This document shows positions 1-64,000 of a stretch of 64,000 bases of DNA, one piece after another. Positions within the stretch are counted from its first letter, which is position 1. Every line of letters begins with the position of its first letter. A program made the position numbers and the translations under genes. Source of the DNA: an uncultured Acidobacteriota bacterium (GTDB lineage: Bacteria; Acidobacteriota; UBA6911); NCBI GenBank assembly GCA_963809485.1, contig CAWEJX010000020.1, forward strand, positions 416,001-480,000, given 5' to 3'. Under the pieces are notes generated by a model. It saw only the letters and a program-made list of their open reading frames with translations. It had not been told where the DNA came from and ran no database searches.

Positions 1-510
1 CCCTATGAAGGAATTGCCGTTTTCAACCGTGTTGGAGTAACCGGAGTTAGCCCCGAAGAAAGAATTGTAGGATCCCGCAGTGCTGTAGAGGCCGGCGCTT
101 CTTCCAAAAAACGAGTTCGCGGAACCCGTACTGTTCGCCCTCCCTGTCAGCCGTCCAAAGAATGAGTTATCCAGGCCGTGAGTATTGGCCCCGCCCGCGG
201 TCTCTCCGAAGAATGCGTTGGAATGTCCATTTTTATTGTAATAGCCGGCGCCGGAACCGAAGAACGAATTCCATCGGCCGGCCGTGTTGGAATAACCGGA
301 GCCGGAACCGAAGAACGAGTTATAATCGCCCGCTGCGCTGGAGTAGCCCGCATCGGCCCCGAAGAAAGAATTATTGCTGCCCGATACTCCGGCCTCATAG
401 CCAAACGAAGTGATATCGCCGGTTTGAATCTCAGTTGCCTGCATCCAGCCTCCGCTGGAGACCAGGAAAAACATTGTAAGGGCCATAACTGATAGCCAGT
501 TGTATTTCAT
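1..510 (-). CDS. Secreted repeat protein, partial (runs off window start); 14-aa NSFFGxxAGxxNxxG repeats typical of YadA-head-like/TMF-family surface proteins
   Basis: Manual translation from ATG at 510: MKYNWLSVMALTMFFLVSSGGWMQATEIQTGDITSFGYEAGVSGSNNSFFGADAGYSSAAGDYNSFFGSGAGYSNTAGRWNSFFGSGAG..., open to position 1. Signal-peptide-like N-terminus, GAGGAG upstream. Missing from the ORF track because there is no stop inside the window. Confidence 0.8.
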   Translation of the reverse strand, partial: MKYNWLSVMALTMFFLVSSGGWMQATEIQTGDITSFGYEAGVSGSNNSFFGADAGYSSAAGDYNSFFGSGSGYSNTAGRWNSFFGSGAGYYNKNGHSNAFFGETAGGANTHGLDNSFFGRLTGRANSTGSANSFFGRSAGLYSTAGSYNSFFGANSGYSNTVENGNSFIG

Positions 511-739
511 TGGGGTGCTCCTCTCAGTGGCAGTCCGGCCTCAATAATAAGCCGGAATCTTTAGTCCCATACTCGCGTAATCCGGGATCCGGATAAAACA
601 GTCCAGCTGTTTGTTGATTATAGCAGGGTTCAAGCATCTATGAATCCGCTGCGGATGAGGATACTCGACAGCTCTGAATCCCCTGTTTGCGCTGCCTGTG
701 CGGTTTGCCTGTGGTCCAGCCAGTTTGAAATCCGATTCA

Positions 740-1672
740 TCAGTGTTTTGCGCTCGGGTGAGGGACCGGACCGAGCGTCCTGGCCGCATTTTTCAACAGG
801 GCTCGGATCCAGATGTGCCCGGGATCCTGATCCTGATAGCGGTGCCATTGCAGGCAATGGGTGACTTTCGGAATGGCGAAAGGAGGGCGTATCAGCCTGA
901 GCGGCAGGTGTTGTGCGCAAATCCGCGCCATTCGGCTCATGACCGTGGCGATTCGGCTGGTCCCCACAACCAGGCGGCAGGCGACTTCAAAATCCTGCGT
1001 GACCACCTCGATTTTTCTAGTCTCCCCGTAGCGGGCGGCAAACCATTCCTCAAAAATAGCGGGAGCGTGGCCGAAATGGACCGCAATATGCCCGAGTTCG
1101 AGAAACCGGCTCCGGGAAATCGAGTTTCCAATTAAAGCGTTGTTGCGCCACACCACACAGGTGTGCGTATCCTCGAAGAGCGATTCCTTCGGATGTGCCG
1201 CCAGCGCGTGGACAGCAGGGCGGATGAGGAAATCGACGTCTCCCTTTTCAAGCTTCTGGTCGATATTCTCATCCAAACGCACCAGCTCGAACCGGACTCC
1301 GGGCGCCCGCTGCGCAGCCTCCTGCATCACGCCGGGCATCAATACAGCAGTCACATAGTCGGACACCGCCATACAGAACTTGCGGCTGGAGGCAGCGGGA
1401 TCGAACTCCGCTTTGGAAGCGACCGTGTGCTGGATCTGGACCAGGCAACTGCGCACAGGTTGCACCAGGCTTTCAGCCAATGGAGTCAAGACCATCCTGC
1501 GACCCGCCGGAACCATCAGTTCATTCCCGAAGTATTGCCGAAGGCGAGCGAGAATAATGCTGGTCGCCGGCTGGCTCAAATGGAGCCGTTCCCCGGCGCG
1601 CGTAACACTCTTTTCCGTCAGCAATGCATCCAGCGCAACAAGCAGGCCAGGATCGAATTTGCGAAAGTCCAT
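740..1672 (-). CDS. LysR-family transcriptional regulator, NodD/FdeR-like
   Basis: N-terminal HTH LLVALDALLTEKSVTRAGERLHLSQPA and LARLRQYFGNEL, C-terminal LQWHRYQDQDPGHIW, all resembling the NodD subfamily. Confidence 0.9.
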   Translation of the reverse strand: MDFRKFDPGLLVALDALLTEKSVTRAGERLHLSQPATSIILARLRQYFGNELMVPAGRRMVLTPLAESLVQPVRSCLVQIQHTVASKAEFDPAASSRKFCMAVSDYVTAVLMPGVMQEAAQRAPGVRFELVRLDENIDQKLEKGDVDFLIRPAVHALAAHPKESLFEDTHTCVVWRNNALIGNSISRSRFLELGHIAVHFGHAPAIFEEWFAARYGETRKIEVVTQDFEVACRLVVGTSRIATVMSRMARICAQHLPLRLIRPPFAIPKVTHCLQWHRYQDQDPGHIWIRALLKNAARTLGPVPHPSAKH

Positions 1673-1719
1673 GGCGCCCTCAGGTAGTCGAGCCCCGCGG
1701 GAAAGCGTGGGGTGACAAT

Positions 1720-1775
1720 GTATTTAAAAATCAAATCAGAATATATATTAAACATTCATTTTACAAATAATATCA
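1720..1775 (+). promoter_or_regulatory. AT-rich LysR operator region, nod-box-like
   Basis: AAACATTCATTTTACAAAT (1750-1768) resembles the 3' part of the nod-box consensus AAACAATCRATTTTACCAAT. Lies between the divergent lysR and the phlG-like operon. Confidence 0.5.
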
Positions 1776-1927
1776 ATGCCTGATATTTATGCCATCAGGG
1801 GCGGCAATTTATGTCTGTTTCCTGCCGCCTGAATCGGGAATTTTGGGTTTTGGCAATGGCGAAAATGCCGGCTGTCCAGGTGCATGGCTCTCATGGTAAC
1901 CCTCTGGATAAATCAGGAGCGTGTCTG

Positions 1928-2758
1928 ATGGCGACTCAGAAATCGGTGCCTCTCAAACCGGAAGAACAATCCAGAGCCTGCGCCAAATTTTACCGGGACC
2001 CTGTGCCGCCCGATCCCGCGCATCTGGCGATGATGGATACGCCATGCGATCCCTCAAAGGCTATTTATCCGGAACAGATGAATGAGCTTCTCAAACCGGG
2101 CGCCCTGCAGGTGGAAATCGGATGGTGCAACCTGCCGAACGGAGCGGGATTTATCGCCAACCGGAATATTTACGCAAACATAACCGCTGAGATGATCGAC
2201 TGGTGGTTTGCCTGGCATCCGCTTGAGGATCTGCGCTACCGCGTGTGGTATCCGCCTCAGCATGCCGGAATAGCGTTAAGCCCCGAATCCCGCAGCAGAA
2301 TTCTCGACCCGTCGATACCGGTTCGGGAGAAAAATTGGGGCGTTACCCACCATGTTACCGAGGACTGCGGTTGCGGAATGGAAAATATCGAAATCACATT
2401 CCTCTCGCCAAGGGATTTCGGCTTCGACATAACGCTTTGGAAGGAACCGTTTGTTTCGACTTTCGCAGGCGGTTTCGGCTGGTCCCGCAGGGCGGATGAT
2501 GCTGAACATGCCATCAAAACGCCATCGCTGATGTGCCACATTTTTCGGCAGGTTCCAGGCGGCCTCGAACATCGCACACGGTTCTGGATGGGTTACCGGG
2601 CGTCCCAGGGCAAGCCGGAGCTGGTCCTGCCCCCGGGCATCTCAGTTCCGGCGATTGCGGTTCAGGGGCTCGCAAGGCACAACGTGCTGGAATTCAGCAA
2701 CCTTGGAGCCCTTTTGCCGGAAATCCATGCAGAATTCGGCGGGCAGATGACCGCTTAG
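1928..2758 (+). CDS. DAPG hydrolase / phloretin hydrolase (PhlG family) C-C hydrolase
   Basis: Motifs EIGWCNLPNGAGF, TAEMIDWWFAWH, RYRVWYPPQH, THHVTED, RTRFWMG, HNVLEFSNL. RBS CAGGAG before ATG 1928. Confidence 0.85.
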   Translation: MATQKSVPLKPEEQSRACAKFYRDPVPPDPAHLAMMDTPCDPSKAIYPEQMNELLKPGALQVEIGWCNLPNGAGFIANRNIYANITAEMIDWWFAWHPLEDLRYRVWYPPQHAGIALSPESRSRILDPSIPVREKNWGVTHHVTEDCGCGMENIEITFLSPRDFGFDITLWKEPFVSTFAGGFGWSRRADDAEHAIKTPSLMCHIFRQVPGGLEHRTRFWMGYRASQGKPELVLPPGISVPAIAVQGLARHNVLEFSNLGALLPEIHAEFGGQMTA

Positions 2759-2792
2759 GTGTATACCGTGTTGAAATCAGTTCGGAGGGAGC

Positions 2793-3014
2793 ATGAGTGC
2801 CAACATTGAGATTGATTTGGATGAGTGTACCGGCTGCAAGACCTGCGTCGACGCCTGTTTTGTGGATGTGATGCGATGGGACGAGGAGCAGGAGAGGCCG
2901 ATCGTTGCGTATGAGCGGGATTGCGTTTGGTGTTTTACGTGCGAAATCAATTGCCCGGCCCAATGTATCAACATCATACCCCAAGTGCCCGGACAGACGG
3001 TCAACCCTTACTGA
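2793..3014 (+). CDS. 2x[4Fe-4S] ferredoxin, AprB-like
   Basis: CTGCKTCVDAC and CVWCFTCEINCP motifs, GGAGG RBS, directly upstream of the flavoprotein. Confidence 0.9.
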   Translation: MSANIEIDLDECTGCKTCVDACFVDVMRWDEEQERPIVAYERDCVWCFTCEINCPAQCINIIPQVPGQTVNPY

Positions 3015-3048
3015 ACGCTGGTGTCGCAGAACTTAAGAGGAGTCAAAC

Positions 3049-5298
3049 ATGGGCGAAAAGGCAAAGAACGCAACAATATATGATTCGGACGTGCTCATTA
3101 TCGGCGGCGGATTCGGCGGCCTTGCGGCGGCGATCAGAATCAAAGAGCTTTCGCCGGAAACTAGCGTGCTGCTCGTAGACAAGCAGACGATTGGATGGGG
3201 AGGAAAAGCGAATAAGGGGGCCGGAGTTTTATGGGTTCTTATGCCCGGCGACAATATCGACGCCTTCGTCGATTTTCATGTGAAGAACATCGGAATTTAC
3301 CTGAACGATCAGGATCTGCTGTACGCAATGGCGCGGGAATCCTTCGGGGCAGCTCAGAAACTGGCGGAATGGGGCGTTAAAGTAATGAAAACCCCGGAAG
3401 GGAATCTGGATGCCAGCCCTCTGCCTTTCGGCTGGTCGATGGCGGCAGCAGATCTGGACATGATGCAGCCGCTCAGGGCAAAGGCCTCGAAACTTGGAGT
3501 GAGACTGCTGGACAAAACCCAGGTGGTCGACCTGTTGAAACGGGACGATCGCGTTATCGGTGCGGTCGGCTTCAACCTTCTCGACGGCCGCTTCACTCTC
3601 TTGAACTCAAAAACCACCCTACTGGCGAATGGCGATTGTGATTTTGGAGTCATGCGCATGTGGGCCAATGCCTGCGGAGATGGCATCGCAGCTGCCTACA
3701 ATGCCGGAGCGGAGATGCGGAACGCGGAGTTCGGAAATTTCTACGATGTTGTCAACAAGGGTACGGGCATTCCCATTGTTTTCGGTTTCAACGCACTCTA
3801 TAACGCCCAAGGTGAGAATATAAGCTCCAAATACATTCAAGGCCCGCAGCCGGATATCCCGATTTCCATTATCTTGGGAATGGAGAAGGAGATCATGGAG
3901 GGAAGGGGGCCCATATATTTCGACATGGCTGAGTTCGCCAAAAGATCAGGCGGTGGGGGAATCTTTCAATGGGATAGGCCCCATTCCAAGGCGTTATTCG
4001 GGCGTGAATTTGCAAAAATGCAGAAGTATGGTCCGCCGCAGGCTGCCAGGACCGAGGTTTCTCTCGGGTTCACCGGCGAACTCTCGGCCGTCAAAGTCGA
4101 CCGTGACATGAAGACAACCCTTCCAGGCCTTTGGGCAATCGGCGATACGAGTTACGCGGGTTCCGCATGGGCCGGCGCGGCGGAGGCGCCTCCGGGAAGA
4201 TTGAGAGGCTCCGGATTGATGAATGCCCTGATCGCGGCTTTGATGGCTTCTCCATCTGTGGCCAGGCATGCGAAAGAGGCCCCGGCTTCCCTGCCTGATG
4301 AGCATGAGATAGAGCTTCTGAAAGAGAAATTATTTGCGCCTTTGAACCGGCGCCACGGCTACTCAGCTTCAGAAGCCATACGGAGCATCCAGGAAGTGGT
4401 TGTGCCTGTGAAATACAGCATGCGCCGGAACAAGGAGCGGCTGGAGGAAGCCTTGTCCAAGGTGGCGGCAGTCCAGGAAAAGCTGCCCGAGCTCTATGCA
4501 GAGGATCCGCACGGTCTGGCCAAATGCCATGAAGCTGCGTGCATTGCACTATGCGCCGAAATCGGATTTCGGGCAGCTCTGGCCCGCACTGAAAGCAGGG
4601 GTTGGCACTACAGGGAGGACTATCCTCAGCGGGATGACGAGAACTGGCTCAAGTGGATCATCGTCAAAAAAAGCCAGGATAAAATGGCTGTCACCACCGA
4701 GCCCATTCCTATGGAGCGCTATAAAATCAAGCCCACCCAGACGACGACCGTAACGGACGCTGTCGTGGATCACGACGAGCTTGTCGGCGTTACGCCCGAG
4801 ATGATCGACTGGTGGTGGGTCAATATGGAAAAGGGATATCCCTTGTGGGAGCCCAACGATCACAAATCATTCGTATGGGAAGTGCCGCCGCCCGTTGGCG
4901 GGTACCTTGGCGCCATCCAGATAGCGGAGGAAAAGATGGGGCCGATGCCGGCCATGAAGATCCGTATACGGTGGGACGATCCGGACACCTGTCCCGTTCC
5001 GGGCATTTACGAGCATGCAATCGTGGCAGCCGGGATCAATCCCGAGGGGAAGGTGCAGGCCATGATTCTCCACGAATGGGAGAAGAGCCCCCGCGGGACA
5101 AGGATGCGCTCCACCATGCATTTCCCCGGCCCCGTTCCTTCCGGCTTCGCCGAAATCTGGAAAGCGCACGACAGGGCGGAGGTATCCACGTTCCCAAATT
5201 TCCTGCCCGACCTTTATCGGTTGTGGCAGGCTGTAAAAGACCCGGCAATCAACAGGCAGTGCTCATTGAAGAGAAAGAAGTCCGCCGGACAAAGCTGA
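3049..5298 (+). CDS. FAD-dependent oxidoreductase (AprA/SdhA/NadB superfamily) fused to a C-terminal PhlG-like hydrolase domain
   Basis: GGGFGGLAAA FAD motif, PGLWAIGD, RTESRGWHYREDYP. After about aa 565: GVTPEMIDWWW...YPLWEPNDH...HDRAE, matching the PhlG fold. Confidence 0.85.
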   Translation: MGEKAKNATIYDSDVLIIGGGFGGLAAAIRIKELSPETSVLLVDKQTIGWGGKANKGAGVLWVLMPGDNIDAFVDFHVKNIGIYLNDQDLLYAMARESFGAAQKLAEWGVKVMKTPEGNLDASPLPFGWSMAAADLDMMQPLRAKASKLGVRLLDKTQVVDLLKRDDRVIGAVGFNLLDGRFTLLNSKTTLLANGDCDFGVMRMWANACGDGIAAAYNAGAEMRNAEFGNFYDVVNKGTGIPIVFGFNALYNAQGENISSKYIQGPQPDIPISIILGMEKEIMEGRGPIYFDMAEFAKRSGGGGIFQWDRPHSKALFGREFAKMQKYGPPQAARTEVSLGFTGELSAVKVDRDMKTTLPGLWAIGDTSYAGSAWAGAAEAPPGRLRGSGLMNALIAALMASPSVARHAKEAPASLPDEHEIELLKEKLFAPLNRRHGYSASEAIRSIQEVVVPVKYSMRRNKERLEEALSKVAAVQEKLPELYAEDPHGLAKCHEAACIALCAEIGFRAALARTESRGWHYREDYPQRDDENWLKWIIVKKSQDKMAVTTEPIPMERYKIKPTQTTTVTDAVVDHDELVGVTPEMIDWWWVNMEKGYPLWEPNDHKSFVWEVPPPVGGYLGAIQIAEEKMGPMPAMKIRIRWDDPDTCPVPGIYEHAIVAAGINPEGKVQAMILHEWEKSPRGTRMRSTMHFPGPVPSGFAEIWKAHDRAEVSTFPNFLPDLYRLWQAVKDPAINRQCSLKRKKSAGQS

Positions 5299-5478
5299 GA
5301 CGGTGATGGAGAGTTGCCGAAAGGTAGAGTCATGTCGCCAGTGACCTTTGGATGAAGCGTGGTGACTATTGTCCGCAGAGCAGGAGGCTTTACGCTCGCT
5401 GGCCACTCAAAGGGGCTGATCCCAACCGATAAAGGATAAAACCGGTTTCACGCTTTATAAAAACTATCAAAGCTATTT

Positions 5479-5570
5479 GAACCGCAGAATGTCGAATAAA
5501 GAATGATGAATATCGAAGTTTGGTCCTCGTTTCTGGGGTTCGACATTCGACATTCAATATTCGATATTCA
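5479..5570. repeat. Heptamer-based palindromic intergenic repeat, family A copy 1
   Basis: GAACCGCAGAATGTCGAATAAAGAATGATGAATATCGAAGT ... TTCGACATTCGACATTCAATATTCGATATTC; related copies at about 15338 and 58671. Confidence 0.75.
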
Positions 5571-5662
5571 GTATTCCTCTGGGTTGTCGTCACAAGACCG
5601 GCGATAAAGCATGCTCCGGTATTTGTCAAATTGATGCTGCCTTGCCGGAATCCCTGCTACGT

Positions 5663-6922
5663 CTATCGCGACCGTGCCTGCGAACGGAAGAGCATCGGCG
5701 CCGTGTAATTCAAGTGATTACGCCAAACGCTGAAAACATGGCCGCCGGGGTAATCAGCCCATACGGCGTTGATGCCCTTGTCCTTGAACAGCTTCACCAA
5801 TCGTTTTCCGGGCGGCAGCATTGCTGTCTCCTGCCGGCCGGCGCCAAGGAAGAGAAGACGCAGGTTCTTCTTTGTTTGCTCCGGATTTGCCAGCAACTCC
5901 TTCCACGGAGACTGAGTTTCTATCTCGCCCGGCATTTGCGGCCCGATACCGCCGAATCCCCCGCTGTAGGCCAGAACATAATGAAACAATTCCGGGTGGG
6001 CAAGCCCGATCTGGATGCTTTGAAACGCGCCCATCGACAGGCCGCCAATGGCCCTGTGGTCCGGGTCGCTGTAAACGCGGAAGCCGCTCTCAATCATGGG
6101 AAGGATCTGCTCGAGCAGTTCCTTTGTGAAAAAGGTGAAGTTGAGCATGCCTGCCGGGCCCGGTTGCAGGACAGCCCTGAACGGCCCGACCGATGCACTC
6201 TGTATCGCATGCCCATGCGGCATCACGACGATCATCGGCACGGCCTTGCCCTCCGCGATGAGGTTATCGAGAATGATATTGGCTCGCCCGTTCATCACCC
6301 AGCCGGATTGGGTTTCACCGTTTCCATGCAGGAGGTAATAGACGGGATACTTCTTGTTTGTCCTGTCGTAGTCCGGCGGCGTATACACCCAAAGATAGCG
6401 ATGGACGTCCATCGCCTTAGACTCGTAGAGAATCATGCGGACCTGCCCATGCGGCACCGGACGCGCATCATAGAACGCCGGCGCATCCCCCGGAACTTCC
6501 ACGAAGCTCGAGACGGCTGCGGGCCCCGCCGAGCGATGCATGAGGCTGATGTTGGCGGGATCGGGAAACTCGACGCCTTCTGCGCGAAAGTTGTATATCC
6601 AGATCTCCGGCGGCAGCGGCCCGATCGTGACGCTCCAGACGCCTTCGTCATCTTTCGTCATCGGCTGGGAAGGTTTTCCCTGCAAAACCTCGCCAACAAG
6701 TTCGACTGCCGTTGCTTTGGGAGCGCGCAGCCGGAATGTCACGGTCCGGTCGGGATGAACTTCGGGAGACCGCAGCGTTGGAGGGAGCGGTGCTCTGGGT
6801 GCCTCGGCGGTAGCGGATTGGGAGGGATTCCCGGTTTTCGGGCCTGGCGCCGTCTGAGCAACCAGTAGGGATACAGACAGAATCACCATCAGGGCCAGTG
6901 CAAAAGCGGCTCTAATCCCCAT
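5663..6922 (-). CDS. Secreted esterase (CE1 / enterochelin esterase-like) with N-terminal Ig-like/CBM48-like domain
   Basis: Signal peptide; SPEVHPDRTVTFRLRAPKA; YPVYYLLHG; nucleophile GLSMG; C-terminal GGH. Confidence 0.88.
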   Translation of the reverse strand: MGIRAAFALALMVILSVSLLVAQTAPGPKTGNPSQSATAEAPRAPLPPTLRSPEVHPDRTVTFRLRAPKATAVELVGEVLQGKPSQPMTKDDEGVWSVTIGPLPPEIWIYNFRAEGVEFPDPANISLMHRSAGPAAVSSFVEVPGDAPAFYDARPVPHGQVRMILYESKAMDVHRYLWVYTPPDYDRTNKKYPVYYLLHGNGETQSGWVMNGRANIILDNLIAEGKAVPMIVVMPHGHAIQSASVGPFRAVLQPGPAGMLNFTFFTKELLEQILPMIESGFRVYSDPDHRAIGGLSMGAFQSIQIGLAHPELFHYVLAYSGGFGGIGPQMPGEIETQSPWKELLANPEQTKKNLRLLFLGAGRQETAMLPPGKRLVKLFKDKGINAVWADYPGGHVFSVWRNHLNYTAPMLFRSQARSR

Positions 6923-7195
6923 ATTCGCAGTCCTCCTTCACGAGTCGGTAGAAGCAAATTCTGATTTTGCTTGCCCCGGCGTCGTCAACGCGCAGCATCG
7001 TTTTCCAGTCACGCAAGCAAAGCAGCAACCCATTGTCCGCACACACGGGACACAGTACTTGTGAAGCCGGCTCAACCGGCCTATGGTCCATCCTCTTCCT
7101 GCGGATTTCCCATTGCGGATCCGAGCATAGCATGCAATGCGCTTCCTTGAGAAAAGCCATCAACCGCGAAGTCTCCGGCTTTTCCGGAAGGATGC

Positions 7196-8545
7196 CTATT
7201 TCCGAAATCTGCTCAGATCGAAAGCGTCCGCCATTGCCTGATTGCCCGCGTCATTGGGGTGGATATGGTCGCCGGGATCGAATTCAGGCCGCAGGCGAAC
7301 GGGCCGGGACGGATCCCGGAGGACGGCATCAAAGTCCACGACTGCATCGAAAAGGCCGCTTGTGCGGATCCACTGATTCACGGCCTGCCTTATCTGTTCG
7401 CCACGCTCGGACCATGTCGGGACGCCTTCCTGGGGCGTAACCGTCGCCCCAATCACCCGGATTCCATGGGTATGCGCTCGTTCGATGATCTGTCGATATC
7501 CCGCGATAAGATCCTCGCCCGTAAGCGCGTCGGGACCCTCCGACCGTCCACGTATATTGATGTCATTAATGCCTTCCAGCAGGATAAGCCATTTCACCCC
7601 GGCAATGCTCAGCACATCGCGATCAAAACGCGCAAGCGCACTCAGTCCGGCTCCGTCCCGCAGCACCTGGTTTCCCGATATGCCCAGATTGACAACCGAA
7701 ACGTGTTGAGTTCTTTTGCTGGAATGCAAACGCCGCGCTAGGAGAGCCGGCCATGCGCGGTCCGTATCCAGTGTGGTCGCATATCCGTCGGTGATGGAAT
7801 CCCCCAATGCCACAATTGCGAATGCATCGGCCGGCGCCAGTACATCGATACTGGCCAGCCAAAGATAAGCAAATGTGGTGGCGGGCTCGGGCATGATTTC
7901 CTGTCCGGCAACATTGCCCTTGGACAGGTAGGTGGTATGAAGTCCCAGCCTGTGATTCGTCGGCGCGCCTGTGTCGTGCGGCAGGTATAACGAAACGGCA
8001 AGATCCGTCAGCGGAGCTATCTCCAAATCTATCGGATCGCTGACCGCTAAAACACCCGGGAGCAGTACGCATGAAGGCTTTCCGTTAAATGTAATGGCCC
8101 GGTCTGTTCCGGGAACGATCGCGCCGCCGGCTTTGTGAACCGCGATGTGCGCAGAACCGACCTGTACCAACGGCTTCCCCTGCGAGTTGCTGAGATTCAC
8201 GCGAACCCGCCGGCCGCCCAGGCTCGTGCGGACAATCATCCGCACGGTCTGATCCTGCAGGTTCGAAGGCATATCGAACATGATCGGAGAGCTGTCGCGG
8301 CTCCCGGATTGGCGCACGGTCGCGGACTGCTGCGGAGTTTCCTGTTTTCGGGATGAATCCGGTGATATTGGGGGACCATTCCGATCGGGCCCATCGGGAA
8401 ACCTCACAGGAACCAGTTCCTGAGCTGTCGCCCATGTACAAATCCATCGTTCGCTACTTTTCTGGGTATTGCGGGAATACGAAGTTGCCATCAATGGCAC
8501 AAGGAGCATGGCAACAGCAAGGAGGGGTGTGCGTTTTCGCATCAT
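7196..8545 (-). CDS. Secreted SGNH/GDSL hydrolase
   Basis: GDSITDG, GISGN, EGINDI and DHIHP blocks; signal peptide from MMRKRTP. Confidence 0.88.
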   Translation of the reverse strand: MMRKRTPLLAVAMLLVPLMATSYSRNTQKSSERWICTWATAQELVPVRFPDGPDRNGPPISPDSSRKQETPQQSATVRQSGSRDSSPIMFDMPSNLQDQTVRMIVRTSLGGRRVRVNLSNSQGKPLVQVGSAHIAVHKAGGAIVPGTDRAITFNGKPSCVLLPGVLAVSDPIDLEIAPLTDLAVSLYLPHDTGAPTNHRLGLHTTYLSKGNVAGQEIMPEPATTFAYLWLASIDVLAPADAFAIVALGDSITDGYATTLDTDRAWPALLARRLHSSKRTQHVSVVNLGISGNQVLRDGAGLSALARFDRDVLSIAGVKWLILLEGINDINIRGRSEGPDALTGEDLIAGYRQIIERAHTHGIRVIGATVTPQEGVPTWSERGEQIRQAVNQWIRTSGLFDAVVDFDAVLRDPSRPVRLRPEFDPGDHIHPNDAGNQAMADAFDLSRFRK

Positions 8546-8668
8546 ATGGGATCGAGCCTTTGCCCGGGAACTCGTCAGTGTCGGAGACGGCGGACGGGGA
8601 ATTTTTAGGCCGATGCATGGCGGATTCCTGACCCGCCATGCATCCTCCCGCAATTAAACTAGAATAAA

Positions 8669-11600
8669 CTAGAAATCAAGCGCCATATTCATCTGTATCT
8701 TTCGGGAGCCTTGAGTGGTCGTAATCTGCCCGAAAGTCGGAATGCCAACCATCGTTGACGGGTTTCCCCAGCGCACGATATTGAATGGATTGACAAAATC
8801 AGCGCCCAAACGGAAATTGACCCGTTCTGTGATGGCAATGGCTTTTGAAATCGAGAAAGATTCGGATTTCATCCAGGGTCCCCGGGCCCAGTCCAGATAT
8901 CGGGCAGTATTGCCAAACGAGAATAGGGCAGGGCTCGTAAATGCTTCCGGATTCAAATAGACGTCCGAGTACGGATTCCAGGTGCTGAAATCCGTCTTGG
9001 CATAAACCGGCTTCCCATTGTAATTGGCGTACACCATCGGAATGAAGGAGGAGTATCCGAGCGTACCCGCAAAGGGGTTGATCCCCCAGACTTGCAGCGC
9101 GGCACCCGACTGGTAACGCAGGAACCCGGTGATAGTCCAACCCCCCACCAAGCCGTCGACCAGCCTGGAAGCGGATCCCAGGAAGTGCCTGTTCTTTCCG
9201 AACGGCAGATCGTAGGAGAAATTCAGGCCGAAAATCGCGGCCGGCACCCCGGGATCGATCGCGGTTGGGTTGGACCCGGGGTATTGGCGCGAGCCTTCGG
9301 CGAAATTGGCATAGGTGGTGCTTCCTCCCGAGGAATTGGTGAGGCCCTTCGCCCATGTGAAAAAGCCCAAGGCAGACAAGCCTTTCGAAAAGCGCTTTGT
9401 CGCCTTCAACTGAAGCGAATGGTAGCTCCCCTTGCCGATGGGCAGCAGTGCAACGTCGCCCTGCACAAACGTGTACTGGGGATAAGGCTTCAGCGACTGT
9501 GCAACGGTATTGGCACCCTGCTGTTCGGCAAATCCCGGATAGGGCTCTTTGAATCCCGAAGCCTGTGCCCAGGGCGAATTGATCGGCTGAATGAGCAGAA
9601 AGCCAAGGCCCAGTTTGTCTTCAGGCACGTAATTGAATTGAGAAACGCCGCTGCCGACCGTGAGGTGCGTCGATCGGCTTCCCAGATAGCTCGCCTCTAA
9701 AGAAAAGTTTGGCAGCAGTTCATGTTGAACAACGAGGCTCCAGTTTACGACCTGCGGCAGCCTGGCAGCATCACGGGGGATATAGCTGATTGCCTGGCCG
9801 TTCAGAAATGTGGGATCAATAAGCGGCGGTTTCTTGAAGTTCTGAGGGAAGGGCTCCTCATTCCAGTAAAAGATGGGAGTGAAGCCGTCCGCAGAACTGA
9901 AAGTTGGCGTACCACTGTACCCGAGAGCGCCCGTAGTCAGGAACGGCTGAACGTTTCCGCTGTTGGAGAAGACGATTCCGGCAGATGCGCGGACAATCGT
10001 TTTCGGATTCAGCTGGTATGCAATTCCAAGGCGGGGCCCAAATCCCTTGCGCCAGGGATCCTGGAACTGGCCGCCGATTTTTCCGGTTCCTGTTCCGGCA
10101 TAGGCGAGCGCGCCGGGAAGGTTCCCCGCACCCGCGTTGGGGATGTCGGGTTGAAAGCTCGTCATGTAATCGTTCACCTCATACATGGGCGAGTTGTAGT
10201 CCCACCGCAGACCGTAGGAAACGGTCAGGTTCTTGGTGGCGCGCCATTCATCCTGAGCAAATATCGCGTATTGCCGGAATCGCAGCTGGGTCGCGAGAGA
10301 AATGTAGGCGCTTGCCTGGTTGACTGCGCCGAGCAGGAAAGAAGCAAAAGCGCTCCCGGCATTCTGATCCGCAGTTGTGGCCGTTGAAGAATTCGAGAAT
10401 GTGAAGGATCCGGACTGTCCTCCGAAATGGCGGTCCTCATTGTTCAGCTGAACGGAAAAGCCAAACTTCATGGTATGTTTGCCGCGGATCCAGGAAAGGT
10501 TTTCGTTAAAGCCGAAACGATGTTCCAGCCAGTCTTCGTCATAGGATCGTGCCAAAGGCGGCAGGCGCACCGACTCCACCCGAAAAGCTGATGGAGGGAA
10601 AAGAACCATCGTCGGCCGGAATGCCTTGAATTCCCAAGTTTCTGATCCCAGCCCTGTCCCACAGTCTTGTTGGCTCCGCGGTTATAATAATTATCCGCTG
10701 AGAACGTAAAATGGTTCACCACCGTATTGGTGATGATGTAATCGTGATTCAGGCGCACCTTCCAGCTGTTTGCCAATTGGTCCGTAACCAATGATCGATG
10801 GGGTTGGTTTGCGTTTCCCCCCATACAGGCTGAGGAATACGCCCGACTTCCCAGATAATCCGGTGATTGATTCGTTTGCTGTACATCACCGACAGTTTTT
10901 GTTTGTCGGAAAGGCTGTGGTCTACCTTTATCAGAGGGGAGTACACATTGAGGTAGGGCCATTTGTCATTCGCCCTGGACAGGAAGTTATTTGTTACCCC
11001 CGGCATGTCAGGCGGCGGAAGGTATTCCATAATCTTTTTGGCGGCATCGCTGATGCGCTCGGACGGGATTATGTTGTCTTTAAACGGATCCCGGACGATG
11101 GCTCCCCCTTCACCAATACGTGTGGTTTCCGGATCATATATGGTCACTCCGAGTTCGCTGAAATCCCCAGCCCTCTCTTTGAGCGACGGGATGGTCACCA
11201 GATCTCCCGCTGGCTCCCATCCTGGAATAGAAGAGCCCCAGGCTGCCAAAGAAGAAGGTTTTATCCCTTCCGTTATATACTTTGGGAATTACCACAGGTC
11301 CGCCAAGGGTGAATCCCCCTTCGTTTTGACTAAAGGGCGTCACATCCTTTGCGAAAAATTCCTTTGCGTTCAGCGCGCTGTTCCCAAGGTGGTCGAAGAT
11401 GCTCCCGTGAAGCTGATTGGTGCCCGATTTAATGGTGACATTGGTAAACCAGTTGCCGAATCCTCCGTATTCGGCATTAAATCCGTTTGCCACGACACTG
11501 AATTCACCGACCTGCTCGATGAGAGGGGATATCTCCGAATAACCGCCACGGGCGATGCCCCACTCGCTTGCCGGCCCTCCATCGAGAAAGACCTCCGTAT

Positions 11601-12162
11601 CTCCGGCTGCGCCACCGGTTGCATCGAGGCACGAACGAATCGCCCGACGTGAATCCGGGCAGATTCTGCAAAAGATCCGTAATGGAGCGTTGGTAGACCG
11701 AAACGATCAGGGGCAGCTTCTCCACAGTCGCTGACGGAAGCGCCGGTGGAATTACTGGTTGCCGAGACATCGAGCAGCGGCGCCTCCGCCGTTACCATGG
11801 ATATCTCGGTCACCGTTCCAATCTGAAGCATCGGCATCCACCCGGACCTGTACCTGGGCGCGCACCTCCACCGGCTCCCGGGAAAAGGTGGAAAAGCCTT
11901 CCGCCTGAATAACGACCCTGTAGGTAGCCACGGGAAGATTGGGCGCATTATACAATCCATCGCTGTTTGTGACCAGTTCGTAGGTACTGTTGGTGGCAGT
12001 CTGAATTATTTTTACCTTCGCGCCTGGAATGACTGCGCCCGAGGGGTCCTTGACCAGGCCCTGGATGGTCCCGCGATCGATTTGCGCAATCAGCGGGGTT
12101 ACCGAACAAAGGATTCCTGCTATGCAGAGAAACCACAAAAAATATCGGATACTTCGACGCAT
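8669..12162 (-). CDS. TonB-dependent receptor-like outer-membrane protein with N-terminal carboxypeptidase-regulatory-like domain; multiply frameshifted
   Basis: GTIQGLVKDPSGAVIPGAKV; FNAEYG...TIKSGTNQLHGS; QDEWRATKNLTVSYGLRWDY; terminal RKIQMNMALDF. Homology runs across at least 6 overlapping ORF pieces in different frames. Confidence 0.85.
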
Positions 12163-12597
12163 ACCTGCCTCCTTTATCCTGCAAACGATGGCATGGTTTG
12201 CTCTTCACAACTCAGTGTAAGAAGCATTGCACGATTTCACTGGATTCAAATCTGGTCTGCCATGCTATTTCTGTAGCAATCGATTTGTCAAGCTTAAAAA
12301 TATTACATATATCATATATATGTAATAACATATTACAAAACAGGTACTAGTCATTGCACATGGGCGCTGACAATCTGTCACCACGCAATAGGAGTTTTGT
12401 GCATTTTGGATTCCAATGTCACTATTTATGGGCAAGAGAGGATAGATGTATTGAAGAAAAAGCATTGACATAAGTTAATACATCCTGATAGTGATTGGCA
12501 CTGTAAATATGTAATATTCATTTGCTGCCAAAATGAGGACTTTTCCGGAAGCATGTCCCAACTTCCGAAACGTGCCTGGCTAAGAAAAAGGCATATC

Positions 12598-14083
12598 ATG
12601 AAAAACCAGGTTCAGCTTATTGCATACGTCGACCGCTTTTCCGGCGGAGGTTTCGGCGAATTAAATAGCCTGTTAAAAGGACCACTGGCCGGAGTCTTCG
12701 GCGGAGCGCACCTTTTGCCCTTTTTTACTCCCATCGACGGCGCCGATGCCGGATTTGACCCGATCGATCACACTCAGGTGGACGCACGCCTGGGAACATG
12801 GGAAGACGTGCGGGCTTTGAGCGGCACGGTCGAGCTTGTCGCGGATCTTATTGTGAACCACGTTTCCTCGTCGTCCCCGCAATTCCTTGATTTTTCAAAG
12901 AAGGGTCCGGCCTCGCAATATGCGGGCATGTTTCTCACCTTCGACCGGGTCTTCCCGGAGGGCGCGCGCGAATCGGATACTTCTGGGCATTTATCGGCCG
13001 CGCCCCACGCTTCCTTTCAGCCCCGTCACGCTGCACTCGGGCGAGAAGGAAATTGCTGTGGACTACATTCAATCCGGAGCAGGTGGATATCGATGTCCGC
13101 CACCCTCAAGCGGAAGCTTATCTGGATTCGATCCTCCGGAAGTTTCAGGCTGCGGGCATAAAGATGATACGGCTCGATGCCGTCGGGTATGCGATCAAAA
13201 AGCCCGGAACCAGCTGTTTCATGATCCCGGAAACCTTCGACTTTATCGCCGAGCTGACCGCAAAGGCCCGTGCGCTGGGCATCGAGGTCCTGGTCGAGAT
13301 TCACAGCCATTATCTGAAGCAGATCGAAATCGCCCGCCAGGTCGATTGGGTATACGATTTTGCACTGCCGCCGCTGGTGCTGCATGCGCTTTTTAGCCGC
13401 GATGCCCGTCCGCTGGCTCGATGGCTTTCCATCAGTCCGCGCAATGCGGTCACTGTCCTGGACACGCACGACGGCATCGGGGTGATCGATGTGGGCGCCG
13501 ATGCAGGCGGCAATCCGGGTCTCCTGTCGCCGGCCGAAATCGACAACCTCGTAGAGACCATCCACCAGCGAAGCCGGGGCCAAAGCAAGCAGGCAACCGG
13601 AGCGGCTGCCAGCAATCTGGATCTGTACCAGGTGAACTGCACTTTCCTGGATGCGCCTGGGAGGCCGGGAAACCGATTACCTGATTGCCCGTGCCCTCCA
13701 GTTCTTCGCGCCCGGAATTCCGCAGGTTTACTATGTCGGCCTTCTGGGAGGGACCAACGATATGGAGCTTCTCGCCCGCACCGGAGTGGGGCGCGACATC
13801 AACCGGCACTATTACACGGCTGCGGAAATCGATGCCGCACTCAGGCGTCCCTTGGTGCAAAAGCAGATCGAGTTGATACGGCTCCGGAATACGCATCCCG
13901 CATTCGCGGGCGAATTCCAGGTGGATGTTCCGACCGAAAGCCAGATACGAGCTCCAGTGGAGGCTGAAAGAACACTGGATAAAGCTTCACGCGGATTTAT
14001 CTGTTCCGAGCGCTTCCATCACGGGCACAGGAATCGAGCCATTGGACCATGTCGGATGCTGCGGATCACGGACTCAGTTCTGA
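12598..14083 (+). CDS. gtfA: Sucrose phosphorylase (GH13_18), frameshifted
   Basis: MKNQVQLIAYVDR, GADAGFDPIDH, IRLDAVGY, LVEIH, DTHDGIG, NLDLYQVN, PGIPQVYYVGLL, GRDINR, spread over 3-4 frames. The 3' end is approximate. Confidence 0.85.
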
Positions 14084-14096
14084 AGAGGTACTCCTC

Positions 14097-15358
14097 ATGA
14101 GCACACCGGCTGCCCCAAAACACAATCTGACGGCAATCAAGTGGCTCACGTTTCTGATGTTCATGATGTTTGCCATGACCACGGACTCGGTGGGAACCAT
14201 CATCCCTGAGGTCATCAAGGAATTCCATCTGAGCATGGTGGCGGCTGGAGCTTTTCACTATGCCCCCATGATAGCAATCGCGGTGGCGGCAATTTTCCTC
14301 GGGTATCTGGCGGATAAGCTTGGCCGCAAGAAGACCATCATTCTGGGACTCGTTCTTTTCGCGCTGAACTCCTACCTTTTTGCCGTGGGGAATTCATTCG
14401 CGTTTTTCCTCGCACTGCTTGTTATTTCCGGCGCCTCGATCGGAATCTTCAAAACAGGAGCTCTGGCGCTGGTTGGCGACATCTCGCTTTCCACTTCGGA
14501 ACACACCACCACCATGAATACGGTCGAAGGATTCTTCGGAGTGGGGGCAATCATCGGTCCGGCAATCGTGGCAAGGCTCCTGACGTCGGGACTTTTCCTG
14601 GAAGTGGCTGTACGTGATCGCGGGAACAATCTGTGTCCTGCTGATCCTGACGGCCCTGCTGGTGAAATACCCGAAGACCGTGAAGACAATGGATGAGCCG
14701 ATCGACTTCAAGCGCACGATGCGCATGATGAAAAACCCCTACGCTTTGGGATTTTCGCTTGGGATTTTTCTTTACGTTGCCGCGGAGTGCGCCGTTTACG
14801 TCTGGATGCCCACACTCCTGGCGGGATATTCAGGCTCTTTTGCTTTTATGGCGACCTATGCCATCTCCGTTTTCTTTATCCTGCGCGCGATCGGCCGTTT
14901 CCTGGGAGCATGGGTGCTGGCGCGATTTCACTGGACATCCGTCATGGCTCTTTTCAGCCTGGCGATTCTTGTCTGTTTTGCAGGCGCAATAGCAGGCGGT
15001 TTATCGCTTTGCCGTCTGGCTCATGCCTCTGTCCGGGCTTTTCATGTCCATGATCTATCCGACACTCAATTCGAAGGGCATCAGCTGCTTCCCGAAAACG
15101 GAGCATGGCGCCGTCGCCGGCGTGATCCTGTTTTTCACCTGCGCCGCTGCCGCTCTGGGGCCTTTGGCCATGGGAGCCGTCAGCGATGCATTCGGCCATC
15201 CCAAATACGGCTTTGTTCTGGCAACCGTATTCGCAGCGCTCCTGTTTGCGGGACTGCTTCTCAACTGGATATACAACCCAGCCGGAGAACGTCTGGCCAA
15301 GCTGGATTCGAGTGAATATCGGGCAGGAGGGTCCCTGGAACCGCAGAATATCGAATAG
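14097..15358 (+). CDS. MFS sugar transporter (FucP/GluP-like), frameshifted
   Basis: GYLADKLGRK motif A; hydrophobic helices continue over three ORF pieces; SGLFMSMIYPT. Confidence 0.85.
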
Positions 15359-15426
15359 GGAATGTTGAATTTCGCAGTCTTTCTGCGGTTCGACATTCGA
15401 AATTCGATACTCAATATTTCGCGGTA
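15338..15426. repeat. Heptamer-based palindromic repeat, family A copy 2
   Basis: GAACCGCAGAATATCGAATAGGGAATGTTGAAT...TTCTGCGGTTCGACATTCGAAATTCGAT; overlaps the MFS stop codon. Confidence 0.75.
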
Positions 15427-15549
15427 CTTATGTTCCCGGCTGCTGTCAGAACATCGGAGAAAGGGCTTGCATCCGTATTGGTCAAACGGATGCGGCCTCA
15501 CCGGCGGAGCCGGTGGATGTCTCATTGGATCAGGAAAGGATCGTAGCAA

Positions 15550-16385
15550 ATGCATTTGAAAATCGCGGTGCTTACCCTGAGCGGTATGCTGATCAGCGTC
15601 CCGGCGCAGTGCCAACTCGTCGAACAATACAATCCGCCCCAGTCCAATTGCTGCCTGGCAATGGCCGCCAGGAGTCTTGCAGATCAGTTGCTGGACTGGA
15701 ATCAAATCGGCCGGTATCGACCGGAAAACCAGGCAGTTGAAGAAGCAGCCTCCCGATCCGAAGCGGGTGCTATTCATGGGAGACTCCATTACGGATTTCT
15801 GGAAACTCGCCGAGTCCTTTCCCGGCAAGCCTTATGTCAATCGCGGCATCAGCGGACAGACCACGCCCCAGATGCTGGTTCGCATGTATCCCGACGTGAT
15901 CGATTTGAAGCCCGCGGCCATGGTGGTTCTGGCCGGGATCAACGACGTTTCTCAAAACACAGGACCCGCAACAGCGGAAATGGTCGAGCAGAACATCATG
16001 GCCATGACGGAGCTCGCTCAGCATCACGGCATCAAGGTGATTCTCTGCTCAATTCTGCCGGTTAGCGATTACGCGTTTCTCAATCAGCAGAGCGGCCGGG
16101 GAGTTCGGCCTCCGGCTGCTCCAGGCGGCCGGGCGGCAATCCGTTTCGTTTGAGAGAAGGGTGACCGACACGCATCCGCCGGGCGACATTCTGAAACTGA
16201 ATGCCTGGATGAAAGATTATGCTTCGCGGGTGAATGCAGTTTACGCGGATTACTTCAGTGCTCTGGTGGACGACCGGGGGTGGCTGAAAGAAAGCTGCTC
16301 CGTTGACGGCATCCATCCCAACGCCGAAGGATACAAAATAATGGCGCCGATCGTTGAAGCCGCGATCCAAAAGGCGCTCCCCTAG
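15550..16385 (+). CDS. Secreted SGNH/GDSL hydrolase, frameshifted
   Basis: FMGDSITDFW, NRGISGQTT, LAGIND and DGIHPN across three frames. Confidence 0.8.
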
Positions 16386-16439
16386 CCCCCGAAGGCGGCT
16401 GCGGCGCAACACGTGCAACTGATAAGAATGGAGTTGGAT

Positions 16440-17798
16440 ATGAGAATACCTCGGATCGTAATACTGACAGTTCTGATCGCCATGCTTCCTTATGGCGCTC
16501 TGCCTCAACCCCCTGCCTCCCCTTTCAAAGCCGGAGCGGCCAAGGTCGACATCACCCCGTTTGAAAATGAGCTGCCGAAAAATATCGAGGGAATCCTCGA
16601 CCGACTCTACTCCAGGGCGATCGTTGTGGATAACGGCGTCACCAGCGCGGCGCTGATTACGGCGATGTCGGCATGATTCCGGAGACCGTTTGGAAAAGCC
16701 TGTCGCAGAGAATGGAGAAAGAGCTGGGCATACCGGCTCAAAATGTGATATGAATCCGCAACTCATACGCACGCCGCTCCCATGAGGCCGGTTGGCGATT
16801 TTGAGGGCAAGATCTTCCAGTCCGCAAAAATGGCGCCAAGGAAAAACTCCGGCCCGCGCGCCTGGGCTACGGGACGGGTGTTTCCTACATTAACGTCAAC
16901 CGCAATATCATCGACCCCAAGACCACGCCGCTGGTGGGAAGGCCCCAACTATGAGGGTCCATCGGACAAAACCGTGGCGGTGGTCAGGTTCGAGACTGTC
17001 GATGGCGAGCCGATCGCGGTCTACTACAACTACGCATGCATGCGGTGACCGTGGGCCAGCTGGACATGATCAGCGGCGATGCTCCCGGCGCCGCGTCCCG
17101 ATATATCGAGGATTCTTTCGACGACAAAATTATTGCGGTGTGGTCCACGGGAGCCTGCGGAGACCAGAATCCAATCTATTTCCAGCAGACCTATGACCTG
17201 CGCGAGATACGAATCAAGGATTATGCGAAGCGCGGGGAAGACATCAGCAACTCCATGCCTCCCGGCGGACAGGGATTGAACAAGCAGGATCCTACGGTCA
17301 TGAGGCTGATGAACCAGCAAAAACAGATGATCCTTTCGATGGGCCAGTTCCTGGGTGAAGAGGTCCTGCACGTCATGCGGGGCATGGAACGCATGTCAAC
17401 CGGAGGGAAAATATTCGGAAGCCAAAAAATGGTCAGCTTCCCCGGCCGGGACAGGACGAACACAGGCCGCGCCGGATACGAGGGCACTTACAAGGACGGG
17501 AATCCGGTCGAAATCCGGTTGGGACTTCTACTGATCGATGACATCGCGGTCGGGACCATGCAATTCGGAGGTTTTCAACCTGATCGCGCAGCGTCTGAAA
17601 AAGGAATCTCCATTTGCCAGGACCATGATGGTAACCATAACCAACGGCATGTCCAATTCCGGCTATATACCCAATGATGCGGCATTCGGCTATCAGACGT
17701 TCGAAGTCCTATCGTCGCGATGCAAGCCCGGATATGCGGAAAACGCCATCGTCAACGGCATCCTGGACCTGATGGCCGAGTCCAAGCGTACCCCATAA
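16440..17798 (+). CDS. Neutral/alkaline ceramidase N-terminal-domain-like secreted protein, frameshifted
   Basis: AGAAKVDITP, DRLYSRAIVVD, ATHTH-type motif, NYA(M)H, ISGD, GACGDQNP, GYIP spread over several frames. Confidence 0.7.
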
Positions 17799-17929
17799 TC
17801 GAAAATATTTCGGTAATCCCCGGCTTTGCCGGGCTTTCAGAGTTCGACGGCTCCGTTCCTGCGGGCGTTCCGACCTATGGGTTTGGCTGGGGATGAGGGA
17901 CCTGCCTTCTCGGTGCTGACGGCACCTCT

Positions 17930-18898
17930 TCATTGGGTGGCACGAGACCGGGTGTGGGCAAAATTCAGTGTGCTGTTGGAAAGTGGCGGAGTCGCCGATG
18001 GGTGGCCCGCAACATCCGATCCCATACGGTTCGCCAGTTCCATGGTGCTATGAATGTCCCACCCGAGAGCAAACCCGAACAGGATCCCGGCCGAGCATGC
18101 ATCCCCGGCGCCCACCGGATGTGGTGTTTCCTCCGTAGTTGCAGGGGTGGTCCTATCAAATTCTCCATCACGGGTCAGGACGACAGTTCCCTCAACGCCT
18201 CGGGTCACCACGATCGCTTGAGCGGGAAAGCGTTTGAGGAGCACTTCCATCCTCCGCCGGACTCCGTCAAGGGTTTGACCGGCGGAGCAGGAAATCCCCA
18301 ACAGATCAAAAATGGCAAACAGTTCGGACTGGTTCGCTTTGATGATAGTGGCAGTTTGGCAGCTATAGGCAACAATTTCCGGGGAATATCCGGCCTCCCC
18401 CGTCAGCGTATTTTGCCTGAGATTGACATCGTAGAGGCGAATCGCCTGCGGAGCATTCTGCAAAAAATTACGGATCGTACCGCGGGACACAGGGGATCGT
18501 TGTGCCAGGCTGCCAAAGCATATGGCCGAACACTGGCCAGCCAGTTCCTTGAGTGCGGGCCTGTCGGTCATGTAGTCCCACGCCGCTCCAGATTCTATCT
18601 GGTAGCCGGGTTCCCCATTTCGCATGAAGACCGATACCACACCGGTCGGGTGGCTGGGATCCTTTCCGATATAACGGGTCGACATCCGAAACCGGTGAAG
18701 CGAGTCAAGGATTCTTAATCCTCTTTGATCGGAGTTGATACAGCTTACGATAATTCCATGGCCGACGTCGAGCCAGCTGGCCAGTCGATGCGCATGGACA
18801 GCAAAGTTCAGCGGGGCTCCCCCCAGGGTCTCGCTTCCGTCTTCAAAGACATCGTAGAGGACTTCCCCAATCCCTACAAAAATCGATCGATTCATCAT
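17930..18898 (-). CDS. PfkB-family carbohydrate kinase (fructokinase-like)
   Basis: GIGEVLYD, GGAPLNFA, FGSLAQR, DVNLR, VGAGDA. Confidence 0.88.
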   Translation of the reverse strand: MMNRSIFVGIGEVLYDVFEDGSETLGGAPLNFAVHAHRLASWLDVGHGIIVSCINSDQRGLRILDSLHRFRMSTRYIGKDPSHPTGVVSVFMRNGEPGYQIESGAAWDYMTDRPALKELAGQCSAICFGSLAQRSPVSRGTIRNFLQNAPQAIRLYDVNLRQNTLTGEAGYSPEIVAYSCQTATIIKANQSELFAIFDLLGISCSAGQTLDGVRRRMEVLLKRFPAQAIVVTRGVEGTVVLTRDGEFDRTTPATTEETPHPVGAGDACSAGILFGFALGWDIHSTMELANRMGSDVAGHPSATPPLSNSTLNFAHTRSRATQ

Positions 18899-19315
18899 TG
18901 CCACCTTCAAAGCGCAGATACTCGGGAAACGATCCGCAACCGGCTTGAAGCCCGGAATCGATGCCGGACCGCTTTCCCCAGATTGGGAGCAACTCATGGC
19001 GCAACATGAGCCACAACGTTGATGGCACTGGTTCACAAAATCAGCTGATCAGATTTGCCTTCCTCACGACGAACACTTTCTCAAAATGGCAAACAACCAT
19101 TAAAATAATGTCAGATCATTTTTGCTATATTTGATAGATTAATGTCAATAAAAAGTATCAGGCACCTTACAGGTTTCGTTTCGCAGTCAATTATATTATC
19201 GGACCTCCAAAAAACCATAAAAAATCTATGTCGTTTAAAAACATTAACTTAACAAAATAATCCTTTTAATGACGAACACTCATCAGCCAATCCGATCACC
19301 TGAGAAAAAGTTGTA

Positions 19316-19345
19316 TTGACATTTCTCAATCTGAATTTGTACTAT
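19316..19345 (+). promoter_or_regulatory. Putative sigma70 promoter
   Basis: TTGACA-N18-TACTAT upstream of AGGAGG and the GntR gene. Confidence 0.5.
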
Positions 19346-19366
19346 CAGCTTTATCAAGGAGGAGTG

Positions 19367-20525
19367 GTGAGCGACCAGGAATTAATTCAGCCTTGGAACA
19401 TGAAAAACCGGCATCGCGACGAACCAAACATCGCCAGGTTTTTGAACATGTTTCTGGCGGATATTGAATCGGGAAGGCTCAAAGAGGGAGAACGTCTTCC
19501 TTCTGAAACTGAATTGGTTAGGCAGTTCGCCACATCACGTCCCACAGTTGCCCGCGCATTGCGCGATCTCCAGAATTTGGGACTGGTTGAACGCAAAGTC
19601 GGTTCGGGCACCTATGTGCGCAGAAGCGCAGAAACCGATGGAATCGTGGCGCTTTGGGCTATTGATACCCGGGCTTGGCAGCACCGAGATTTTTGAGCCG
19701 ATCTGCGGCCAACTGGCTCGCATGGCCCAGAGACAGCACCATACGCTTCTTTGGGGCGATTTTGGTGACAGGCGCGGCGAGGCGGATCCGGAATTGATCG
19801 AACAGGTCTGCGACAGTTACATCCGGCAGACGGTCGCCGGAGTGTTTTTTGCCCCCCTGGAATTGACAGAGGACAAGGATCGGATCAATCAATCCGTCAT
19901 TGCGGCGCTGGAAGCCGCAGGGATTCCCATTGTCCTGCTGGACCGGGATATTGTGGCTTTTCCGCAGCGGAGCCGTTTCGACCTCGTCGGCATTGACAAT
20001 CGTCGCGCTGGTTTTCTTGTTGCGGACCATTTGATAAGCCTCGGATGCAGGCGAATCGACTTCCTGTGCACGACCGGACTCCGCCCCTACGGTGATGCTG
20101 CGCATCGCCGGATATCGCGAGGCTCTGTTGAGCAGCCGGAATCACGCCCGATCCACGATGGGTTCACAGCGGCGAGCCTACGGACGAGAAGTTTGTTCAG
20201 CGAAATCGTAGCCAATGGGGCAACAGCCATCATTTGCGCCAACGATCTGACCGCGGCCAATTTGATGCGGACTCTCGACACGCTGGGATGTCCTGTTCCT
20301 CAAAAAATACGCGTGGTCGGATTTGACGACGTCCGTTATGCGGAACTGCTGCGCCCGTCTCTGACCACGATTCACCAGCCATGTGTGGATATCGGCACCA
20401 TCGCAATGCAGGTGATGCTGGAGCGCATAGAAAATCCGGCATTCCCTCCACGCGATATTCTCGCCCAGCCGACCCTGATCGTGCGGCAGTCCTGCGGAGC
20501 TACAGGAAGATCTTCAAACAAATAG
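19367..20525 (+). CDS. GntR HTH plus LacI-type effector-binding domain regulator (AraR-like), frameshifted
   Basis: GERLPSETELVRQFATSRPTVARAL; then VGIDNRRAG, ICANDLTA, VVGFDD, LTTIHQP in another frame. Start uncertain. Confidence 0.82.
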
Positions 20526-20591
20526 AATGGGCCCGGAAGATGGATATGCTGAACAAATCAGCAGGGTTCATTTGCCTGGCCAACTATCCTG

Positions 20592-20801
20592 TTATTTGCA
20601 GGCCGGCTCGGAAGGCCAGCCCATTGATTTGGATGCGGAGCCTATAACCGCCTGGATCAACAAAACCTTCCCGTTTCTCATCCTGAATACGTGGTAATCA
20701 GGGAGGCTGCCTGCAAAATGCACGAATGCAACCACAAGTCCTGCTTCTGGATCCACAAGAAATCGGCGCCTCGGGCTTTCGATGATTCCATGGCATACCA
20801 C
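20592..20801 (-). pseudogene. C-terminal remnant of a protein resembling the 58868-59860 product
   Basis: RRFLVDPEAGLVVAFVHF...PDYHVFRMRNGKVLLIQAVI...GW parallels RRVVIADTVTGLAIGFSHF...HIYKIWGGKIHEIEAI...GW. Confidence 0.5.
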
Positions 20802-21026
20802 CCGAAACCGATCTGTGCCTGTTGCGGGAGTTTTTCAGGTCTCCAATGTGTATTGGGGCCATGATTCTGCAGGATAGATATGGAAAGCGCCAAAGTCTGC
20901 ACCAAAGGCGCAAAAACGGGGACGCAGGATCCCGGAGTTTGCAGACGTGGTTTGAGTGTAACTATGGTATTTTTAAAGCGTCGTTGTATGAAAGTAGTGT
21001 TAATTCGGGAGAGGGAGGAGTCAGGA

Positions 21027-22718
21027 ATGAGACTGCGCGTGATAGTAATTGCACTTTTGTGTACCGGCCTGTTTTGCGGTCTGCAGGGCGCAGGCAACCA
21101 GGTCAGTGCGCAAGGAGAGAAGGCTGCACCGGTCGAGCAGAAAATCACGGTGCTAAATCCGCTGGGGACGCCGCCCCCTGTGGCGTTGAAGGCCAAGGCG
21201 GAGCGGCTGAATACGCTGGACGGCAAGACCATATACTTTGTAAATACGGGCTATATCGGGACTGATCGCCTCATGAGCGTCATGATGGATTGGTTCAAGG
21301 CCAACTATCCAAAAGCCAATGTCGAGTATAAAGTGAGCAAAGGCGGAATGACCGGCGTAGATAAGGCTTTGTGGGCGGAAATTGGTGAAAAAGCGGACGC
21401 CGCGATCCTCGGGTTGGGGCATTGAAGCGTCTGCGCGCCGGGGGCAGTTGCCCTCGCCATCAATATTGAGTCCACAATGAAAAAACCCGCAGTGCCTCTC
21501 CTCATTTATGATTTTGCCCAACAGGGATCCGAGGTCGCTTTAAGCAAGGGGATGCCCGGCCTCCGGATTCAATATTTTCGCGGTCCGGTCTGGGCCAAAA
21601 CGCCCGATCAACTCAGGAAGCAGATTGTCGATGGCAATAACCCGATCACCAAAAGGCCGGTGATGCAGGAATTGGTGGAAAAACTTACCAAACCCCTGAC
21701 TGCCGAAGAAAAGAAAACGGGGGAGATTAAACGGGATAAGGGGCCGGCGACTTTTACCGGCACTCCGAGAGAACTTCAGAAGATGTTCCTGGAAAAGAGA
21801 TTCACGGACTTTCTGCCCGTCATCCTGCCGACGGAAGGCCTGGTGGATGAGATGCTGAAAGCCACCAGCCACCAACCCGACGAAGTGCTCGGCAAAATGA
21901 ATCCCGGATCCGAGGCCGGCGAGACATGGACCTATACGGTAAGGGACGCGGCTGTCAACGCAGTTATGGCAGGCGCCAAACCGGAATATTTCCCGATCAT
22001 TCTGGCCCTCGGTTCGACGGGCATGACGGCGGTTAATGTCTCCGATAACGGATTTATGGCGGGCGCCGTAATCAATGGCTCCATCCGCGATGAAATCGGG
22101 CTCAATTACGAGATTGGCGCCGTGGGCCCCTATGCACACGCCAATACGACCATCGGAAGGGCCTGGCACCTGCTGTCCATTAACGGAGGGAATTGCGGAA
22201 AAGTCGGGACTACCTACATGGGCACCATAGGCAATGCCATGAATCTGATTGGCGTTATCATCGCCGAGAATGAGCGGGATTCTCCGTTTCAGCCTCTTTC
22301 TGTAAGGCGGGGATTCAAGCCCGGCGAAAGCGTCGTCACCCCCTTCATCGGGTGGGGCATTCTTTCCGCCAAGAACTGGAAAGCCAATGTCTGGGGCCCG
22401 AACATGGATTACCCCAAGATCGCCAAGGACATCTACAACACTCAGGATATGATGTTCGGTACTTGCATTGTCCTGAGTCCCCCGATTGCCAATTTCATCA
22501 AAGATGCCGGGTATGATACGGTGGAGAAATTCACCCAATGGGTCACAACGCCGGAAGGAGGCGCTGCCGCTCCTGCGCCTGCTCCCAAAGGCCCTGGAGG
22601 CTTCGGCATGCCCGGCGGCAATGTCACTGTGGTTGTTACCGGTGGGTCCAACAACAACTACTGGAGCATCGGCGGCATGCGGCCCTCTCAGTCGGTCCAG
22701 ATCGACAAGTGGCGGTAG
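21027..22718 (+). CDS. UGSC-family selenoprotein (563 aa with Sec at TGA 21423-21425), with signal peptide
   Basis: ORF ending GLGH-TGA continues in frame (SVCAPGAVALAINIESTMKKP) into ORF 21477-22718, giving UxxC. The paralog at 52168-53844 spans both halves as one ORF. Confidence 0.85.
21426..21458 (+). promoter_or_regulatory. Putative bacterial SECIS hairpin
   Basis: GGGGGC-AGTT-GCCCTC stem-loop; apical loop begins 20 nt after the TGA and contains GU near its 5' side. Confidence 0.6.
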
Positions 22719-22921
22719 TTGTCGGCGAAAGTCACAGGCGGCAGTGTCGGTGCACTGCCGCCTGCACAACGGGCTGCCTGCCGGCCGGCAGGGCTAGTGA
22801 CGAAGTATTTGCTGCAGCTTCAGATTCGCGCAGAACGCCGGGGCAAACCATCTGCCCGCGTCACGGCCATGAGCGCCCGACGAAGACCAACGTCAGGCGC
22901 AACGGACATGAAAGAATGGCC

Positions 22922-24262
22922 CTAATCCCGTCCGGCGCTGCCATAATCCTTCAGCCGATATTGAAGTGTGCGCAGGCTGATTCCCAGCTCTTCAGCAGCC
23001 GCTTTCCGGTCTCCGTTGTTTCGGGCGAGTGATTCGAGAATTGCGGTCCTTTCAACCTGTGCGAGCAGCCCGGCTTTCCCCGGTTTTGAGCTCCCGGCTT
23101 CGCGCCTTAGCGGCAAATCATCGATTTCAATCACTCCGGGCTGCGAGACAATCATGGCGCGTTCGATCGCGTTCGCCAGTTCCCGGGCGTTCCCCGGCCA
23201 ATCGTGGCTAAGCAGCAATTCCAAGGCTTCCTGGCTTATGGCGGGTTTCAGTTTCCCCATACGTGCCGAAATCCTCATGAGGAACGATTCCGCCAGTGGA
23301 AGGATATCGTCCCGCCGCTCGCGCAAAGGGGGCAAGGGAATAGGAAAGACGTTGAGCCTATAGAACAGATCTTCGCGGAAGGACTTGTTCGCAATGGATT
23401 GATGGAGATCCTTGTTTGTTGCTGCAATCACGCGTACATCCACCGTAATAGTCCGTTCCCCCCCGATGCGTTCGAACTGCTGCTCCTGGAGTACGCGCAA
23501 AAGCTTGGCCTGTAAACCGGCTCCCATCTCGGCAATTTCATCCAGGAAAAGAGTCCCTCCATCCGCCAGCTCGAAACGGCCGCGCCGGTTTTGAGTGGCT
23601 CCGGTAAAAGATCCTTTTTCATGGCCGAAAAGCTCGGATTCAAGCAGTGTTTCGGGAATTGCGGCGCAATTGACTGCAACGAAAGCATGCCCGCTGCGCG
23701 GACTCCGCCGATGAATGAATCGGGCTACTATTTCCTTGCCGCTTCCGGATTCGCCTGTCAGCAGGACCGTCGTGGGCTGCGCCGCCACCTGATTGGCAAG
23801 CTGGAAGACCCGTTTCATGCTCTCGCTCTCCGCAATCACATCCTGTGGGAGCGCAGCGTCCGTCTCTTCTTGATACAACTGACTTCGGTCACGCATCGTC
23901 CGACCGCGCAGAATTCTGCCCACAACCAGCCGCAGTTCTTCGGGACTTTTCAGGGGCTTTGTAAGATATTCCTCGGCGCCGAGCTTGATCGCCTCCACTG
24001 CCGTCTCGATAGAACCATAGGCCGTGAGCACAATAATTGGCGTCTCCGGCGATTTTTCCTGCATCCAGCGGATCAATTCAATACCGCTCATACCGGGCAT
24101 GCGTTCATCTGTTATTACCAGGCTGAAGCTTCGGTGCGACAGCAACTGAGAGGCTTCCATGCCGTTTGCAGCGGTCACAACCTCATAGTCCTTCGCAAGA
24201 GATCCGCTTAGGAACTGGCGTTGACCGGGCTCATCATCTACCGCGAGAATGCTGTATTTCAT
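22922..24262 (-). CDS. Sigma54-dependent response regulator (NtrC/ZraR/AtoC family)
   Basis: Receiver VDDE...TDERMP; GESGSGKE; ESELFGHEKGSFTGA; FLDEI; Fis HTH. Confidence 0.93.
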   Translation of the reverse strand: MKYSILAVDDEPGQRQFLSGSLAKDYEVVTAANGMEASQLLSHRSFSLVITDERMPGMSGIELIRWMQEKSPETPIIVLTAYGSIETAVEAIKLGAEEYLTKPLKSPEELRLVVGRILRGRTMRDRSQLYQEETDAALPQDVIAESESMKRVFQLANQVAAQPTTVLLTGESGSGKEIVARFIHRRSPRSGHAFVAVNCAAIPETLLESELFGHEKGSFTGATQNRRGRFELADGGTLFLDEIAEMGAGLQAKLLRVLQEQQFERIGGERTITVDVRVIAATNKDLHQSIANKSFREDLFYRLNVFPIPLPPLRERRDDILPLAESFLMRISARMGKLKPAISQEALELLLSHDWPGNARELANAIERAMIVSQPGVIEIDDLPLRREAGSSKPGKAGLLAQVERTAILESLARNNGDRKAAAEELGISLRTLQYRLKDYGSAGRD

Positions 24263-24313
24263 TGCTTCGCCTATAAAGAAACTGAAAATCCCGAAAGCGG
24301 GATCGATCGGCTG

Positions 24314-25603
24314 TCAGGCCATCGGGATTATGATGGAACAACGCGCTCCCCCTTGAGGCAGGTTTTCCAGATTCAACCTGCCGCCGAGGCTTTCGACAAT
24401 CTGTTTTGATACCGCGAGTCCCAATCCTGTCCCGCGCACTTTGGTTGTCACGAACGGCTGGAACAGTTCGTCCGAGGTTTTTGAACCCAGTCCCGCACCG
24501 GCATCATCGACTTGAATGATCAGCAACTTGTCATCAGCCTTGCGCACTGCAGTCAAACCAACAATCCCGTTGGCCGGACTGGCATCGATCGCGTTCATAA
24601 GCACATTCAGGAGGATCTGGCGAAGGCCCGCGGGATCGGATCGCACATTAAGTGGATTGGCATTCAGAGACAGTTCAAGGGATGTGCTGGATGCCTCCAA
24701 TCGGGATTGCAGCATAGTTTTGAGGTCCGACAGTAATTCCGCCAGGTTGAATTCGCTGACCTGGGGCTCTTTCTTTCGCGCGAAACCCAGCAAATCGGTC
24801 ACCAGTTTCTCCAGGCGCTCCGCTTCGTTCACCACGGTTCGCAGCTGCCTTTGGGCGGAATGGTTCACAGGCAGTTCTTCCTGGGCCAGCTGAGTCAATC
24901 CCTTCATCGCGCCCAGAGGGTTCCGGATTTCATGTGCCAAGGATGCAGCCATGGTCCCCAGGGCCTTCAACTGAACCTCCGCCGCCTCATGAGCCTTCAA
25001 TTCCATAAAGCGGCTCAGCATGCGCATGAGATAGATTGAAAGAACGACGAGCGCCACAATTGCCAGTCCCGAGACCGCGAGCTGTATGTAGGCCATCCGT
25101 CGTATGAAATCTGCATCTGCCGAATAAAGGCCCATGCGTATGCGCCAGCCGGTTGTTGTGTGACCGGTTTCGCCGCGGAGGTTGCGAGGAGGCGGCAGCG
25201 CCTCTTCGAAATAAAATATCCCGCTCGCTTTAGTCCCTGCTGATTCCGGAGATGCCGTGGTCGCTCTGCCCACCCTTGCAAGAAAATTGCCGTCCTGATC
25301 CACAAGGGCCAGAAAAGCCGCAGAAGCCGAATAGGTTTCGTGGTTGGCTTCCAGAACGGACTGCCAGTATGCGGGATTATTCCGTCTCCCCGGCCCGCGC
25401 ACCTGAGCCTCAATCGCAGAGGCAATCTCGTGTCCCCGCTGGGAGAGATAGGAGGCTCGAAGGCGGGAAAGCGTCGCCAATGTGAAAAGCGCGCTTGTCA
25501 GAAGCCCGAGGCACAAGGCACAAACCACAATAACAATCAGCCGGCGCGGGGCCGAATTGATCGTATTGTATCTGCTAATGGAAGGTGAGGCCGTCATGAG
25601 CAC
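24314..25603 (-). CDS. Membrane sensor histidine kinase
   Basis: Two TM segments; LAHEIRNPL; NVLMNAIDA; DDAGAG; PFVTTK-GTGLGL. Confidence 0.92.
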   Translation of the reverse strand: MLMTASPSISRYNTINSAPRRLIVIVVCALCLGLLTSALFTLATLSRLRASYLSQRGHEIASAIEAQVRGPGRRNNPAYWQSVLEANHETYSASAAFLALVDQDGNFLARVGRATTASPESAGTKASGIFYFEEALPPPRNLRGETGHTTTGWRIRMGLYSADADFIRRMAYIQLAVSGLAIVALVVLSIYLMRMLSRFMELKAHEAAEVQLKALGTMAASLAHEIRNPLGAMKGLTQLAQEELPVNHSAQRQLRTVVNEAERLEKLVTDLLGFARKKEPQVSEFNLAELLSDLKTMLQSRLEASSTSLELSLNANPLNVRSDPAGLRQILLNVLMNAIDASPANGIVGLTAVRKADDKLLIIQVDDAGAGLGSKTSDELFQPFVTTKVRGTGLGLAVSKQIVESLGGRLNLENLPQGGARCSIIIPMA

Positions 25604-25979
25604 AACACCCGATGGATATTACCCATGATGCGCCGAATGATTTGCCTGCTCATGAGAGTAGATCCGCTCCTGACCCCCAAAATAGGAATCTTAAAACAGT
25701 TCGGCGCCGACACTTGGCTGCCCTTATCCTTTTAATAAACATTCCTTTATTCAATAAGCAAGAAATATTCCGCATCGCACCAAACTATTACTTGAGGTCC
25801 ATTCTCTTTGAATTATTGGTTTTGGCCGACGCATGCCCTTACCCGGCTTTTTCAAGCATTGTGTCTAAGTGCAGCTTCTGCATCTATGCTGCAGAAGCTG
25901 CAGCGGATCCTTTGCCGGATTATGGCTTCGTTTCTCCCAAGCAGTTGATTATGCATCACATGCATATCCGATCTGAAAC

Positions 25980-25995
25980 GGGAACAGATCTTGCA
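25980..25995 (+). promoter_or_regulatory. Putative sigma54 (-24/-12) promoter
   Basis: GG-AACAGATCTT-GC (GG-N10-GC) about 65 nt upstream of the DUF2202 start, divergent from the sigma54 activator pair. Confidence 0.6.
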
Positions 25996-26058
25996 GCACA
26001 GCCGTTGTGTGAAAGCAAAAAACGAACGGGTATCAACCCTATGCAATGGAGCAAAACA

Positions 26059-26652
26059 ATGAAGCTTGTCAAAACCTTTATCGTACTGTGCCTGATTGTG
26101 ATTGTTGCAGCACCCTTAATGGCTCAAAACGGCCCGGGGAGGCGTAATGGATGCCAAAATGGCGGCGCAAACTGCCCGCTGGCGCAAACAGCCTTAGCTG
26201 TTCAACCCCTGAGTTCAGAGGAAGCGGCCCATCTTCTATATATGAGAGAAGAGGAAAAGCTTGCGTTGGACATCTACCAGGCTCTTTATTCAAAATGGGA
26301 TGTGCGGATTTTCAGCAATATCGCCGCCAGCGAGCAACGCCATTTTAACGCCCTCGGGACCCTTATCCGCCGCTATGGGCTGCCTGATCCGGCGCAAACG
26401 GCGGCAGGAGTCTTCACCAATCCCGACCTTCAGAAGCTCTATAACGACCTGCTGACCGATGGCGGGCTTACTCTTATGGATGCGCTGCAGGCAGGGGTAA
26501 CTATCGAGGAGACGGACATCGAGGATCTGACAGCCGCAATCGCAGCCACGCATAATAGAGACTTCCTGACGGTTTATGGGAACCTGCTTAATGGATCCGT
26601 GAACCATCTTTCAGCCTTCAGTAGTCATATTGAAGCCGTAAACTTCAGGTAA
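26059..26652 (+). CDS. DUF2202 ferritin-like secreted protein
   Basis: Signal peptide; LLYMREEEKLALDIY, IFSNIAASEQRH, IEETDIEDL, NLLNGSVNHL. Confidence 0.85.
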   Translation: MKLVKTFIVLCLIVIVAAPLMAQNGPGRRNGCQNGGANCPLAQTALAVQPLSSEEAAHLLYMREEEKLALDIYQALYSKWDVRIFSNIAASEQRHFNALGTLIRRYGLPDPAQTAAGVFTNPDLQKLYNDLLTDGGLTLMDALQAGVTIEETDIEDLTAAIAATHNRDFLTVYGNLLNGSVNHLSAFSSHIEAVNFR

Positions 26653-26904
26653 TGCTTTGCCTCGGAAATGCGGATGGATTGTATTGCAGACGCCGGCGAG
26701 GCGCCCGCGGCAGATTTGGGACTCCGCCAGGAGTCCCGAAACTGCTGAGGATCCAGGAGAAAAAGGAGTGAGACCCAATGGCCGGCGAGTCGTCTATACA
26801 ATTTTCCAGGTCTTAAGGCTCGAGCTGCCATGATTAATGTTTGAGGGCTGAACCAGGGTCAGCTCATTCAACAACAAGCCCATATTCGGAATCAGATCCG
26901 GCAA

Positions 26905-27150
26905 ATGGAACAGGAACATGAACGCATGATGAGCGACCTGGATGCGAATCAACAACAAGCCTGGCAGGAGCAAATCCGGAATATGAATCAGCTGCGTCAG
27001 CAGCTGAATCTGCAGCAGCAACAGATGGAGGATGAAGCAAAAGGCAATCCCGATGCAAAGCGCGTTGCCGAACGCGCGCGAGCAGTGGAGAGAACGATGG
27101 ATGAGTGGAGGAAGCAATACGGCGTTCTCTCTTCCCAGGCGGAGCTTTGA
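26905..27150 (+). CDS. Gln/Glu-rich coiled-coil ORF, probably an N-terminally truncated remnant
   Basis: Protein-like helical composition, frame open from 26845, no clear RBS. Confidence 0.4.
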   Translation: MEQEHERMMSDLDANQQQAWQEQIRNMNQLRQQLNLQQQQMEDEAKGNPDAKRVAERARAVERTMDEWRKQYGVLSSQAEL

Positions 27151-27352
27151 TCCAAACCTGATCGGGGGTGATTCCCTTTCACGAGACAGCCCTGAATCCG
27201 GCCTTGCCTCAAAGGAAGGGCAATAATGTGTGGCGTTGAGCTGGTAGCAAGGCCGGCCCATCTTCCCATTCGCGAGTTTTCCTTTATAGCCAACTATAGT
27301 ATTATCTTCAGGGTAGCGTCCAAGCTCGATTACGGCTCCGAGCCGGATTGAT

Positions 27353-29542
27353 ATGCAAGCCTATTCTCGAAGGAAATTCCTGAAAATCTCAGGCGCCGTC
27401 GTAGGCGGTGCAGCCGTTACCGCAACTAAAAGGGTGCTGGCCGGCAAGGAGATCATCTCCGGATCCGGCATCCAGATGATTCCTACTTTCTGTGATATCT
27501 GTTTCTGGAAGTGCGGCGCTATCGCCTATGTCAAAGATGGAGAGCTGTGGAAGGTAGAGGGTAATCCGCTGGATCCTCTCAGCCGGGGACGGCTGTGCCC
27601 GAGAGGCACAGGAGGCATTGGCGCCCATTTCGATCCTGACCGTTTACGGGCTCCTCTCATGCGCAGGCGCAAGCGCGGTGACGAAGAGTGGACTGCAGTT
27701 ACATGGGACGAAGCCCTCAACTCCGTTGCGGAGAAGATGCAGAAGATAAAGGCTGAATATGGGCCGGAAGCCCTTGCTCTTTTCTCCCATGGCATCGGCG
27801 GGACTTTTCTCAGACACGCATTGAAGGCCTATGGCGTGATAAACATCGCCGCCCCATCCTTTGCACAGTGCAGAGGACCGCGAGATGTCGGATTCAAGCT
27901 TACCTTTGGAGAAGACGTAAGCTCGCCGGAAAGAACCGATATCCGTAACGCAGACTGCCTTGTGCTCATCGGGTCTCACCTGGGCGAGAACATGCACAAC
28001 ACGCAGGTGCAGGAATTTGCAGAAGCGGTCGGCAGGGGCGCCAGCATCATTGTTGCAGATCCCCGATTCTCTGTAGCCGCGGGGAAAGCGAAGTTTTATC
28101 TCCCGATACGGCCGGGGACCGATCTTGCTCTCCTGCTGGCATGGATGCAAGTACTGGTGGCCGAAAACCTTTACGACAAAGAATATGTCGCGAAGCATGG
28201 CTTTGGCTTCGAGCAGTTTGCCGCATCCGTTGCATCGTGCACACCCGAATGGGCTTATCCGGAAACAGGCATTGAGCCGGAATTGATCCGCTCAACCGCA
28301 CGGGAGATGGCCCGGTGCAAACCTGCCACGCTGGTGCATCCGGGCCGCCATGTCACATGGTACGGGGATGATGCTCAACGCAGCCGCGCCATAGCTCTGT
28401 TGAACGCCTTGCTGGGCAGTTGGGGGCGCAAAGGCGGATTTTATTACCCGGTCAGCATGGACGTTCCCGGTTACGCCTATCCGGAATATCCGAAAGCGCA
28501 AAAGGACAAGGCCGATAATCCCGGGGGGAAATATCCTTTCGCCGACGAGTCAATCACCACCGGAATCCGCGAAGCGACCCGGTCTGGAAAACCCTATACA
28601 ATCAAGGGATGGTTCGTCTACGCAACAAACCTTATGGAGGCGCTGCCGAATGCGCAGGAAACCATACAGGCGATGCAGAACCTGGACCTGATGGTGGTCG
28701 TGGATGTGATCCCCAGTGAAATTGCCGGCTGGGCCGACGTGGTTTTGCCGGAATCCGTTTATCTCGAACGGCACGATGATCTGAATGTCGAATGGTTTCG
28801 CGAACCTTTTGTCGCTCTGCGCCAGCCTGTGGTCCATTCTCCTCATGATCAGAAACCCAACTGGTGGATCGCGCGAACGCTGGCGAACAAGCTGGGACTC
28901 GGGAACTATTTCCCTTGGAAAGACATCGAGGAATATCTCGATCACAGGCTTTCAGCCGCAGGACTGAGCTTCGATGAGCTGAAGAAGAAAGGCATCATCC
29001 GCGGCGCTAAGCAACCCGTTTATTTTGACGAGGGCGTTCCGGACCACTTTTCCACCCCATCAGGGAAAATCGAGTTCTATTCCCTGCAGCTCGAGAAGGC
29101 TGGTATGGCTCCGGTACCGCAATACAAGCGTCCCGCGGATGGCCCGTCAGGGTATCTCCGGTTGCTTTACGGCCGCGCCCCTGTTCACTCTTTCAGCCGG
29201 ACTCAGTCCAATCCGATTCTGTCGGATGCAATGAGCGAAAATGCAGTTTGGGTACACCCGCAAGTCGCCAGGAGGCATGGAATTCAAAACGGAGTTCGCG
29301 TTCGTTTGAAAAACCAGGATGGCGTCCTCAGCAATCGTGTGCTCGTAAGAGTCACGGAGTGTATCCGGCCCGATTGCGTTTACCTGGTCCATGGATTTGG
29401 GCACACGGCCAAGGGCCTCAGGCATGCTTTCGGCAAAGGGGCGAGCGACGCCCAGTTGATCACCCGATACGCGACGGATCCTCTGATGGGAGGGACCGGA
29501 ATGAATGTCAATTTCGTAACCTTCGAGATCGAGGAGGTGTAA
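27353..29542 (+). CDS. psrA: Molybdopterin oxidoreductase catalytic subunit, polysulfide/thiosulfate reductase (PsrA/PhsA-like)
   Basis: Tat SRRKFLK; CDICFWKC...LCPRG Fe-S motif; FAQCRGP (likely Mo-ligand Cys); TPSGKIEFYS; VHGFGH. Confidence 0.85.
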   Translation: MQAYSRRKFLKISGAVVGGAAVTATKRVLAGKEIISGSGIQMIPTFCDICFWKCGAIAYVKDGELWKVEGNPLDPLSRGRLCPRGTGGIGAHFDPDRLRAPLMRRRKRGDEEWTAVTWDEALNSVAEKMQKIKAEYGPEALALFSHGIGGTFLRHALKAYGVINIAAPSFAQCRGPRDVGFKLTFGEDVSSPERTDIRNADCLVLIGSHLGENMHNTQVQEFAEAVGRGASIIVADPRFSVAAGKAKFYLPIRPGTDLALLLAWMQVLVAENLYDKEYVAKHGFGFEQFAASVASCTPEWAYPETGIEPELIRSTAREMARCKPATLVHPGRHVTWYGDDAQRSRAIALLNALLGSWGRKGGFYYPVSMDVPGYAYPEYPKAQKDKADNPGGKYPFADESITTGIREATRSGKPYTIKGWFVYATNLMEALPNAQETIQAMQNLDLMVVVDVIPSEIAGWADVVLPESVYLERHDDLNVEWFREPFVALRQPVVHSPHDQKPNWWIARTLANKLGLGNYFPWKDIEEYLDHRLSAAGLSFDELKKKGIIRGAKQPVYFDEGVPDHFSTPSGKIEFYSLQLEKAGMAPVPQYKRPADGPSGYLRLLYGRAPVHSFSRTQSNPILSDAMSENAVWVHPQVARRHGIQNGVRVRLKNQDGVLSNRVLVRVTECIRPDCVYLVHGFGHTAKGLRHAFGKGASDAQLITRYATDPLMGGTGMNVNFVTFEIEEV

Positions 29543-29544
29543 CC

Positions 29545-30084
29545 GTGGCCCGCTACGCCATGGTGATTGACACAAAAATATGTGTCGGCTGTATGGATTG
29601 CGTCGTGGCCTGCAAAGCCGAGAACCAGGTTCCCCGAGGTTTCGATCGCGACTGGATTGCCTATGACACAAAAGGAATCTACCCCACGCTGCGAATGGAG
29701 ATCCGCAGCGAGCGCTGCAATCATTGCGACAATCCGCCCTGCGTGTACTGCTGCCCGTGCGGAGCCAGCCATGTCCACGAGCGTGGCGGTGTTGTGCTTG
29801 TCTATCATGAGAAATGCGTGGGATGCAAAGCCTGCATGGCCGCGTGCCCCTACGATGCGCGCTTTGTGCATCCGGAGGGCTATGTGGATAAATGCACCTT
29901 CTGCATCCATCGCGTCGAAAAAGGAATGGACCCGGCCTGTGTTTCCGTATGCCCGACCCATTGCATGTATTTCGGGGATCTGGAGGATGCGAACAGCGAG
30001 GTCAGCCGATTACTCAACGAACGGCCCGGCCACCGGCTGCTGGATTCGGCGGGAACAAAGCCACAGATCTGGTACCTGGATTAG
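29545..30084 (+). CDS. psrB: 4Fe-4S dicluster subunit (PsrB/NrfC-like)
   Basis: CVGCMDCVVAC, CNHCDNPPC, CVGCKACMAACPY, CTFC...PACVSVCPT; GAGGAGG before GTG. Confidence 0.88.
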   Translation: MARYAMVIDTKICVGCMDCVVACKAENQVPRGFDRDWIAYDTKGIYPTLRMEIRSERCNHCDNPPCVYCCPCGASHVHERGGVVLVYHEKCVGCKACMAACPYDARFVHPEGYVDKCTFCIHRVEKGMDPACVSVCPTHCMYFGDLEDANSEVSRLLNERPGHRLLDSAGTKPQIWYLD

Positions 30085-30090
30085 GAGTCT

Positions 30091-30482
30091 AGTCAGGTAC
30101 CTCCGGCAGAGCCGGAGGAATGAAAGATTTGAACCGCTCAAAGCGGTTGGAGGAGTTACGCCGGTCTTGAACGCTGACTTACGCGGGCAAAAGCCGATGA
30201 GGCGCTTCCGATCCCCGCAGGGGCCAGCGCTCCGCGCTGGCCAGTTTTCTGCGGCGGCACTGTGGCAAGCGCCGTGCCGCAAGGAGATGAAGGGTATGAG
30301 AAACCGGGCGTTTGCCACAGTGCCGCCGCAGAAAACTCCATCGGAAGCGCCTCATCGGCTTTTGCTCGCCGACCCTCGCCGAACAAATCGGTGTTTGTCA
30401 GCGCTTTTGTCAGCGTTTCAAAATACGGAGCTGTCAAACTCTTTGAGTCCCCCGGCAGAGCCGGGGGGTTACCAAGGTAATT
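30091..30482. mobile_element. Non-autonomous IS200/IS605-type element (PATE/MITE-like) copy 1, with nested hairpin insert
   Basis: Subterminal hairpins CCTCCGGCAGAGCCGGAGG and CCCCCGGCAGAGCCGGGGG; related copies at 33386 and 45689; no transposase. Confidence 0.78.
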
Positions 30483-30505
30483 ACCAAATCCCGGAGTAAC
30501 GCCCT

Positions 30506-31465
30506 GTGAACCCGATACGCGAACTCATCACAACCCGGCACAATGAATTGGTGGATCCTCTGCTGAAAGTCTGGGGGGTAGAGATCGCGATTTATCTCTT
30601 CCTCGGCGGCATGGTGGCCGGAATGATGGTTATCCTCGGCTATTTCCTTTTCAAGGGACGCCACAAGGAGCTTCGTTGCTCCTGTGCGCTTCTGCCCGGA
30701 TTGTGCATCGTTCTGCTGAGCGTCGGGATGCTGGCCTTGTTTTTGGATCTGGAGCACCGGTGGTATTTCTGGCGGATGTATCTCACCTTCAAACCGGCTT
30801 CTCCAATGTCCTGGGGGGCATGGATTCTGATGCTCGTTTACCCTGCCCTCCTGGCCGCAGCGTTTTTGCGCCTGCCGGATCTCATCAAAGATCTATTTCC
30901 GTCCTTGGGACGTGCCGTCGAAAAATCCCTGGCCAACGCGGCTTTTGTCAGGACCGTTGGGATTTCGAATATGGTTCTGGGTGCCATGTTGGGCATCTAT
31001 ACGGGGATTCTATTAAGCGCTCTGGGCGCTCGGCCGCTTTGGAACAGCTCCCTTCTGGGGCCGCTTTTTCTTGTCTCCGGGCTTTCTACCGCAGCGGCCT
31101 TTGTGCACCTGATTGCGCGGGACCCCTATGAACGCGTTTTGCTTGCCAAAGCCGACAATGGATTCCTGTCCATCGAGCTTTTCGTGATCTTCCTTTTTGC
31201 AATTGGCCTGCTCAGTTCGACGGATGTACACATCAACGCCGCCATGTTGATTCTCACCGGCCGTTTTGCGCCCCTCTTTCTGGTTCTCGTTGTGGGATTG
31301 GGAATTGTAGTCCCTCTGATCATTCAGTCTCTCGCGGTAAGTCATCGCATCAGGCACACACCCATAGCCCCTGTCATGGTGATTGCCGGCGGCTTTATCC
31401 TTCGCCTCGTCATTGTTTATGCGGGTCAGGCGAGTCACTGGAACGTAATCTCGGCACTGAAATAA
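30506..31465 (+). CDS. psrC: NrfD/PsrC polysulfide reductase membrane anchor
   Basis: WGVEIAIYLFLGG, LFLDL, SPMSWGAW, YTGILL, RPLWNS, LRLVIVYAGQ. Confidence 0.88.
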   Translation: MNPIRELITTRHNELVDPLLKVWGVEIAIYLFLGGMVAGMMVILGYFLFKGRHKELRCSCALLPGLCIVLLSVGMLALFLDLEHRWYFWRMYLTFKPASPMSWGAWILMLVYPALLAAAFLRLPDLIKDLFPSLGRAVEKSLANAAFVRTVGISNMVLGAMLGIYTGILLSALGARPLWNSSLLGPLFLVSGLSTAAAFVHLIARDPYERVLLAKADNGFLSIELFVIFLFAIGLLSSTDVHINAAMLILTGRFAPLFLVLVVGLGIVVPLIIQSLAVSHRIRHTPIAPVMVIAGGFILRLVIVYAGQASHWNVISALK

Positions 31466-31469
31466 GGAG

Positions 31470-32057
31470 ATGTCGATGAGCGAAGAAACCAATTCATCCG
31501 TGATCGGGAATTCCGGCACATTGGGAACAAGCAAAACTGCACCCGGTCCCAAGCCCTATTCCAACCCCTATGCCGCCGGTTTCGGATTGGGTCTGGTGCT
31601 CCTTGCTGCGTTTGTAATCGCGGGGCGCGGTCTGGGCGCTTCGGGCGCTTTCAGCTCACTGGTTGCCGCGGCCGCACATGCCATAGCCCCGCAACATACC
31701 GCTGCAAATGGGTTTTACGCGGAATATCTCGGCGACGGGACCGGGAGTCCCCTGATGGACTGGCTGGTTTTTGAGGTTCTGGGGATTTTTGCCGGCGGGC
31801 TGATATCGGGAGCACTGGCGGGCAGAATTGTGAAATCGATAGAGCGCGGGCCATCCATCACCAACAAAAGGCGCCTGATTTTCGCCTTCATCGGCGGATC
31901 TCTCATGGGGATCGGAGCCAAACTGGCGCGCGGCTGCACCAGCGGTCAGGCGCTGACGGGCGGGGCGTTGCTTGGGGTTGGCAGTTGGGCGTTTATGCTG
32001 TGCGTGTTCGCAGGCGCCTATGCCACGGCGTGGTTTGTAAGGAGGCAATGGAAATGA
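31470..32057 (+). CDS. YeeE/YedE sulfur (thiosulfate) transporter family protein, half 1
   Basis: GLGASG and GAKLARGCTSGQAL motifs; multiple TM helices. Confidence 0.87.
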   Translation: MSMSEETNSSVIGNSGTLGTSKTAPGPKPYSNPYAAGFGLGLVLLAAFVIAGRGLGASGAFSSLVAAAAHAIAPQHTAANGFYAEYLGDGTGSPLMDWLVFEVLGIFAGGLISGALAGRIVKSIERGPSITNKRRLIFAFIGGSLMGIGAKLARGCTSGQALTGGALLGVGSWAFMLCVFAGAYATAWFVRRQWK

Positions 32058-32659
32058 GCGCACCTTTCTACAAATTCGGATTATTCGGCGACAACATCAG
32101 CCTGGTGATCGCCTTCCTTATCGGGATCGGATTTGGCTTTTTCCTGGAGCGGGCGGGTTTCGGCAGCGCACGCAAACTGACGGCGCAGTTTTACCTGACG
32201 GACATGGCGGTATTTAAGGTGATGTTTACGGCTATTGTTACGGCCATGTTTGGAGTTTTCTATCTTGGCTGGATCGGATTTCTGGATATTTCACTCATCT
32301 ATTTGACGCCCACCTATCTGCTTCCACAGATTGCGGGCGGCCTGATCCTTGGGATCGGCTTCGCGATCGGCGGCTATTGTCCCGGGACTGCGTGTGTTGC
32401 CGTATCTACTGCCAAAATCGACGCGGCCGTTTACGTCGCTGGAGTCATCTTCGGAATCTTTGTTTTCGGCGAGGCTTTCCCGATCTTAAAGGGGTTTTAC
32501 AATGCGACGCCGATGGGACAGATTACTCTGGCCCAGCTCCTGAAGATGCCTTATGGACTCATTGTGCTATTCGTCGCGCTTATGGCCGTTGGAGGGTTTG
32601 CAGGAGCGACCTGGGTGGAGAAAATGATGGCGGCGCGGAAAGGAGTGCGGCTACCATGA
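32054..32659 (+). CDS. YeeE/YedE family protein, half 2
   Basis: GFFLERAGF, VFKVMFTAI, GFAIGGYCPGT; ATGA overlap with the previous gene. Confidence 0.87.
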   Translation: MSAPFYKFGLFGDNISLVIAFLIGIGFGFFLERAGFGSARKLTAQFYLTDMAVFKVMFTAIVTAMFGVFYLGWIGFLDISLIYLTPTYLLPQIAGGLILGIGFAIGGYCPGTACVAVSTAKIDAAVYVAGVIFGIFVFGEAFPILKGFYNATPMGQITLAQLLKMPYGLIVLFVALMAVGGFAGATWVEKMMAARKGVRLP

Positions 32660-33309
32660 GGCTTGATCTGGCGCGAATGAGCAGGAACACAAAGTTTGGG
32701 CTGCTGGTTTGTCTCCTCGGCCTGATTGCGGCATTTGCCGGCAGTCCCTACAAGGGGACTCGCGTCACTCTGGACGCAACGGATCTCGCCGGCATCGTGC
32801 AACGAGAGGTCGACCATGTAAATCCAACCGACCTTGCTGACTGGATCGTCAAAGGGAGATCCGATTATCGTCTGATTGATCTGCGTACACAGGCTGAATT
32901 CGATCAGTACCACATTCCCAGCGCGGAAACTGTCCCGCTCGCGGCGCTGCCGGACTACGGGCTGGCACGCAACGAAAAAATCATTCTCTATTCCGAAGGT
33001 GGAATCCACTCAGCGCAAGCCTGGTTTTTGCTGAAAGCTATGGGATACCCATCGGTCTACATGCTCCGCGGTGGATTGGATGATTGGAAAGACCTGGTGC
33101 TTTTCCCGTCCCTGCCGCCGGATCCAAATCCGGAACAGATTACAGCATTCGCCAAAATGAAGGAAGTCAGCAAATTTTTCGGAGGAACGCCGCGGACTGC
33201 ATCCGGCGCAACGACGCCTGATTCCGCTATGCCGCTTCCCAAGCTGCAGATGCCAGGTTCACCCTCCGGCCCCCCAGCCGCGCCAAAGAAAAAGAAGGAA
33301 GGGTGCTAG
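32656..33309 (+). CDS. Membrane-anchored rhodanese-like protein with C-terminal Gly-Cys
   Basis: LIDLRTQAEFDQYHIPSA, LRGGLDDW; active-site loop reads YSEGGIHS; ends PKKKKEGC; ATGA overlap. Confidence 0.85.
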   Translation: MRLDLARMSRNTKFGLLVCLLGLIAAFAGSPYKGTRVTLDATDLAGIVQREVDHVNPTDLADWIVKGRSDYRLIDLRTQAEFDQYHIPSAETVPLAALPDYGLARNEKIILYSEGGIHSAQAWFLLKAMGYPSVYMLRGGLDDWKDLVLFPSLPPDPNPEQITAFAKMKEVSKFFGGTPRTASGATTPDSAMPLPKLQMPGSPSGPPAAPKKKKEGC

Positions 33310-33385
33310 CGCACCGGTTCAAAAAGAAAGCGAGATAGCATCTGCATTGTCCGTTTTTACCGGAAATCCAGGAAAAGTTTAAAAT

Positions 33386-33595
33386 TCAGATACCTCCGGT
33401 AGAGCCAACGGTTTGTTTGTTTACCACTCAAAGCGGTTTAATGAACTGCGCTGCCTCTAAATCCTGACATCACTGGCAAGAGCCGACCCTCGCCGAACAA
33501 ATCGGCGCTTGTCAGCGCTTTTATCAGCGTTTCTCAGCGTTTCAAAATACGGAGCTGTCAAACTCTTTGAGTCTCCCGGATTTACCAATGTAATT
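33386..33595. mobile_element. IS200/IS605-type non-autonomous element copy 2 (degenerate)
   Basis: Shares CCTCGCCGAACAAATCGG...TCAGCGTTTCAAAATACGGAGCTGTCAAACTCTTTGAGTC...TTACCAATGTAATT with copies 1 and 3; hairpins decayed. Confidence 0.75.
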
Positions 33596-33776
33596 GATGA
33601 TGGCATAGAGAGTGGCATTGAATTCCAGCAAACTGGTGTTAGGATGGCAGGACAGACAGAGCCGCGCGTTGCTGCTCCGGTGCGGCTTTTTCATGAATGG
33701 CCGGCGCCAATATTCCGGTCCGGCCATGTCGGCGCAGCAGGCGATGTCTATTTGAATTTTTGAGAGGAGATAGTGA

Positions 33777-34451
33777 ATGAGTTCCCAAAAAGACGAAAAG
33801 GAAAGCTCTTCGCGAAGAGAATTTTTTCAGGACGTGACGGCAGGCGCAGCCGGCGTGGCGTTTGCAGGCGCTTTGGCCCAGTTGGGCGTTCCGGTCGTAT
33901 CCGCTGCCCAGGATTCAAAGCCCCCCGCAGCCAAGCCGGCGGATTCGCCATTCTTTAAAAATCCTCCGCCATGGCCGAAGGGGACCATCGGCACCAAATA
34001 TGATCATCTGTTCTCAACAAAGCTAAGGGAAAACTCCATGGTGCCGGATATTGTTCCCGGTCCGCAGGCATATTTCCGGGGCGACACCGATCTTCCCGGG
34101 GCAAAGATAAATATGGGCTGGCAGATATTTATAAAACCCTACAGGCTGGAATTGGAATCGCATCACCACGACACCGATGAATATCTGTTCTTCCTGGGGG
34201 CAACGTTTCCGGACCTCGTGGGATCCTTTGATGCCGAAATTGAATACTTTATCGGAAAAGAATATGAAAAGAAGGTCATCACCCAGGCCACGGTTCTTTA
34301 TATCCCCGCGGGTCTGGAACATAATCCCTGCGATATCAAGAGAGTCGGCAAACCCTTGTTCTTCAGTGCGCTTGCATTGGCGCCCTACTTCAATGGAGTA
34401 TACCAGACCGGAGGCTACAGAGAATTCAGAGGCGCGCCCAAAATTAAATAA
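33777..34451 (+). CDS. Tat-exported cupin-like hypothetical protein
   Basis: SSRREFF signal; cupin-like HHHDTDEYLFF and YIPAGLEHNP. Confidence 0.7.
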   Translation: MSSQKDEKESSSRREFFQDVTAGAAGVAFAGALAQLGVPVVSAAQDSKPPAAKPADSPFFKNPPPWPKGTIGTKYDHLFSTKLRENSMVPDIVPGPQAYFRGDTDLPGAKINMGWQIFIKPYRLELESHHHDTDEYLFFLGATFPDLVGSFDAEIEYFIGKEYEKKVITQATVLYIPAGLEHNPCDIKRVGKPLFFSALALAPYFNGVYQTGGYREFRGAPKIK

Positions 34452-34510
34452 TTGCCGGGGTGTGCATTAACACATCGTCCCGGCAAACCCGGAGCTTCAG
34501 GTTATGAGTA

Positions 34511-34544
34511 AAGCGGGGTCGCTGACGCGGCCCCGCTTTTTTTT
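34511..34544 (+). terminator. Rho-independent terminator
   Basis: AGCGGGGTCGC-TGAC-GCGGCCCCGC followed by T8. Confidence 0.8.
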
Positions 34545-34619
34545 CGGGGTGCCGGGAGCCAATTTTCCATTTTATTCCCAGAAACCGCCTGTGCGACTTT
34601 GAGCTAGAATAAGCAGGAG

Positions 34620-35053
34620 CAAGGCCGGCGGATACGGCGGGCAATTTCACGGCGATGTTCGGCGCCCAGGCATGGAAACGCCGGGCCATGGACATCATCG
34701 CCTCGCGCTCAGCCGCTCGGGAAGGATTGACCTGCGCGCATACGTAGCCTTGCTTGGCACCGCTCTTCTCATAATGAGGGCGGTACATGTCTGCCGCCCG
34801 CGTGACGACCAACCGCACCAGTTCCTCGGCTTTTGGCTCCGCATTGAGATTATGCGCCAGAACGGAACGGATGTCCGCAGTCCAAGACCCGCCTGTTGTT
34901 CGCCAGGGCCACACTCGAGAGAAACGGATTGGTGGTCACCCCGACCGCTCCACGCCCCAGGCCCCGTTGCAGTTCGACCGGGTCGGCCGAATCATGCCAC
35001 CATGCTGTAGGAGTGTTCTCGACGACCCAGTTCAGATAACTATCCGTACTCAA
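34620..35053 (-). pseudogene. Transaldolase-family gene, frameshifted and 3' truncated
   Basis: WWHDSAD, GVTTNP, GYVCAQVNP, NIAVKLP; homology ends shortly after the Schiff-base Lys. Confidence 0.75.
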
Positions 35054-35056
35054 AGT

Positions 35057-35950
35057 CTATCCTTTAGGTTTCCGCACTTCTGTTTTGGCCATATCTTCGA
35101 CAAACGTGGCGATCGCCGAATGGTCGAGTTCGCCGCGCCCGGCATTCATCAAAGCCATCAAAACCTGTTGGGCCATGCTTGTGAAAGGAAGCGAAACCTT
35201 CAGGGATTCGGCGGCCGCGAGCGCATTGCGCAGATCCTTCTGGTGCAGACGGATGCGGAATCCCGGCTTGAAATTGCGCGAAATTACCATGGGAGCTTTC
35301 GCGTTCAATACCGCGCTCCCCGCCAATCCTCCCTTGACGGCATTGAATACGACCTCCGGATCGAGTCCCGCCCTGGTTGCCAGAACGAGAGCTTCTCCCA
35401 TAGCGGCTATGTTGATCGCGACCATCATCTGGTTCGCAAGTTTTGTCACATTGCCCGCGCCGATTGGGCCGGTCAATATCGCGCTCGATCCCATCGACTG
35501 GAACAAGGGGAGAACCCTGTCAAAAACCTCTTGCTTGCCGCCCGCCATGATAGCCAGAGTCCCGTCTATGGCCTTCGGCTCGCCTCCGCTCACGGGCGCA
35601 TCCAGGAATTCGACGCCCTTGGCAGCGCACGCCGCTCCAACCTTCTGAGCGACGAGGGGACTGATCGAGCTCATATCGACGATGACCGAGCCGGGCTGCG
35701 CTCCTTCGAGCGCGCCCTCGGGGCCCAGTACGGCGGCTTCGACCTCGGGCCCGTCGGGAACCATGGTGATCGTGACCTGAGAGCGAGCCGCAACATCCCT
35801 GGCGGACTGGCCCGCAGCCGCACCCGACGCTGACATTTCGGCGAACCGTTCCGGGACGATATCGTAAACAACCAGTTGATTGCCTGCCTTAATCAGGTTG
35901 CGGGTCATGGGCTTGCCCATGATCCCCAGCCCGATGAATCCGACTCTCAT
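35057..35950 (-). CDS. garR: 2-hydroxy-3-oxopropionate (tartronate semialdehyde) reductase
   Basis: VGFIGLGIMGKPM, DAPVSGGEPKAIDGTL, KLANQ, FKPGFRIRLHQKDL, DHSA. Confidence 0.85.
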   Translation of the reverse strand: MRVGFIGLGIMGKPMTRNLIKAGNQLVVYDIVPERFAEMSASGAAAGQSARDVAARSQVTITMVPDGPEVEAAVLGPEGALEGAQPGSVIVDMSSISPLVAQKVGAACAAKGVEFLDAPVSGGEPKAIDGTLAIMAGGKQEVFDRVLPLFQSMGSSAILTGPIGAGNVTKLANQMMVAINIAAMGEALVLATRAGLDPEVVFNAVKGGLAGSAVLNAKAPMVISRNFKPGFRIRLHQKDLRNALAAAESLKVSLPFTSMAQQVLMALMNAGRGELDHSAIATFVEDMAKTEVRKPKG

Positions 35951-36022
35951 AATGGCTCCTTTGAACAAGGGACGGCTTTCCGGAGTGCCGGGGCGGTCCT
36001 TAAAAACCGTCCTTGCCGGGAT

Positions 36023-37111
36023 CTATAGATCGAGGTTTTGACGGGCGTACTCGATGCATTTCAGGTTGTATTCGTCTTCCAGCCTGATTTGCGCTTCCGG
36101 GCTCAGCCCGGTGACGCGCGGAAGCGGCTTTTGGGGCCGATTCTTTTTGACCAGGGCCAGCACTTTTGCCAGATCTCTTCCCGGCAGCGGGCTGTAATCG
36201 TCGTCGAAGGTAGCCCAGTATTTTGCCGTGAAAACCGGTATCTTCAGAGGATCGCGCGTGATCATCTCTAGGTCGAAGATCATATTCGGATCCACCGCGC
36301 GCAGCATCTGAACTATTTGTTTGAGATCCAGGATCCCTTCTCCCATTGGGACCTCGGAGAGGAGGAATCCATCCTCATACTCCTCCACCGCCATGTCCTT
36401 GATATGGGCAAAACACGTATAGGGCGCAAGCGTGCGCGCCGCGTCCATGGGGTCTTCGCAGAGAGATAGGTTGTTGCCGAAGTCCAGGCAAACCCCGACC
36501 CATTCGCTGCCGAGGCGCTTCAGCCACGCAACCTGCTCGCCGGAGCGCCAGCCTTTGTGGTTTTCGATGCCGAGCTTGATCTTATATTTGCGCAGCACCG
36601 GCTCTGCAAGCTCCACCTGCTTCTTGCATCGTTCGAACATCTGCCTGAAAGGTTCCAGTCTATCGAAGTCCTCATAGCGCCGTCCCGTCAGCGCCGCATG
36701 AAAAGCCGCCGCGCCGGCTTCTTTGTATGCCTTCACCTGAGCATCAAATGCCGCAACATCGCTTTCCTGCATCGGCAGCCGGGGATCGCAGACGAGGTGC
36801 ATATTGTATTTTTCCAGCCGCTGCCGGAACTGCCGGATCGCATCCGGATCAATGGACGGAGGATTCGTCTGAACGCCGCCAAGACCGATGCTGTGACAAT
36901 GCTCAACCATATCAAAGGACGTGGGGCTCCCTTTGGCTGCCATCATGCGCGCGACAAAGGCCGTGGGCGTGCCGCCCATGCGCGGATAACCTTTGGAAGC
37001 AACCGGCGTCTGAGCGGTTTGCGCCGTGCCCTGCCTCCGGGCGGATGACTCGAGCGCCGACAAGAAAGGAGCCGCGCCGGCAAGCGCCAACATCTGTCTG
37101 CGTGAGATCAT
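36023..37111 (-). CDS. Tat-exported sugar phosphate isomerase/epimerase (xylose isomerase-like TIM barrel)
   Basis: ISRRQML; IENHK, LDFGN, HIKD, GEGILDL, LEM. Confidence 0.85.
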   Translation of the reverse strand: MISRRQMLALAGAAPFLSALESSARRQGTAQTAQTPVASKGYPRMGGTPTAFVARMMAAKGSPTSFDMVEHCHSIGLGGVQTNPPSIDPDAIRQFRQRLEKYNMHLVCDPRLPMQESDVAAFDAQVKAYKEAGAAAFHAALTGRRYEDFDRLEPFRQMFERCKKQVELAEPVLRKYKIKLGIENHKGWRSGEQVAWLKRLGSEWVGVCLDFGNNLSLCEDPMDAARTLAPYTCFAHIKDMAVEEYEDGFLLSEVPMGEGILDLKQIVQMLRAVDPNMIFDLEMITRDPLKIPVFTAKYWATFDDDYSPLPGRDLAKVLALVKKNRPQKPLPRVTGLSPEAQIRLEDEYNLKCIEYARQNLDL

Positions 37112-37344
37112 ACGATCCTCCTCTTTACTACGGTTATCCGGGGAATGCGCAATATTTGCTATGTACCAGTGACAGGCAGCCGTCCAGCCTGGCTGGAGAT
37201 GCAGCCTGTTGAAATCCCCGGGTGTCCGCAGAAACGGCTTTTATAATCAAATATCCTATCCCAAGCGCAATCCAGGCTATCGCCTCCGCAAATCCTTGCA
37301 TGGTCTCAATGAACCCGGGAAGCGAATTTCACAAAGACCCGCGA

Positions 37345-38832
37345 TTATGCCCTGAGGGCATCCTTCAGGGCTTTGTCCCAGGGCGCGCGATACGGCTTGA
37401 CGCAGAGGGCCGCAGCTTCCTTATCGCCGAGAACCTGCTCCCTTTCGGGATCCCAGCGAATCGAGCGGCCGAGCCGGAGCGACATATTCGCCAGGTTGCA
37501 TGCGACGGCCACGCGATGCCCGTCCTCCACTTCGCAAAGCGGGCGCTTCCGTGTCCGGATGGAATTCAGCCAGTCCTGTTTGTTCATCGCGAGGGTGTCT
37601 TCGCCGCCAACTCCATAGCGGGCATCCGACTCCATGCCTTTACCCTTCGTAGCCTCGATCCACGAAGCGGGTTTGGTATCCGAATAGACCGGGCCCCCCG
37701 TTGGATGCCCTGAAAAGCGCGGAATGTCATTGATGGGGTCCCCCTTCATTTCCGGCAGGACTTCCCAATTCCCCGCAAGGACCATTGTGCCCTTGGTTCC
37801 CATATAGAGTTGTCCCCGCGCCTCCGCATCCGGGATCGAGCGGCTGGCATTCGCCTCGCGGATAGCCGCATTCATGATGAAACCCGGGGTCTTCGGATCC
37901 GGCCCGTCGAATACCCACATGGCGTCCTGCAGATCCGGGGTCTCGCCATCGTCCTCCAGCGCGTACCGTCCGCCGGTGGAAGTCACCAGCGAGGGCCCTT
38001 TGACATTCATGACATACAGGACCTGGTCGATGATGTGCGCTCCCAGGTTTGTCATCTGCCCGCCCGAATAATCCCAGAACCAGCGGAAATGATAAATTCC
38101 CCGATGCGCCGTGTAGGGCTTCTTTTCCGCCGGGCCCAGCCACATATCATAGTCGAGGCCCGCCGGCGGCTCTGAAACGGGGGTTCGGCCAAAACCCGGA
38201 TAGATGTTCCTATAGGAGGACCAGCGGATGGAATGGATCCTGCCCAGCACCCCGCTTTCCACAACCTTCCTGGAATCGATCACCCCTTTGCCATGCCGCC
38301 GCTGCGTCCCCACAACCACAATCCGTTTGTATTTGCGGGCCGCCTGAACCATCCATTTTCCTTCGTCAATGAACAGCGTCATCGGCTTCTCTACATAGAC
38401 GTCCTTGCCCGCCTGGCACGCCAGAATGGTGTGCAACGCGTGCCAGTGATCCGGCGTTGCGAGCAACACCCCCTGAATATCCTTGTTTTCGTACATCTTT
38501 CGAAAATCGCCGTAGCCCTTGGCGCCAGGACTTTCCATATAGGCAAGCCCCTCCTCCAGTCGCGGCTTGTAGGCATCGCACATGCCCAGCAGTTCAACGT
38601 CCTTGAACTTTTTAAGATCCGTGATGTGTTGTTTGCCGATCAGCCCGAAGCCAATGACTCCGATACCGATCCGGTCGTTGGCGCCGAGCACGCGCACGTA
38701 GGATGCCGCTGTCCATGCAGCCGCACCTGCCGCGCCCAGAAACACCCGTCGGGAGGTTTTCCTGGCTTCCATGGGATTATCCAGCGAATGAGTCGGAGAT
38801 TCGTGCATGTCCATTTCCTTTCTTGGCAGCAT
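37345..38832 (-). CDS. Tat-exported Gfo/Idh/MocA oxidoreductase
   Basis: SRRVFL; GANDRIGIGVIG, ATPDHWH, YVEKP, GGQMTNLGAH. Start uncertain. Confidence 0.9.
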   Translation of the reverse strand: MLPRKEMDMHESPTHSLDNPMEARKTSRRVFLGAAGAAAWTAASYVRVLGANDRIGIGVIGFGLIGKQHITDLKKFKDVELLGMCDAYKPRLEEGLAYMESPGAKGYGDFRKMYENKDIQGVLLATPDHWHALHTILACQAGKDVYVEKPMTLFIDEGKWMVQAARKYKRIVVVGTQRRHGKGVIDSRKVVESGVLGRIHSIRWSSYRNIYPGFGRTPVSEPPAGLDYDMWLGPAEKKPYTAHRGIYHFRWFWDYSGGQMTNLGAHIIDQVLYVMNVKGPSLVTSTGGRYALEDDGETPDLQDAMWVFDGPDPKTPGFIMNAAIREANASRSIPDAEARGQLYMGTKGTMVLAGNWEVLPEMKGDPINDIPRFSGHPTGGPVYSDTKPASWIEATKGKGMESDARYGVGGEDTLAMNKQDWLNSIRTRKRPLCEVEDGHRVAVACNLANMSLRLGRSIRWDPEREQVLGDKEAAALCVKPYRAPWDKALKDALRA

Positions 38833-39207
38833 ACCCGTAAACTCGTTTCACAGCGCTAAGGCAAAAAAGCCTCTTTCAAGATCTACCACAGAATCTATAA
38901 CCCAATGATGTCGTCCTGCCGGCTCTCCGGCCCGCAACGCCATTTAATGATAGGAGCCCATCTTTTGCCCCAGATAATGCTTGGTATTTGATATGCGATT
39001 ATGTCATATTTAGTTTATAATTCAATTTAGATGTCATAACATAGTGTCGCCGCCAGCTCTTGGTGCGGACCGGTATCCTGATGGTCAGCGTTCGTCGGCG
39101 CAATCTTCAGCGTGCGTCAGCGTTCCCTGATCCTGGAGCTGTCAAACTCCACGGATCCCCGGCAAAGCGGGCCGTTTGCCGAGGTATTCAGCACGCATCC
39201 CGTCGAA

Positions 39208-40131
39208 TCATCCGGCGAATGCATTATTAATGTGCAGGATCGCCTCGTCGATTTCCTCCCTGTTCTTCATTCCGATCACAACGGCGTCCACAATGTACGA
39301 TTTCATGACCCACGTAAGCGATCTTTTTCGGTCCTCGACATTCGTAAATGCCCCCTCCCCGATCAGTTTCATACCGATGATGCCATGGCCGTTTTCCCTC
39401 ATAAGCTTGAGCTGCTCCACGACAGCCGGCACGTGGGATTCATTGCTTTGGTCGTAGACGACCAGCTTTGGCGTGTCGATTTTGACGCCCTGCCGATTAA
39501 TGCGCACAAGGTTGACATCCACCCAGTCAAGGGACGCGGCTTTTGTTGTGGCCGGCAGGGAGTGCGTTGAGACGCCGTGTGCGCGGATCATCCCTTTTTG
39601 CTTGGCCTCTTCCAGCCCATCCCGCAATGGCTTGTTCTGCTCATCCCAGTTGGGAGGGATCTGACAATGGATCAGGACGGTGTCGATATAATCCACATTC
39701 AATTCCTTGCGAAAACGATCCACCATTTCCAGCGGTTTCTCGGACTTGCCGAATCCCGGCATATACATCGCCTTCGATTGTATGTAGAGCTTCTCCCTGG
39801 GTAATCCCTTGATCGCTTCGCGCACCCATGGATGGGTCTGGTAGGCATCCGCCGTATCGATATAGGTGATCCCTCTCTCATAGGCATAATGGATGAGATT
39901 GTTAAATCCCTCACGGCCCAGCCCGCGCTGCAATTCCCCGCTGTTTGTGCCGGTACCGATACCGAGCCGGCTCAACTTGAGGCCGGTCTTGCCCAGGGCA
40001 ACCTGGTCCGCTGCCCTCTTCCTGCCCCCCCGGGCAACCAGTTCCGCGGTATAAGCGGATGCCAGGACTACGCCGCCGGAAACTGCAGCCCCTTTGATGA
40101 ACTCACGCCTGCTTATCAAACGATCACTCAT
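39208..40131 (-). CDS. Tat-signal aldo/keto reductase
   Basis: SRREFIK; LGKTGLKLSRLGIG, IDTADAY, LIH, GVSTH, GMK. Confidence 0.88.
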   Translation of the reverse strand: MSDRLISRREFIKGAAVSGGVVLASAYTAELVARGGRKRAADQVALGKTGLKLSRLGIGTGTNSGELQRGLGREGFNNLIHYAYERGITYIDTADAYQTHPWVREAIKGLPREKLYIQSKAMYMPGFGKSEKPLEMVDRFRKELNVDYIDTVLIHCQIPPNWDEQNKPLRDGLEEAKQKGMIRAHGVSTHSLPATTKAASLDWVDVNLVRINRQGVKIDTPKLVVYDQSNESHVPAVVEQLKLMRENGHGIIGMKLIGEGAFTNVEDRKRSLTWVMKSYIVDAVVIGMKNREEIDEAILHINNAFAG

Positions 40132-40221
40132 TGTATCTTCTCCAATATTTGCAACTTGCCTGGTTCGCCGGATGTCGTCCGGGAGGTCCTCGCTGACTTT
40201 CTGATTTGCTGACCTGCGGTC

Positions 40222-40845
40222 CTATTTCAGAATTCTGTCGAAAAAGTTCTTTAATGCCGGGTAAGGAACAACACCGGAAACCCTCTGCTCTCGTCCAAGG
40301 GCATGAACGAAGAGTGTCGGCGTTGTCCGAATCCCTCTTTTCACACCCAGCTCGAATTCACGCGTAATCTGCTCATCGATTGCGCCATCTCGGAGCAGAT
40401 CCTTGATGCGCTTGTAGTCTTCCGGGGCAAGCGCTTTGGACACAACGGCATCGATAGCCCCGTCCCCGGACCACAGGCTCTGATTTTCGTAGAGAGTCTT
40501 CATCACGGAGCGCCATTGTTCCCGTCCCAGGTTCTGGGCAGCCTTGGAATACTGAGCTGCCCGCCGGGAATACCTGTTGGGCGGCAACGGAAACTCGTAG
40601 TACACGACGCAGACTTTATTAACGCTGCAATATTCGTTTAAAACATGTGAGATCGTATTCAGGAACAGTTCCCTGCAGTGGGTGCACTGAAAGTCCGAAA
40701 AGACCTCGATCCGGATCGGAGCGTCGAGACTTCCACCCAGGCATTGTTCGGGCTTTATCTCTTCTTTTTCCTGCGGAGTCGCGCAGGGTGTAAACGCGGA
40801 GGACGGAAGCAGCAGCAGATAAATAATCGCTGTTATCAGTCGCAT
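40222..40845 (-). CDS. DsbA/thioredoxin-fold protein
   Basis: EVFSDFQCTHC, YEFPL, GIRTTPT; signal peptide. Confidence 0.87.
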   Translation of the reverse strand: MRLITAIIYLLLLPSSAFTPCATPQEKEEIKPEQCLGGSLDAPIRIEVFSDFQCTHCRELFLNTISHVLNEYCSVNKVCVVYYEFPLPPNRYSRRAAQYSKAAQNLGREQWRSVMKTLYENQSLWSGDGAIDAVVSKALAPEDYKRIKDLLRDGAIDEQITREFELGVKRGIRTTPTLFVHALGREQRVSGVVPYPALKNFFDRILK

Positions 40846-40955
40846 GGCTCCTTCATCCTCAATTTCTGCCCGTAAATCCGGATCAGAAAACGGGCAGAAA
40901 AAAACGGGGCCTTCCTGTCGGCAGGGACCTTGAGACTACGATAAAGCAGGCGGCT

Positions 40956-41110
40956 TTAGAAGTACAGCTTGACCGCGAGCAGAAGAATGCGGGGACTGCG
41001 CACATACCACGAGCCCGAGCCCTGCGCGCCGAAATCGAAAGGATTGCCGGGCCCCGCGGTGTTGGAGATGTTGCCGGCCCGGTTAAACAGGATGAAGTTA
41101 TTGAACCCGC
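40956..41110 (-). pseudogene. C-terminal remnant of a TonB-dependent receptor
   Basis: ...RSPRILLLAVKLYF* is a typical terminal beta-strand ending in Phe; no upstream body. Confidence 0.55.
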
Positions 41111-41224
41111 TCGAAATATTATGTTTTGCATCCCGGGTGCATGGCAACTGCAGGCATTTCGGAAGCAAATATCATGTTTATTTACAAATATTTGTTCAGC
41201 CCTTGCCTGCTGATAGAATAAAAA

Positions 41225-41254
41225 TTGACATGCAACAAAATGTTGCCTTATCGT
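41225..41254 (+). promoter_or_regulatory. Putative sigma70 promoter with palindromic operator in the spacer
   Basis: TTGACA-N18-TATCGT; the spacer contains GCAACA-AAA-TGTTGC. Confidence 0.5.
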
Positions 41255-41305
41255 CCAGTCTCTCGCATTGAGTCCTATCCATGGCTATGTAAGGAGCAAC
41301 CCGCC

Positions 41306-41988
41306 GTGAAGAAAGCAAAACCATCCGGGCAGTCTGATCAAAAAGGCACACGTCGGAAAAAGCAAATGGCCGAGGCTTTATTGGAGCAGCGAACCCGCAA
41401 ACTCGAAGAACTGCTCGCGACGGGTAACTTTCGCAAGGCAAGCGAAGAGTTTGGAGGCCTGTTTCGGAATGTGGACTGTCTGCAATTACCGATTGGCAAT
41501 CCGTGGAGAGCTAAAGCTACTGCCGCTATCAGAAGAATGATGAGGGCGCAATTGGAGAACTGAAGGCGGCATTGCAGTGTGCCAAAACGCCCAAGCTTCA
41601 GGTCAGCGCCCATCTGGCACTTGCAGATGTCTGCTCAGGAAGCAATATAATAAACGACGCCATGCAGCATTTGCGCGAAGCCGAGAGGATGCTGGTTCCC
41701 AAAGCAAATGTTTCGAGCATTTTCCTCAGTCAGAAGTATGAATCTGTCCGAAAACAGATTGATGCGTTGAAGAACGATTATTACCTGATAACGTTCGAGG
41801 AGATCAGGAAACAGGCTGAGATGAAATCGACGCGAAGAGGTTTGTCCAAGGCAACCAAGGATTTGGAGCGATGGGCCATTGTTAAGGCGCTGGAACAATC
41901 CTCCGGAGGCATGACAAAAGCCGCGGAAATGCTTGGCCTGGCCCGTCAAGCCTTCTGGCAGCGGAAAAAACGATCCCGGCTAAAATAG
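41306..41988 (+). CDS. Helical-repeat (TPR-like) protein with C-terminal Fis-type HTH, frameshifted
   Basis: AAGGAG before GTG; C-terminal LERWAIVKALEQSSGGMTKAAEMLGLARQAF; frame change near 41525. Confidence 0.55.
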
Positions 41989-42200
41989 CATGTCCTCGAT
42001 GTGTACTGAATTGCCAGGATTCATGGCAGCCAGGATGGATTCAATGGGCGCGATACAGATCCACAGCCCAAAAAGCAAATGCGTTCCCGGTCATTGCACG
42101 ATGGTCGCAACCAATAGAGTGTACAGTTCCAGCATGAACGTGGCCTCGAGAAGCAAGCGGGATTGCCGGATATACGATCTTTTTTGGCGCCGGTCCGCAT

Positions 42201-42677
42201 TTAGCGCGGGTTCCCCCATTTTGATCTGTCCACCGCATAGGCTGCGCTTTCGACCTCGGGCGGCATGGCCTCCCAGAAGAATCGAACCGTGGCGATTTTG
42301 AGCTCACCCTTATCATCCAGCATCAGTTCATAGAGGGGCAGGTAGTTCTTCTTTACTTTGACTCTGTCCGTGCCCGTTTCAAAAATCGTCGCCTCGAGGA
42401 AGGCGACGGCAACCATCCGCCGCTCGTCGACGAAAATGTCATGAACGATGAACTTCTCATAATCTGAAGGATGGCTTGTCAGCATGGTATAAAAAGCTTC
42501 CCTGCCGGTAATGGCGTTCTTAGGCCCGCCGAAGACATACATATACGGGATAAAGGTGAAATCCGGGGCGAAGTAGGTGTCCATCCGGTGGACCGTTTTC
42601 GCATTTTGTGCGCTGTCATTGTATTCAGCAAAGTACGCGTTCATCCAATTCACGATTTCGTCATGCGTCGGCTTCAT
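42201..42677 (-). CDS. SnoaL/NTF2-like protein
   Basis: YFAPDFTF...ITGREAF...DIFVDERRMVAVA...KIATVRFFW pattern. Confidence 0.65.
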   Translation of the reverse strand: MKPTHDEIVNWMNAYFAEYNDSAQNAKTVHRMDTYFAPDFTFIPYMYVFGGPKNAITGREAFYTMLTSHPSDYEKFIVHDIFVDERRMVAVAFLEATIFETGTDRVKVKKNYLPLYELMLDDKGELKIATVRFFWEAMPPEVESAAYAVDRSKWGNPR

Positions 42678-42995
42678 AGGCTTATGTCCCAATCTCCTCT
42701 GGTTTGGATCTTTCGGAAATTGCATGTATTGCCAGCGGATTTATTCATGGATTCAGGTTCTTTAGCTCTCAATGTGCTTTGGCTGTTGGCGAAAGCAAAT
42801 TGCCGTGCAGGCCGTGGGATTCTCGCTGTCATTCGGGAAATCTCCCCCTGGATCAATTCCTGGATTGTACCATCAGCGCTTCCTCACTCAGTCCGGTATT
42901 GCTATCCGGCCATAGCAATACGCTATCGGCCAATGGCTTGGGCGTGGTACCGTCATGCAGATTTCAAAAGCATTGTGGCGCCTGCCCGACCGTTC

Positions 42996-44093
42996 TCAGG
43001 GGGCAAGCGATGCGATAAAGGTTCCGGTTTCGTACCCTCCGGCTGTCGACGGCCATGCCCGATACCAGGTTCCCGTGAACGACTGTTGTCCTAATGCAAT
43101 TGTTCCATTGGACTTGATATACCCGAAATATTCATGCGCTTCCCAATAGCCGCCAAAATGCAATTGCAGCTCGCCATCGGCCATCTGTCCAGACACAGCA
43201 TAAAGGCCCCACGCGGGATCGCCTGCCAGCCTCATTTCCACATATCCATTCACAAATAGGCCCCCGGTCCATAGAACCAGCTGATTAAATGGATTATCGT
43301 GTCCACCTGTCCATTCAAGCACATAGGTCCGAGTCGTGGAGTCGAGAGGCAGAGAGGACCACTGCGAACCGGTCTGGATCAAGGCCACGCCGCTTACCGG
43401 GACATTAGATTCGATATCGACGCGGCCGCGGTTGAGCGTCACCCCTGTAAAGATTTCCCTCAGATATCGTGGAAGATGTTCCCTGCCTGCAAGATCCAGT
43501 GATAGAGTGCCGCCTACTCGAGCTCCCGATTCAGAATATAGCTTCATCGTTATATGGGCGGCCCTTTGCTCAGCATCCGTGTTCGCCAATGCAAGGCTGA
43601 CCGAGTTGAAATTTTCAAAGGGAATGGTTGTGGCCATAAACGGACTCGAGGGGAGCACCCCAATGGCATCCGTAACCGCCGTGCCGTCTTTGACATACCA
43701 GGTCAGATTGCCTTCGATGAAATTGTCGACCTCTGCATCGTTTGCCACGGCAATGATAAACCCAACCTCGACTGCAGGACCGGGCACGGTGACTTTATAG
43801 GTTGCAGCAGCGTTGGAGTTGATCGAGACAGCGAGCAATCCCCGGGTCAACTGAACGCCGTTGACATAAGGATTCCATTCCAAACCCACGCCGCTGTAAA
43901 AATGGAATAATCCGCGCCATTGTCGAGCACCGCGGTTCGTGACCGTGATTTGGGTTTCCCATATGCCGCCCGCGGCGAGTTGAGCAAATATCAAATCCTT
44001 GTGCGGAAGATGGTTCGGCTGGCTGATCTGGCCAAGCGCGATACCGGCACAAAGCAAAACGGCAGGAATCCATGCTAGCTTTATTTTTCTCAT
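42996..44093 (-). CDS. Secreted beta-rich hypothetical protein
   Basis: GGAGG RBS, signal peptide MRKIKLAWIPAVLLCAGIALG; FAQLAAGGIWETQITVTN. Confidence 0.7.
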   Translation of the reverse strand: MRKIKLAWIPAVLLCAGIALGQISQPNHLPHKDLIFAQLAAGGIWETQITVTNRGARQWRGLFHFYSGVGLEWNPYVNGVQLTRGLLAVSINSNAAATYKVTVPGPAVEVGFIIAVANDAEVDNFIEGNLTWYVKDGTAVTDAIGVLPSSPFMATTIPFENFNSVSLALANTDAEQRAAHITMKLYSESGARVGGTLSLDLAGREHLPRYLREIFTGVTLNRGRVDIESNVPVSGVALIQTGSQWSSLPLDSTTRTYVLEWTGGHDNPFNQLVLWTGGLFVNGYVEMRLAGDPAWGLYAVSGQMADGELQLHFGGYWEAHEYFGYIKSNGTIALGQQSFTGTWYRAWPSTAGGYETGTFIASLAP

Positions 44094-44202
44094 GTGAACC
44101 TCCGGCTTGAAAATCCTCAGTCTGTAAAAGGCAGCAAAGAAAGGCCCTGTGAATCCTCGGGAAACTCCTCCCGGCCGGGCGCCCGGATTGACAGGAGCTG
44201 GT

Positions 44203-44985
44203 TTAATGAGCCGGCCATGTCGGAATGTCGTCCGCTTCCAATCCACACTCGCGATAGAACCTCTTGTAAAAATCAGGCCGCGGGAAATCAGGCATGACCT
44301 CCGAAAGGGCATTGTGTCTGTATCCCATTTTTCTTTCTTCGAACATCCTGAGTTGAGACACCAGTCCCTCGACCTTTTCCTTCGGCAGCGAAAATATGAT
44401 TTCATCCTCTCCCGCTTGTGCCCGCCCAAGCTCTCCAGGATCCGGCAACGTAATGCAGTATTGCCCCGAGAGGGCAGGCACCACCGAAAAAGCGCAGGAA
44501 GTTATCGGATACATCGGTGAGCCTATAAGTCCTTCGCCTCCAAAAGAGAGGGCCCACAGAATATTGTTTAGCTGGGCATTATTCGAATAGATGAGCACGA
44601 CGTCCGGCATGTAATTGGCCGTCTTCAGCGGAGCGGAGACAATCCCGGTGTACCTTCCATGCTCAAGGAGAGGAATATGCTTGACCGATTCTTTCAGTTC
44701 TGGGAATTTCTCTGCAATGTCCGGCTTCGCCAATCCATAGGCTATCAGCGGCCCCCAGCACCAGTTGTCTTCTTTCAGCATAGCAATGGATTCGCCTTTT
44801 CTTCTGGATATGGAAAAGGCCTGGCATTGAGCCAAATGATAGCCATGATCAGCTTTTGGTCTGACCGCTCCCTCAGGGATATCGGATTCATTTTCAAGCA
44901 TTTTCACTGCCAGGGGAGATGTCCTCAACAGCATCAACCTCTCAATCTCTTCTCCAAACCGATTGAACTCAATCACAGTCGCCAT
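44203..44985 (-). CDS. DUF169 domain protein
   Basis: LRTSPLAVK, CQAFSISRR, DNWCWG, PDVVLIY, TSCA, LPDPG; GGAGGAGG RBS. Confidence 0.8.
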   Translation of the reverse strand: MATVIEFNRFGEEIERLMLLRTSPLAVKMLENESDIPEGAVRPKADHGYHLAQCQAFSISRRKGESIAMLKEDNWCWGPLIAYGLAKPDIAEKFPELKESVKHIPLLEHGRYTGIVSAPLKTANYMPDVVLIYSNNAQLNNILWALSFGGEGLIGSPMYPITSCAFSVVPALSGQYCITLPDPGELGRAQAGEDEIIFSLPKEKVEGLVSQLRMFEERKMGYRHNALSEVMPDFPRPDFYKRFYRECGLEADDIPTWPAH

Positions 44986-45688
44986 ATGACCCTCCTCCCG
45001 ATTGGATCCGCTGACCGGCCCGGAGCAGGCAACATCCCATGTTATGTGTCTGGTACATACTACCACGCAATTCATGGCCCACGTTTGCCGGCTCAATGAA
45101 ATTGAGATCTGCTACATACATTGCTGTCACCCCGAATGCGGCGATTGGCCGCAATTGTACGGAGCATTCTGCCCCTTGCGTGTGCTGCTGATATCGCCCC
45201 AGTTTTGATCTTCATGCGCAACGGATCGCATAGCCTGAAGTACATGCCTAAGCACGCGGCCATGGCCGCGAAAAAAGCGCCGGAACGGTCCGGCTTTTAG
45301 GCTGTCGTCACCATTATCGACAGTTCGGAATTTTCTGCGGGCTCCACGACAGTAAAGGCAAACATCAAACCAGGCCATGCAAAGGCGGCCGACTATGCAG
45401 GATTCATCTTGCCCTGCATGATGATGCCGTCTTATCCTGAACTGGAAATGTCCGCGGAAGCATTGAACCGGATCAAAGATGCCGTTGCTGGCGGAAAGCT
45501 CGTAGTTGCGCAGACCGGCCCTCTATGGGCGCCGGCAAAGGCCGGCCTTCTGCAGGAAAAGAAATATGCTGATCCCTTTGAAAAGAAAAGTCCCCGGTTT
45601 TACCCCGCGATTTTGCTGGAATCGGAGTCGTATGGGACAGGCTTATCCTTCCGTCCGGAATGTGCCCGCATAGGGGGCCAACTGTGAA

Positions 45689-45915
45689 AGTCAGGCACCT
45701 CCGGCAAAGCCGTAGGCTTGAAAGATTTGAACCACTCAAAGCGGTTGGAGGAGTTACGCCGGTCTTGAACGCTGACTTACGCGGGCAAAAGCCGATTCTC
45801 GCCGAACAAATCGGCGTTTGTCAGCGCTTTTATCAGCGTTTCTCAGCGTTTCAAAATACGGAGATGTCAAATTCCTTGAGTCCCCCGGCAGAGCCGGGGA
45901 TTTACCAATGTAATT
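45689..45915. mobile_element. IS200/IS605-type non-autonomous element copy 3 (without nested insert)
   Basis: Near-identical to copy 1 over AAAGATTTGAACC...CTTACGCGGGCAAAAGCCGA and the 3' part; ends CCCCCGGCAGAGCCGGGGATTTACCAATGTAATT. Confidence 0.8.
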
Positions 45916-45999
45916 ATTGACGGATCAGAACCGCTTGCGCTTATTGATGCTATAAAAGAGAAGAAGTGAATACTTAACTTATTCAAAGAGGGGCTCCAA

Positions 46000-47283
46000 A
46001 TGGAAAAGACATCACCATCTCAAGTCAGAGGAATCAATGATTTTTTGAGGCCTGATCATCTGATATCCGAAGAGGTCAGCCTGTTCTGTCAGACATTGAG
46101 GAGGTTTGTGGATACGGACGTCCTGCCCCACGCCGACGAATTGGACGACTATTGGGATTGGACGGAAAGAAAGGAAAAGACTTTCGTTCACGATCTCTGG
46201 AAGAAACTCCTCATTGATCTGGGTCTGCAAAAATCCTTTTTGCCGGGAGACTTCGGCGGATCCGGCGGAGCCTCAACCGTTGAGATGGCCGCAATGATCC
46301 AGGAAGTTGCCCGGGGCGATTATGGTCTCGCTAGTACGGGTTTTATAAGTCCATGGTCTATTGCAGCAATAAGCATACCCAGGCTAAATGAACACCTTCT
46401 AACGCAGTTCGCTCCCATGCTACTTGGGGACGAAGTTTTCATCATTGCGAGCGCGATTACGGAACCTCATGCGGGAGGATCGGTTGAGGACGTGAAGTTG
46501 AAAGGAAAGCAGATCCGGACGCGGGCTCGGTTGGAGGGAAACCATTGGGTGATCAATGGGCATAAGCTATGGCCTTCCGGCTTCAGGGAAGCAAAATGGT
46601 TCAGGGTCCTCTGTGCAGTGGAGGGGGAGGATTTCCCCAGGAATATTGCTCAGATTTTCGTCCCAGCCGATGCGCCGGGAGTATCGACGGGCAAACCATA
46701 CCGGAAAATGGGGGCCGCGATCGATACGAATGGCGACATATGGTTTGACAACGTCAGGGTCCCTAAAGCAAACCGCGCTCAGCAGGATCCTGAAGACGAC
46801 GTGAAATCGGTCATGGCAAACATCACCATAGGCCGCCTCACATCCGCTGCATTTCCGCTCGGCATCATGAAACGGGCTTATGAGGTGCTCAGGGATTACA
46901 TTGACAATCGTGAGATCGCGGGCAAGCCGATGAAAGAGCATGGAGCGATCGCGCATGAATTGGGGCAAATCGCGCAAAATCTCCTCGCGGCGGAAGGTTT
47001 TTTCTATTCGGCGGCAGAAAGAATGGATCATCCCGATATATACGGGTTCCCTTGGGAAGCGAAAAATGTGGCGTTGGCCAGTGCGGTTCAGAATATCGTC
47101 GGGGGACTTGGATGGGATACCGTGAGCCGTTCCCTCGAGCTCATGGGTTCTTACGGCTATTCAAGAGAAGGAAGAATGGAGAAGCTTCTCAGGGATCTGA
47201 AGATCGGTCAGATTGTCGTGGGCGGACCCATTCTCCGCCTCCTGGAGCTCGCGAGGTACTATTTCGGGACGGAGACGATTTGA
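46000..47283 (+). CDS. Acyl-CoA dehydrogenase family protein
   Basis: AITEPHAGGS, WVINGHKLW, IWFDNVRVP, LMGSYGYSRE...EKLLRD. Confidence 0.9.
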   Translation: MEKTSPSQVRGINDFLRPDHLISEEVSLFCQTLRRFVDTDVLPHADELDDYWDWTERKEKTFVHDLWKKLLIDLGLQKSFLPGDFGGSGGASTVEMAAMIQEVARGDYGLASTGFISPWSIAAISIPRLNEHLLTQFAPMLLGDEVFIIASAITEPHAGGSVEDVKLKGKQIRTRARLEGNHWVINGHKLWPSGFREAKWFRVLCAVEGEDFPRNIAQIFVPADAPGVSTGKPYRKMGAAIDTNGDIWFDNVRVPKANRAQQDPEDDVKSVMANITIGRLTSAAFPLGIMKRAYEVLRDYIDNREIAGKPMKEHGAIAHELGQIAQNLLAAEGFFYSAAERMDHPDIYGFPWEAKNVALASAVQNIVGGLGWDTVSRSLELMGSYGYSREGRMEKLLRDLKIGQIVVGGPILRLLELARYYFGTETI

Positions 47284-47538
47284 CTGTCTGAATTCAACGA
47301 ACCGGAGGTCAGGTCTGCGGACGGTCGGATAGGGCGCATTAGGCTTTAGGCATTTGCGAACCTTTTCTGCTTCGTAAGCCGTCCCGTCATCTCTTCCGGC
47401 TTAGCCAAACGAGTGTCCGAATTTGCGCTCTGCGACTTTAGGGCCCCAATCCCGGCTGCTGTCCTGCCTGCTGTCCATAGGCCTCGTTTCCCTGAGCTTT
47501 ACAGCGTACCTGCTGATATTTCATGCCGGTCTCATTAA

Positions 47539-47582
47539 CCTGGACGACAATACCTAAATCCCTGGACGACAATACCTAAATC
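47539..47582. repeat. Perfect 22-bp tandem duplication
   Basis: CCTGGACGACAATACCTAAATC twice. Confidence 0.85.
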
Positions 47583-48291
47583 ACGGAAAATTCGCATCTA
47601 AGGGATGGATCTGCCTGGAACAAAATCGGATGGGCTTTCACGACCCGCTATGTAAGCAATTGGCACCCAATCATGATTCCTGGCTTTCCAGCATAGGAAT
47701 GTTTCATGAAACCAATCGGCGTGGATATCGCAGCACATTTTTTCTCCTCCTGATCCGCTAGCCCTGCCATTTGGACAAACCTCGACGGCTGAAGGCTCAT
47801 TGGTAATACCCTATTGGGATAATTCGGTCTTGTAATCCGGCGACGATCAAGATTCTCCGCAATGACCTCAATTCCCTCCTGTAACCGCCGACTCTCGCAA
47901 TCGGAATAGCCGCACGGCCAAAATCCTGAGCGTCGAAAGGATTAGGCCTTTCGGATTTGTCTTTTTGGGAAGCCTGCAATTGAGGAGCGCCCCGAGCCAG
48001 ATCACGGGAAGGCTATCCATTTTTTGAACTTAGCTATCAAAATCATAATATCCCATAAAATCCTTTGATCTCCTTTATTCGCAATATTATATTACTTTTA
48101 GGAATTGATGATTCTGGTTTTCATGTTGAAGGTATGGGATGCAGAGAAAGAAAGGCAGCGAACCCGGACCACCCTGATGCATGCGAGAAATTGCCCAGTC
48201 TGATCGAGCGAATTCGGAACCTCCCTTCCCGTTGGGCAATCAGATATCTCGAATTCTCCTGGCCTCGACTTACGGCATAGGGAGGTGGCAA

Positions 48292-49251
48292 ATGCCTTGC
48301 AGGAATTTCCGGTTGGCATTTTTATTTCTGCTTGTCTCCGCCAGCCAGTCGCCGGCTCAATTGGGTTTAAATCCCTGGCCAAGCAGGGACTCCGAAAGAA
48401 CAGGGATGTGTCGCGACATGGAAATTCGCGTCAAAAATTCCTCGGGCGGTGCAATCATGGGCGCGACTGTCACGATGGAAAACTATGGGATCCCGCTTAC
48501 GACAGATGCCCAGGGATTGGCCCTGATTCCCTGCCGCCCATACGACGGCATTGGGCTCAGAATGGAGGTCAACGCTCCCGGTTACAAGGCTTCGAGCATA
48601 ACGATAGCATCTGCGGCCGTTTCCCGGATTGAGGTAAGGCTCGATGCGCAGGACATATCCGGAATAGTTGGCGCAAAGGCAATCAGCGTTCGGGAACTGC
48701 AAAAAGCGGTACAGGCGGACTCTCAGAATTTTCAGAACCAGGCGGCTGCAGCTTTGGAACGTAGAGATTACGATACCGCGGAAAAGCTGCTTCTCCAGGC
48801 TCAGCAATTGACCCCCTCGCTTCCCGGGATCGCGAACAACCTCGGCATCGTCGCGCTGCACCGAAAGGATCTGAATGCGGCTGACTCCTGGTTCGAGAAA
48901 GCGATGCAGCTAGCTCCGGCCAAAGCGGATATCGTCGCTAATCTCGGACTGATCCGATGGATGCAGCATCGCAGGGAGGAGAGCTACAATCTGTTGAGAA
49001 AGGCTTCAGCCATGGGGCATGAAACATTCCTGGGCAAATACATCATGGGCAGAGTGGGTCTGGAGAAGGGACTGAACAAGGAAGCAGCTAACCATCTCCG
49101 CAAAATCCCGCCGAAAAGGTTTCCATACCGTGACCTGTATCTGTCCATTGCGTTGCGAAATTTGGGAAAAACCAAGGCTGCGGATGAAGCGTACAGGAAT
49201 TTCCTGCAGCGAAATCCTGTCCCGTACTCCATCAGCACGCTGCAGCCCTAG
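48292..49251 (+). CDS. Secreted protein with carboxypeptidase-regulatory-like domain and TPR repeats
   Basis: GGAGG RBS; RVKNSSGGAIMGATV...VNAPGY; TPR-like ANNLGIVAL, ANLGLI. Confidence 0.78.
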   Translation: MPCRNFRLAFLFLLVSASQSPAQLGLNPWPSRDSERTGMCRDMEIRVKNSSGGAIMGATVTMENYGIPLTTDAQGLALIPCRPYDGIGLRMEVNAPGYKASSITIASAAVSRIEVRLDAQDISGIVGAKAISVRELQKAVQADSQNFQNQAAAALERRDYDTAEKLLLQAQQLTPSLPGIANNLGIVALHRKDLNAADSWFEKAMQLAPAKADIVANLGLIRWMQHRREESYNLLRKASAMGHETFLGKYIMGRVGLEKGLNKEAANHLRKIPPKRFPYRDLYLSIALRNLGKTKAADEAYRNFLQRNPVPYSISTLQP

Positions 49252-49265
49252 CCCGTGTTTGCGGG

Positions 49266-49857
49266 TTAAGCCTGGACGCCGGAGGCCTGCTGGGCCAACA
49301 TCGCCGTCTGCAGGGCGTAGTAGGGGGGCCACGTCATCGCTGCCGAACGTCTTGCCGACCGGAGTAACGAGCACGACGCTGCCCGTCGCTTGGTCCGCGA
49401 TCTCGATCAGGCCCGCAGATTTCAGATAGGCAAGAGCCGCGTCCTTGGTGTCGAAGTGTTGTTCGACGTAGACGATGAGGTTCGTGTTCATTCTCGCCGT
49501 CGCGCGGCCGCCGTACATATTGGATGAGCGGTAGACGAACGTTGTCCCTTTTGGATAGGTATTCAGCGCCGGATGGCCAGCATAGGCTCGCGGCGCCGCG
49601 GGGGCACGACCTGGGGCGCCGGCTCCCCCCGGACCACCAGCACCCGGGGCGCCAAAACCCGGGGTGCCGGGAGGTGGCATGGTGTTGCCGCCCGGGTACG
49701 TCTTTACTGCGGCTGGCGAATTCTGGTGGGCTTCCTCAAGCGTCTCGAACGTCGCCTTGTTTCCGGTTTCACCCGTGAAATTACGGGCCAATGCTATGCT
49801 ACACCCCGAAAGCAAAAGGCCTATCAAAAGAAATACGCTGATTATCGTTCTGTGCAT
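49266..49857 (-). pseudogene. Truncated, frameshifted paralog of the adjacent esterase N-terminus
   Basis: GNKATFETLEE, YPKGTTFVYRS, GSVVLVTP, then YYALQTAML after a frame change at a G6 run; TAA at 49266-49268. Confidence 0.72.
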
Positions 49858-49976
49858 GTGCTCTTCTCCTCCTGACCGTTACGTGATTCCAGCAGACAGG
49901 CCGACGTCACGGACAGAACAGGAACATCTGGGTCAGGCGGTCCGGTAGCGCGTGGCCGGGCGCCGTGCTGACGGCC

Positions 49977-51878
49977 CTATTGGGCGTAAGGATTGTATTG
50001 GATTGCGCCGGTTTTCAGGTCGCGCGAGAACTGAGTCAAGTAGTCCCATGCCATCCTGGCGTACTGTGGATACAAAGCATGAATCAGATCTGCCGTATAA
50101 TTGAGGGCCACCATGGGAACACCCTGCTTGTTATTCAGATACCATATGTAGTTCTTGTATTCATCATTCAACAAAGTCTCGGACCAGGCGTCAGCCTGAA
50201 ACCCGCACTTCGGGTGCGCTCTGAAGTCATAGCTGACCTGGTTCATCTTATTAAAAAGCAAGAACTTATTCAGCACCACCTGAGAATTGTTTGAAAGACT
50301 TCCGTCTTCCGGGTTTATATTGGGCTGCAGGTCATAGGCGCTGGTTAAGTACATGAACGGTAGATCCGTTTCTTTGAACTGCGCCTCCATTTTGTCCGTA
50401 AAAGTGAACATCGCGCCGGCCATGTCTACAACAGCCGCCAGCATCCGGGGATGGCTGGTTGCAATTGTGAGGGTAGCCCCTCCGCCCATCGAATAGCCCG
50501 ACGCATATACACGTGAAGCGTCAATCGCGGGATAGGCCTTCAGCATGTACGCAGCCAGTGCAGCTATCGATTCCCCAAGAACAGGCTGATCGGAATAGAG
50601 ACTCTGGTGTTCCGGGGCCACTATGATAAACCGCTTCTGGCGTGCCATCTCCAGCCAGCCGACCTCTTCAACAAAAGCATGCGGATCATCGCCGCCGCCA
50701 TGGAGGGCGATTACCAGCGGAACGGTGCCCGGCCCGACCCTGTTTTGGAGAACCTCGCCGGGTACATACTCGCACCAGGTCTGTAGGTACTCACCAGATT
50801 TGGTCTTGATGCTGGAGAACCGGTCTTCCTGGTGCGGAAACACGGAAATGCCGTCCGGCGCCACACCATTCGTGACTACGTTCCGCGCCGCCAGTGAATA
50901 GGGCGCCTGATCGAAGTTATACCCCTGGTAAGGCGTGCCGGCGCTGTGCAAACCCTGCTTAACCACAGGGATTCGCATTGCTCTGGAGAACATCTCATCA
51001 TAGACCCTCTTGATGATGGCGGCAGCGTTTGGACTTGATTCTCTGTTGACAATCACCTGCTGAAGCGGCAGGGCCTGATTGAAGTAGGTCGTGGTCCTGG
51101 CGTCGCCTTTTACAGCATCGGTTTTGTTCGCGGCCTTGTACTTGCCCTCGACAGCCTCAGTGGCGTTCACGAGATAGGCGGGCAGAACGCTGGCCACCTT
51201 ACGGACCTCATCCATCTTGCTGTTGATCAGCAGAACGCCGGCAATGCGGCCGGCGTAGTCGAGCGTGCTTGCAATGTAGTTATTGAAGAAGGTCGCGCCG
51301 CCGTCGATGCCGATGACATAAAGGAAGCCGAAACCGCCGAAGTAGTTGCCGTCAGAGTAGGTCGTAGTGACGTTGTTGGATCTTTCAGAGCCCCCCAGCG
51401 AAAGCATTGCCGTCTGGAGGGCGTAGTAGTGCTTCTGGTCGGCGGCGGCGAAACCGGCTTTGGGTTCGGACGGCGTGACGAGCACCACACTGCCGATCGC
51501 CGTATCGATGATGTTGATCAGGCCCAGATCCTTCAGATAGGCAAACGCGGCATCCTTGTCCTGGAAAGACTTCTCGGCAAAGACCAGGATGTTCGTGTTG
51601 GAGCGTAGGGCGCGCCCGCCCCACAGGTTCGCCGACCGGTACACATACGTGGTTCCTTTGGGATAGCCGTCGAGTACAGGATGGGACTTGAAGGTCCCCT
51701 TGCCGGATCCCTGTGAGGCAGCGGCCGCGGGGCTGCTCACGCGAGTCTCTTCCAGCGTCTCGAAAGTGGCCTTGTTCCCCTGTCGGTTGGAGTAGTCCAG
51801 CGCGAAGGCGCCGGAGATGAGCGACAGGCTCACTATTAGCGCGAACGCAAGATTCAAGGGCGACTGGTTCATCAGCAT
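49977..51878 (-). CDS. Secreted alpha/beta hydrolase (PHB-depolymerase/esterase-like) with long uncharacterised N-terminal domain
   Basis: Signal peptide; PLVIALHGGG, IDASRVYASGYSMGG, LIHALYP. Confidence 0.8.
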   Translation of the reverse strand: MLMNQSPLNLAFALIVSLSLISGAFALDYSNRQGNKATFETLEETRVSSPAAAASQGSGKGTFKSHPVLDGYPKGTTYVYRSANLWGGRALRSNTNILVFAEKSFQDKDAAFAYLKDLGLINIIDTAIGSVVLVTPSEPKAGFAAADQKHYYALQTAMLSLGGSERSNNVTTTYSDGNYFGGFGFLYVIGIDGGATFFNNYIASTLDYAGRIAGVLLINSKMDEVRKVASVLPAYLVNATEAVEGKYKAANKTDAVKGDARTTTYFNQALPLQQVIVNRESSPNAAAIIKRVYDEMFSRAMRIPVVKQGLHSAGTPYQGYNFDQAPYSLAARNVVTNGVAPDGISVFPHQEDRFSSIKTKSGEYLQTWCEYVPGEVLQNRVGPGTVPLVIALHGGGDDPHAFVEEVGWLEMARQKRFIIVAPEHQSLYSDQPVLGESIAALAAYMLKAYPAIDASRVYASGYSMGGGATLTIATSHPRMLAAVVDMAGAMFTFTDKMEAQFKETDLPFMYLTSAYDLQPNINPEDGSLSNNSQVVLNKFLLFNKMNQVSYDFRAHPKCGFQADAWSETLLNDEYKNYIWYLNNKQGVPMVALNYTADLIHALYPQYARMAWDYLTQFSRDLKTGAIQYNPYAQ

Positions 51879-52167
51879 ATATCCGTCTCCTTTTCTCGCC
51901 GACCTGTTTGCGGCAGCGTTTCAGCCAGGATTTTCGATAGGGCCTTTTGGGCGCAACCGCAATACTGGATTCTTTCAATTGCGGAAAACAATCGATCATA
52001 CAGCAGGCGCGAGCCGGCTGGAAAAGGAAATATGCACCAACTTTCGGACAGACTTTTCATATTTCCAATTTCTTGTATGCGGCGCGGAAGCTTTGAATTT
52101 CCACTACCTCCCATATGGAATGAGCTAAATCAGCCCTCAAGCAGCGGATTAGGGGAGATCCGGAGGC

Positions 52168-53844
52168 TTACCTCCATTTGTCAATGGAAACGGTTATGGG
52201 TCTGTACATATGCCAGGCCTGCATCATGGGGCTGGCGTCGCCTCCCGCGACAATGACATGAACAGTGCCGGGTCTGAATACACGATTTTCAACGCTGTCA
52301 GGCTTACCAGCGGTATCCGGAGTATCTCTGAAATAATGGGAGGTCCGTAGTTCGCCAAGGGGTTTTGTGGCATGTTCAACCAGGTAATCGGCTACTCCCT
52401 GTTTGGTATATCCTTGAGCCTTCAATATCTCCGCACGCTTTGGCGATATGATAATGGCAGCGCCGCTTGGAAGCTCAAACTCAGCAATGTCTTCTGCAAC
52501 ATGCTTTAGCGTAAAACGCACATGGCCATAATTGCCGGCGTGTGCCCAGCCTCCGGTAAACATTGTGAGAGTGTTGTCCTCTTTTTTAAATCCCTGTGAT
52601 ACGCTTAGAAACTCCCAGGGGCTTTGCTCCTCAAACTCAGCGAACATAAATGGCCAGGTGCTGATGTTACCCACAACCGACATCATATTTATGCCGGACA
52701 CTCCTCCGCCCAGATTAGTGATAAATAAACGCAGGGCACGGCCCATGGCAGCGTTGGCATAGTTGCCTGGACCCAGCACAGAAGTCCCGGCATTCATCTC
52801 CAGCTCCTTGCTGATGGGCCCGTTTACAACCTGCATAAAAGAGAACGCATTTGTGGACCGCACAAGCGAGTTGGTTTTATTGTGCAGATCGTAGGCCTCC
52901 AGGGCAGCCAGAAGCACCGGCATATGGCGGGGCTCACAACCTGCCATGACGCCGTTGATAGCAACTTTCTCCACCGTGACACCAAGGCCTTCTGGCGTTA
53001 AGGCTTTGATAACTACGGTGTCCGGTTTCTGACTCGTACCCCGTAACATAGCCGCCACGCGTGCCTCTGTGGGGGGAACAATCGGCAGACCGTCACTCAG
53101 GCCATGAGTATGGAAATATTGCTGAATTTCATCAAAGCTGCCGTTGGTCATGATTCGCGGTCTTTCCGGCGCATCGATGAAACCGGTTTTTTGTTCATGA
53201 GCCTCCAGAGGGAGTGTAAGGCATCCCAGAATATCCTCGATAGCCTTGCTCTCCTGGGATGGGCTCATAGTGTCTGCAGGGAAAGGGATCGCAACATAGC
53301 GCACTTCCGCTCCCTGTCGCTTGCGGGTAGTGTCCGCAACAGTTAATAAAGTGTCATACATCAACACGACACCCGGCAAACCCATTTTTTCAAGCTTTGC
53401 CGACCACTGGAAGGCATAGGAAGTGGTGGATGAGGACGGGGCACCGGCATAGATGAAGGCATCGGCATTGGCCTTCATTTCCTTCCAAAGCTCCGGATCA
53501 TCTAAAGAATATCCGGTATTGCGTCCTTTGATCGTTACCGTTGCATCGGGCTGGCGCTCTCGTATTACGTCGGCGATCTTTGAAAAAATAGTTTCAAATC
53601 CGGTGCCACTGCCCCAGGAATTGATAATATAGATCCGCGTTCTTTTCAGGGATGACAGCCTGGGGCTTAATGGAATGCGCTCGATTTTTGGCCAGATGCC
53701 CCGTGGATCGAGTACCGAGTATACGCCTTCCATATTTTTTTCATCCCGTTCTGCTGCGGGCACCAATGAAGACAGATTAAGCAAAACGATAGCAATCAAG
53801 GAGCATAAACTCTTTACATACACAGTATGTCTTTTAGACACCAT
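52168..53844 (-). CDS. UGSC-family protein, Sec/Cys-free paralog of 21027-22718
   Basis: VLDPRG, LWKEMKANADA, SDGLPIVPPT, TVEKVAINGVMAG, ANAAMGRA, FAEFEEQSP, terminal IDKWR identical to the paralog. Confidence 0.85.
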   Translation of the reverse strand: MVSKRHTVYVKSLCSLIAIVLLNLSSLVPAAERDEKNMEGVYSVLDPRGIWPKIERIPLSPRLSSLKRTRIYIINSWGSGTGFETIFSKIADVIRERQPDATVTIKGRNTGYSLDDPELWKEMKANADAFIYAGAPSSSTTSYAFQWSAKLEKMGLPGVVLMYDTLLTVADTTRKRQGAEVRYVAIPFPADTMSPSQESKAIEDILGCLTLPLEAHEQKTGFIDAPERPRIMTNGSFDEIQQYFHTHGLSDGLPIVPPTEARVAAMLRGTSQKPDTVVIKALTPEGLGVTVEKVAINGVMAGCEPRHMPVLLAALEAYDLHNKTNSLVRSTNAFSFMQVVNGPISKELEMNAGTSVLGPGNYANAAMGRALRLFITNLGGGVSGINMMSVVGNISTWPFMFAEFEEQSPWEFLSVSQGFKKEDNTLTMFTGGWAHAGNYGHVRFTLKHVAEDIAEFELPSGAAIIISPKRAEILKAQGYTKQGVADYLVEHATKPLGELRTSHYFRDTPDTAGKPDSVENRVFRPGTVHVIVAGGDASPMMQAWHMYRPITVSIDKWR

Positions 53845-54523
53845 ATCTGTTCCTCACATTAAGGGTTTGCATCTAAAATCAGGACCGGGCAATCCGTAAT
53901 TATGAATGCTGCGCAAATTGATTACATGTATGTGCCATCACTTGTCAAAAGCAGCTGTAAGGAAAATCTACGATATTTGATGTTACCTAAGCAAGAAATG
54001 ACGCCAAAGAATCCTTCGGCAGGTTGACGGATAGCCTCCAGCTGTTAAGCAGCGCCTTTTTATCAGCCTAACTTCTGGTATTCGACAAACGACAAAGAGG
54101 AGCAAGATTCTGTAAGCCATCTCCCTTAGCGGCCGTTTTGACCCCATGCCATATTGCTTTTGATGTGAGCCCAGGTCGCCAGGGACGCCAACTCCCTTTG
54201 GGTTCTGGAAGCAACAATTGAAATCCAGTCATAACTGGTGTCCTATAGCAGATTATGCGAATCCCGTTCAAGGATCATACAGCTCGCGGATTGTAAGGAC
54301 GGCGTTTTGAAAATCGCTGAGCATCGGGTTGTCTATGAAAGTCCGGAGCAGACTCCTGCCGCGTCGACAAATCCGGCACCTAAAAGGCGAGTGCGCCGGC
54401 CGAGAAATTGCTCTTTCTGATCATTCGGGGGGAAGACCCTATCGGGACAGAACCGGCAACCCAATGATGAAGCGTCATAGCCCAGTGCGTCTGTTGAGTG
54501 CCGTTGCCACGGTTATCTGCCTA

Positions 54524-56167
54524 TTAAGCTTCTTGCCCCGATTCTTTTGAAACCTTGATTTGCCGAGCCTTGTCCTCGACCACCGCATCCATCGAAACCT
54601 CCGGAACGGTGAGGATGAGCACAAAGGAAATCAGCATCGTCACCGCGCCTAGGAGGAAGACTGCTCTCAAACCAGCCTCCATTGAAGCACGGATGGCCTC
54701 GACGGTCTGCCGAAACAGCTCTTTTCCGCTGCTTCCCGCTTCGCCGAACGTGGTCTCCAGCGCTTTCATCGCCGCCGGGGAGAGCAGGGCCTTGGGATCG
54801 CCGAGGGCTGTCATGGTCGCCTTGTCCGCAAACTGATGCAGTCCGGAAGGGAGTGCCGCCTCGAGTTTCCGGGCATAGGCGGCATTCATCACGGGACCCA
54901 GGAGAGCGGGAGCGATGGCCATTCCCATGGTAATGCTGAAAAAAATAGCGCCCATGGATGCTCCGAGCAGCCTTTTGGGGACCGCCCATTGGGCTACGAG
55001 CGTGTTGATCGTCGGAATGGTGCCCAGCCCGAATCCGGCCAAAACTATGGCGACAACGCTCACGTAGACCGGGGTTCCGGAATTGAAAAAGACTATTCCG
55101 AACATGACGGCCGTCAGCAAACCATAGCCCATGATGTACATCCATTTATACCGTTTCGTCCTGGCGAGAATGAATCCGGTGGGCACACCTATAAAAGCCA
55201 TAAGAACATTCAATGGGGTCAGGATCTGGCCGCTTCGCATGACGGTCATTCCCTGCACCCCCTGCAGGAACATTGGATAGTACATCAACATTGCCATGAG
55301 TCCGATAAACGACAGCATTCCTGATACCGCCACGGTGAGAAAAGTGCGATTGCGGAACACCTGGGGATCCATGATCGGTTCGTCTGCATGTTCTTCAGCC
55401 TTGAAGAAAAGCACCCAGAACAGCAATCCCGCGCCAAGAAGGCCGATCACCTGAACGGACGCCCAAGGGTAGGTCGTTCCTGCGAAAGAAAAACCGAGGA
55501 TGGTTGCCGAGGACGCGATCGCAACCAGGATTATGCCGCGCACGTCGATCTTGATCCTGCGGACGGATTTGGTCGCCAGGGGAGGCACGCCGATCGGCAC
55601 CATGATGAGACCGAGGACCACAAGAGGAACGCCCATCCAATAGATGTGGCGCCAGCTCAGGTTATCCACAAACCACCCCCCGAGTGTAGGCCCGCAAAGC
55701 GCAATTAACCCCTGCGGCACGTGCAACAGGCCCACCCATCTGCTGCGCTGTACCGGCGCAAACATGTCGCCCAGCACGGAATAGAGCAGCGGCAGGAGCG
55801 CCCCGTTGCCCAGGCGGGCCAGCGTATTTGCCGCGATCAGGATCACGAAGGTTGGGGCCATGGCGCTCCATATCGTGCCCACCAGGAACAGGACCATGCA
55901 TATCAGCAGCATGAACCGCCGCCCGTAGATGTCGGAGAATTTGCTGAACAGCAGCGTCACAAAAGCGGCGGCCAGGCTAGGAATCGAGATCAACCAGGCA
56001 TAGAGCGCCATGCCGTCCAGCTCGGCCGCCATCCTCGGTCTCGCAATCCCCAGCGTCTGAATAAAGAAATTGGTTGTGAAATACAGGGTAAAGACAGTGA
56101 GCAGTCCCAGGACAATATGCTTCTCCATAGAAACGGTCTCGGCGGTTGATTGAGGCGTCTTCGGCAT
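54524..56167 (-). CDS. MFS transporter (DHA2/14-TMS-like)
   Basis: SKFSDIYGRR, GPTLGG, SWRHIYW; AAGGAG RBS. Confidence 0.9.
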   Translation of the reverse strand: MPKTPQSTAETVSMEKHIVLGLLTVFTLYFTTNFFIQTLGIARPRMAAELDGMALYAWLISIPSLAAAFVTLLFSKFSDIYGRRFMLLICMVLFLVGTIWSAMAPTFVILIAANTLARLGNGALLPLLYSVLGDMFAPVQRSRWVGLLHVPQGLIALCGPTLGGWFVDNLSWRHIYWMGVPLVVLGLIMVPIGVPPLATKSVRRIKIDVRGIILVAIASSATILGFSFAGTTYPWASVQVIGLLGAGLLFWVLFFKAEEHADEPIMDPQVFRNRTFLTVAVSGMLSFIGLMAMLMYYPMFLQGVQGMTVMRSGQILTPLNVLMAFIGVPTGFILARTKRYKWMYIMGYGLLTAVMFGIVFFNSGTPVYVSVVAIVLAGFGLGTIPTINTLVAQWAVPKRLLGASMGAIFFSITMGMAIAPALLGPVMNAAYARKLEAALPSGLHQFADKATMTALGDPKALLSPAAMKALETTFGEAGSSGKELFRQTVEAIRASMEAGLRAVFLLGAVTMLISFVLILTVPEVSMDAVVEDKARQIKVSKESGQEA

Positions 56168-56886
56168 TCTGTGTCTCCTTGAATGAAATTCTCTTGCTGC
56201 TTTTGTCTCATCACTCGTGCCGAACATCAACAGGAAACCGCCAAATATTTCGCGAAACTATGCAGGAAGGATCAACAGCGAGAGGCTCGAACCGACACGG
56301 ATTCCTTGAGTGAAGGATTCGTGAAAATTCGTGCCGGTTCGTGGCCAATGCTCCGCCTGCGCTCATGAGGACGAGGAAACGGATTTGACCCGAAGAGCCT
56401 ATTTCACTCTCCTGGCGATTATGTCTGCCGCCTCCGCTCCCGCTCCCGTCGCACCGGCGCATTCGCGTGTGAACCTGATTTCGGCGATTTTGCTTTCCAG
56501 GCTATTTCCCTTTCGGTTTCGCCGGACTTTCGCTCTGGCCGCTGACCTTGCCGTCCTTGGTGGGGATCGTGGGCACGAGGCTGATGTGTGCGCTGTCGCT
56601 GTATCTGCTGCGCGATCGATCGAGGTACAGACCGGCAGGGATGACTGGATGGCGCGGCGATAAGGGTAGCTTCAAATCAATAAATAAATCATCACTGGGC
56701 CGGCAATTGCCATTTTGGCGCAATGCTCTCGAACACGACTTCATGGGAGTTTGCCTGCAAAAGAGGCATCCTAGAATTGCCTTGCTTATAAGCAGCGACA
56801 TGTCTTGTAGAATGTCGGCATATGTAGGTTTAGACAGAATTGTCTGGCTATAGCTATGCCTTGAGATTCAGCATATAGCGGAGAAA

Positions 56887-57444
56887 GTGATGATTAGTAC
56901 CAAGAGGCTGATGATTCGACCGTTCACTGCCAGCGATGCAGCAGATCTATATGAGTACCTTTCTAATCCCGCAATCTATAACTATGAGCCTGGAGAACCG
57001 ATTAACATCGATCGCGCCATGCATCTATCCCAGGAGCGTGCAGCAACAACAGACTTCTGGGCTATGGAACTAGCGGATACTGGCAAGATGATTGGACATA
57101 TATACTTCAAGCAGATAGAGCCCCACGAATTAAGAACATGGGAAATAGGCTACATCGTGAATCCTGCGTATCAGGGAGAAGGGTATGCGACTGAGGCCGT
57201 AGCCGCTCTCTTAAAAAAGGAGTTTAAGGAGAAGCACATTCATCGAGTCTTCGCCCATTGCAATCCAGAGAATCTTGCTTCCTGGAAATTACTTGAACGA
57301 GTTGGGCTACGTCGAGAAGGACTTCTTAGAAAAAACGTCTTCTTCAGAAGAGGGCATAACGGTGAAGAGCTGTGGACGGATACCTACGAATACGCGATCC
57401 TCAAAGAGGAGGTGGATGAGAGGCTAAGGGAAGGAAAGGCATAA
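56887..57444 (+). CDS. GNAT N-acetyltransferase (RimJ/RimL-like)
   Basis: TKRLMIRPF, EIGY, YQGEGYATEA, NLASWKLLERVG; visibly lower GC than the flanks. Confidence 0.9.
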   Translation: MMISTKRLMIRPFTASDAADLYEYLSNPAIYNYEPGEPINIDRAMHLSQERAATTDFWAMELADTGKMIGHIYFKQIEPHELRTWEIGYIVNPAYQGEGYATEAVAALLKKEFKEKHIHRVFAHCNPENLASWKLLERVGLRREGLLRKNVFFRRGHNGEELWTDTYEYAILKEEVDERLREGKA

Positions 57445-57501
57445 CTATTCGTTTCAACGGACAGTGCAAACTACGCGCCGAAGCTTAGCGGTGCGTTGGG
57501 G
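57439..57501 (+). mobile_element. Degenerate attC-like integron cassette recombination site
   Basis: GCATAAC overlapping the GNAT stop, TATTCGTTTCAACGGAC, ... GCTTAGCGGTGC-GTTGGGG; 63 bp; followed by RBS and next ORF. Confidence 0.5.
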
Positions 57502-57525
57502 CATCAAGAAAAGGAGCAAAAGTAT

Positions 57526-57879
57526 ATGTTTTGTCCGGAATGTAAATCAGAATTTATGGATGGCATTAAAAAATGTCCAGAATGCATGGTAGGGCTAATT
57601 GAAGAGCTGGCACCAGAGCCGAAGCCCCCGAAGCCCAAGTTCCTGGATTACGAAGAAATTCTTGCGAATCCAAATCCTGCAGATGTAGCGATTTTAAAGT
57701 CAATTTTGGATAGTGAGGAAATAACTTACTTCATTAAGGGTGAAAATGCCCAGATATCGTTTGCCACCCCAAAACTTATGGTTCGGACAGATCAAGTGGA
57801 AATTGCAAAAGAATTGATCAAAGATTTAAAGCTGTCCTGCATGGGCACCAACTTGGACAAAGAATCTAAGAATGAATAG
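57526..57879 (+). CDS. DUF2007 domain protein with N-terminal zinc ribbon
   Basis: MFCPECKSEF...CPEC; ILKSILDSEEITYFIKGE; AAGGAG RBS; low GC. Confidence 0.8.
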   Translation: MFCPECKSEFMDGIKKCPECMVGLIEELAPEPKPPKPKFLDYEEILANPNPADVAILKSILDSEEITYFIKGENAQISFATPKLMVRTDQVEIAKELIKDLKLSCMGTNLDKESKNE

Positions 57880-57882
57880 GGC

Positions 57883-58056
57883 ATCTATGACGTGCTTCGC
57901 TGCAAACGCGCCATCTCAGCCGAGACCGCCTTACGGCTTGGCAAATATTTCGGACTTCCGGCGCAGTTTTGGATGAATCTTCAAGCTGAACACGATCTCC
58001 GTTTGGCGGCAGCGACGGCCAAGCTGGAGAGGGTAAAAGTCAGAACGGCCGCCTGA
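57883..58056 (+). pseudogene. higA: HigA-family antitoxin, C-terminal fragment
   Basis: Manual translation IYDVLRCKRAISAETALRLGKYFGLPAQFWMNLQAEHDL...; N-terminus and toxin gene absent. Confidence 0.75.
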
Positions 58057-58169
58057 TCGAAGTTATACCCCTGGTAAGGCGTGCCGGCGCTGTGCAAACC
58101 CTGCTTAACCACAGGGATTCGCATCGCTCTGGAGAACATCTCATCATAAACCCTCTTGACGATGGCGGC
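58050..58169. repeat. 120-bp near-identical copy of 50904-51023 (internal esterase segment)
   Basis: Direct comparison shows 3 mismatches over 120 nt, same orientation. Confidence 0.9.
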
Positions 58170-58670
58170 CGCGGACACTTTCGGCTATGGGTGGGGAATG
58201 TGCTTGACACCATTTCGTGACACAACATAATTTTGCTCAACGCCTACTTCCATCGTCTTTTGCTTTTTTCCAGGGACTGCAAGTTTATGGAAATCGGCGT
58301 GCGGCTTCCGCTGCGTTTTGTTACACGCATCCGTGATCGTCGCTTTGTGGCAAAGATACAAAAGGAAAAGGTCTATGATATCGAGGAGAAACGCATGATT
58401 GGGAGAATAGCAGCGCTCGCGGCAATAGCTGTATTGATGGGAAGCAGTGTTGTACCGGATCCTATTGCCATGGATTCCACCGATTTGTTTTCAGCCGGTG
58501 GGATCCATGGCGTTTTTGGGGGTGGCCGAATGAAATCCGTGGCGTTCTGGCGCCGCAATAAGCACGCATGGTAAAATCTTTGATTCGAATTAGGGGAAAC
58601 CTCCGCCTATGGCGGCGTGACTCGAAAAGGCTCCACCGTTCCGGGGTGCGTCCTGAAGAAACAGAAAAGA

Positions 58671-58768
58671 GAATGATGCATATCGAATGTCGAAGTAGAT
58701 GTCTGGAGAGGCGGGCATCGCAAAATATGCAAGCGTTCAAATACTTCATTATTCGACATTCGATATTC
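58671..58768. repeat. Heptamer-based palindromic repeat, family A copy 3
   Basis: GAATGATGCATATCGAATGTCGAAGTA ... TACTTCATTATTCGACATTCGATATTC. Confidence 0.7.
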
Positions 58769-58867
58769 GCATTGATCTCGATGCCCCCATTCTGGGGGCT
58801 TCCTGATACCACCCGCTCTGCGGGTGGAGTGTTCATTATGCAAATCGTATTGCTGGGAGCAGATACT

Positions 58868-59860
58868 ATGAAGAAAATGATGAGCTATCTATTGCTGGGC
58901 GCGATTGCGCTGTTTGCAGCAGCGGCGATGATGCCGGCTGCCGACGCCGGATTGGACCGCGCCGCGCTGTTAAAGCTTGCCGATGATTATCTGGCCGCGC
59001 TGGTTGCGCATGATCCTGGAAAAGCGCCGCTTGCCGACGATGTAAAAATAGTTGAAAACGTGAAGCGCATTAAGCCCGGCGAGGGTTTATGGAAGACTGC
59101 TTCTGCCCTGCCGTCCGATTTCAAGATCATGGCCGCGGATCCCATCACCCAGGAAGTCGGCGGCCTGGTGGTAATGGGCAGCGATCAAAAACCCGCGCAG
59201 GTTGGTTTCCGGCTTAAGCTGGTGAACGGCAAGATCGCTGAAGCCGAGCATTTGGTTGTGGTATTGGATAAAAAAAATCCCATGGGGAATCCCGATAATC
59301 CAAATCTGAAGAAGCATCGTCCGGCCATTCTCCGAGAAGTTCCTTATGAATACGCGGATTCGCACGGCCGGTTGATCTACATTGCGAAGTCCTATTATGA
59401 TGCGCTGGACAACAACAATGGCCATCTCGCCCCATTTGCATCTGATTGCGAGCGGCATGAGAACGGCATGCGCACGGCGCCATCCGGCGGTCCCTCATTG
59501 GGAGGAGCTTCAATTCCCGGCACGGCGGCGCCGAGGCCGGGCTTGCTGGGCATGCAGGATTGCACGACACAGATTAGCTCCGGAACGTTCCAGTACATTG
59601 CCTCAATCGAAAATCGCCGCGTGGTAATCGCCGACACCGTTACGGGATTGGCGATCGGTTTTTCACATTTCCATCATCCGATGACGCAGAAAAAATTCAA
59701 AATCACGGGCAACCCGGACCGGTCCGAAGCCGATATGTCCAATCAGAAACCCTTTGATATGCCGTCCATGCACATCTACAAAATATGGGGCGGCAAGATT
59801 CACGAAATAGAAGCAATTGGCATCGTGGCGCCTTACAATTCGCCAACCGGCTGGGAATAA
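58868..59860 (+). CDS. Secreted hypothetical protein (tandem NTF2-like domains)
   Basis: Signal peptide; ADDYLAALVAHDP...VENV...GEGLW; APFASDCERHENG; terminal TGW. Confidence 0.75.
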   Translation: MKKMMSYLLLGAIALFAAAAMMPAADAGLDRAALLKLADDYLAALVAHDPGKAPLADDVKIVENVKRIKPGEGLWKTASALPSDFKIMAADPITQEVGGLVVMGSDQKPAQVGFRLKLVNGKIAEAEHLVVVLDKKNPMGNPDNPNLKKHRPAILREVPYEYADSHGRLIYIAKSYYDALDNNNGHLAPFASDCERHENGMRTAPSGGPSLGGASIPGTAAPRPGLLGMQDCTTQISSGTFQYIASIENRRVVIADTVTGLAIGFSHFHHPMTQKKFKITGNPDRSEADMSNQKPFDMPSMHIYKIWGGKIHEIEAIGIVAPYNSPTGWE

Positions 59861-59885
59861 ATCCATCCCTGAGGAAGCCGCATGA

Positions 59886-59930
59886 AAAACAGAATCTGCG
59901 GGCTAAAGCCCTGCCCACAGATTCTGTTTT
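59886..59930. terminator. Long hairpin between convergent genes, likely bidirectional terminator
   Basis: AAAACAGAATCTGCGGGC...GCCCACAGATTCTGTTTT. Confidence 0.65.
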
Positions 59931-60112
59931 GTTTTGATGCCCACAAATGAAGGGTTTTACGAGCAAAAGTGGGGACGCTGCCCAATTTGGGTGATTGGCT
60001 GAGGGCGTATGCTCCCCAAATGCAATCGAGGGCCAGGGCCCCACGCTCTTCGATCAGAGGATACAAGCCGTCCGGAGCGCCTTGCAGTCCGAATTAGGCA
60101 TGCTCTTCCTTC

Positions 60113-61111
60113 TTATTCCATCACCAGCTTTCTGGCAATCAGCCAATCATAAAGCCGATCGGACCATGTCCCGACCGGCATTCCCGAGGCAGGGCCGTAT
60201 CCATGGTCATATATATGGAGTTCAACCGGACGATTGGCTTCCTTCCAAAATGTAAACAACACCGCGCATCCATTGGTCACATTGAAATGACCATCCATCA
60301 CAGCTATGAATAAAGGGGCTCCCTGTGGAGGAACGGTAACATCAACCAGCGACGGACCATAAATGGTAGCTACGAAATCCGGATAGGCGTCTGAGGATTC
60401 CGTCACTGCGGTCCCTATGGCGACACCCCCTCCCGCTGAATAGCCCAGAATGCCGATACGTTTCGGGTCAATGTTGTACTTGGCTGCGTCGCGCCTGAGT
60501 ACGCGAATGGCTTGCTGGCCGTCCGAAATCGCCATCCGGATTACTTTGAGATGTTCTTGATTGTCCTGCGCCGGATTAGCGTTGCCGCGCCTGTTCAGAA
60601 TTTCTCTGAAAGAGAGTTCATTCCCCATGCCCATTGGCATCTTTCTTCCCGGGACTCCCGCTTGCGGTGAACCGGCAGAACGCGCACTCCCTGCGGCGGG
60701 AGGAGTGTCCGGCACGACTCTATACTTAAGAATAAAGGCAGCAATGCCCTTGGAGTTTAGCCACTCCGCAGTTCGTTCCGGCTCGGCGAAACCCAGCATG
60801 CGCATGGCGCCTCCCGGACAAAGTATGAGAGCCACTCCATTCGCCTTGGCTTTTTCCGTAAGATAGATCGTGAGGGTGGGATTAACGACGTTAGAATAAA
60901 CCTTCGAGCCCCCAGGCCCTTCCGTGACCCGTTCGCTAAAGGTCCAATCCTCGGATCCTGGCGCTATCCCGGGCCAGACAGGAATTGTCGGTCTTGAGTG
61001 AGTTTCAGAGCCGGCGGCGGATGGCTGATTCCTTGCATTTTGAGTAAAGGCTGGCAATGCAGTCAGAGCAGCAAGAATCCCCCAAACACTTAAAGACAAT
61101 ATCCTTTTCAT
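60113..61111 (-). CDS. Secreted alpha/beta hydrolase (xylan esterase/BD-FAE-like)
   Basis: NVVNPTL, LCPGG, AFILKYR, RIGILGYSAGG, VELHIY. Confidence 0.85.
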   Translation of the reverse strand: MKRILSLSVWGILAALTALPAFTQNARNQPSAAGSETHSRPTIPVWPGIAPGSEDWTFSERVTEGPGGSKVYSNVVNPTLTIYLTEKAKANGVALILCPGGAMRMLGFAEPERTAEWLNSKGIAAFILKYRVVPDTPPAAGSARSAGSPQAGVPGRKMPMGMGNELSFREILNRRGNANPAQDNQEHLKVIRMAISDGQQAIRVLRRDAAKYNIDPKRIGILGYSAGGGVAIGTAVTESSDAYPDFVATIYGPSLVDVTVPPQGAPLFIAVMDGHFNVTNGCAVLFTFWKEANRPVELHIYDHGYGPASGMPVGTWSDRLYDWLIARKLVME

Positions 61112-61129
61112 AACATTAGATTCCTCATC

Positions 61130-61265
61130 GCAGTATTTCAGGGAAGAGAAGGCTCCGGTGGAGTTGTCCGCCCATCCCACATAGTGAATGATTTTGCCCC
61201 CATACCTTTTAGAGCGGACAGATCGGGATCGATGGCGTCGCACATGGCCGATATTTTTGCCGCAA
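61130..61265 (-). pseudogene. Tannase/feruloyl esterase internal fragment
   Basis: DAIDPDLSALK / GGKIIHYVGWAD with one frame change matches the tannase PDLS..GGKLI.YHGW.D motif. Confidence 0.6.
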
Positions 61266-61281
61266 CGAGTTTGGCGACCTC

Positions 61282-63366
61282 CTAATTTCGCCCTTGGGAC
61301 TCCACAGCCCGTACCGTTTTGCTGCCTATAAAAGGAATGTCGTGGTGAAAATTGCCCGTTATGTCAAGCTTGACCGAACGGGTCGCTGATGTATTGCCCA
61401 GCGCTTGTCTCTGGAAGTCTGCTACAAGAGCATTGTGACTCAGGCGCGTGCTCACCGCGCGGAATCCGTTACACATCAAGGCGCCAACATCAATATCTTC
61501 TGCCCCGTATCCTTTGCCCAGATCAGAAGGTGGTGTAATAATGACGCTGAATTCTTCCTTGCCTTTTGGGTCTAATGTTTCAGACTGAACTTCAACCTCG
61601 ACGTTAATAGGATCGGAGGTGATAGGCAGAGAAATGCTGGAAGCATGATCCGCATCGCGGTAAATGCTGACCTTTGCATCCGCGGGATCGAGGAATCCGA
61701 ATCCGGGATAGGCGTTGACAATCGCCAGCCTGATTCGGTGGCCAGCTTTCACAACATAGGAGACTGGCAAAGGATCAAAGACAAGCTTCACCGGTTGGTT
61801 CGACGGCAAGGGAGCGGCTTCTGATTCCAGGTTGGCCCGCCATGGAAGACCCAGATTATCGAAGAAGGGATCGCTCAGCGCTCTATGCGATCCTCTCAAC
61901 TGGAACTTTGTAATGACCACGGGCTTGCCCGTTCCGTCGATGTCTTCAAAGAAGGCAAAGAAATCCTGGTCCGCAGCGGAAGAAGACACCCACAGGTCGG
62001 CCTTCACATAGCCGACCAGTTCCATGTCGGACGCTAACGGCTCCGTGGTGTAGGTAATACCCTGGGCGTCCCGCGTGGCTTCGGTAATTGTGTAATTTGC
62101 CGCGTAGGTGTCTTTCGCCGACGGATTCCTTGGGGCAAACGGAGTCAGAATGCCGTCATTCACGCCGGAATTCGCGCTGCCTGACGGCCCTTGTTCCAGA
62201 TAATAGATCATTCGCTTCTCATTCGGCAAAGGCCACTTCCAGGAGAATCTCCAGGACCGGTCTGCTTTCGCGTTTATCGTACTAAAGTAGATGGAAGGCT
62301 CATCCATAATGCCGTTATTAATATTCTTCAGCCAGTAGTCGAACCAGCGACGCTCTTCCGCAAGAATATTAAAGCTCCCGAATCCGCAGTGCCCGAGCGG
62401 CCCCACGCTTGTTTTCAGGACGCTTTTTACATTGGCGCGATATAGGAAGGCATCGCGCATGACTTTTGTAAGCAGATCATTCCAACTTGCCCACTGATAA
62501 GTGGGAATGCCGGCTTCCTGGATGTCCTTGAGGTAAGTTGCGGGACTGGATTCCTCCCATGCTTTGCTATTTGTAATTGGAGAGCGGCTATCCCTGAAGC
62601 GGAGTGGATGGAATATGGCATGATCCGACTGGCCCTTTTTGTGTTGTTCAACCGCTTCATCGCGCATGGCGCCAGTAGGATCTTCATCGACCGGTGCGGA
62701 GGTCTTTTCGCGTTCGTACGAGCTTCCGGAGCGGAACGTGCCTGGAATGCCGCCCTGGGATTTTCCAAAGTAATAATCAAAGCTGTAACATTGGGGGAAG
62801 ATCGCCTTGAGATGCGGCGGTTTCATCCCTGCTGCGAGCCATTCTATTTGTCCGCTGTGAGAACACCCCATCATGCCGACTTTTCCATTGCTCCAGGGCT
62901 GAGTCCCGAGCCATTCCGTCAGGTCATACGCGTCCTGCGCTTCAATGCGGGCATAGCTTCCAATCATGGCTCCAAAGGAAGCTCCACAGCCTCTGGCATC
63001 GGCGAATGCAACAACGTATCCGTGCTTCACAAGCTCGGCATAATTGTCAACCGCATGCACTCCGCCAATTGCCCTGCCTCCCCAGTTGTACGTCCAGAGC
63101 ACCGGATACGGAGTGCTTACGGCGATCCTGTCCTTCGCAGGCCTCAATATATCGACCGCCAATTTCGTGCCGTCCCTCATGGAGACATACCGGGAAGTGC
63201 GGACGGTTTCGGAGTAAATCATCGTAGAATATCCGCTGTATTCACCGGGTCTGGAAACCTGCGCCATGGCTGGATCTGAAGCGCAAATCAACAACCACAT
63301 GACAATCAAAATGGCCATCCTTGACCTCAATTCCGATATTGTTTTGCCTGAGAAATCCGATCTCAT
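61282..63366 (-). CDS. CocE/NonD-family hydrolase (peptidase S15-like)
   Basis: MRDGTKLAVDILRP, DARGCGASFG, QPWSNGKVGMMGCSHSG, RWFDYWLK, GHRIRL. Confidence 0.9.
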   Translation of the reverse strand: MRSDFSGKTISELRSRMAILIVMWLLICASDPAMAQVSRPGEYSGYSTMIYSETVRTSRYVSMRDGTKLAVDILRPAKDRIAVSTPYPVLWTYNWGGRAIGGVHAVDNYAELVKHGYVVAFADARGCGASFGAMIGSYARIEAQDAYDLTEWLGTQPWSNGKVGMMGCSHSGQIEWLAAGMKPPHLKAIFPQCYSFDYYFGKSQGGIPGTFRSGSSYEREKTSAPVDEDPTGAMRDEAVEQHKKGQSDHAIFHPLRFRDSRSPITNSKAWEESSPATYLKDIQEAGIPTYQWASWNDLLTKVMRDAFLYRANVKSVLKTSVGPLGHCGFGSFNILAEERRWFDYWLKNINNGIMDEPSIYFSTINAKADRSWRFSWKWPLPNEKRMIYYLEQGPSGSANSGVNDGILTPFAPRNPSAKDTYAANYTITEATRDAQGITYTTEPLASDMELVGYVKADLWVSSSAADQDFFAFFEDIDGTGKPVVITKFQLRGSHRALSDPFFDNLGLPWRANLESEAAPLPSNQPVKLVFDPLPVSYVVKAGHRIRLAIVNAYPGFGFLDPADAKVSIYRDADHASSISLPITSDPINVEVEVQSETLDPKGKEEFSVIITPPSDLGKGYGAEDIDVGALMCNGFRAVSTRLSHNALVADFQRQALGNTSATRSVKLDITGNFHHDIPFIGSKTVRAVESQGRN

Positions 63367-63599
63367 CGGGCCTCAAGCCCCTAAGGTGTAGGGTCATAAT
63401 CCCGCCTGGCTATGAATCCGATACATCCGGTCATCCAAAAACACTGACTGCAAAATGCAATTAAAATACATATAAAATGCAAATGTAATACATTTTAATA
63501 CGGATTGACGAAGAGACGCCGAACTGTTGTATCCGGCAGTGCGATTGCCGTTTGCTAGGCGCCTGCAATGAAATAATGCCCAGAGACCAGGAGGCATCC

Positions 63600-64000
63600 A
63601 TGTATCGAATCAGTGGAATTGCTCACATCTGCGTTGTGCTGTCCCTTTGTGCCATACATGCGGCCAACGCGCAGAATAATCCAAAAGGCCCGGCCATGCC
63701 TGAGGCAAAACAGAATACATTCGGACTCGGTTCCGGCGGCGGCCCGACACCGCGCAGGCAAGCGGCCTCCCAGGCGGCTACACGGGCGGTAGCATTATGC
63801 AGCGGCTTGTGGGACGGTGGCCGGAGCCTTGAACAGATCAACGCCGATAACGGCGGGCTCGGCGGCACGGAATCGATGAAAACACATATCGATTCCGTGC
63901 GCAAAATCGTCTCCATCGAGTACTCCAGTCTTATGCCGCCGCGTATCGTGGCCTGGCGTCCGGTGCTCGGTTGCGTTCAGTTGCCGATCGGCGCAACCGA
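63600..64000 (+). CDS. Secreted protein, partial; N-terminus resembles beta-lactamase-like serine hydrolases
   Basis: AGGAGG RBS; MYRISGIAHICVVLSLCAIHAANA...ALCSGLW...VAWRPVLGCVQL open to window end. Confidence 0.6.
   Translation, partial: MYRISGIAHICVVLSLCAIHAANAQNNPKGPAMPEAKQNTFGLGSGGGPTPRRQAASQAATRAVALCSGLWDGGRSLEQINADNGGLGGTESMKTHIDSVRKIVSIEYSSLMPPRIVAWRPVLGCVQLPIGAT

Follow-up and report, generated by a model that had tools for sequence, protein, structure and literature searches.

The closest described systems couple a reductase to a hydrolase that releases phloroglucinol from a flavonoid-derived acylphloroglucinol: the flavanone/flavanonol-cleaving reductase Fcr/EnoR with the phloretin hydrolase Phy in Eubacterium ramulus and Flavonifractor plautii, and Phy of Mycobacterium abscessus (5xe5/5xey). 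Excerpts of two papers describe the Fcr/EnoR-type reductase as an OYE-type NADH enzyme (PMC10470551, PMC8084988), and an excerpt of the former places PGR, DPGC, TfD, and TAL, the enzymes of the anaerobic phloroglucinol pathway, in the SDR, cyclase, 3HCDH, and BKACE families (PMC10470551). PhlG (3hwp) is the 2,4-diacetylphloroglucinol hydrolase of Pseudomonas. The APS reductase AprAB (1jnr, 2fja) and the dissimilatory-type PAPS reductase alpha/beta of Methanothermococcus thermolithotrophicus (8a8o) consist of an FAD subunit and an adjacently encoded, small 2x[4Fe-4S] electron-input subunit, and NodD is the flavonoid-sensing LysR regulator of rhizobia.

The locus studied here lies in a 64,000-nucleotide stretch of an uncultured Acidobacteriota genome (GCA_963809485.1, contig CAWEJX010000020.1, positions 416,001 to 480,000; the window). 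A preliminary description had located four genes there, a LysR gene divergent from genes for a hydrolase, a ferredoxin, and a flavoprotein; Pfam and PDB matches confirm all four. Like the Fcr/EnoR and Phy systems, the proposed module would join a reductase to hydrolytic phloroglucinol release. Its hydrolase belongs to the same Pfam family as Phy and has the same four metal-ligand positions, and its product would enter the same phloroglucinol pathway. In contrast to Fcr/EnoR, the module, known here from its genes, combines a dedicated ferredoxin with a flavoprotein of the AprA/SdhA type, and the latter is often fused to a hydrolase domain. Family and ligand positions are also shared with PhlG, but the context is catabolic and anaerobic and not a phl antibiotic cluster. 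The FAD subunit has the same fold as those of AprAB and PAPS reductase and is likewise encoded next to its small Fe-S partner, yet the module lacks a sulfur-metabolism context, carries an additional PhlG-like domain, and stays below the family cut-offs. On balance, we favor reading the operon's products as a single composite enzyme system that depends on ferredoxin, serves the anaerobic catabolism of polyphenols, and yields free phloroglucinol as the end product.

A PhlG-family hydrolase and a ferredoxin-flavoprotein pair

The first gene (ORF 1811–2758, + strand) encodes a full-length homologue of the Zn-dependent C-C hydrolases of the PhlG/phloretin-hydrolase family. The 1811–2758 protein matches PF18089 with an E value of 1.5e-68 and 231 bits (cut-off 22.7; Pfam) and, in the PDB, phloretin hydrolase 5xe5 (1.4e-33; 119.6 bits against the 5xe5 chain) and PhlG 3hwp (9.6e-30); with the PhlG equivalog model it reaches 100 bits, where the cut-off is 600. 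H151, E184, H290, and E294 align with H137, E168, H278, and E282 of the 3hwp chain, and these four zinc-ligand positions are kept in 49–52 of 53 full-length relatives. Translation probably starts at ATG 1928 rather than at 1811: an AGGAG ribosome-binding site is located at 1915–1919, and the resulting 276 aa compare with 276–283 aa in homologues.

The second gene (2793–3014, + strand; ribosome-binding site GGAGGGAG) encodes a 73-aa 2x[4Fe-4S] ferredoxin with Fer4 family matches, presumably the electron-input subunit. It contains two CxxCxxCxxxC motifs (Cys 12/15/18/22 and 44/47/50/54) and is small compared with AprB, whose profile spans 132 positions.

The third gene (3049–5298, + strand) encodes a 749-aa flavoprotein made up of a core and a C-terminal domain. 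The core (residues 1–565; 3049–4743, + strand) belongs to the AprA/SdhA/NadB superfamily (FAD_binding_2 and Succ_DH_flav_C in Pfam). Its best PDB match by sequence is 8a8o_A (6.1e-31), and the predicted model (pLDDT 81) ranks 8a8o first by fold, then 1jnr/2fja, then FrdA; with these relatives, the earlier label of an "AprAB-like pair" is fair for the architecture. Identity amounts to 24% with 8a8o, the PAPS reductase alpha subunit, and 23% with AprA (1jnr/2fja), and every NCBIfam match is far below its cut-off. AprA Asn74 is not conserved in the alignment. The catalytic residues of SdhA/FrdA, which we take to be the HPT motif and the arginine loop CRGEGG, have no like residues there: FYDVV replaces HPT, and the arginine loop is absent. 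An enoate-reductase-like mechanism thus does not follow from homology.

The C-terminal domain (about residues 567–749; 4747–5298, + strand) is a shortened, "mini" PhlG-like domain, recognized by PF18089 (E 6.9e-6, 26.2 bits, cut-off 22.7) and in a profile-profile comparison with the PhlG-like family (hhalign; 97.9% probability, E 4e-13). Unlike PhlG, this second copy in the operon is missing the N-terminal part. It retains all four zinc-ligand positions (H605, E628, H707, E711), and the equivalent positions are kept in 36–38 of 38 mini-domain sequences. A free-standing paralogue, 48% identical, is encoded on contig C8 of the window's genome. The fusion points to a single composite enzyme more than to two free enzymes acting in sequence. 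The three-gene operon originally described stands in its genes, with a likelier hydrolase start at 1928 and a fused second PhlG-like domain that had been missed.

A LysR regulator and a putative operator

The divergent gene (740–1672, − strand) encodes a 310-aa LysR-family regulator of the NodD/LeuO/BsrA subgroup, with HTH_1 (E 1.7e-12) and LysR_substrate (E 1.2e-12) domains in Pfam. Its best NCBIfam matches, BsrA, LeuO, LelA, and YidZ, are all under cut-off. The same four matches are shown by the LysR that is transcribed divergently from nodABC in Rhizobium tropici CIAT 899; it is 42% identical over the full length (E 9e-84), in agreement with the NodD-type assignment made earlier. The best plasmid matches (44–46%) come from LysR genes without a name in Burkholderia, Paraburkholderia, and Azospirillum. 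In 14 listed acidobacterial loci, a close relative (phmmer E ≤2e-162) precedes the module in divergent orientation, and in 2 more it is broken.

When 13 acidobacterial loci are aligned, invariant columns concentrate at 1720–1790, a candidate operator/promoter block. This stretch of about 70 bp holds a LysR-type box, ATTCATTTTACAAAT (1754–1768; T-N11-A within ATT-N9-AAT). The box overlaps a promoter-like −35 element, TTTACA (1760–1765), and a −10 element, GATATT, is found at 1782–1787 in a consensus promoter scan, although such matches occur in the region at chance frequency (4 found, 3.4 expected). The ATC-N9-GAT motif, which we take to be the nod-box core, does not occur between 595 and 3960. 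The regulator resembles NodD in pointing away from the operon that it presumably targets and in having a conserved T-N11-A box at −35; as judged from the letters, however, the site reads as a conserved LysR box over a promoter-like −35 and not as the classical nod-box-like element of the preliminary description. We propose that the LysR protein controls the three-gene operon.

Conservation of the module

A search with the flavoprotein yielded 78 related loci, and all counts describe flavoprotein-bearing loci. A PhlG-like domain lies beside or is fused to the ferredoxin-flavoprotein pair in 64 of the 78, from at least eight phyla, and in 70 of the 78 a ferredoxin homologue immediately precedes the flavoprotein gene. 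Among the 60 of these 64 loci in which the flavoprotein ORF was called, the domain is fused or within 500 bp in 57. An arrangement repeated in so many related loci is far from chance, and the co-occurrence in other genomes on which the first interpretation had been staked is borne out. Module loci come from Acidobacteriota, Chloroflexota, Thermodesulfobacteriota, Actinomycetota, Bacillota, Myxococcota, Spirochaetota, and Bathyarchaeota. Of the 14 loci that lack a PhlG-like domain, 7 are contigs cut off at or near the gene, and 7 loci with ample flanks have another partner or none for the ferredoxin-flavoprotein pair (Amidohydro_2, DUF6282, CocE/NonD hydrolase, OYE reductase). Flavoproteins fused to a mini domain form a 24-row clade (SH-aLRT 100), and four Bacillota loci (by title Oscillospiraceae, Lachnospiraceae, and unclassified Eubacteriales) carry a fusion with a full PhlG-like domain. 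The module is patchy, with no PF18089 match in a sample of 200 other genomes from the phylum. A literature search found no paper describing it.

Linkage to phloroglucinol breakdown

The link to phloroglucinol drawn earlier gains support from operons that run directly into SDR, cyclase, 3HCDH, and BKACE genes. In locus L081, the order is PhlG-like, ferredoxin, flavoprotein, SDR, 3HCDH, cyclase, BKACE, and MFS, which comprises the complete anaerobic phloroglucinol pathway. L073, from a Sporobacter termitidis MAG, has this order minus BKACE, that is, the pathway without the lyase, and partial sets are found in L066, L064, L056, L042, L029, L068, and L007. At least one of the four pathway BLAST clusters is represented in 13 of 78 loci. 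The same pathway is found in the window's own genome, where contig C8 carries BKACE, CoA-transferase A/B, SDR, cyclase, 3HCDH, and IclR genes together. The module likely supplies phloroglucinol derived from a polyphenol.

Five OYE-type frames of 673–730 aa are encoded elsewhere in the window's genome, and OYE-type reductases adjoin the module in L015, L046, L068, and L075. The known OYE reductase type may therefore perform the chalcone step, leaving another role to the flavoprotein.

Related proteins in a tannin-amended soil

The "PHY" protein of the Holophaga MAG CTSoil_7 (PMC8084988 supplements) is letter-for-letter the translation of L053:9723-10556 and is 33–34% identical to the reference Phy (PMC8084988 supplement file 4). 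For this published soil metaproteome, the supplements list five peptides for PHY, seven for the neighboring "FAD-binding protein", which by gene order and annotation would be the flavoprotein orthologue, and two for the gene on the other side of PHY. All three proteins were detected only in tannin-amended replicate B and in none of the unamended samples, the FAD-protein neighbor and the small gene on days 10, 14, and 20 and PHY on days 14 and 20. The amendment was condensed tannin, a flavan-3-ol polymer, and the soil was anoxic (PMC8084988, in excerpt). The signal is confounded because, by the same excerpt, that amended replicate was the only one in which Holophaga itself bloomed (PMC8084988).

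Proposed mechanism and alternatives

In the proposed mechanism, the 2x[4Fe-4S] protein would deliver electrons of low potential to the FAD that the AprA/SdhA-type flavoprotein would bind non-covalently. The flavoprotein would then carry out a two-electron reduction of a polyphenol with a phloroglucinol-type ring and an unsaturated or heterocyclic acyl side chain, such as a chalcone, flavanone, flavanonol, or auronol. A PhlG-like zinc site, in the fused domain, the separate full-length protein, or both, would cut the aryl-acyl C-C bond by retro-Claisen hydrolysis, and phloroglucinol would enter the reductase/cyclohydrolase/dehydrogenase/lyase pathway of contig C8. The physical complex of the parts, the direction of electron flow, the substrate, and the inducer of the LysR protein are what we infer. 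Reduction of a chalcone/flavanone type before hydrolysis is plausible from the gene content; a narrower identification of the reduced substrate as a chalcone or flavanone is possible but doubtful. The overall interpretation first given is partly supported.

The order of reactions could be reversed, which we consider unlikely: the hydrolase would act first, and the flavoprotein would reduce the non-phloroglucinol product, a cinnamate-type enoate or a B-ring side-chain 2-oxo acid, as an electron sink. The AprA/SdhA superfamily includes soluble enoate-type reductases, and its fumarate-, urocanate-, and acrylate-type reductases serve as electron sinks. The flavoprotein also keeps the ESRGxH(Y)RxDYP motif of SdhA and FrdA, whose arginine presumably binds the substrate carboxylate, and operons of the L081/L073 type need no extra reductase if the hydrolase can already cut the substrate. 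However, E-[ST]-R is also present in AprA and PAPS reductase, so the motif is no indicator of a carboxylate substrate, and the other SdhA residues with a presumed role in carboxylate binding and proton donation are not conserved. Fusion of PhlG-like domain and reductase in two independent forms better fits coupled action on one substrate.

Slightly less likely still is a non-flavonoid substrate, either another acylphloroglucinol (microbial DAPG/MAPG-type, plant, or algal) or one of a resorcinol-type route, in which a 1,3-dihydroxylated ring is reduced and the PhlG-like site opens the cyclic 1,3-dione. In seven loci, the module has nearby URO-D-type methyltransferase genes, which are typical of O-demethylases and point to methoxylated aromatics in general. 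DAPG hydrolase belongs to the PhlG family, cyclic beta-diketones would also suit retro-Claisen chemistry, and a ferredoxin-dependent resorcinol reductase is mentioned in an excerpt of PMC10470551. Yet simple acylphloroglucinols need no reductase, and the complete-pathway operons already own a ring reductase and a ring-opening cyclohydrolase. The purified resorcinol reductase of Clostridium KN245, reportedly with subunits of ~50 kDa and no Fe-S, does not fit either.

Improbable, and more so than a non-flavonoid substrate, is an oxidative flavoprotein that acts on flavan-3-ols by, for example, dehydrogenating or hydroxylating their benzylic C4, as from catechin to taxifolin, and passes electrons to the ferredoxin-like subunit, with the PhlG-like parts acting later on the ketone. 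In nature, enzymes of the AprAB type work in either direction, and the soil that yielded the Holophaga orthologues had received a flavan-3-ol polymer. The conversion of catechin to taxifolin is without assigned enzymes according to an excerpt of PMC12203004. But no acceptor module is encoded beside the flavoprotein in the loci examined, and benzylic oxidation would be unlikely to reduce low-potential clusters. The known enzymes of flavan benzylic-oxidation chemistry come from another flavoprotein family. A variant APS or PAPS reductase is very improbable: although the flavoprotein's closest relatives of solved structure are 8a8o, the PAPS reductase alpha subunit, and then AprA, and the partner is a 2x[4Fe-4S] protein, identity to 8a8o is just 24%, the AprA and AprB models score 92 and 22.5 bits against cut-offs of 642 and 136, and the partners that keep recurring are PhlG-like domains and genes of the phloroglucinol pathway, with no sat, qmo, or dsr genes among the neighbors examined at module loci.

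We continue to prefer the composite ferredoxin-dependent system. Since many unrelated anaerobes keep the operon next to phloroglucinol-breakdown genes, the operon of this soil or wetland acidobacterium probably encodes an undescribed step of oxygen-free plant-polyphenol decay.

Organization of the operon

The LysR regulator (740-1672, minus strand), one of four genes within 740-5298, is divergent from an operon of three plus-strand genes. These encode a PhlG-like hydrolase in a 315-aa ORF (1811-2758; PF18089, DAPG_hydrolase, E 1.5e-68), a 73-aa ferredoxin with two CxxCxxCxxxC motifs (2793-3014), and a 749-aa flavoprotein (3049-5298) that comprises FAD_binding_2 and Succ_DH_flav_C and whose nearest homologues carry Acidobacteriota labels. 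Each gene is preceded by a strong Shine-Dalgarno sequence, and the intergenic gaps are 34 nt. Since an RBS, AGGAG, at 1915-1919 lies ahead of ATG 1928 and the hydrolase homologues are 276-283 aa long, the true hydrolase product is probably a 276-aa protein starting at this codon. The next gene 3' of the operon is a convergent esterase (5663-6922, minus strand).

Genes of a plant-polymer esterase type flank the operon at 5663-10609 and 60113-63366 (both minus strand). One encodes an esterase that has a CBM48-like N-terminus and hits a xylanase/feruloyl-esterase model; the others are a GDSL lipase/acylhydrolase, a TonB-dependent-type outer-membrane barrel, a BD-FAE esterase and a CocE/NonD (S15) hydrolase. 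Elsewhere in the window, a molybdopterin oxidoreductase with an NrfD-type membrane subunit, in a polysulfide/thiosulfate-reductase-like layout, is followed by a rhodanese-domain protein (27353-33309, plus strand). A protein of the little-known UGSC family (PF24696) is encoded at 52168-53844 (minus strand); members also lie within a few kb of ferredoxin-flavoprotein modules in one Dehalococcoidaceae locus (L042:13133-14872) and one Desulfobacterales locus (L046:11764-15296). The ORF at 1-510 (minus strand), 3' of the LysR gene, was rejected as a member of the system: it is the end portion of a predicted secreted protein of 497 aa on the LysR strand that continues to G000:C20:415017 (L086:1017-2510), with many short NSFFG-type repeats, a coiled C-terminal part and no Pfam match.

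Two PhlG-like units with retained metal-ligand positions

The separate PhlG-like protein scores 231 bits against PF18089 (gathering score 22.7), which places it in this family; against the PhlG equivalog NF047887 (NCBIfam) it reaches 100.3 bits, far from the cut-off of 600 expected of an ortholog of PhlG proper. A second PhlG-like domain, overlooked in the preliminary description, occupies residues about 567-749 of the flavoprotein and lacks the N-terminal part of the family. This "mini" domain is a weak match to PF18089 (26.2 bits), covering profile positions 35-166 only. Its assignment to the family is based on HMM and profile comparison: hhalign of a mini profile (15 sequences) with a full-length profile (30 proteins) gave a probability of 97.9% and an E-value of 4e-13.

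In a HMMER alignment, H151/E184/H290/E294 of the separate protein, numbered from the ORF start at 1811, coincide with H137/E168/H278/E282 of the 3hwp chain. We take the latter to be the PhlG zinc ligands His129, Glu160, His270 and Glu274 shifted by an 8-residue tag, a numbering checked solely by the 3hwp chain alignment. The equivalent residues of the fused domain are H605/E628/H707/E711. In a joint alignment, the His, Glu, His and Glu columns are kept in 49/53, 50/53, 49/53 and 52/53 full-length sequences and in 37/38, 36/38, 38/38 and 38/38 mini-domain sequences, respectively. Because these positions are kept in both the separate protein and the fused domain, both PhlG-like units look metal-competent. 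The retained ligand positions and the PF18089 score bear out the PhlG-family membership proposed earlier for this putative hydrolase.

The source genome also encodes a free mini-PhlG paralogue of 219 aa (G000:C8:418778-419437, L083:8778-9437, minus strand) that is 48% identical to flavoprotein residues 571-748 and matches PF18089 more clearly than the fused domain (54.8 bits, profile positions 35-222). About 1 kb from it lies a distant FAD_binding_2 protein (25% identity), with no ferredoxin in between. On contig C7, a short fragment with two stop codons (G000:C7:183851-184021, minus strand) is 75% identical to flavoprotein residues 689-745 and looks like a remnant of another mini-PhlG gene or of a flavoprotein 3' end.

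The flavoprotein represents a separate branch of its superfamily

The best solved relative of the flavoprotein by sequence is 8a8o (E 6e-31), the alpha subunit of a dissimilatory-type PAPS reductase from Methanothermococcus thermolithotrophicus, followed by mycobacterial SdhA, AprA and E. coli SdhA. An AlphaFold model built on a 67-row alignment (pLDDT 81, pTM 0.74) ranks the folds in the same order, with 8a8o ahead of 1jnr/2fja and these ahead of FrdA. Relatives are numerous: among representatives at 50% identity, at least 473 clusters match at E ≤1e-30 and 2311 at E ≤1e-10. None of the NCBIfam models comes near its cut-off with the flavoprotein.

As in AprAB, an FAD subunit is accompanied by an adjoining 2x[4Fe-4S] subunit, and the two are adjacent in 70 of the 78 loci compared. 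However, the flavoprotein falls below both AprA models (TIGR02061, 92.3 against a cut-off of 641.75; NF005331, 143.3 against 557) and the operon ferredoxin falls below the AprB model (TIGR02060, 22.5 bits against 135.65). No sat, qmo or dsr genes were found among the neighbour families of the window and the loci scanned. We therefore rejected an APS/PAPS reductase function: the AprA and AprB scores are far below cut-off and the sat, qmo and dsr context is missing.

The relationship to SdhA/FrdA is similarly distant, with the best model, NF006131, scoring 192 against a cut-off of 587. In an alignment with E. coli SdhA (1nek), FHPTG is replaced by FYDVV, there is no CRGEGG loop and the covalent-FAD position lacks a His; the two proteins share only the C-terminal ESRGxH..DYP..DD.NW motif. 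For this comparison we take His45, His242, Arg286 and His354 to be the catalytic and covalent-FAD set of E. coli SdhA, and assign the motif roles on the same assumption. With most of the SdhA motifs absent and the model scores below cut-off, the flavoprotein forms a branch of its own within the superfamily, and homology does not reveal its chemistry.

The association with PhlG-like domains is conserved

A one-genome-per-species scan with a 17-sequence flavoprotein profile returned 157 relatives, from which 78 distinct loci were kept; their ORFs were called mechanically and compared with the window's proteins by phmmer (E ≤1e-3). Of these loci, 70 contain a ferredoxin homologue and 64 encode a PhlG-like domain; the latter figure gives the share of flavoprotein loci with a PhlG-like partner and not the reverse, as the loci were picked through the flavoprotein. 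A flavoprotein ORF was called in 60 of these 64, and 57 of the 60 have the PhlG-like domain either joined to the flavoprotein in one ORF or within 500 bp of it. The pairing of PhlG-like and flavoprotein genes first noticed in the window thus recurs in other genomes. PF18089 was found in 0 of 200 other genomes sampled evenly across the phylum of the window; the module is therefore patchy, and this survey added no loci to the comparison.

Seven of the 14 loci that lack a PhlG-like domain are contigs ending at or near the flavoprotein gene. The other seven (L029, L036, L037, L039, L046, L054 and L077) have no neighbours or different ones: Amidohydro_2, DUF6282, a CocE/NonD hydrolase, an OYE reductase and AMP-ligases. 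In L037, L054 and L039, and on contig C8 of the source genome (L084:4101-5855), the PhlG-less pair adjoins Amidohydro_2, DUF6282 and CocE/NonD S15 genes, which suggests that the ferredoxin-flavoprotein pair is a reductase module combined with varied hydrolases.

In a quick maximum-likelihood tree built from the cores of 69 flavoproteins, with SH-aLRT as the only support measure, flavoproteins with a fused mini domain form a clade of 24 rows (support 100) that includes the window. A separate full-length PhlG-like gene is also present at the locus in 21 of these 24 rows. In the sister group (Dehalococcoidia, Actinomycetota, Desulfobacterota) the mini domain is a gene of its own directly upstream. 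The full-length form occurs alone in clades of Holophagaceae, Korobacteraceae and Clostridia, and is itself fused to the flavoprotein in four Bacillota loci (Oscillospiraceae, Lachnospiraceae and unclassified Eubacteriales). That fusion arose in two independent forms argues for the hydrolase domain acting with the reductase as one working unit.

Some modules lie in operons with phloroglucinol-pathway genes

Neighbouring ORFs were clustered by BLAST and then scanned with Pfam. Apart from transporters and regulators, four kinds of partner recur: an SDR, a "cyclase", a protein of the 3-hydroxyacyl-CoA-dehydrogenase type (3HCDH) and a BKACE enzyme. In PMC10470551, these families correspond to phloroglucinol reductase, dihydrophloroglucinol cyclohydrolase, 3-hydroxy-5-oxohexanoate dehydrogenase and triacetate acetoacetate-lyase, respectively. 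Locus L081 carries, on a single strand, PhlG-like, ferredoxin, flavoprotein, SDR, 3HCDH, cyclase, BKACE and MFS genes, and a Sporobacter termitidis MAG (L073) has the same order minus BKACE. Subsets of the pathway genes are found in L066, L064, L056, L042, L029 and L068. The acidobacterial locus L007, which encodes a flavoprotein with 84% identity to that of the window, has a BKACE gene 3.5 kb upstream. Altogether, 13 of the 78 loci contain a member of at least one of the four pathway clusters. The source genome itself has a set on contig C8 composed of BKACE, CoA-transferase A/B, SDR, cyclase, 3HCDH and IclR genes; the free mini-PhlG gene is located ~5 kb beyond this cluster, beside an MFS transporter and a TonB-dependent receptor.

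Seven loci contain URO-D-type genes, which are characteristic of O-demethylase systems, and four contain OYE-type reductases of the Fcr kind. The source genome contains five OYE-type frames of 673-730 aa. These frames, and the OYE gene beside some modules, speak against the simple idea that the flavoprotein is a chalcone reductase.

A hydrolase orthologue and its neighbours in tannin-fed soil

The protein listed as a phloretin hydrolase in PMC8084988 (day10_bin2_scaffold_700_0002) is identical to the translation of L053:9723-10556, in the Holophagaceae MAG CTSoil_007. In the supplement of that study, the hydrolase is represented by five peptides, with non-zero values on days 14 and 20 of CT replicate B. 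Its neighbour _0003, annotated as "FAD-binding protein" of Holophaga foetida, has seven peptides, and _0001, on the other side of the hydrolase, has two; for both, the CT replicate B samples of days 10, 14 and 20 have non-zero values. Every unamended sample listed there gives zero for the three proteins. We equate _0003 with the flavoprotein on the basis of gene order and annotation rather than sequence comparison. The signal is confounded because, according to the same source, blooming of this Holophaga was confined to that amended replicate. The words "flavoprotein" and "fumarate reductase" are absent from the main text of PMC8084988, so the FAD neighbour was left undiscussed there.

A conserved small ORF lies directly 3' of the module at L053:10582-10935 (plus strand) and also occurs in L007, L019, L025 and L052 (BLAST cluster 18). 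Its products, 117-127 aa long and without a Pfam match, are found in several Acidobacteriota; by gene order, the L053 copy is probably scaffold_700_0001, the protein with two peptides in the tannin-amended metaproteome.

A NodD-subgroup regulator with a conserved operator

The four best NCBIfam matches of the LysR protein are BsrA, LeuO, LelA and YidZ. A tblastn search against plasmids returned 1316 records, the best at 42-46% identity. One match, on pRtrCIAT899b of R. tropici CIAT 899, is a generically annotated LysR gene divergent from nodA-nodB-nodC-nodS-nodU and is, by position, a NodD. The window's LysR is 42% identical to it over 310 aa, its whole length (E 9e-84), and the four NCBIfam matches and their order are identical in the two proteins. 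In 14 listed acidobacterial loci, the module has a close relative of the window's LysR (phmmer E ≤2e-162) divergently upstream, and two more have broken copies. The LysR beside clostridial modules (L064) belongs to another subgroup, AlsR/CidR.

An alignment of 13 intergenic regions revealed a conserved block at 1720-1790, with invariant columns in ATTCATTTTACAAAT (1754-1768). This element is a T-N11-A LysR box inside ATT-N9-AAT. It overlaps a promoter-like -35 element, TTTACA, with GATATT as -10; matches in the promoter scan occur at chance frequency overall, and the evidence for the site is its conservation. A nod box consists of repeated ATC-N9-GAT, and a motif search between 595 and 3960 found no such element. 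A classical nod box in the target promoter was therefore rejected, the conserved box reading ATT-N9-AAT. Thus, the description of the regulator as NodD-like is supported, and the nod-box-like site proposed with it does not hold. The LysR/operator pair is a candidate polyphenol-responsive sensor.

Proposed function

None of the papers returned by full-text literature searches describes a PhlG-like/ferredoxin/AprA-like flavoprotein unit. The mentions of "DAPG_hydrolase" that they returned were as a domain label only; in PMC10470551, as far as its text is available, the term appears solely as a neighbour label in the legend of Figure 8. Alongside the pathway link, fusions and metal sites observed here, we infer a substrate and a direction of electron flow: the ferredoxin would feed the reduction of a flavonoid-type precursor, coupled to a retro-Claisen release of phloroglucinol. 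PMC12203004 lists the enzymes of two steps as unknown: the conversion of catechin to taxifolin, and the cleavage of alphitonin, an auronol, into phloroglucinol and 3,4-dihydroxyphenylacetate. Either step is a candidate role for the module, as is that of an alternative to the OYE-type flavanone-cleaving reductase.

A more far-reaching proposal, which we consider conceivable but rather unlikely, is that the three parts form a composite metallo-flavoenzyme, from subunits or by fusion, in which a shared or channelled active site would couple ferredoxin-driven reduction directly to C-C hydrolysis, and that this is the missing enzyme for an unknown anaerobic flavonoid/tannin step. Candidate reactions of such a composite enzyme are cleavage of alphitonin to phloroglucinol and a phenyl acid, and conversion of flavanones/flavanonols to phloroglucinol by one enzyme, without separate isomerase, enoate reductase and hydrolase.

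The module is a conserved, uncharacterised unit, supported by at least 473 clusters related to the flavoprotein, by shared operons with phloroglucinol-pathway genes and by detection, in tannin-fed anoxic soil, of the hydrolase orthologue and a neighbour annotated as an FAD-binding protein, and offers a concrete three-gene target. How flavonoids and tannins are broken down anaerobically matters for the storage of carbon in peat and wetlands (the "enzyme latch" debate), for methane emission and for rumen and gut polyphenol metabolism. If the composite enzyme exists, it would give anaerobes of wetlands, sediments, rumen and gut a widespread means of mobilising polyphenol carbon.

Follow-up and report, generated by a model that had tools for sequence, protein, structure and literature searches.

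According to the 'enzyme latch' concept, polyphenols keep carbon locked away in the anoxic soils of peatlands and wetlands (PMC10470551, PMC8084988). In the anaerobic route outlined in PMC8084988 and bioRxiv 10.1101/2024.10.22.619724, a reductase (FCR or an enoate reductase) acts directly before phloretin hydrolase, and PGR follows. Phloretin hydrolase (Phy) and PhlG are summarized in PMC8003664 as carrying out the Zn-dependent C–C hydrolysis of acylphloroglucinols by means of a Bet v1-like domain. The anaerobic polyphenol routes known so far depend on a small set of enzymes of gut Firmicutes. We have analyzed a window of 64,000 nucleotides from an uncultured Acidobacteriota bacterium, in which a short PhlG-like domain is fused to a flavoprotein of the AprA/SdhA type and the fusion gene is preceded by a ferredoxin gene. 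No description of a three-part flavoprotein–ferredoxin–PhlG-like enzyme was found in the literature searched. The relevant features of the window are the following:

740..1672, minus strand: divergent LysR-family regulator (Pfam HTH_1 and LysR_substrate)
1811..2758, plus strand: full-length PhlG/phloretin-hydrolase-like C–C hydrolase (Pfam DAPG_hydrolase, 231 bits, positions 5-222 of 223)
2793..3014, plus strand: 2x[4Fe-4S] ferredoxin, 73 aa (Pfam Fer4_2 and Fer4_7; CxxCxxCxxxC and CxxCxxCxxxCP motifs)
3049-5298, plus strand: fusion ORF, 749 aa (open frame whose sequence matches the quotations in an earlier sequence-only reading)
3049..4734, plus strand: AprA/PAPS-reductase-like FAD flavoprotein domain, residues 1-562 (Pfam FAD_binding_2 and Succ_DH_flav_C)
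4735..4755, plus strand: TQTTTVT linker, residues 563-569 (low pLDDT, variable sequence)
4756..5298, plus strand: truncated PhlG-like (Bet v1-fold) domain, residues ~570-749 (Pfam DAPG_hydrolase and AF2 model)
4861-4863, 4930-4932, 5167-5169 and 5179-5181, plus strand: candidate metal ligands H605, E628, H707 and E711, respectively

The genes between 1811 and 5298 form one operon under the divergent LysR-family regulator, a homologue of which neighbors the operon in 17 of the 24 fused loci compared, several of the remaining contigs being cut. Scanning positions 1500-5800 for promoters and terminators gave nothing above shuffled sequences (3 promoter-like sites vs. 2.7 expected; 8 terminator-like sites vs. 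4.3 +/- 2.2). The ferredoxin ORF, which is preceded by GGAGGGAG, sits in the gap that separates the fusion from the full-length PhlG-like gene and had been overlooked in the sequence-only reading.

The sequence-only reading had placed a second PhlG-like hydrolase in the same operon, and the full-length gene at 1811-2758 is indeed such a protein, having the architecture of PhlG (an N-terminal domain plus a catalytic domain of ~220 residues, ~275-300 aa in all). Its longest ORF encodes 315 aa, the true start being probably the ATG at 1928 (M40); tblastn matches of relatives to this protein begin at residues 27-47. Its best solved relatives are the phloretin hydrolase 5xe5 (1.4e-33) and PhlG 3hwp (9.6e-30). 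Since it scored 100.3 bits against the NCBIfam model DHPGHylPhlG (NF047887), whose cut-off is 600, we regard it as a member of the family and not as a PhlG equivalog. This gene is adjacent in 22 of the 24 fused loci and in none of the 21 loci in which the flavoprotein and the short PhlG-like protein are encoded separately (split loci).

Analysis of the 749-aa ORF with Pfam revealed the three domains that had been proposed for it: FAD_binding_2 at residues 14-227 (75.4 bits), Succ_DH_flav_C at residues 455-565 (81.3 bits) and DAPG_hydrolase (PF18089) at residues 575-689, the last covering profile positions 35-166 of 223. The boundaries between the parts also agreed with what had been read from the letters. 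The flavoprotein had been said to end naturally near ...YKIKP, and the unfused flavoproteins of the split loci terminate at the consensus ...YKIKPx; the stand-alone short PhlG-like proteins, in turn, begin 11 residues ahead of the point where the alignment of the fused domain starts. Between both parts, the TQTTTVT stretch has the properties of a linker, with pLDDT below 50 at residues 565-568 of the full-length model and a sequence that varies among fused homologues, being 40 residues longer in P0094 and P0095. The full-length model had a pTM of 0.75 and its conserved loops 200-207 and 366-383 were disordered, so the predicted arrangement of the domains is tentative.

The fusion is genuine. 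It recurs in frame in 24 independently assembled related loci. Of 29 further genomes of the genus, 26 carry the fusion gene, and none of 21 genomes from ten other genera of the family does. Among the matches listed, 89 of 120 homologous clusters are 742-789 aa long, and 81 of these 89 carry a precomputed PF18089 hit. An unbroken frame across positions 4700-4800, as previously read, was borne out by short contigs of relatives from three sequencing runs, which span this region with no gaps (no run listed contains more than 0.23 of the sampled words, and no RNA run is among them); no indels between 4354 and 5400 are listed in the contigs of relatives aligned there. Moreover, conservation along the protein peaks in the C-terminal domain, which is under strong purifying selection. 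An artifactual joining of two genes through a frameshift, an overlooked stop codon or chimeric assembly can, on this evidence, practically be discounted.

In the 21 split loci, these three parts are encoded by distinct neighboring genes, all with the order short DAPG_hydrolase protein (~216 aa), Fer4 protein (75-92 aa) and flavoprotein (~565 aa), which identifies a conserved three-component module. This split form occurs in Chloroflexota, Desulfobacterota and Actinomycetota. The ferredoxin gene immediately precedes that of the flavoprotein in 24/24 fused and 21/21 split loci, and likewise in the six loci with the flavoprotein only (6/6) and in three of three other loci, making it adjacent in all 54 loci that contain the flavoprotein. 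Its eight cluster cysteines are invariant in 19 orthologues, and it probably acts as the electron-transfer subunit of the module. The ferredoxin plus the fusion thus represent the fused version of the three-gene module, which constitutes Rosetta-stone evidence; taken together, the fused and split forms give a clean, testable prediction of a physical complex. Modeling of the split subunits of locus L052, with the short PhlG-like protein as partner, scored 0.00/0.01 vs. a mark of 0.32 and was uninformative either way. Short PhlG-like genes pair with other FAD_binding_2 flavoproteins too: in locus L040 the order is short PhlG-like protein, 497-aa FAD_binding_2 protein, Fer4_13 and FMN_red, and the genome to which the window belongs has, on contig C8, the order MFS transporter, short PhlG-like protein and 614-aa FAD_binding_2 protein.

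Regarding the flavoprotein, its best PDB match is PAPS reductase alpha 8a8o both by sequence (7.5e-31) and by fold (6.5e-34, TMt 0.81), followed by AprA and then by FrdA/SdhA. These matches, and the neighboring gene for a small 2x[4Fe-4S] partner that recalls AprB beside AprA, speak for a true APS/PAPS or fumarate reductase of which the C-terminal domain would be an accessory. We consider this very improbable. All NCBIfam equivalog cut-offs for fumarate, APS and related reductases were missed widely: aprA (TIGR02061) gave 92.3 bits vs. a cut-off of 641.75, PRK06854 (NF005331) 143.3 vs. 557, PRK08275, the best Sdh/Frd-type model, 192 vs. 587, and sdhA_frdA_Gneg 137 vs. 567. In addition, Pfam searches of the ORFs in the window turned up neither another gene of sulfate reduction nor one of the SdhB/C/D type.

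The active site differs as well. We used E. coli SdhA as reference, taking H45 to be the residue for covalent FAD attachment and H242, R286 and H354 to be the catalytic and dicarboxylate-binding residues; the chain numbering reproduces the expected motifs. The positions of H45, H242, R286 and H354 are occupied by W50, Y232, I272 and E336 in the flavoprotein, and T254/E255 align with V244/F245. The absence of the covalent-FAD histidine, claimed earlier, was hence verified, and non-covalent FAD is expected. R399 of SdhA aligns with R384, a position with Arg in 16 of 37 family members and therefore not conserved. The arginine homologous to R286 presumably corresponds to the active-site Arg of AprA and PAPS reductase alpha; none of the 37 family members has Arg in that column, nor in the column of the Arg of the 'MRLY' stretch of 8a8o, which aligns with S273. 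The flavoprotein thus lacks the active-site residues of every characterized relative compared, while R224, N225 and E227 are invariant in 37 of 37 sequences. An identity as APS, PAPS or fumarate reductase was rejected, given the failed model cut-offs and the replaced catalytic residues. Since the substrate-binding and catalytic residues of SdhA are missing at the aligned places, the chemistry of the flavoprotein cannot be read from its relatives.

The C-terminal domain scored 26.2 bits against PF18089 (E 6.9e-6), 3.5 bits over the gathering cut-off of 22.7, a margin that counts against the main reading; its stand-alone orthologues reach 50-59 bits over profile positions ~35-223. A PhlG/Bet v1-like fold had been anticipated for it, and was obtained: the AF2 model of the domain (pLDDT 95.8, pTM 0.91) has 5xe5, 5xey and 3hwp at Foldseek ranks 1-5 (E 9.5e-9 to 9.4e-7), phloretin hydrolase 5xe5/5xey at ~1e-8 with TMq 0.64-0.69 and PhlG 3hwp at ~9e-7. 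Comparison of the short family with its 250-290-aa relatives by hhalign also showed homology (E 2.9e-48). The zinc site of PhlG is, we assume, made of two His and two Glu, and the motif likeness to such a site that had been pointed out was in part seen in direct alignment: WEPNDH (with H605) and HDRAE (with H707 and E711) align with WxPxxH and HxxxE of 5xe5, and WEPNDH aligns also with the PhlG-like protein encoded upstream. In the hhalign comparison AEE (E627/E628) is paired with a consensus Glu of the family, the row of the upstream protein being misaligned near HHVTED, so that a correspondence of AEE to VTED is tentative. Among 53 family members H605 is conserved in 52, H707 in 51 and E711 in 51, and at the position of the fourth candidate ligand, E628, 33 members have Glu and 18 have Gln. 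The domain therefore appears to retain a candidate His/Glu/His/Glu metal site.

Its architecture is not that of full-length PhlG: it begins at profile position ~35 and lacks the N-terminal domain. Since this domain and ~30 profile positions are absent, its competence as a hydrolase is not assured. The truncation would fit a Bet v1/START-type ligand-binding subunit that presents a hydrophobic phenolic compound to the flavoprotein, C–C hydrolysis being left to separate enzymes (the full-length PhlG-like protein here, others elsewhere in the genomes of the split lineages). So would the Foldseek matches ranked below PhlG and Phy, which comprise Bet v1, PR-10, ABA receptors and ARO/CYC proteins and include non-enzymatic binders, the Gln found in place of the fourth ligand, and the complete hydrolase kept next door in most fused loci. 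We nevertheless hold a binding role to be quite unlikely, as His, His and Glu at the metal-site positions of PhlG in 51-52 of 53 diverse members are unexpected for a mere pocket, and no full-length PhlG-like gene occurs within ~8 kb in the 21 split loci; in locus L043, furthermore, the short PhlG-like gene follows genes for a DPGC-like cyclase and a TAL-like BKACE on the same strand. It remains a reasonable inference from these motifs and domains that the fusion is a bifunctional reductase-hydrolase and that the operon may encode two hydrolases of different specificity, as the sequence-only reading had suggested.

Enzyme identities of the phloroglucinol pathway (PGR/DPGC/TAL) were assigned after PMC10470551. 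A DPGC-like cyclase gene was present inside the fetched locus in 9 of 57 cases (7 of the 21 split loci, the fused locus L003, and L043), mostly accompanied by a PGR-like SDR, and TAL-like BKACE genes were found in L002, L003 and L043. Among the 24 fused loci, many of them on short contigs, direct adjacency to the cyclase was seen only in L003, and to BKACE also in L002. In the window itself, Pfam scans of the ORFs revealed no phloroglucinol-pathway gene adjoining the operon; in the genome that contains the window, a complete PGR/DPGC/3HCDH/BKACE/CoA-transferase cluster lies ~10 kb from a paralogous module.

The module most likely helps in the anaerobic breakdown of plant polyphenols. By analogy with the route above, we propose, with about even confidence, that it couples ferredoxin/FAD reduction to C–C hydrolysis of a plant polyphenol, standing in for the flavonoid reductase and phloretin hydrolase steps. 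The ferredoxin would hand low-potential electrons to the FAD, the flavin would reduce an activated C=C of the polyphenol, and the adjoining PhlG-like domain would hydrolyze the C–C bond beside the resulting beta-dicarbonyl or acyl-phenol in a retro-Claisen/retro-Friedel-Crafts fashion, like PhlG and phloretin hydrolase. How the electrons flow, in which order the reactions run and what class of substrate is used are all inferred. In the likeliest instance the module would replace the consecutive chalcone/flavanone reductase and phloretin hydrolase steps of anaerobic flavonoid breakdown, and the phloroglucinol released would be consumed by the PGR/DPGC/TAL pathway; the extra full-length hydrolase, restricted to the fused lineage, might handle a second acyl-phloroglucinol-type bond or substrate. 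Should the short domain be a hydrolase, the flavonoid scheme on its own leaves the need for this second one unexplained. The reduction of a chalcone, moreover, requires no low-potential ferredoxin, which counts against a flavonoid substrate.

These two points bear on a different assignment of the same parts, in which the FAD/ferredoxin unit would reduce the ring of a meta-dihydroxy or trihydroxy phenol, present as a resorcinol-type keto tautomer, yielding a cyclic 1,3-dione that the short domain would open by retro-Claisen hydrolysis, after the full-length PhlG-like enzyme had stripped an acyl group and freed the phenol. Each hydrolase-type domain encoded by the fused operon would then have a job of its own, and the flavoprotein is always accompanied by a low-potential 2x[4Fe-4S] subunit. 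PMC10470551 describes reductive dearomatization followed by retro-Claisen ring cleavage as the general anaerobic scheme for phenols and calls resorcinol reductase ferredoxin-dependent, and in the literature searched no gene was found to be assigned to this reductase, which is mentioned in a single paper with no gene given; the TRAP (carboxylate-type) transporter genes that flank the module in locus L032 are compatible with resorcylic-acid-like substrates. Known chemistry of the PhlG family, on the other hand, cuts exocyclic acyl-aryl bonds and not rings, loci with PGR and DPGC already have enzymes for both ring reduction and ring hydrolysis of phloroglucinol, and nothing in the present results links the module to resorcinol metabolism. 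We rate this assignment as rather unlikely. Just as doubtful, if not slightly more so, is that the triad represents the ferredoxin-dependent dearomatizing system for resorcinol-type phenols, so far without assigned genes, with ring reduction by the AprA-like protein and opening by a Bet v1 metallohydrolase, either fused to it or linked through the operon. If true, aromatic rings would be cleaved anaerobically by a new, ATP-independent route spanning Acidobacteriota, Chloroflexota, Desulfobacterota and Actinomycetota from anoxic soils and sediments.

Under the preferred polyphenol reading, the module could account for an upstream step of anaerobic polyphenol breakdown, either one that is missing so far or an alternative one. 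It is found in uncultured soil and sediment lineages dominant in anoxic peat- and wetland-type habitats, the record titles of the homologues naming MAGs of Acidobacteriota, Dehalococcoidia, Desulfobacterota and Gaiellales. Public annotation labels these homologues only as 'FAD-binding protein' or 'succinate dehydrogenase/fumarate reductase flavoprotein subunit', and metabolic reconstructions relying on such labels would mistake the module flavoproteins for respiratory enzymes. The module adds to the AprA/SdhA superfamily a branch whose predicted active site (R224-N225-x-E227, K56, E344, W50) is new, as is its kind of partner.

Compared with described systems, the flavoprotein is closest by sequence and fold to AprAB (1jnr/2fja) and to the PAPS reductase of Methanothermococcus thermolithotrophicus (8a8o), in both of which the gene for a small 2x[4Fe-4S] subunit adjoins, as here. 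In contrast to them, the module adds a third, PhlG-like component and has no sulfur-metabolism context beside it, and its ferredoxin, unlike AprB, is a generic 73-aa protein with polyferredoxin and PsaC as best PDB matches and no AprB likeness among the 60 best PDB hits. With SdhA/FrdA the flavoprotein has in common FAD_binding_2 and Succ_DH_flav_C, the fold (TMt 0.7-0.8) and the C-terminal motif R-T-E-S-R-G-x-H-x-R-x-D-x-P, but the partners SdhB/C/D are absent and every Sdh/Frd model score is far under its cut-off. The short domain shares PF18089 and the Bet v1-like fold with PhlG of P. fluorescens (3hwp) and with Phy of E. ramulus and M. abscessus (5xe5/5xey), being ~21% identical to 5xe5, whereas it and its orthologues are ~180-220 aa long, lack the N-terminal domain, bear a signature of their own (GVTPEMIDWWWVNMEKGY) and are always accompanied by flavoprotein and ferredoxin partners, an association not described for PhlG or Phy. 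Finally, the flavonoid route of Eubacterium ramulus, Flavonifractor and Holophaga follows the same logic of reduction, C–C hydrolysis and phloroglucinol reductase, and its phloroglucinol-pathway genes are common to the neighborhood of the module; its reductases are, as presented in PMC10470551, PMC8084988 and bioRxiv 10.1101/2024.10.22.619724, NADH-dependent, separate proteins, whereas the candidate here, an AprA-like FAD protein, has a ferredoxin of its own and is fused or operon-linked to a hydrolase-like domain. By this analogy, the module would be the functional equivalent of the reductase plus phloretin hydrolase of that route.

The fusion gene lies in the following setting in the window:

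740-1672, divergently transcribed: LysR regulator
1811-2758, upstream of the fusion: full-length DAPG_hydrolase gene (Pfam, 231 bits)
2793-3014, in the 290-bp gap between the PhlG-like gene and the fusion: 73-codon ferredoxin ORF with a GGAGGGAG motif in front
3049-5298, + strand: fusion gene, a single open frame of 749 codons, with Pfam matches to FAD_binding_2 (residues 14-227), Succ_DH_flav_C (455-565) and DAPG_hydrolase (575-689; 26.2 bits, gathering cut-off 22.7, profile positions 35-166 of 223)
within 5663-8653, - strand, converging on the operon: secreted CBM48 and esterase protein (419 aa) and GDSL lipase/acylhydrolase (485 aa)
8669-12162, - strand: TonB-dependent receptor/carboxypeptidase-regulatory-like outer-membrane protein, distributed across five or more ORFs that overlap in different frames (8669-10609, 10468-10962, 10749-11249, 11134-11493 and 11752-12162)
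22922-25603, upstream of the next set: sigma-54 two-component pair
27353-33309, + strand: polysulfide/thiosulfate-reductase-like gene set with molybdopterin oxidoreductase (27353-29542), a 310-aa ORF (no family given), NrfD membrane subunit (30506-31465), and a sulphur-transport and a rhodanese protein
52168-53844, - strand: UGSC-family (PF24696) protein, adjoining an MFS transporter

All the residues that the sequence-only reading had quoted from the fusion are present in its 749-codon frame. The same in-frame fusion was found in 24 of the 57 loci recovered by a scan with one genome per species, the relatives counted in these locus comparisons not being independent observations. A scan within the window's own order located the gene in 26 of the 29 other genomes of its genus and, at E <= 1e-50, in 0 of 21 genomes from ten other genera of the same family. 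Among the best 120 homologous clusters, 89 were 742-789 aa long with query coverage of at least 96%; by our own count 81 of these carried a precomputed PF18089 match, and alignment of clusters lacking this flag (P0059, P0066 and P0083) revealed the DAPG_hydrolase domain there too. A quick tree with midpoint rooting set 25 fused flavoprotein domains apart by one branch (SH-aLRT 99); just outside stood two long-linker fusions (P0094 and P0095, 787-789 aa) and two proteins of about 560 aa and unknown context. Read mapping over nt 4700-4800 had been proposed as a check of the junction; relatives' contigs from three metagenome runs cross this stretch without a gap, and the C-terminal domain is the best conserved section of the aligned fusion protein. 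The junction is no artefact, and practically no weight is given to the explanation that two separate genes were wrongly joined. As a separate observation, summed contig depth in the 90-bp bin 4793-4883 was 4- to 10-fold that of neighbouring bins in four metagenome runs, and loose contig ends at 4801 resembled the N-terminal part encoded by short PhlG-like genes that stand alone. Because the GVTPEMIDWWWVNMEKGY-coding stretch is strongly conserved, it is matched at >=88% identity by contigs from other organisms. In the fused locus L027, from a related MAG, the fusion and LysR genes matched only as several overlapping frame-shifted pieces, probably reflecting an error-rich long-read assembly and not a decayed gene.

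The same three parts were found as separate adjacent genes in 21 loci from Chloroflexota (Dehalococcoidia, 'Chloroflexia'), Thermodesulfobacteriota (Desulfobacteraceae, Desulfatiglans) and Gaiellales. These split loci code, in order, for a short DAPG_hydrolase protein (about 216 aa, 50-59 bits), a ferredoxin of 75-92 aa orthologous to that of the window, and a flavoprotein of about 565 aa that is 45-53% identical. The stand-alone short proteins start 11 residues ahead of the first aligned position of the fused domain, and the unfused flavoproteins stop at ...YKIKP, where the natural end of the flavoprotein had been placed beforehand; therefore, the domain boundary is exact. The two forms stand in a classical Rosetta-stone relation. 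Since the short gene comes first in the split order and last in the fused one, losing a stop codon would not have been enough, and fusion needed a rearrangement. A three-gene module underlies both forms, and in one genus two of its three parts became fused. Short PhlG-like genes also adjoin other kinds of FAD_binding_2 proteins: in L040 the gene is followed by a 497-aa FAD_binding_2 protein, Fer4_13 and FMN_red, and on contig 8 of the window's own genome an MFS transporter gene precedes a short PhlG-like gene and a 614-aa FAD_binding_2 protein, with no ferredoxin ORF evident between the latter two.

The ferredoxin gene had been overlooked in the sequence-only reading. Its product contains the motifs CxxCxxCxxxC and CxxCxxCxxxCP with Pfam Fer4 matches, none of its eight cluster cysteines varies among 19 orthologues, and it is a generic small 2x[4Fe-4S] ferredoxin whose best PDB matches are polyferredoxin and PsaC, with AprB not among them. 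It adjoins the flavoprotein gene in all 54 flavoprotein-bearing loci (24/24 fused, 21/21 split, 6/6 flavoprotein-only and 3/3 other).

Both sequence and fold place the flavoprotein closest to 8a8o, the M. thermolithotrophicus PAPS reductase alpha subunit (phmmer, 7.5e-31; Foldseek with a full-length model of pLDDT 84.6 and pTM 0.75, 6.5e-34 and TMt 0.81); A. fulgidus AprA follows, and then FrdA/SdhA. Its homologues carry the public annotation 'FAD-binding protein' or 'succinate dehydrogenase/fumarate reductase flavoprotein subunit'. No NCBIfam cut-off was reached (PRK08275, 192 against 587; PRK06854, 143 against 557; aprA TIGR02061, 92 against 642). On alignment with E. coli SdhA (1nek), in which the chain numbering agrees with the known motifs, His45, the covalent-FAD residue, corresponds to W50, so that the absence of this His, already noticed, is upheld; H242 is replaced by Y232, T254/E255 by V244/F245, R286 by I272 and H354 by E336. 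In the homologous stretch 8a8o has an Arg where the fusion has S273, and Arg occurs in neither column in any of 37 family members (0/37) spanning fused, split and other proteins. The same comparison showed R224, N225 and E227 to be invariant (37/37), K56 and E344 to be conserved in 36, K53 in 34, and W50 and E336 in 33. Thus, with its own residues at the active-site columns of SdhA and 8a8o and the NCBIfam cut-offs failed, the flavoprotein forms a branch apart within the AprA/SdhA superfamily and has a predicted active site of its own; the earlier 'AprA/SdhA-family' label holds at superfamily level but not below it, and a genuine APS or fumarate reductase is very improbable. A loop, GDTSYAGSAWAGAAEAPPG (window 4144-4197, residues 366-383), is an insertion relative to SdhA; it has the lowest model confidence in the fusion (pLDDT <50) despite its invariant W374, G376, A377, P381 and P382, and may become ordered only upon binding ferredoxin, FAD or substrate.

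By sequence, the C-terminal domain alone (P0122, residues 567-749) showed only two short matching stretches with phloretin hydrolase 5xe5 (GVTPEM..WW...W.P..H and HD..E...FLPD.Y) and one with the upstream full-length paralogue. A very confident AlphaFold2 model based on an alignment of 53 diverse relatives (pLDDT 95.8, pTM 0.91) bore out the PhlG/Bet v1-like fold expected by the sequence-only reading, since its top Foldseek matches were phloretin hydrolase 5xe5/5xey (E 9.5e-9 to 9.2e-8, TMq 0.64-0.69), then PhlG 3hwp (9.4e-7) and, below it, Bet v1/PR-10 proteins and polyketide aromatase/cyclases. Candidate metal-site residues are H605 (52/53 in the family alignment), H707 and E711 (51/53 each) and E628 (Glu in 33/53, Gln in 18/53), with H675 (51/53) and W588 (53/53) listed beside them. 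The domain is truncated: like all stand-alone orthologues, it starts near profile position 35 and is without the N-terminal domain that PhlG and Phy (phloretin hydrolase) have. That the short domain is a non-catalytic ligand-binding subunit seems to us quite unlikely. The short family is small: when 1.84 billion cluster representatives were searched exhaustively with its profile, only 341 members were recovered at E <= 1e-3, 165 of them at E <= 1e-10. Among the 150 matches listed, most had about 200-220 aa or were shorter pieces, and one (P0040, 749 aa) represented the fused type. A few proteins of 378-427 aa bore the domain C-terminally, including another fusion, P0153 (378 aa), in which it follows a SnoaL_4 (polyketide-cyclase-like) domain. 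A separate SnoaL_4 gene was seen after the flavoprotein gene in L052 (10973-11563), where the stand-alone short orthologue lies at 7968-8615.

Among solved structures, the upstream 1811-2758 product comes nearest to M. abscessus phloretin hydrolase (5xe5, 1.4e-33) and to PhlG (3hwp, 9.6e-30); with a score of 100 bits it falls far short of the 600 required by the NCBIfam PhlG equivalog model. Relatives' matches start at residues 27-47, so translation probably begins at M40 (nt 1928). A full-length gene of this kind adjoins the module in 22 of 24 fused and 0 of 21 split loci. The operon is flanked by the secreted CBM48-esterase, the GDSL lipase and the TonB-dependent receptor. The first two could release phenolic acids from plant polymers, and of them only the esterase is kept beside the operon, solely in the closest relative (L001); the split receptor ORFs suggest frameshifts, local misassembly or a pseudogene. 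UGSC-family genes were also observed a few kb from short PhlG-like genes in two unrelated loci (L029, 13133-14872; L038, 4126-5448), which may be a coincidence.

PMC10470551 assigns the anaerobic phloroglucinol pathway to PGR (an SDR reductase), DPGC (a ring hydrolase of the 'cyclase' family), an enzyme resembling 3-hydroxyacyl-CoA dehydrogenase, TAL (a lyase of the BKACE family) and CoA transferases. In the window itself no phloroglucinol-pathway gene adjoins the operon. A complete cluster of this degradation type lies on contig 8 of the same genome (within 400037-419397; loci L061 and L062), with the paralogous pair of short PhlG-like and FAD_binding_2 genes some 10 kb away:

404216-405115: BKACE
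406865-407665: cyclase
rest of the cluster: two CoA_trans genes, SDR, 3HCDH, IclR and MFS

With these proteins as queries, a DPGC-like cyclase was detected in 9 of the 57 loci (7 of 21 split loci, the fused locus L003, and L043); because the loci are mostly MAG contigs, in some cases short, such neighbourhood counts are lower bounds. Identity was 74-76% in five split loci, 42% in L035 and L049, and 98% in L003. A PGR-like SDR usually lay alongside, and a TAL-like BKACE occurred in L002, L003 and L043. In L003 the entire cluster stands directly upstream of the LysR/PhlG-like/ferredoxin/fusion operon, and in L043 the cyclase and BKACE genes precede the short PhlG-like gene on the same strand. 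Further neighbours of the module were MarR/TetR regulators and MFS, TRAP or Opp-type ABC transporters.

A FAD protein, a 2x[4Fe-4S] ferredoxin and a PhlG-like Bet v1 domain form a conserved trio that recurs near phloroglucinol catabolism genes. One alternative, that a resorcinol-type phenol undergoes ring reduction and then ring hydrolysis, accounts for the low-potential ferredoxin and gives separate roles to the two hydrolase-type domains; we hold it to be somewhat unlikely. If true, these would be genes for resorcinol reductase, an enzyme without a named gene in the literature searched. Each part of the module comes from a known family, and precomputed Pfam annotations already show the domain combination; the literature searched, as excerpted, on phloretin hydrolase, DAPG hydrolase and resorcinol/phloroglucinol reductase contained no account of the fusion or the three-gene module, and DAPG hydrolase together with ferredoxin gave no match in it. 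To a reductase coupled to a C-C hydrolase and feeding phloroglucinol catabolism we assign about an even chance, and a specific chalcone/dihydrochalcone substrate is less certain. In such a coupled system, ferredoxin would pass electrons to the FAD for flavin-dependent reduction of an activated C=C, and hydrolysis of the adjacent C-C bond would fall to the PhlG-like domain. In the known anaerobic flavonoid route, flavanone/flavanonol-cleaving reductase (FCR) or enoate reductase acts immediately before phloretin hydrolase and PGR (PMC10470551, PMC8084988 and bioRxiv 10.1101/2024.10.22.619724). The module would replace the FCR/enoate reductase and phloretin hydrolase steps by a non-homologous, ferredoxin-linked system.
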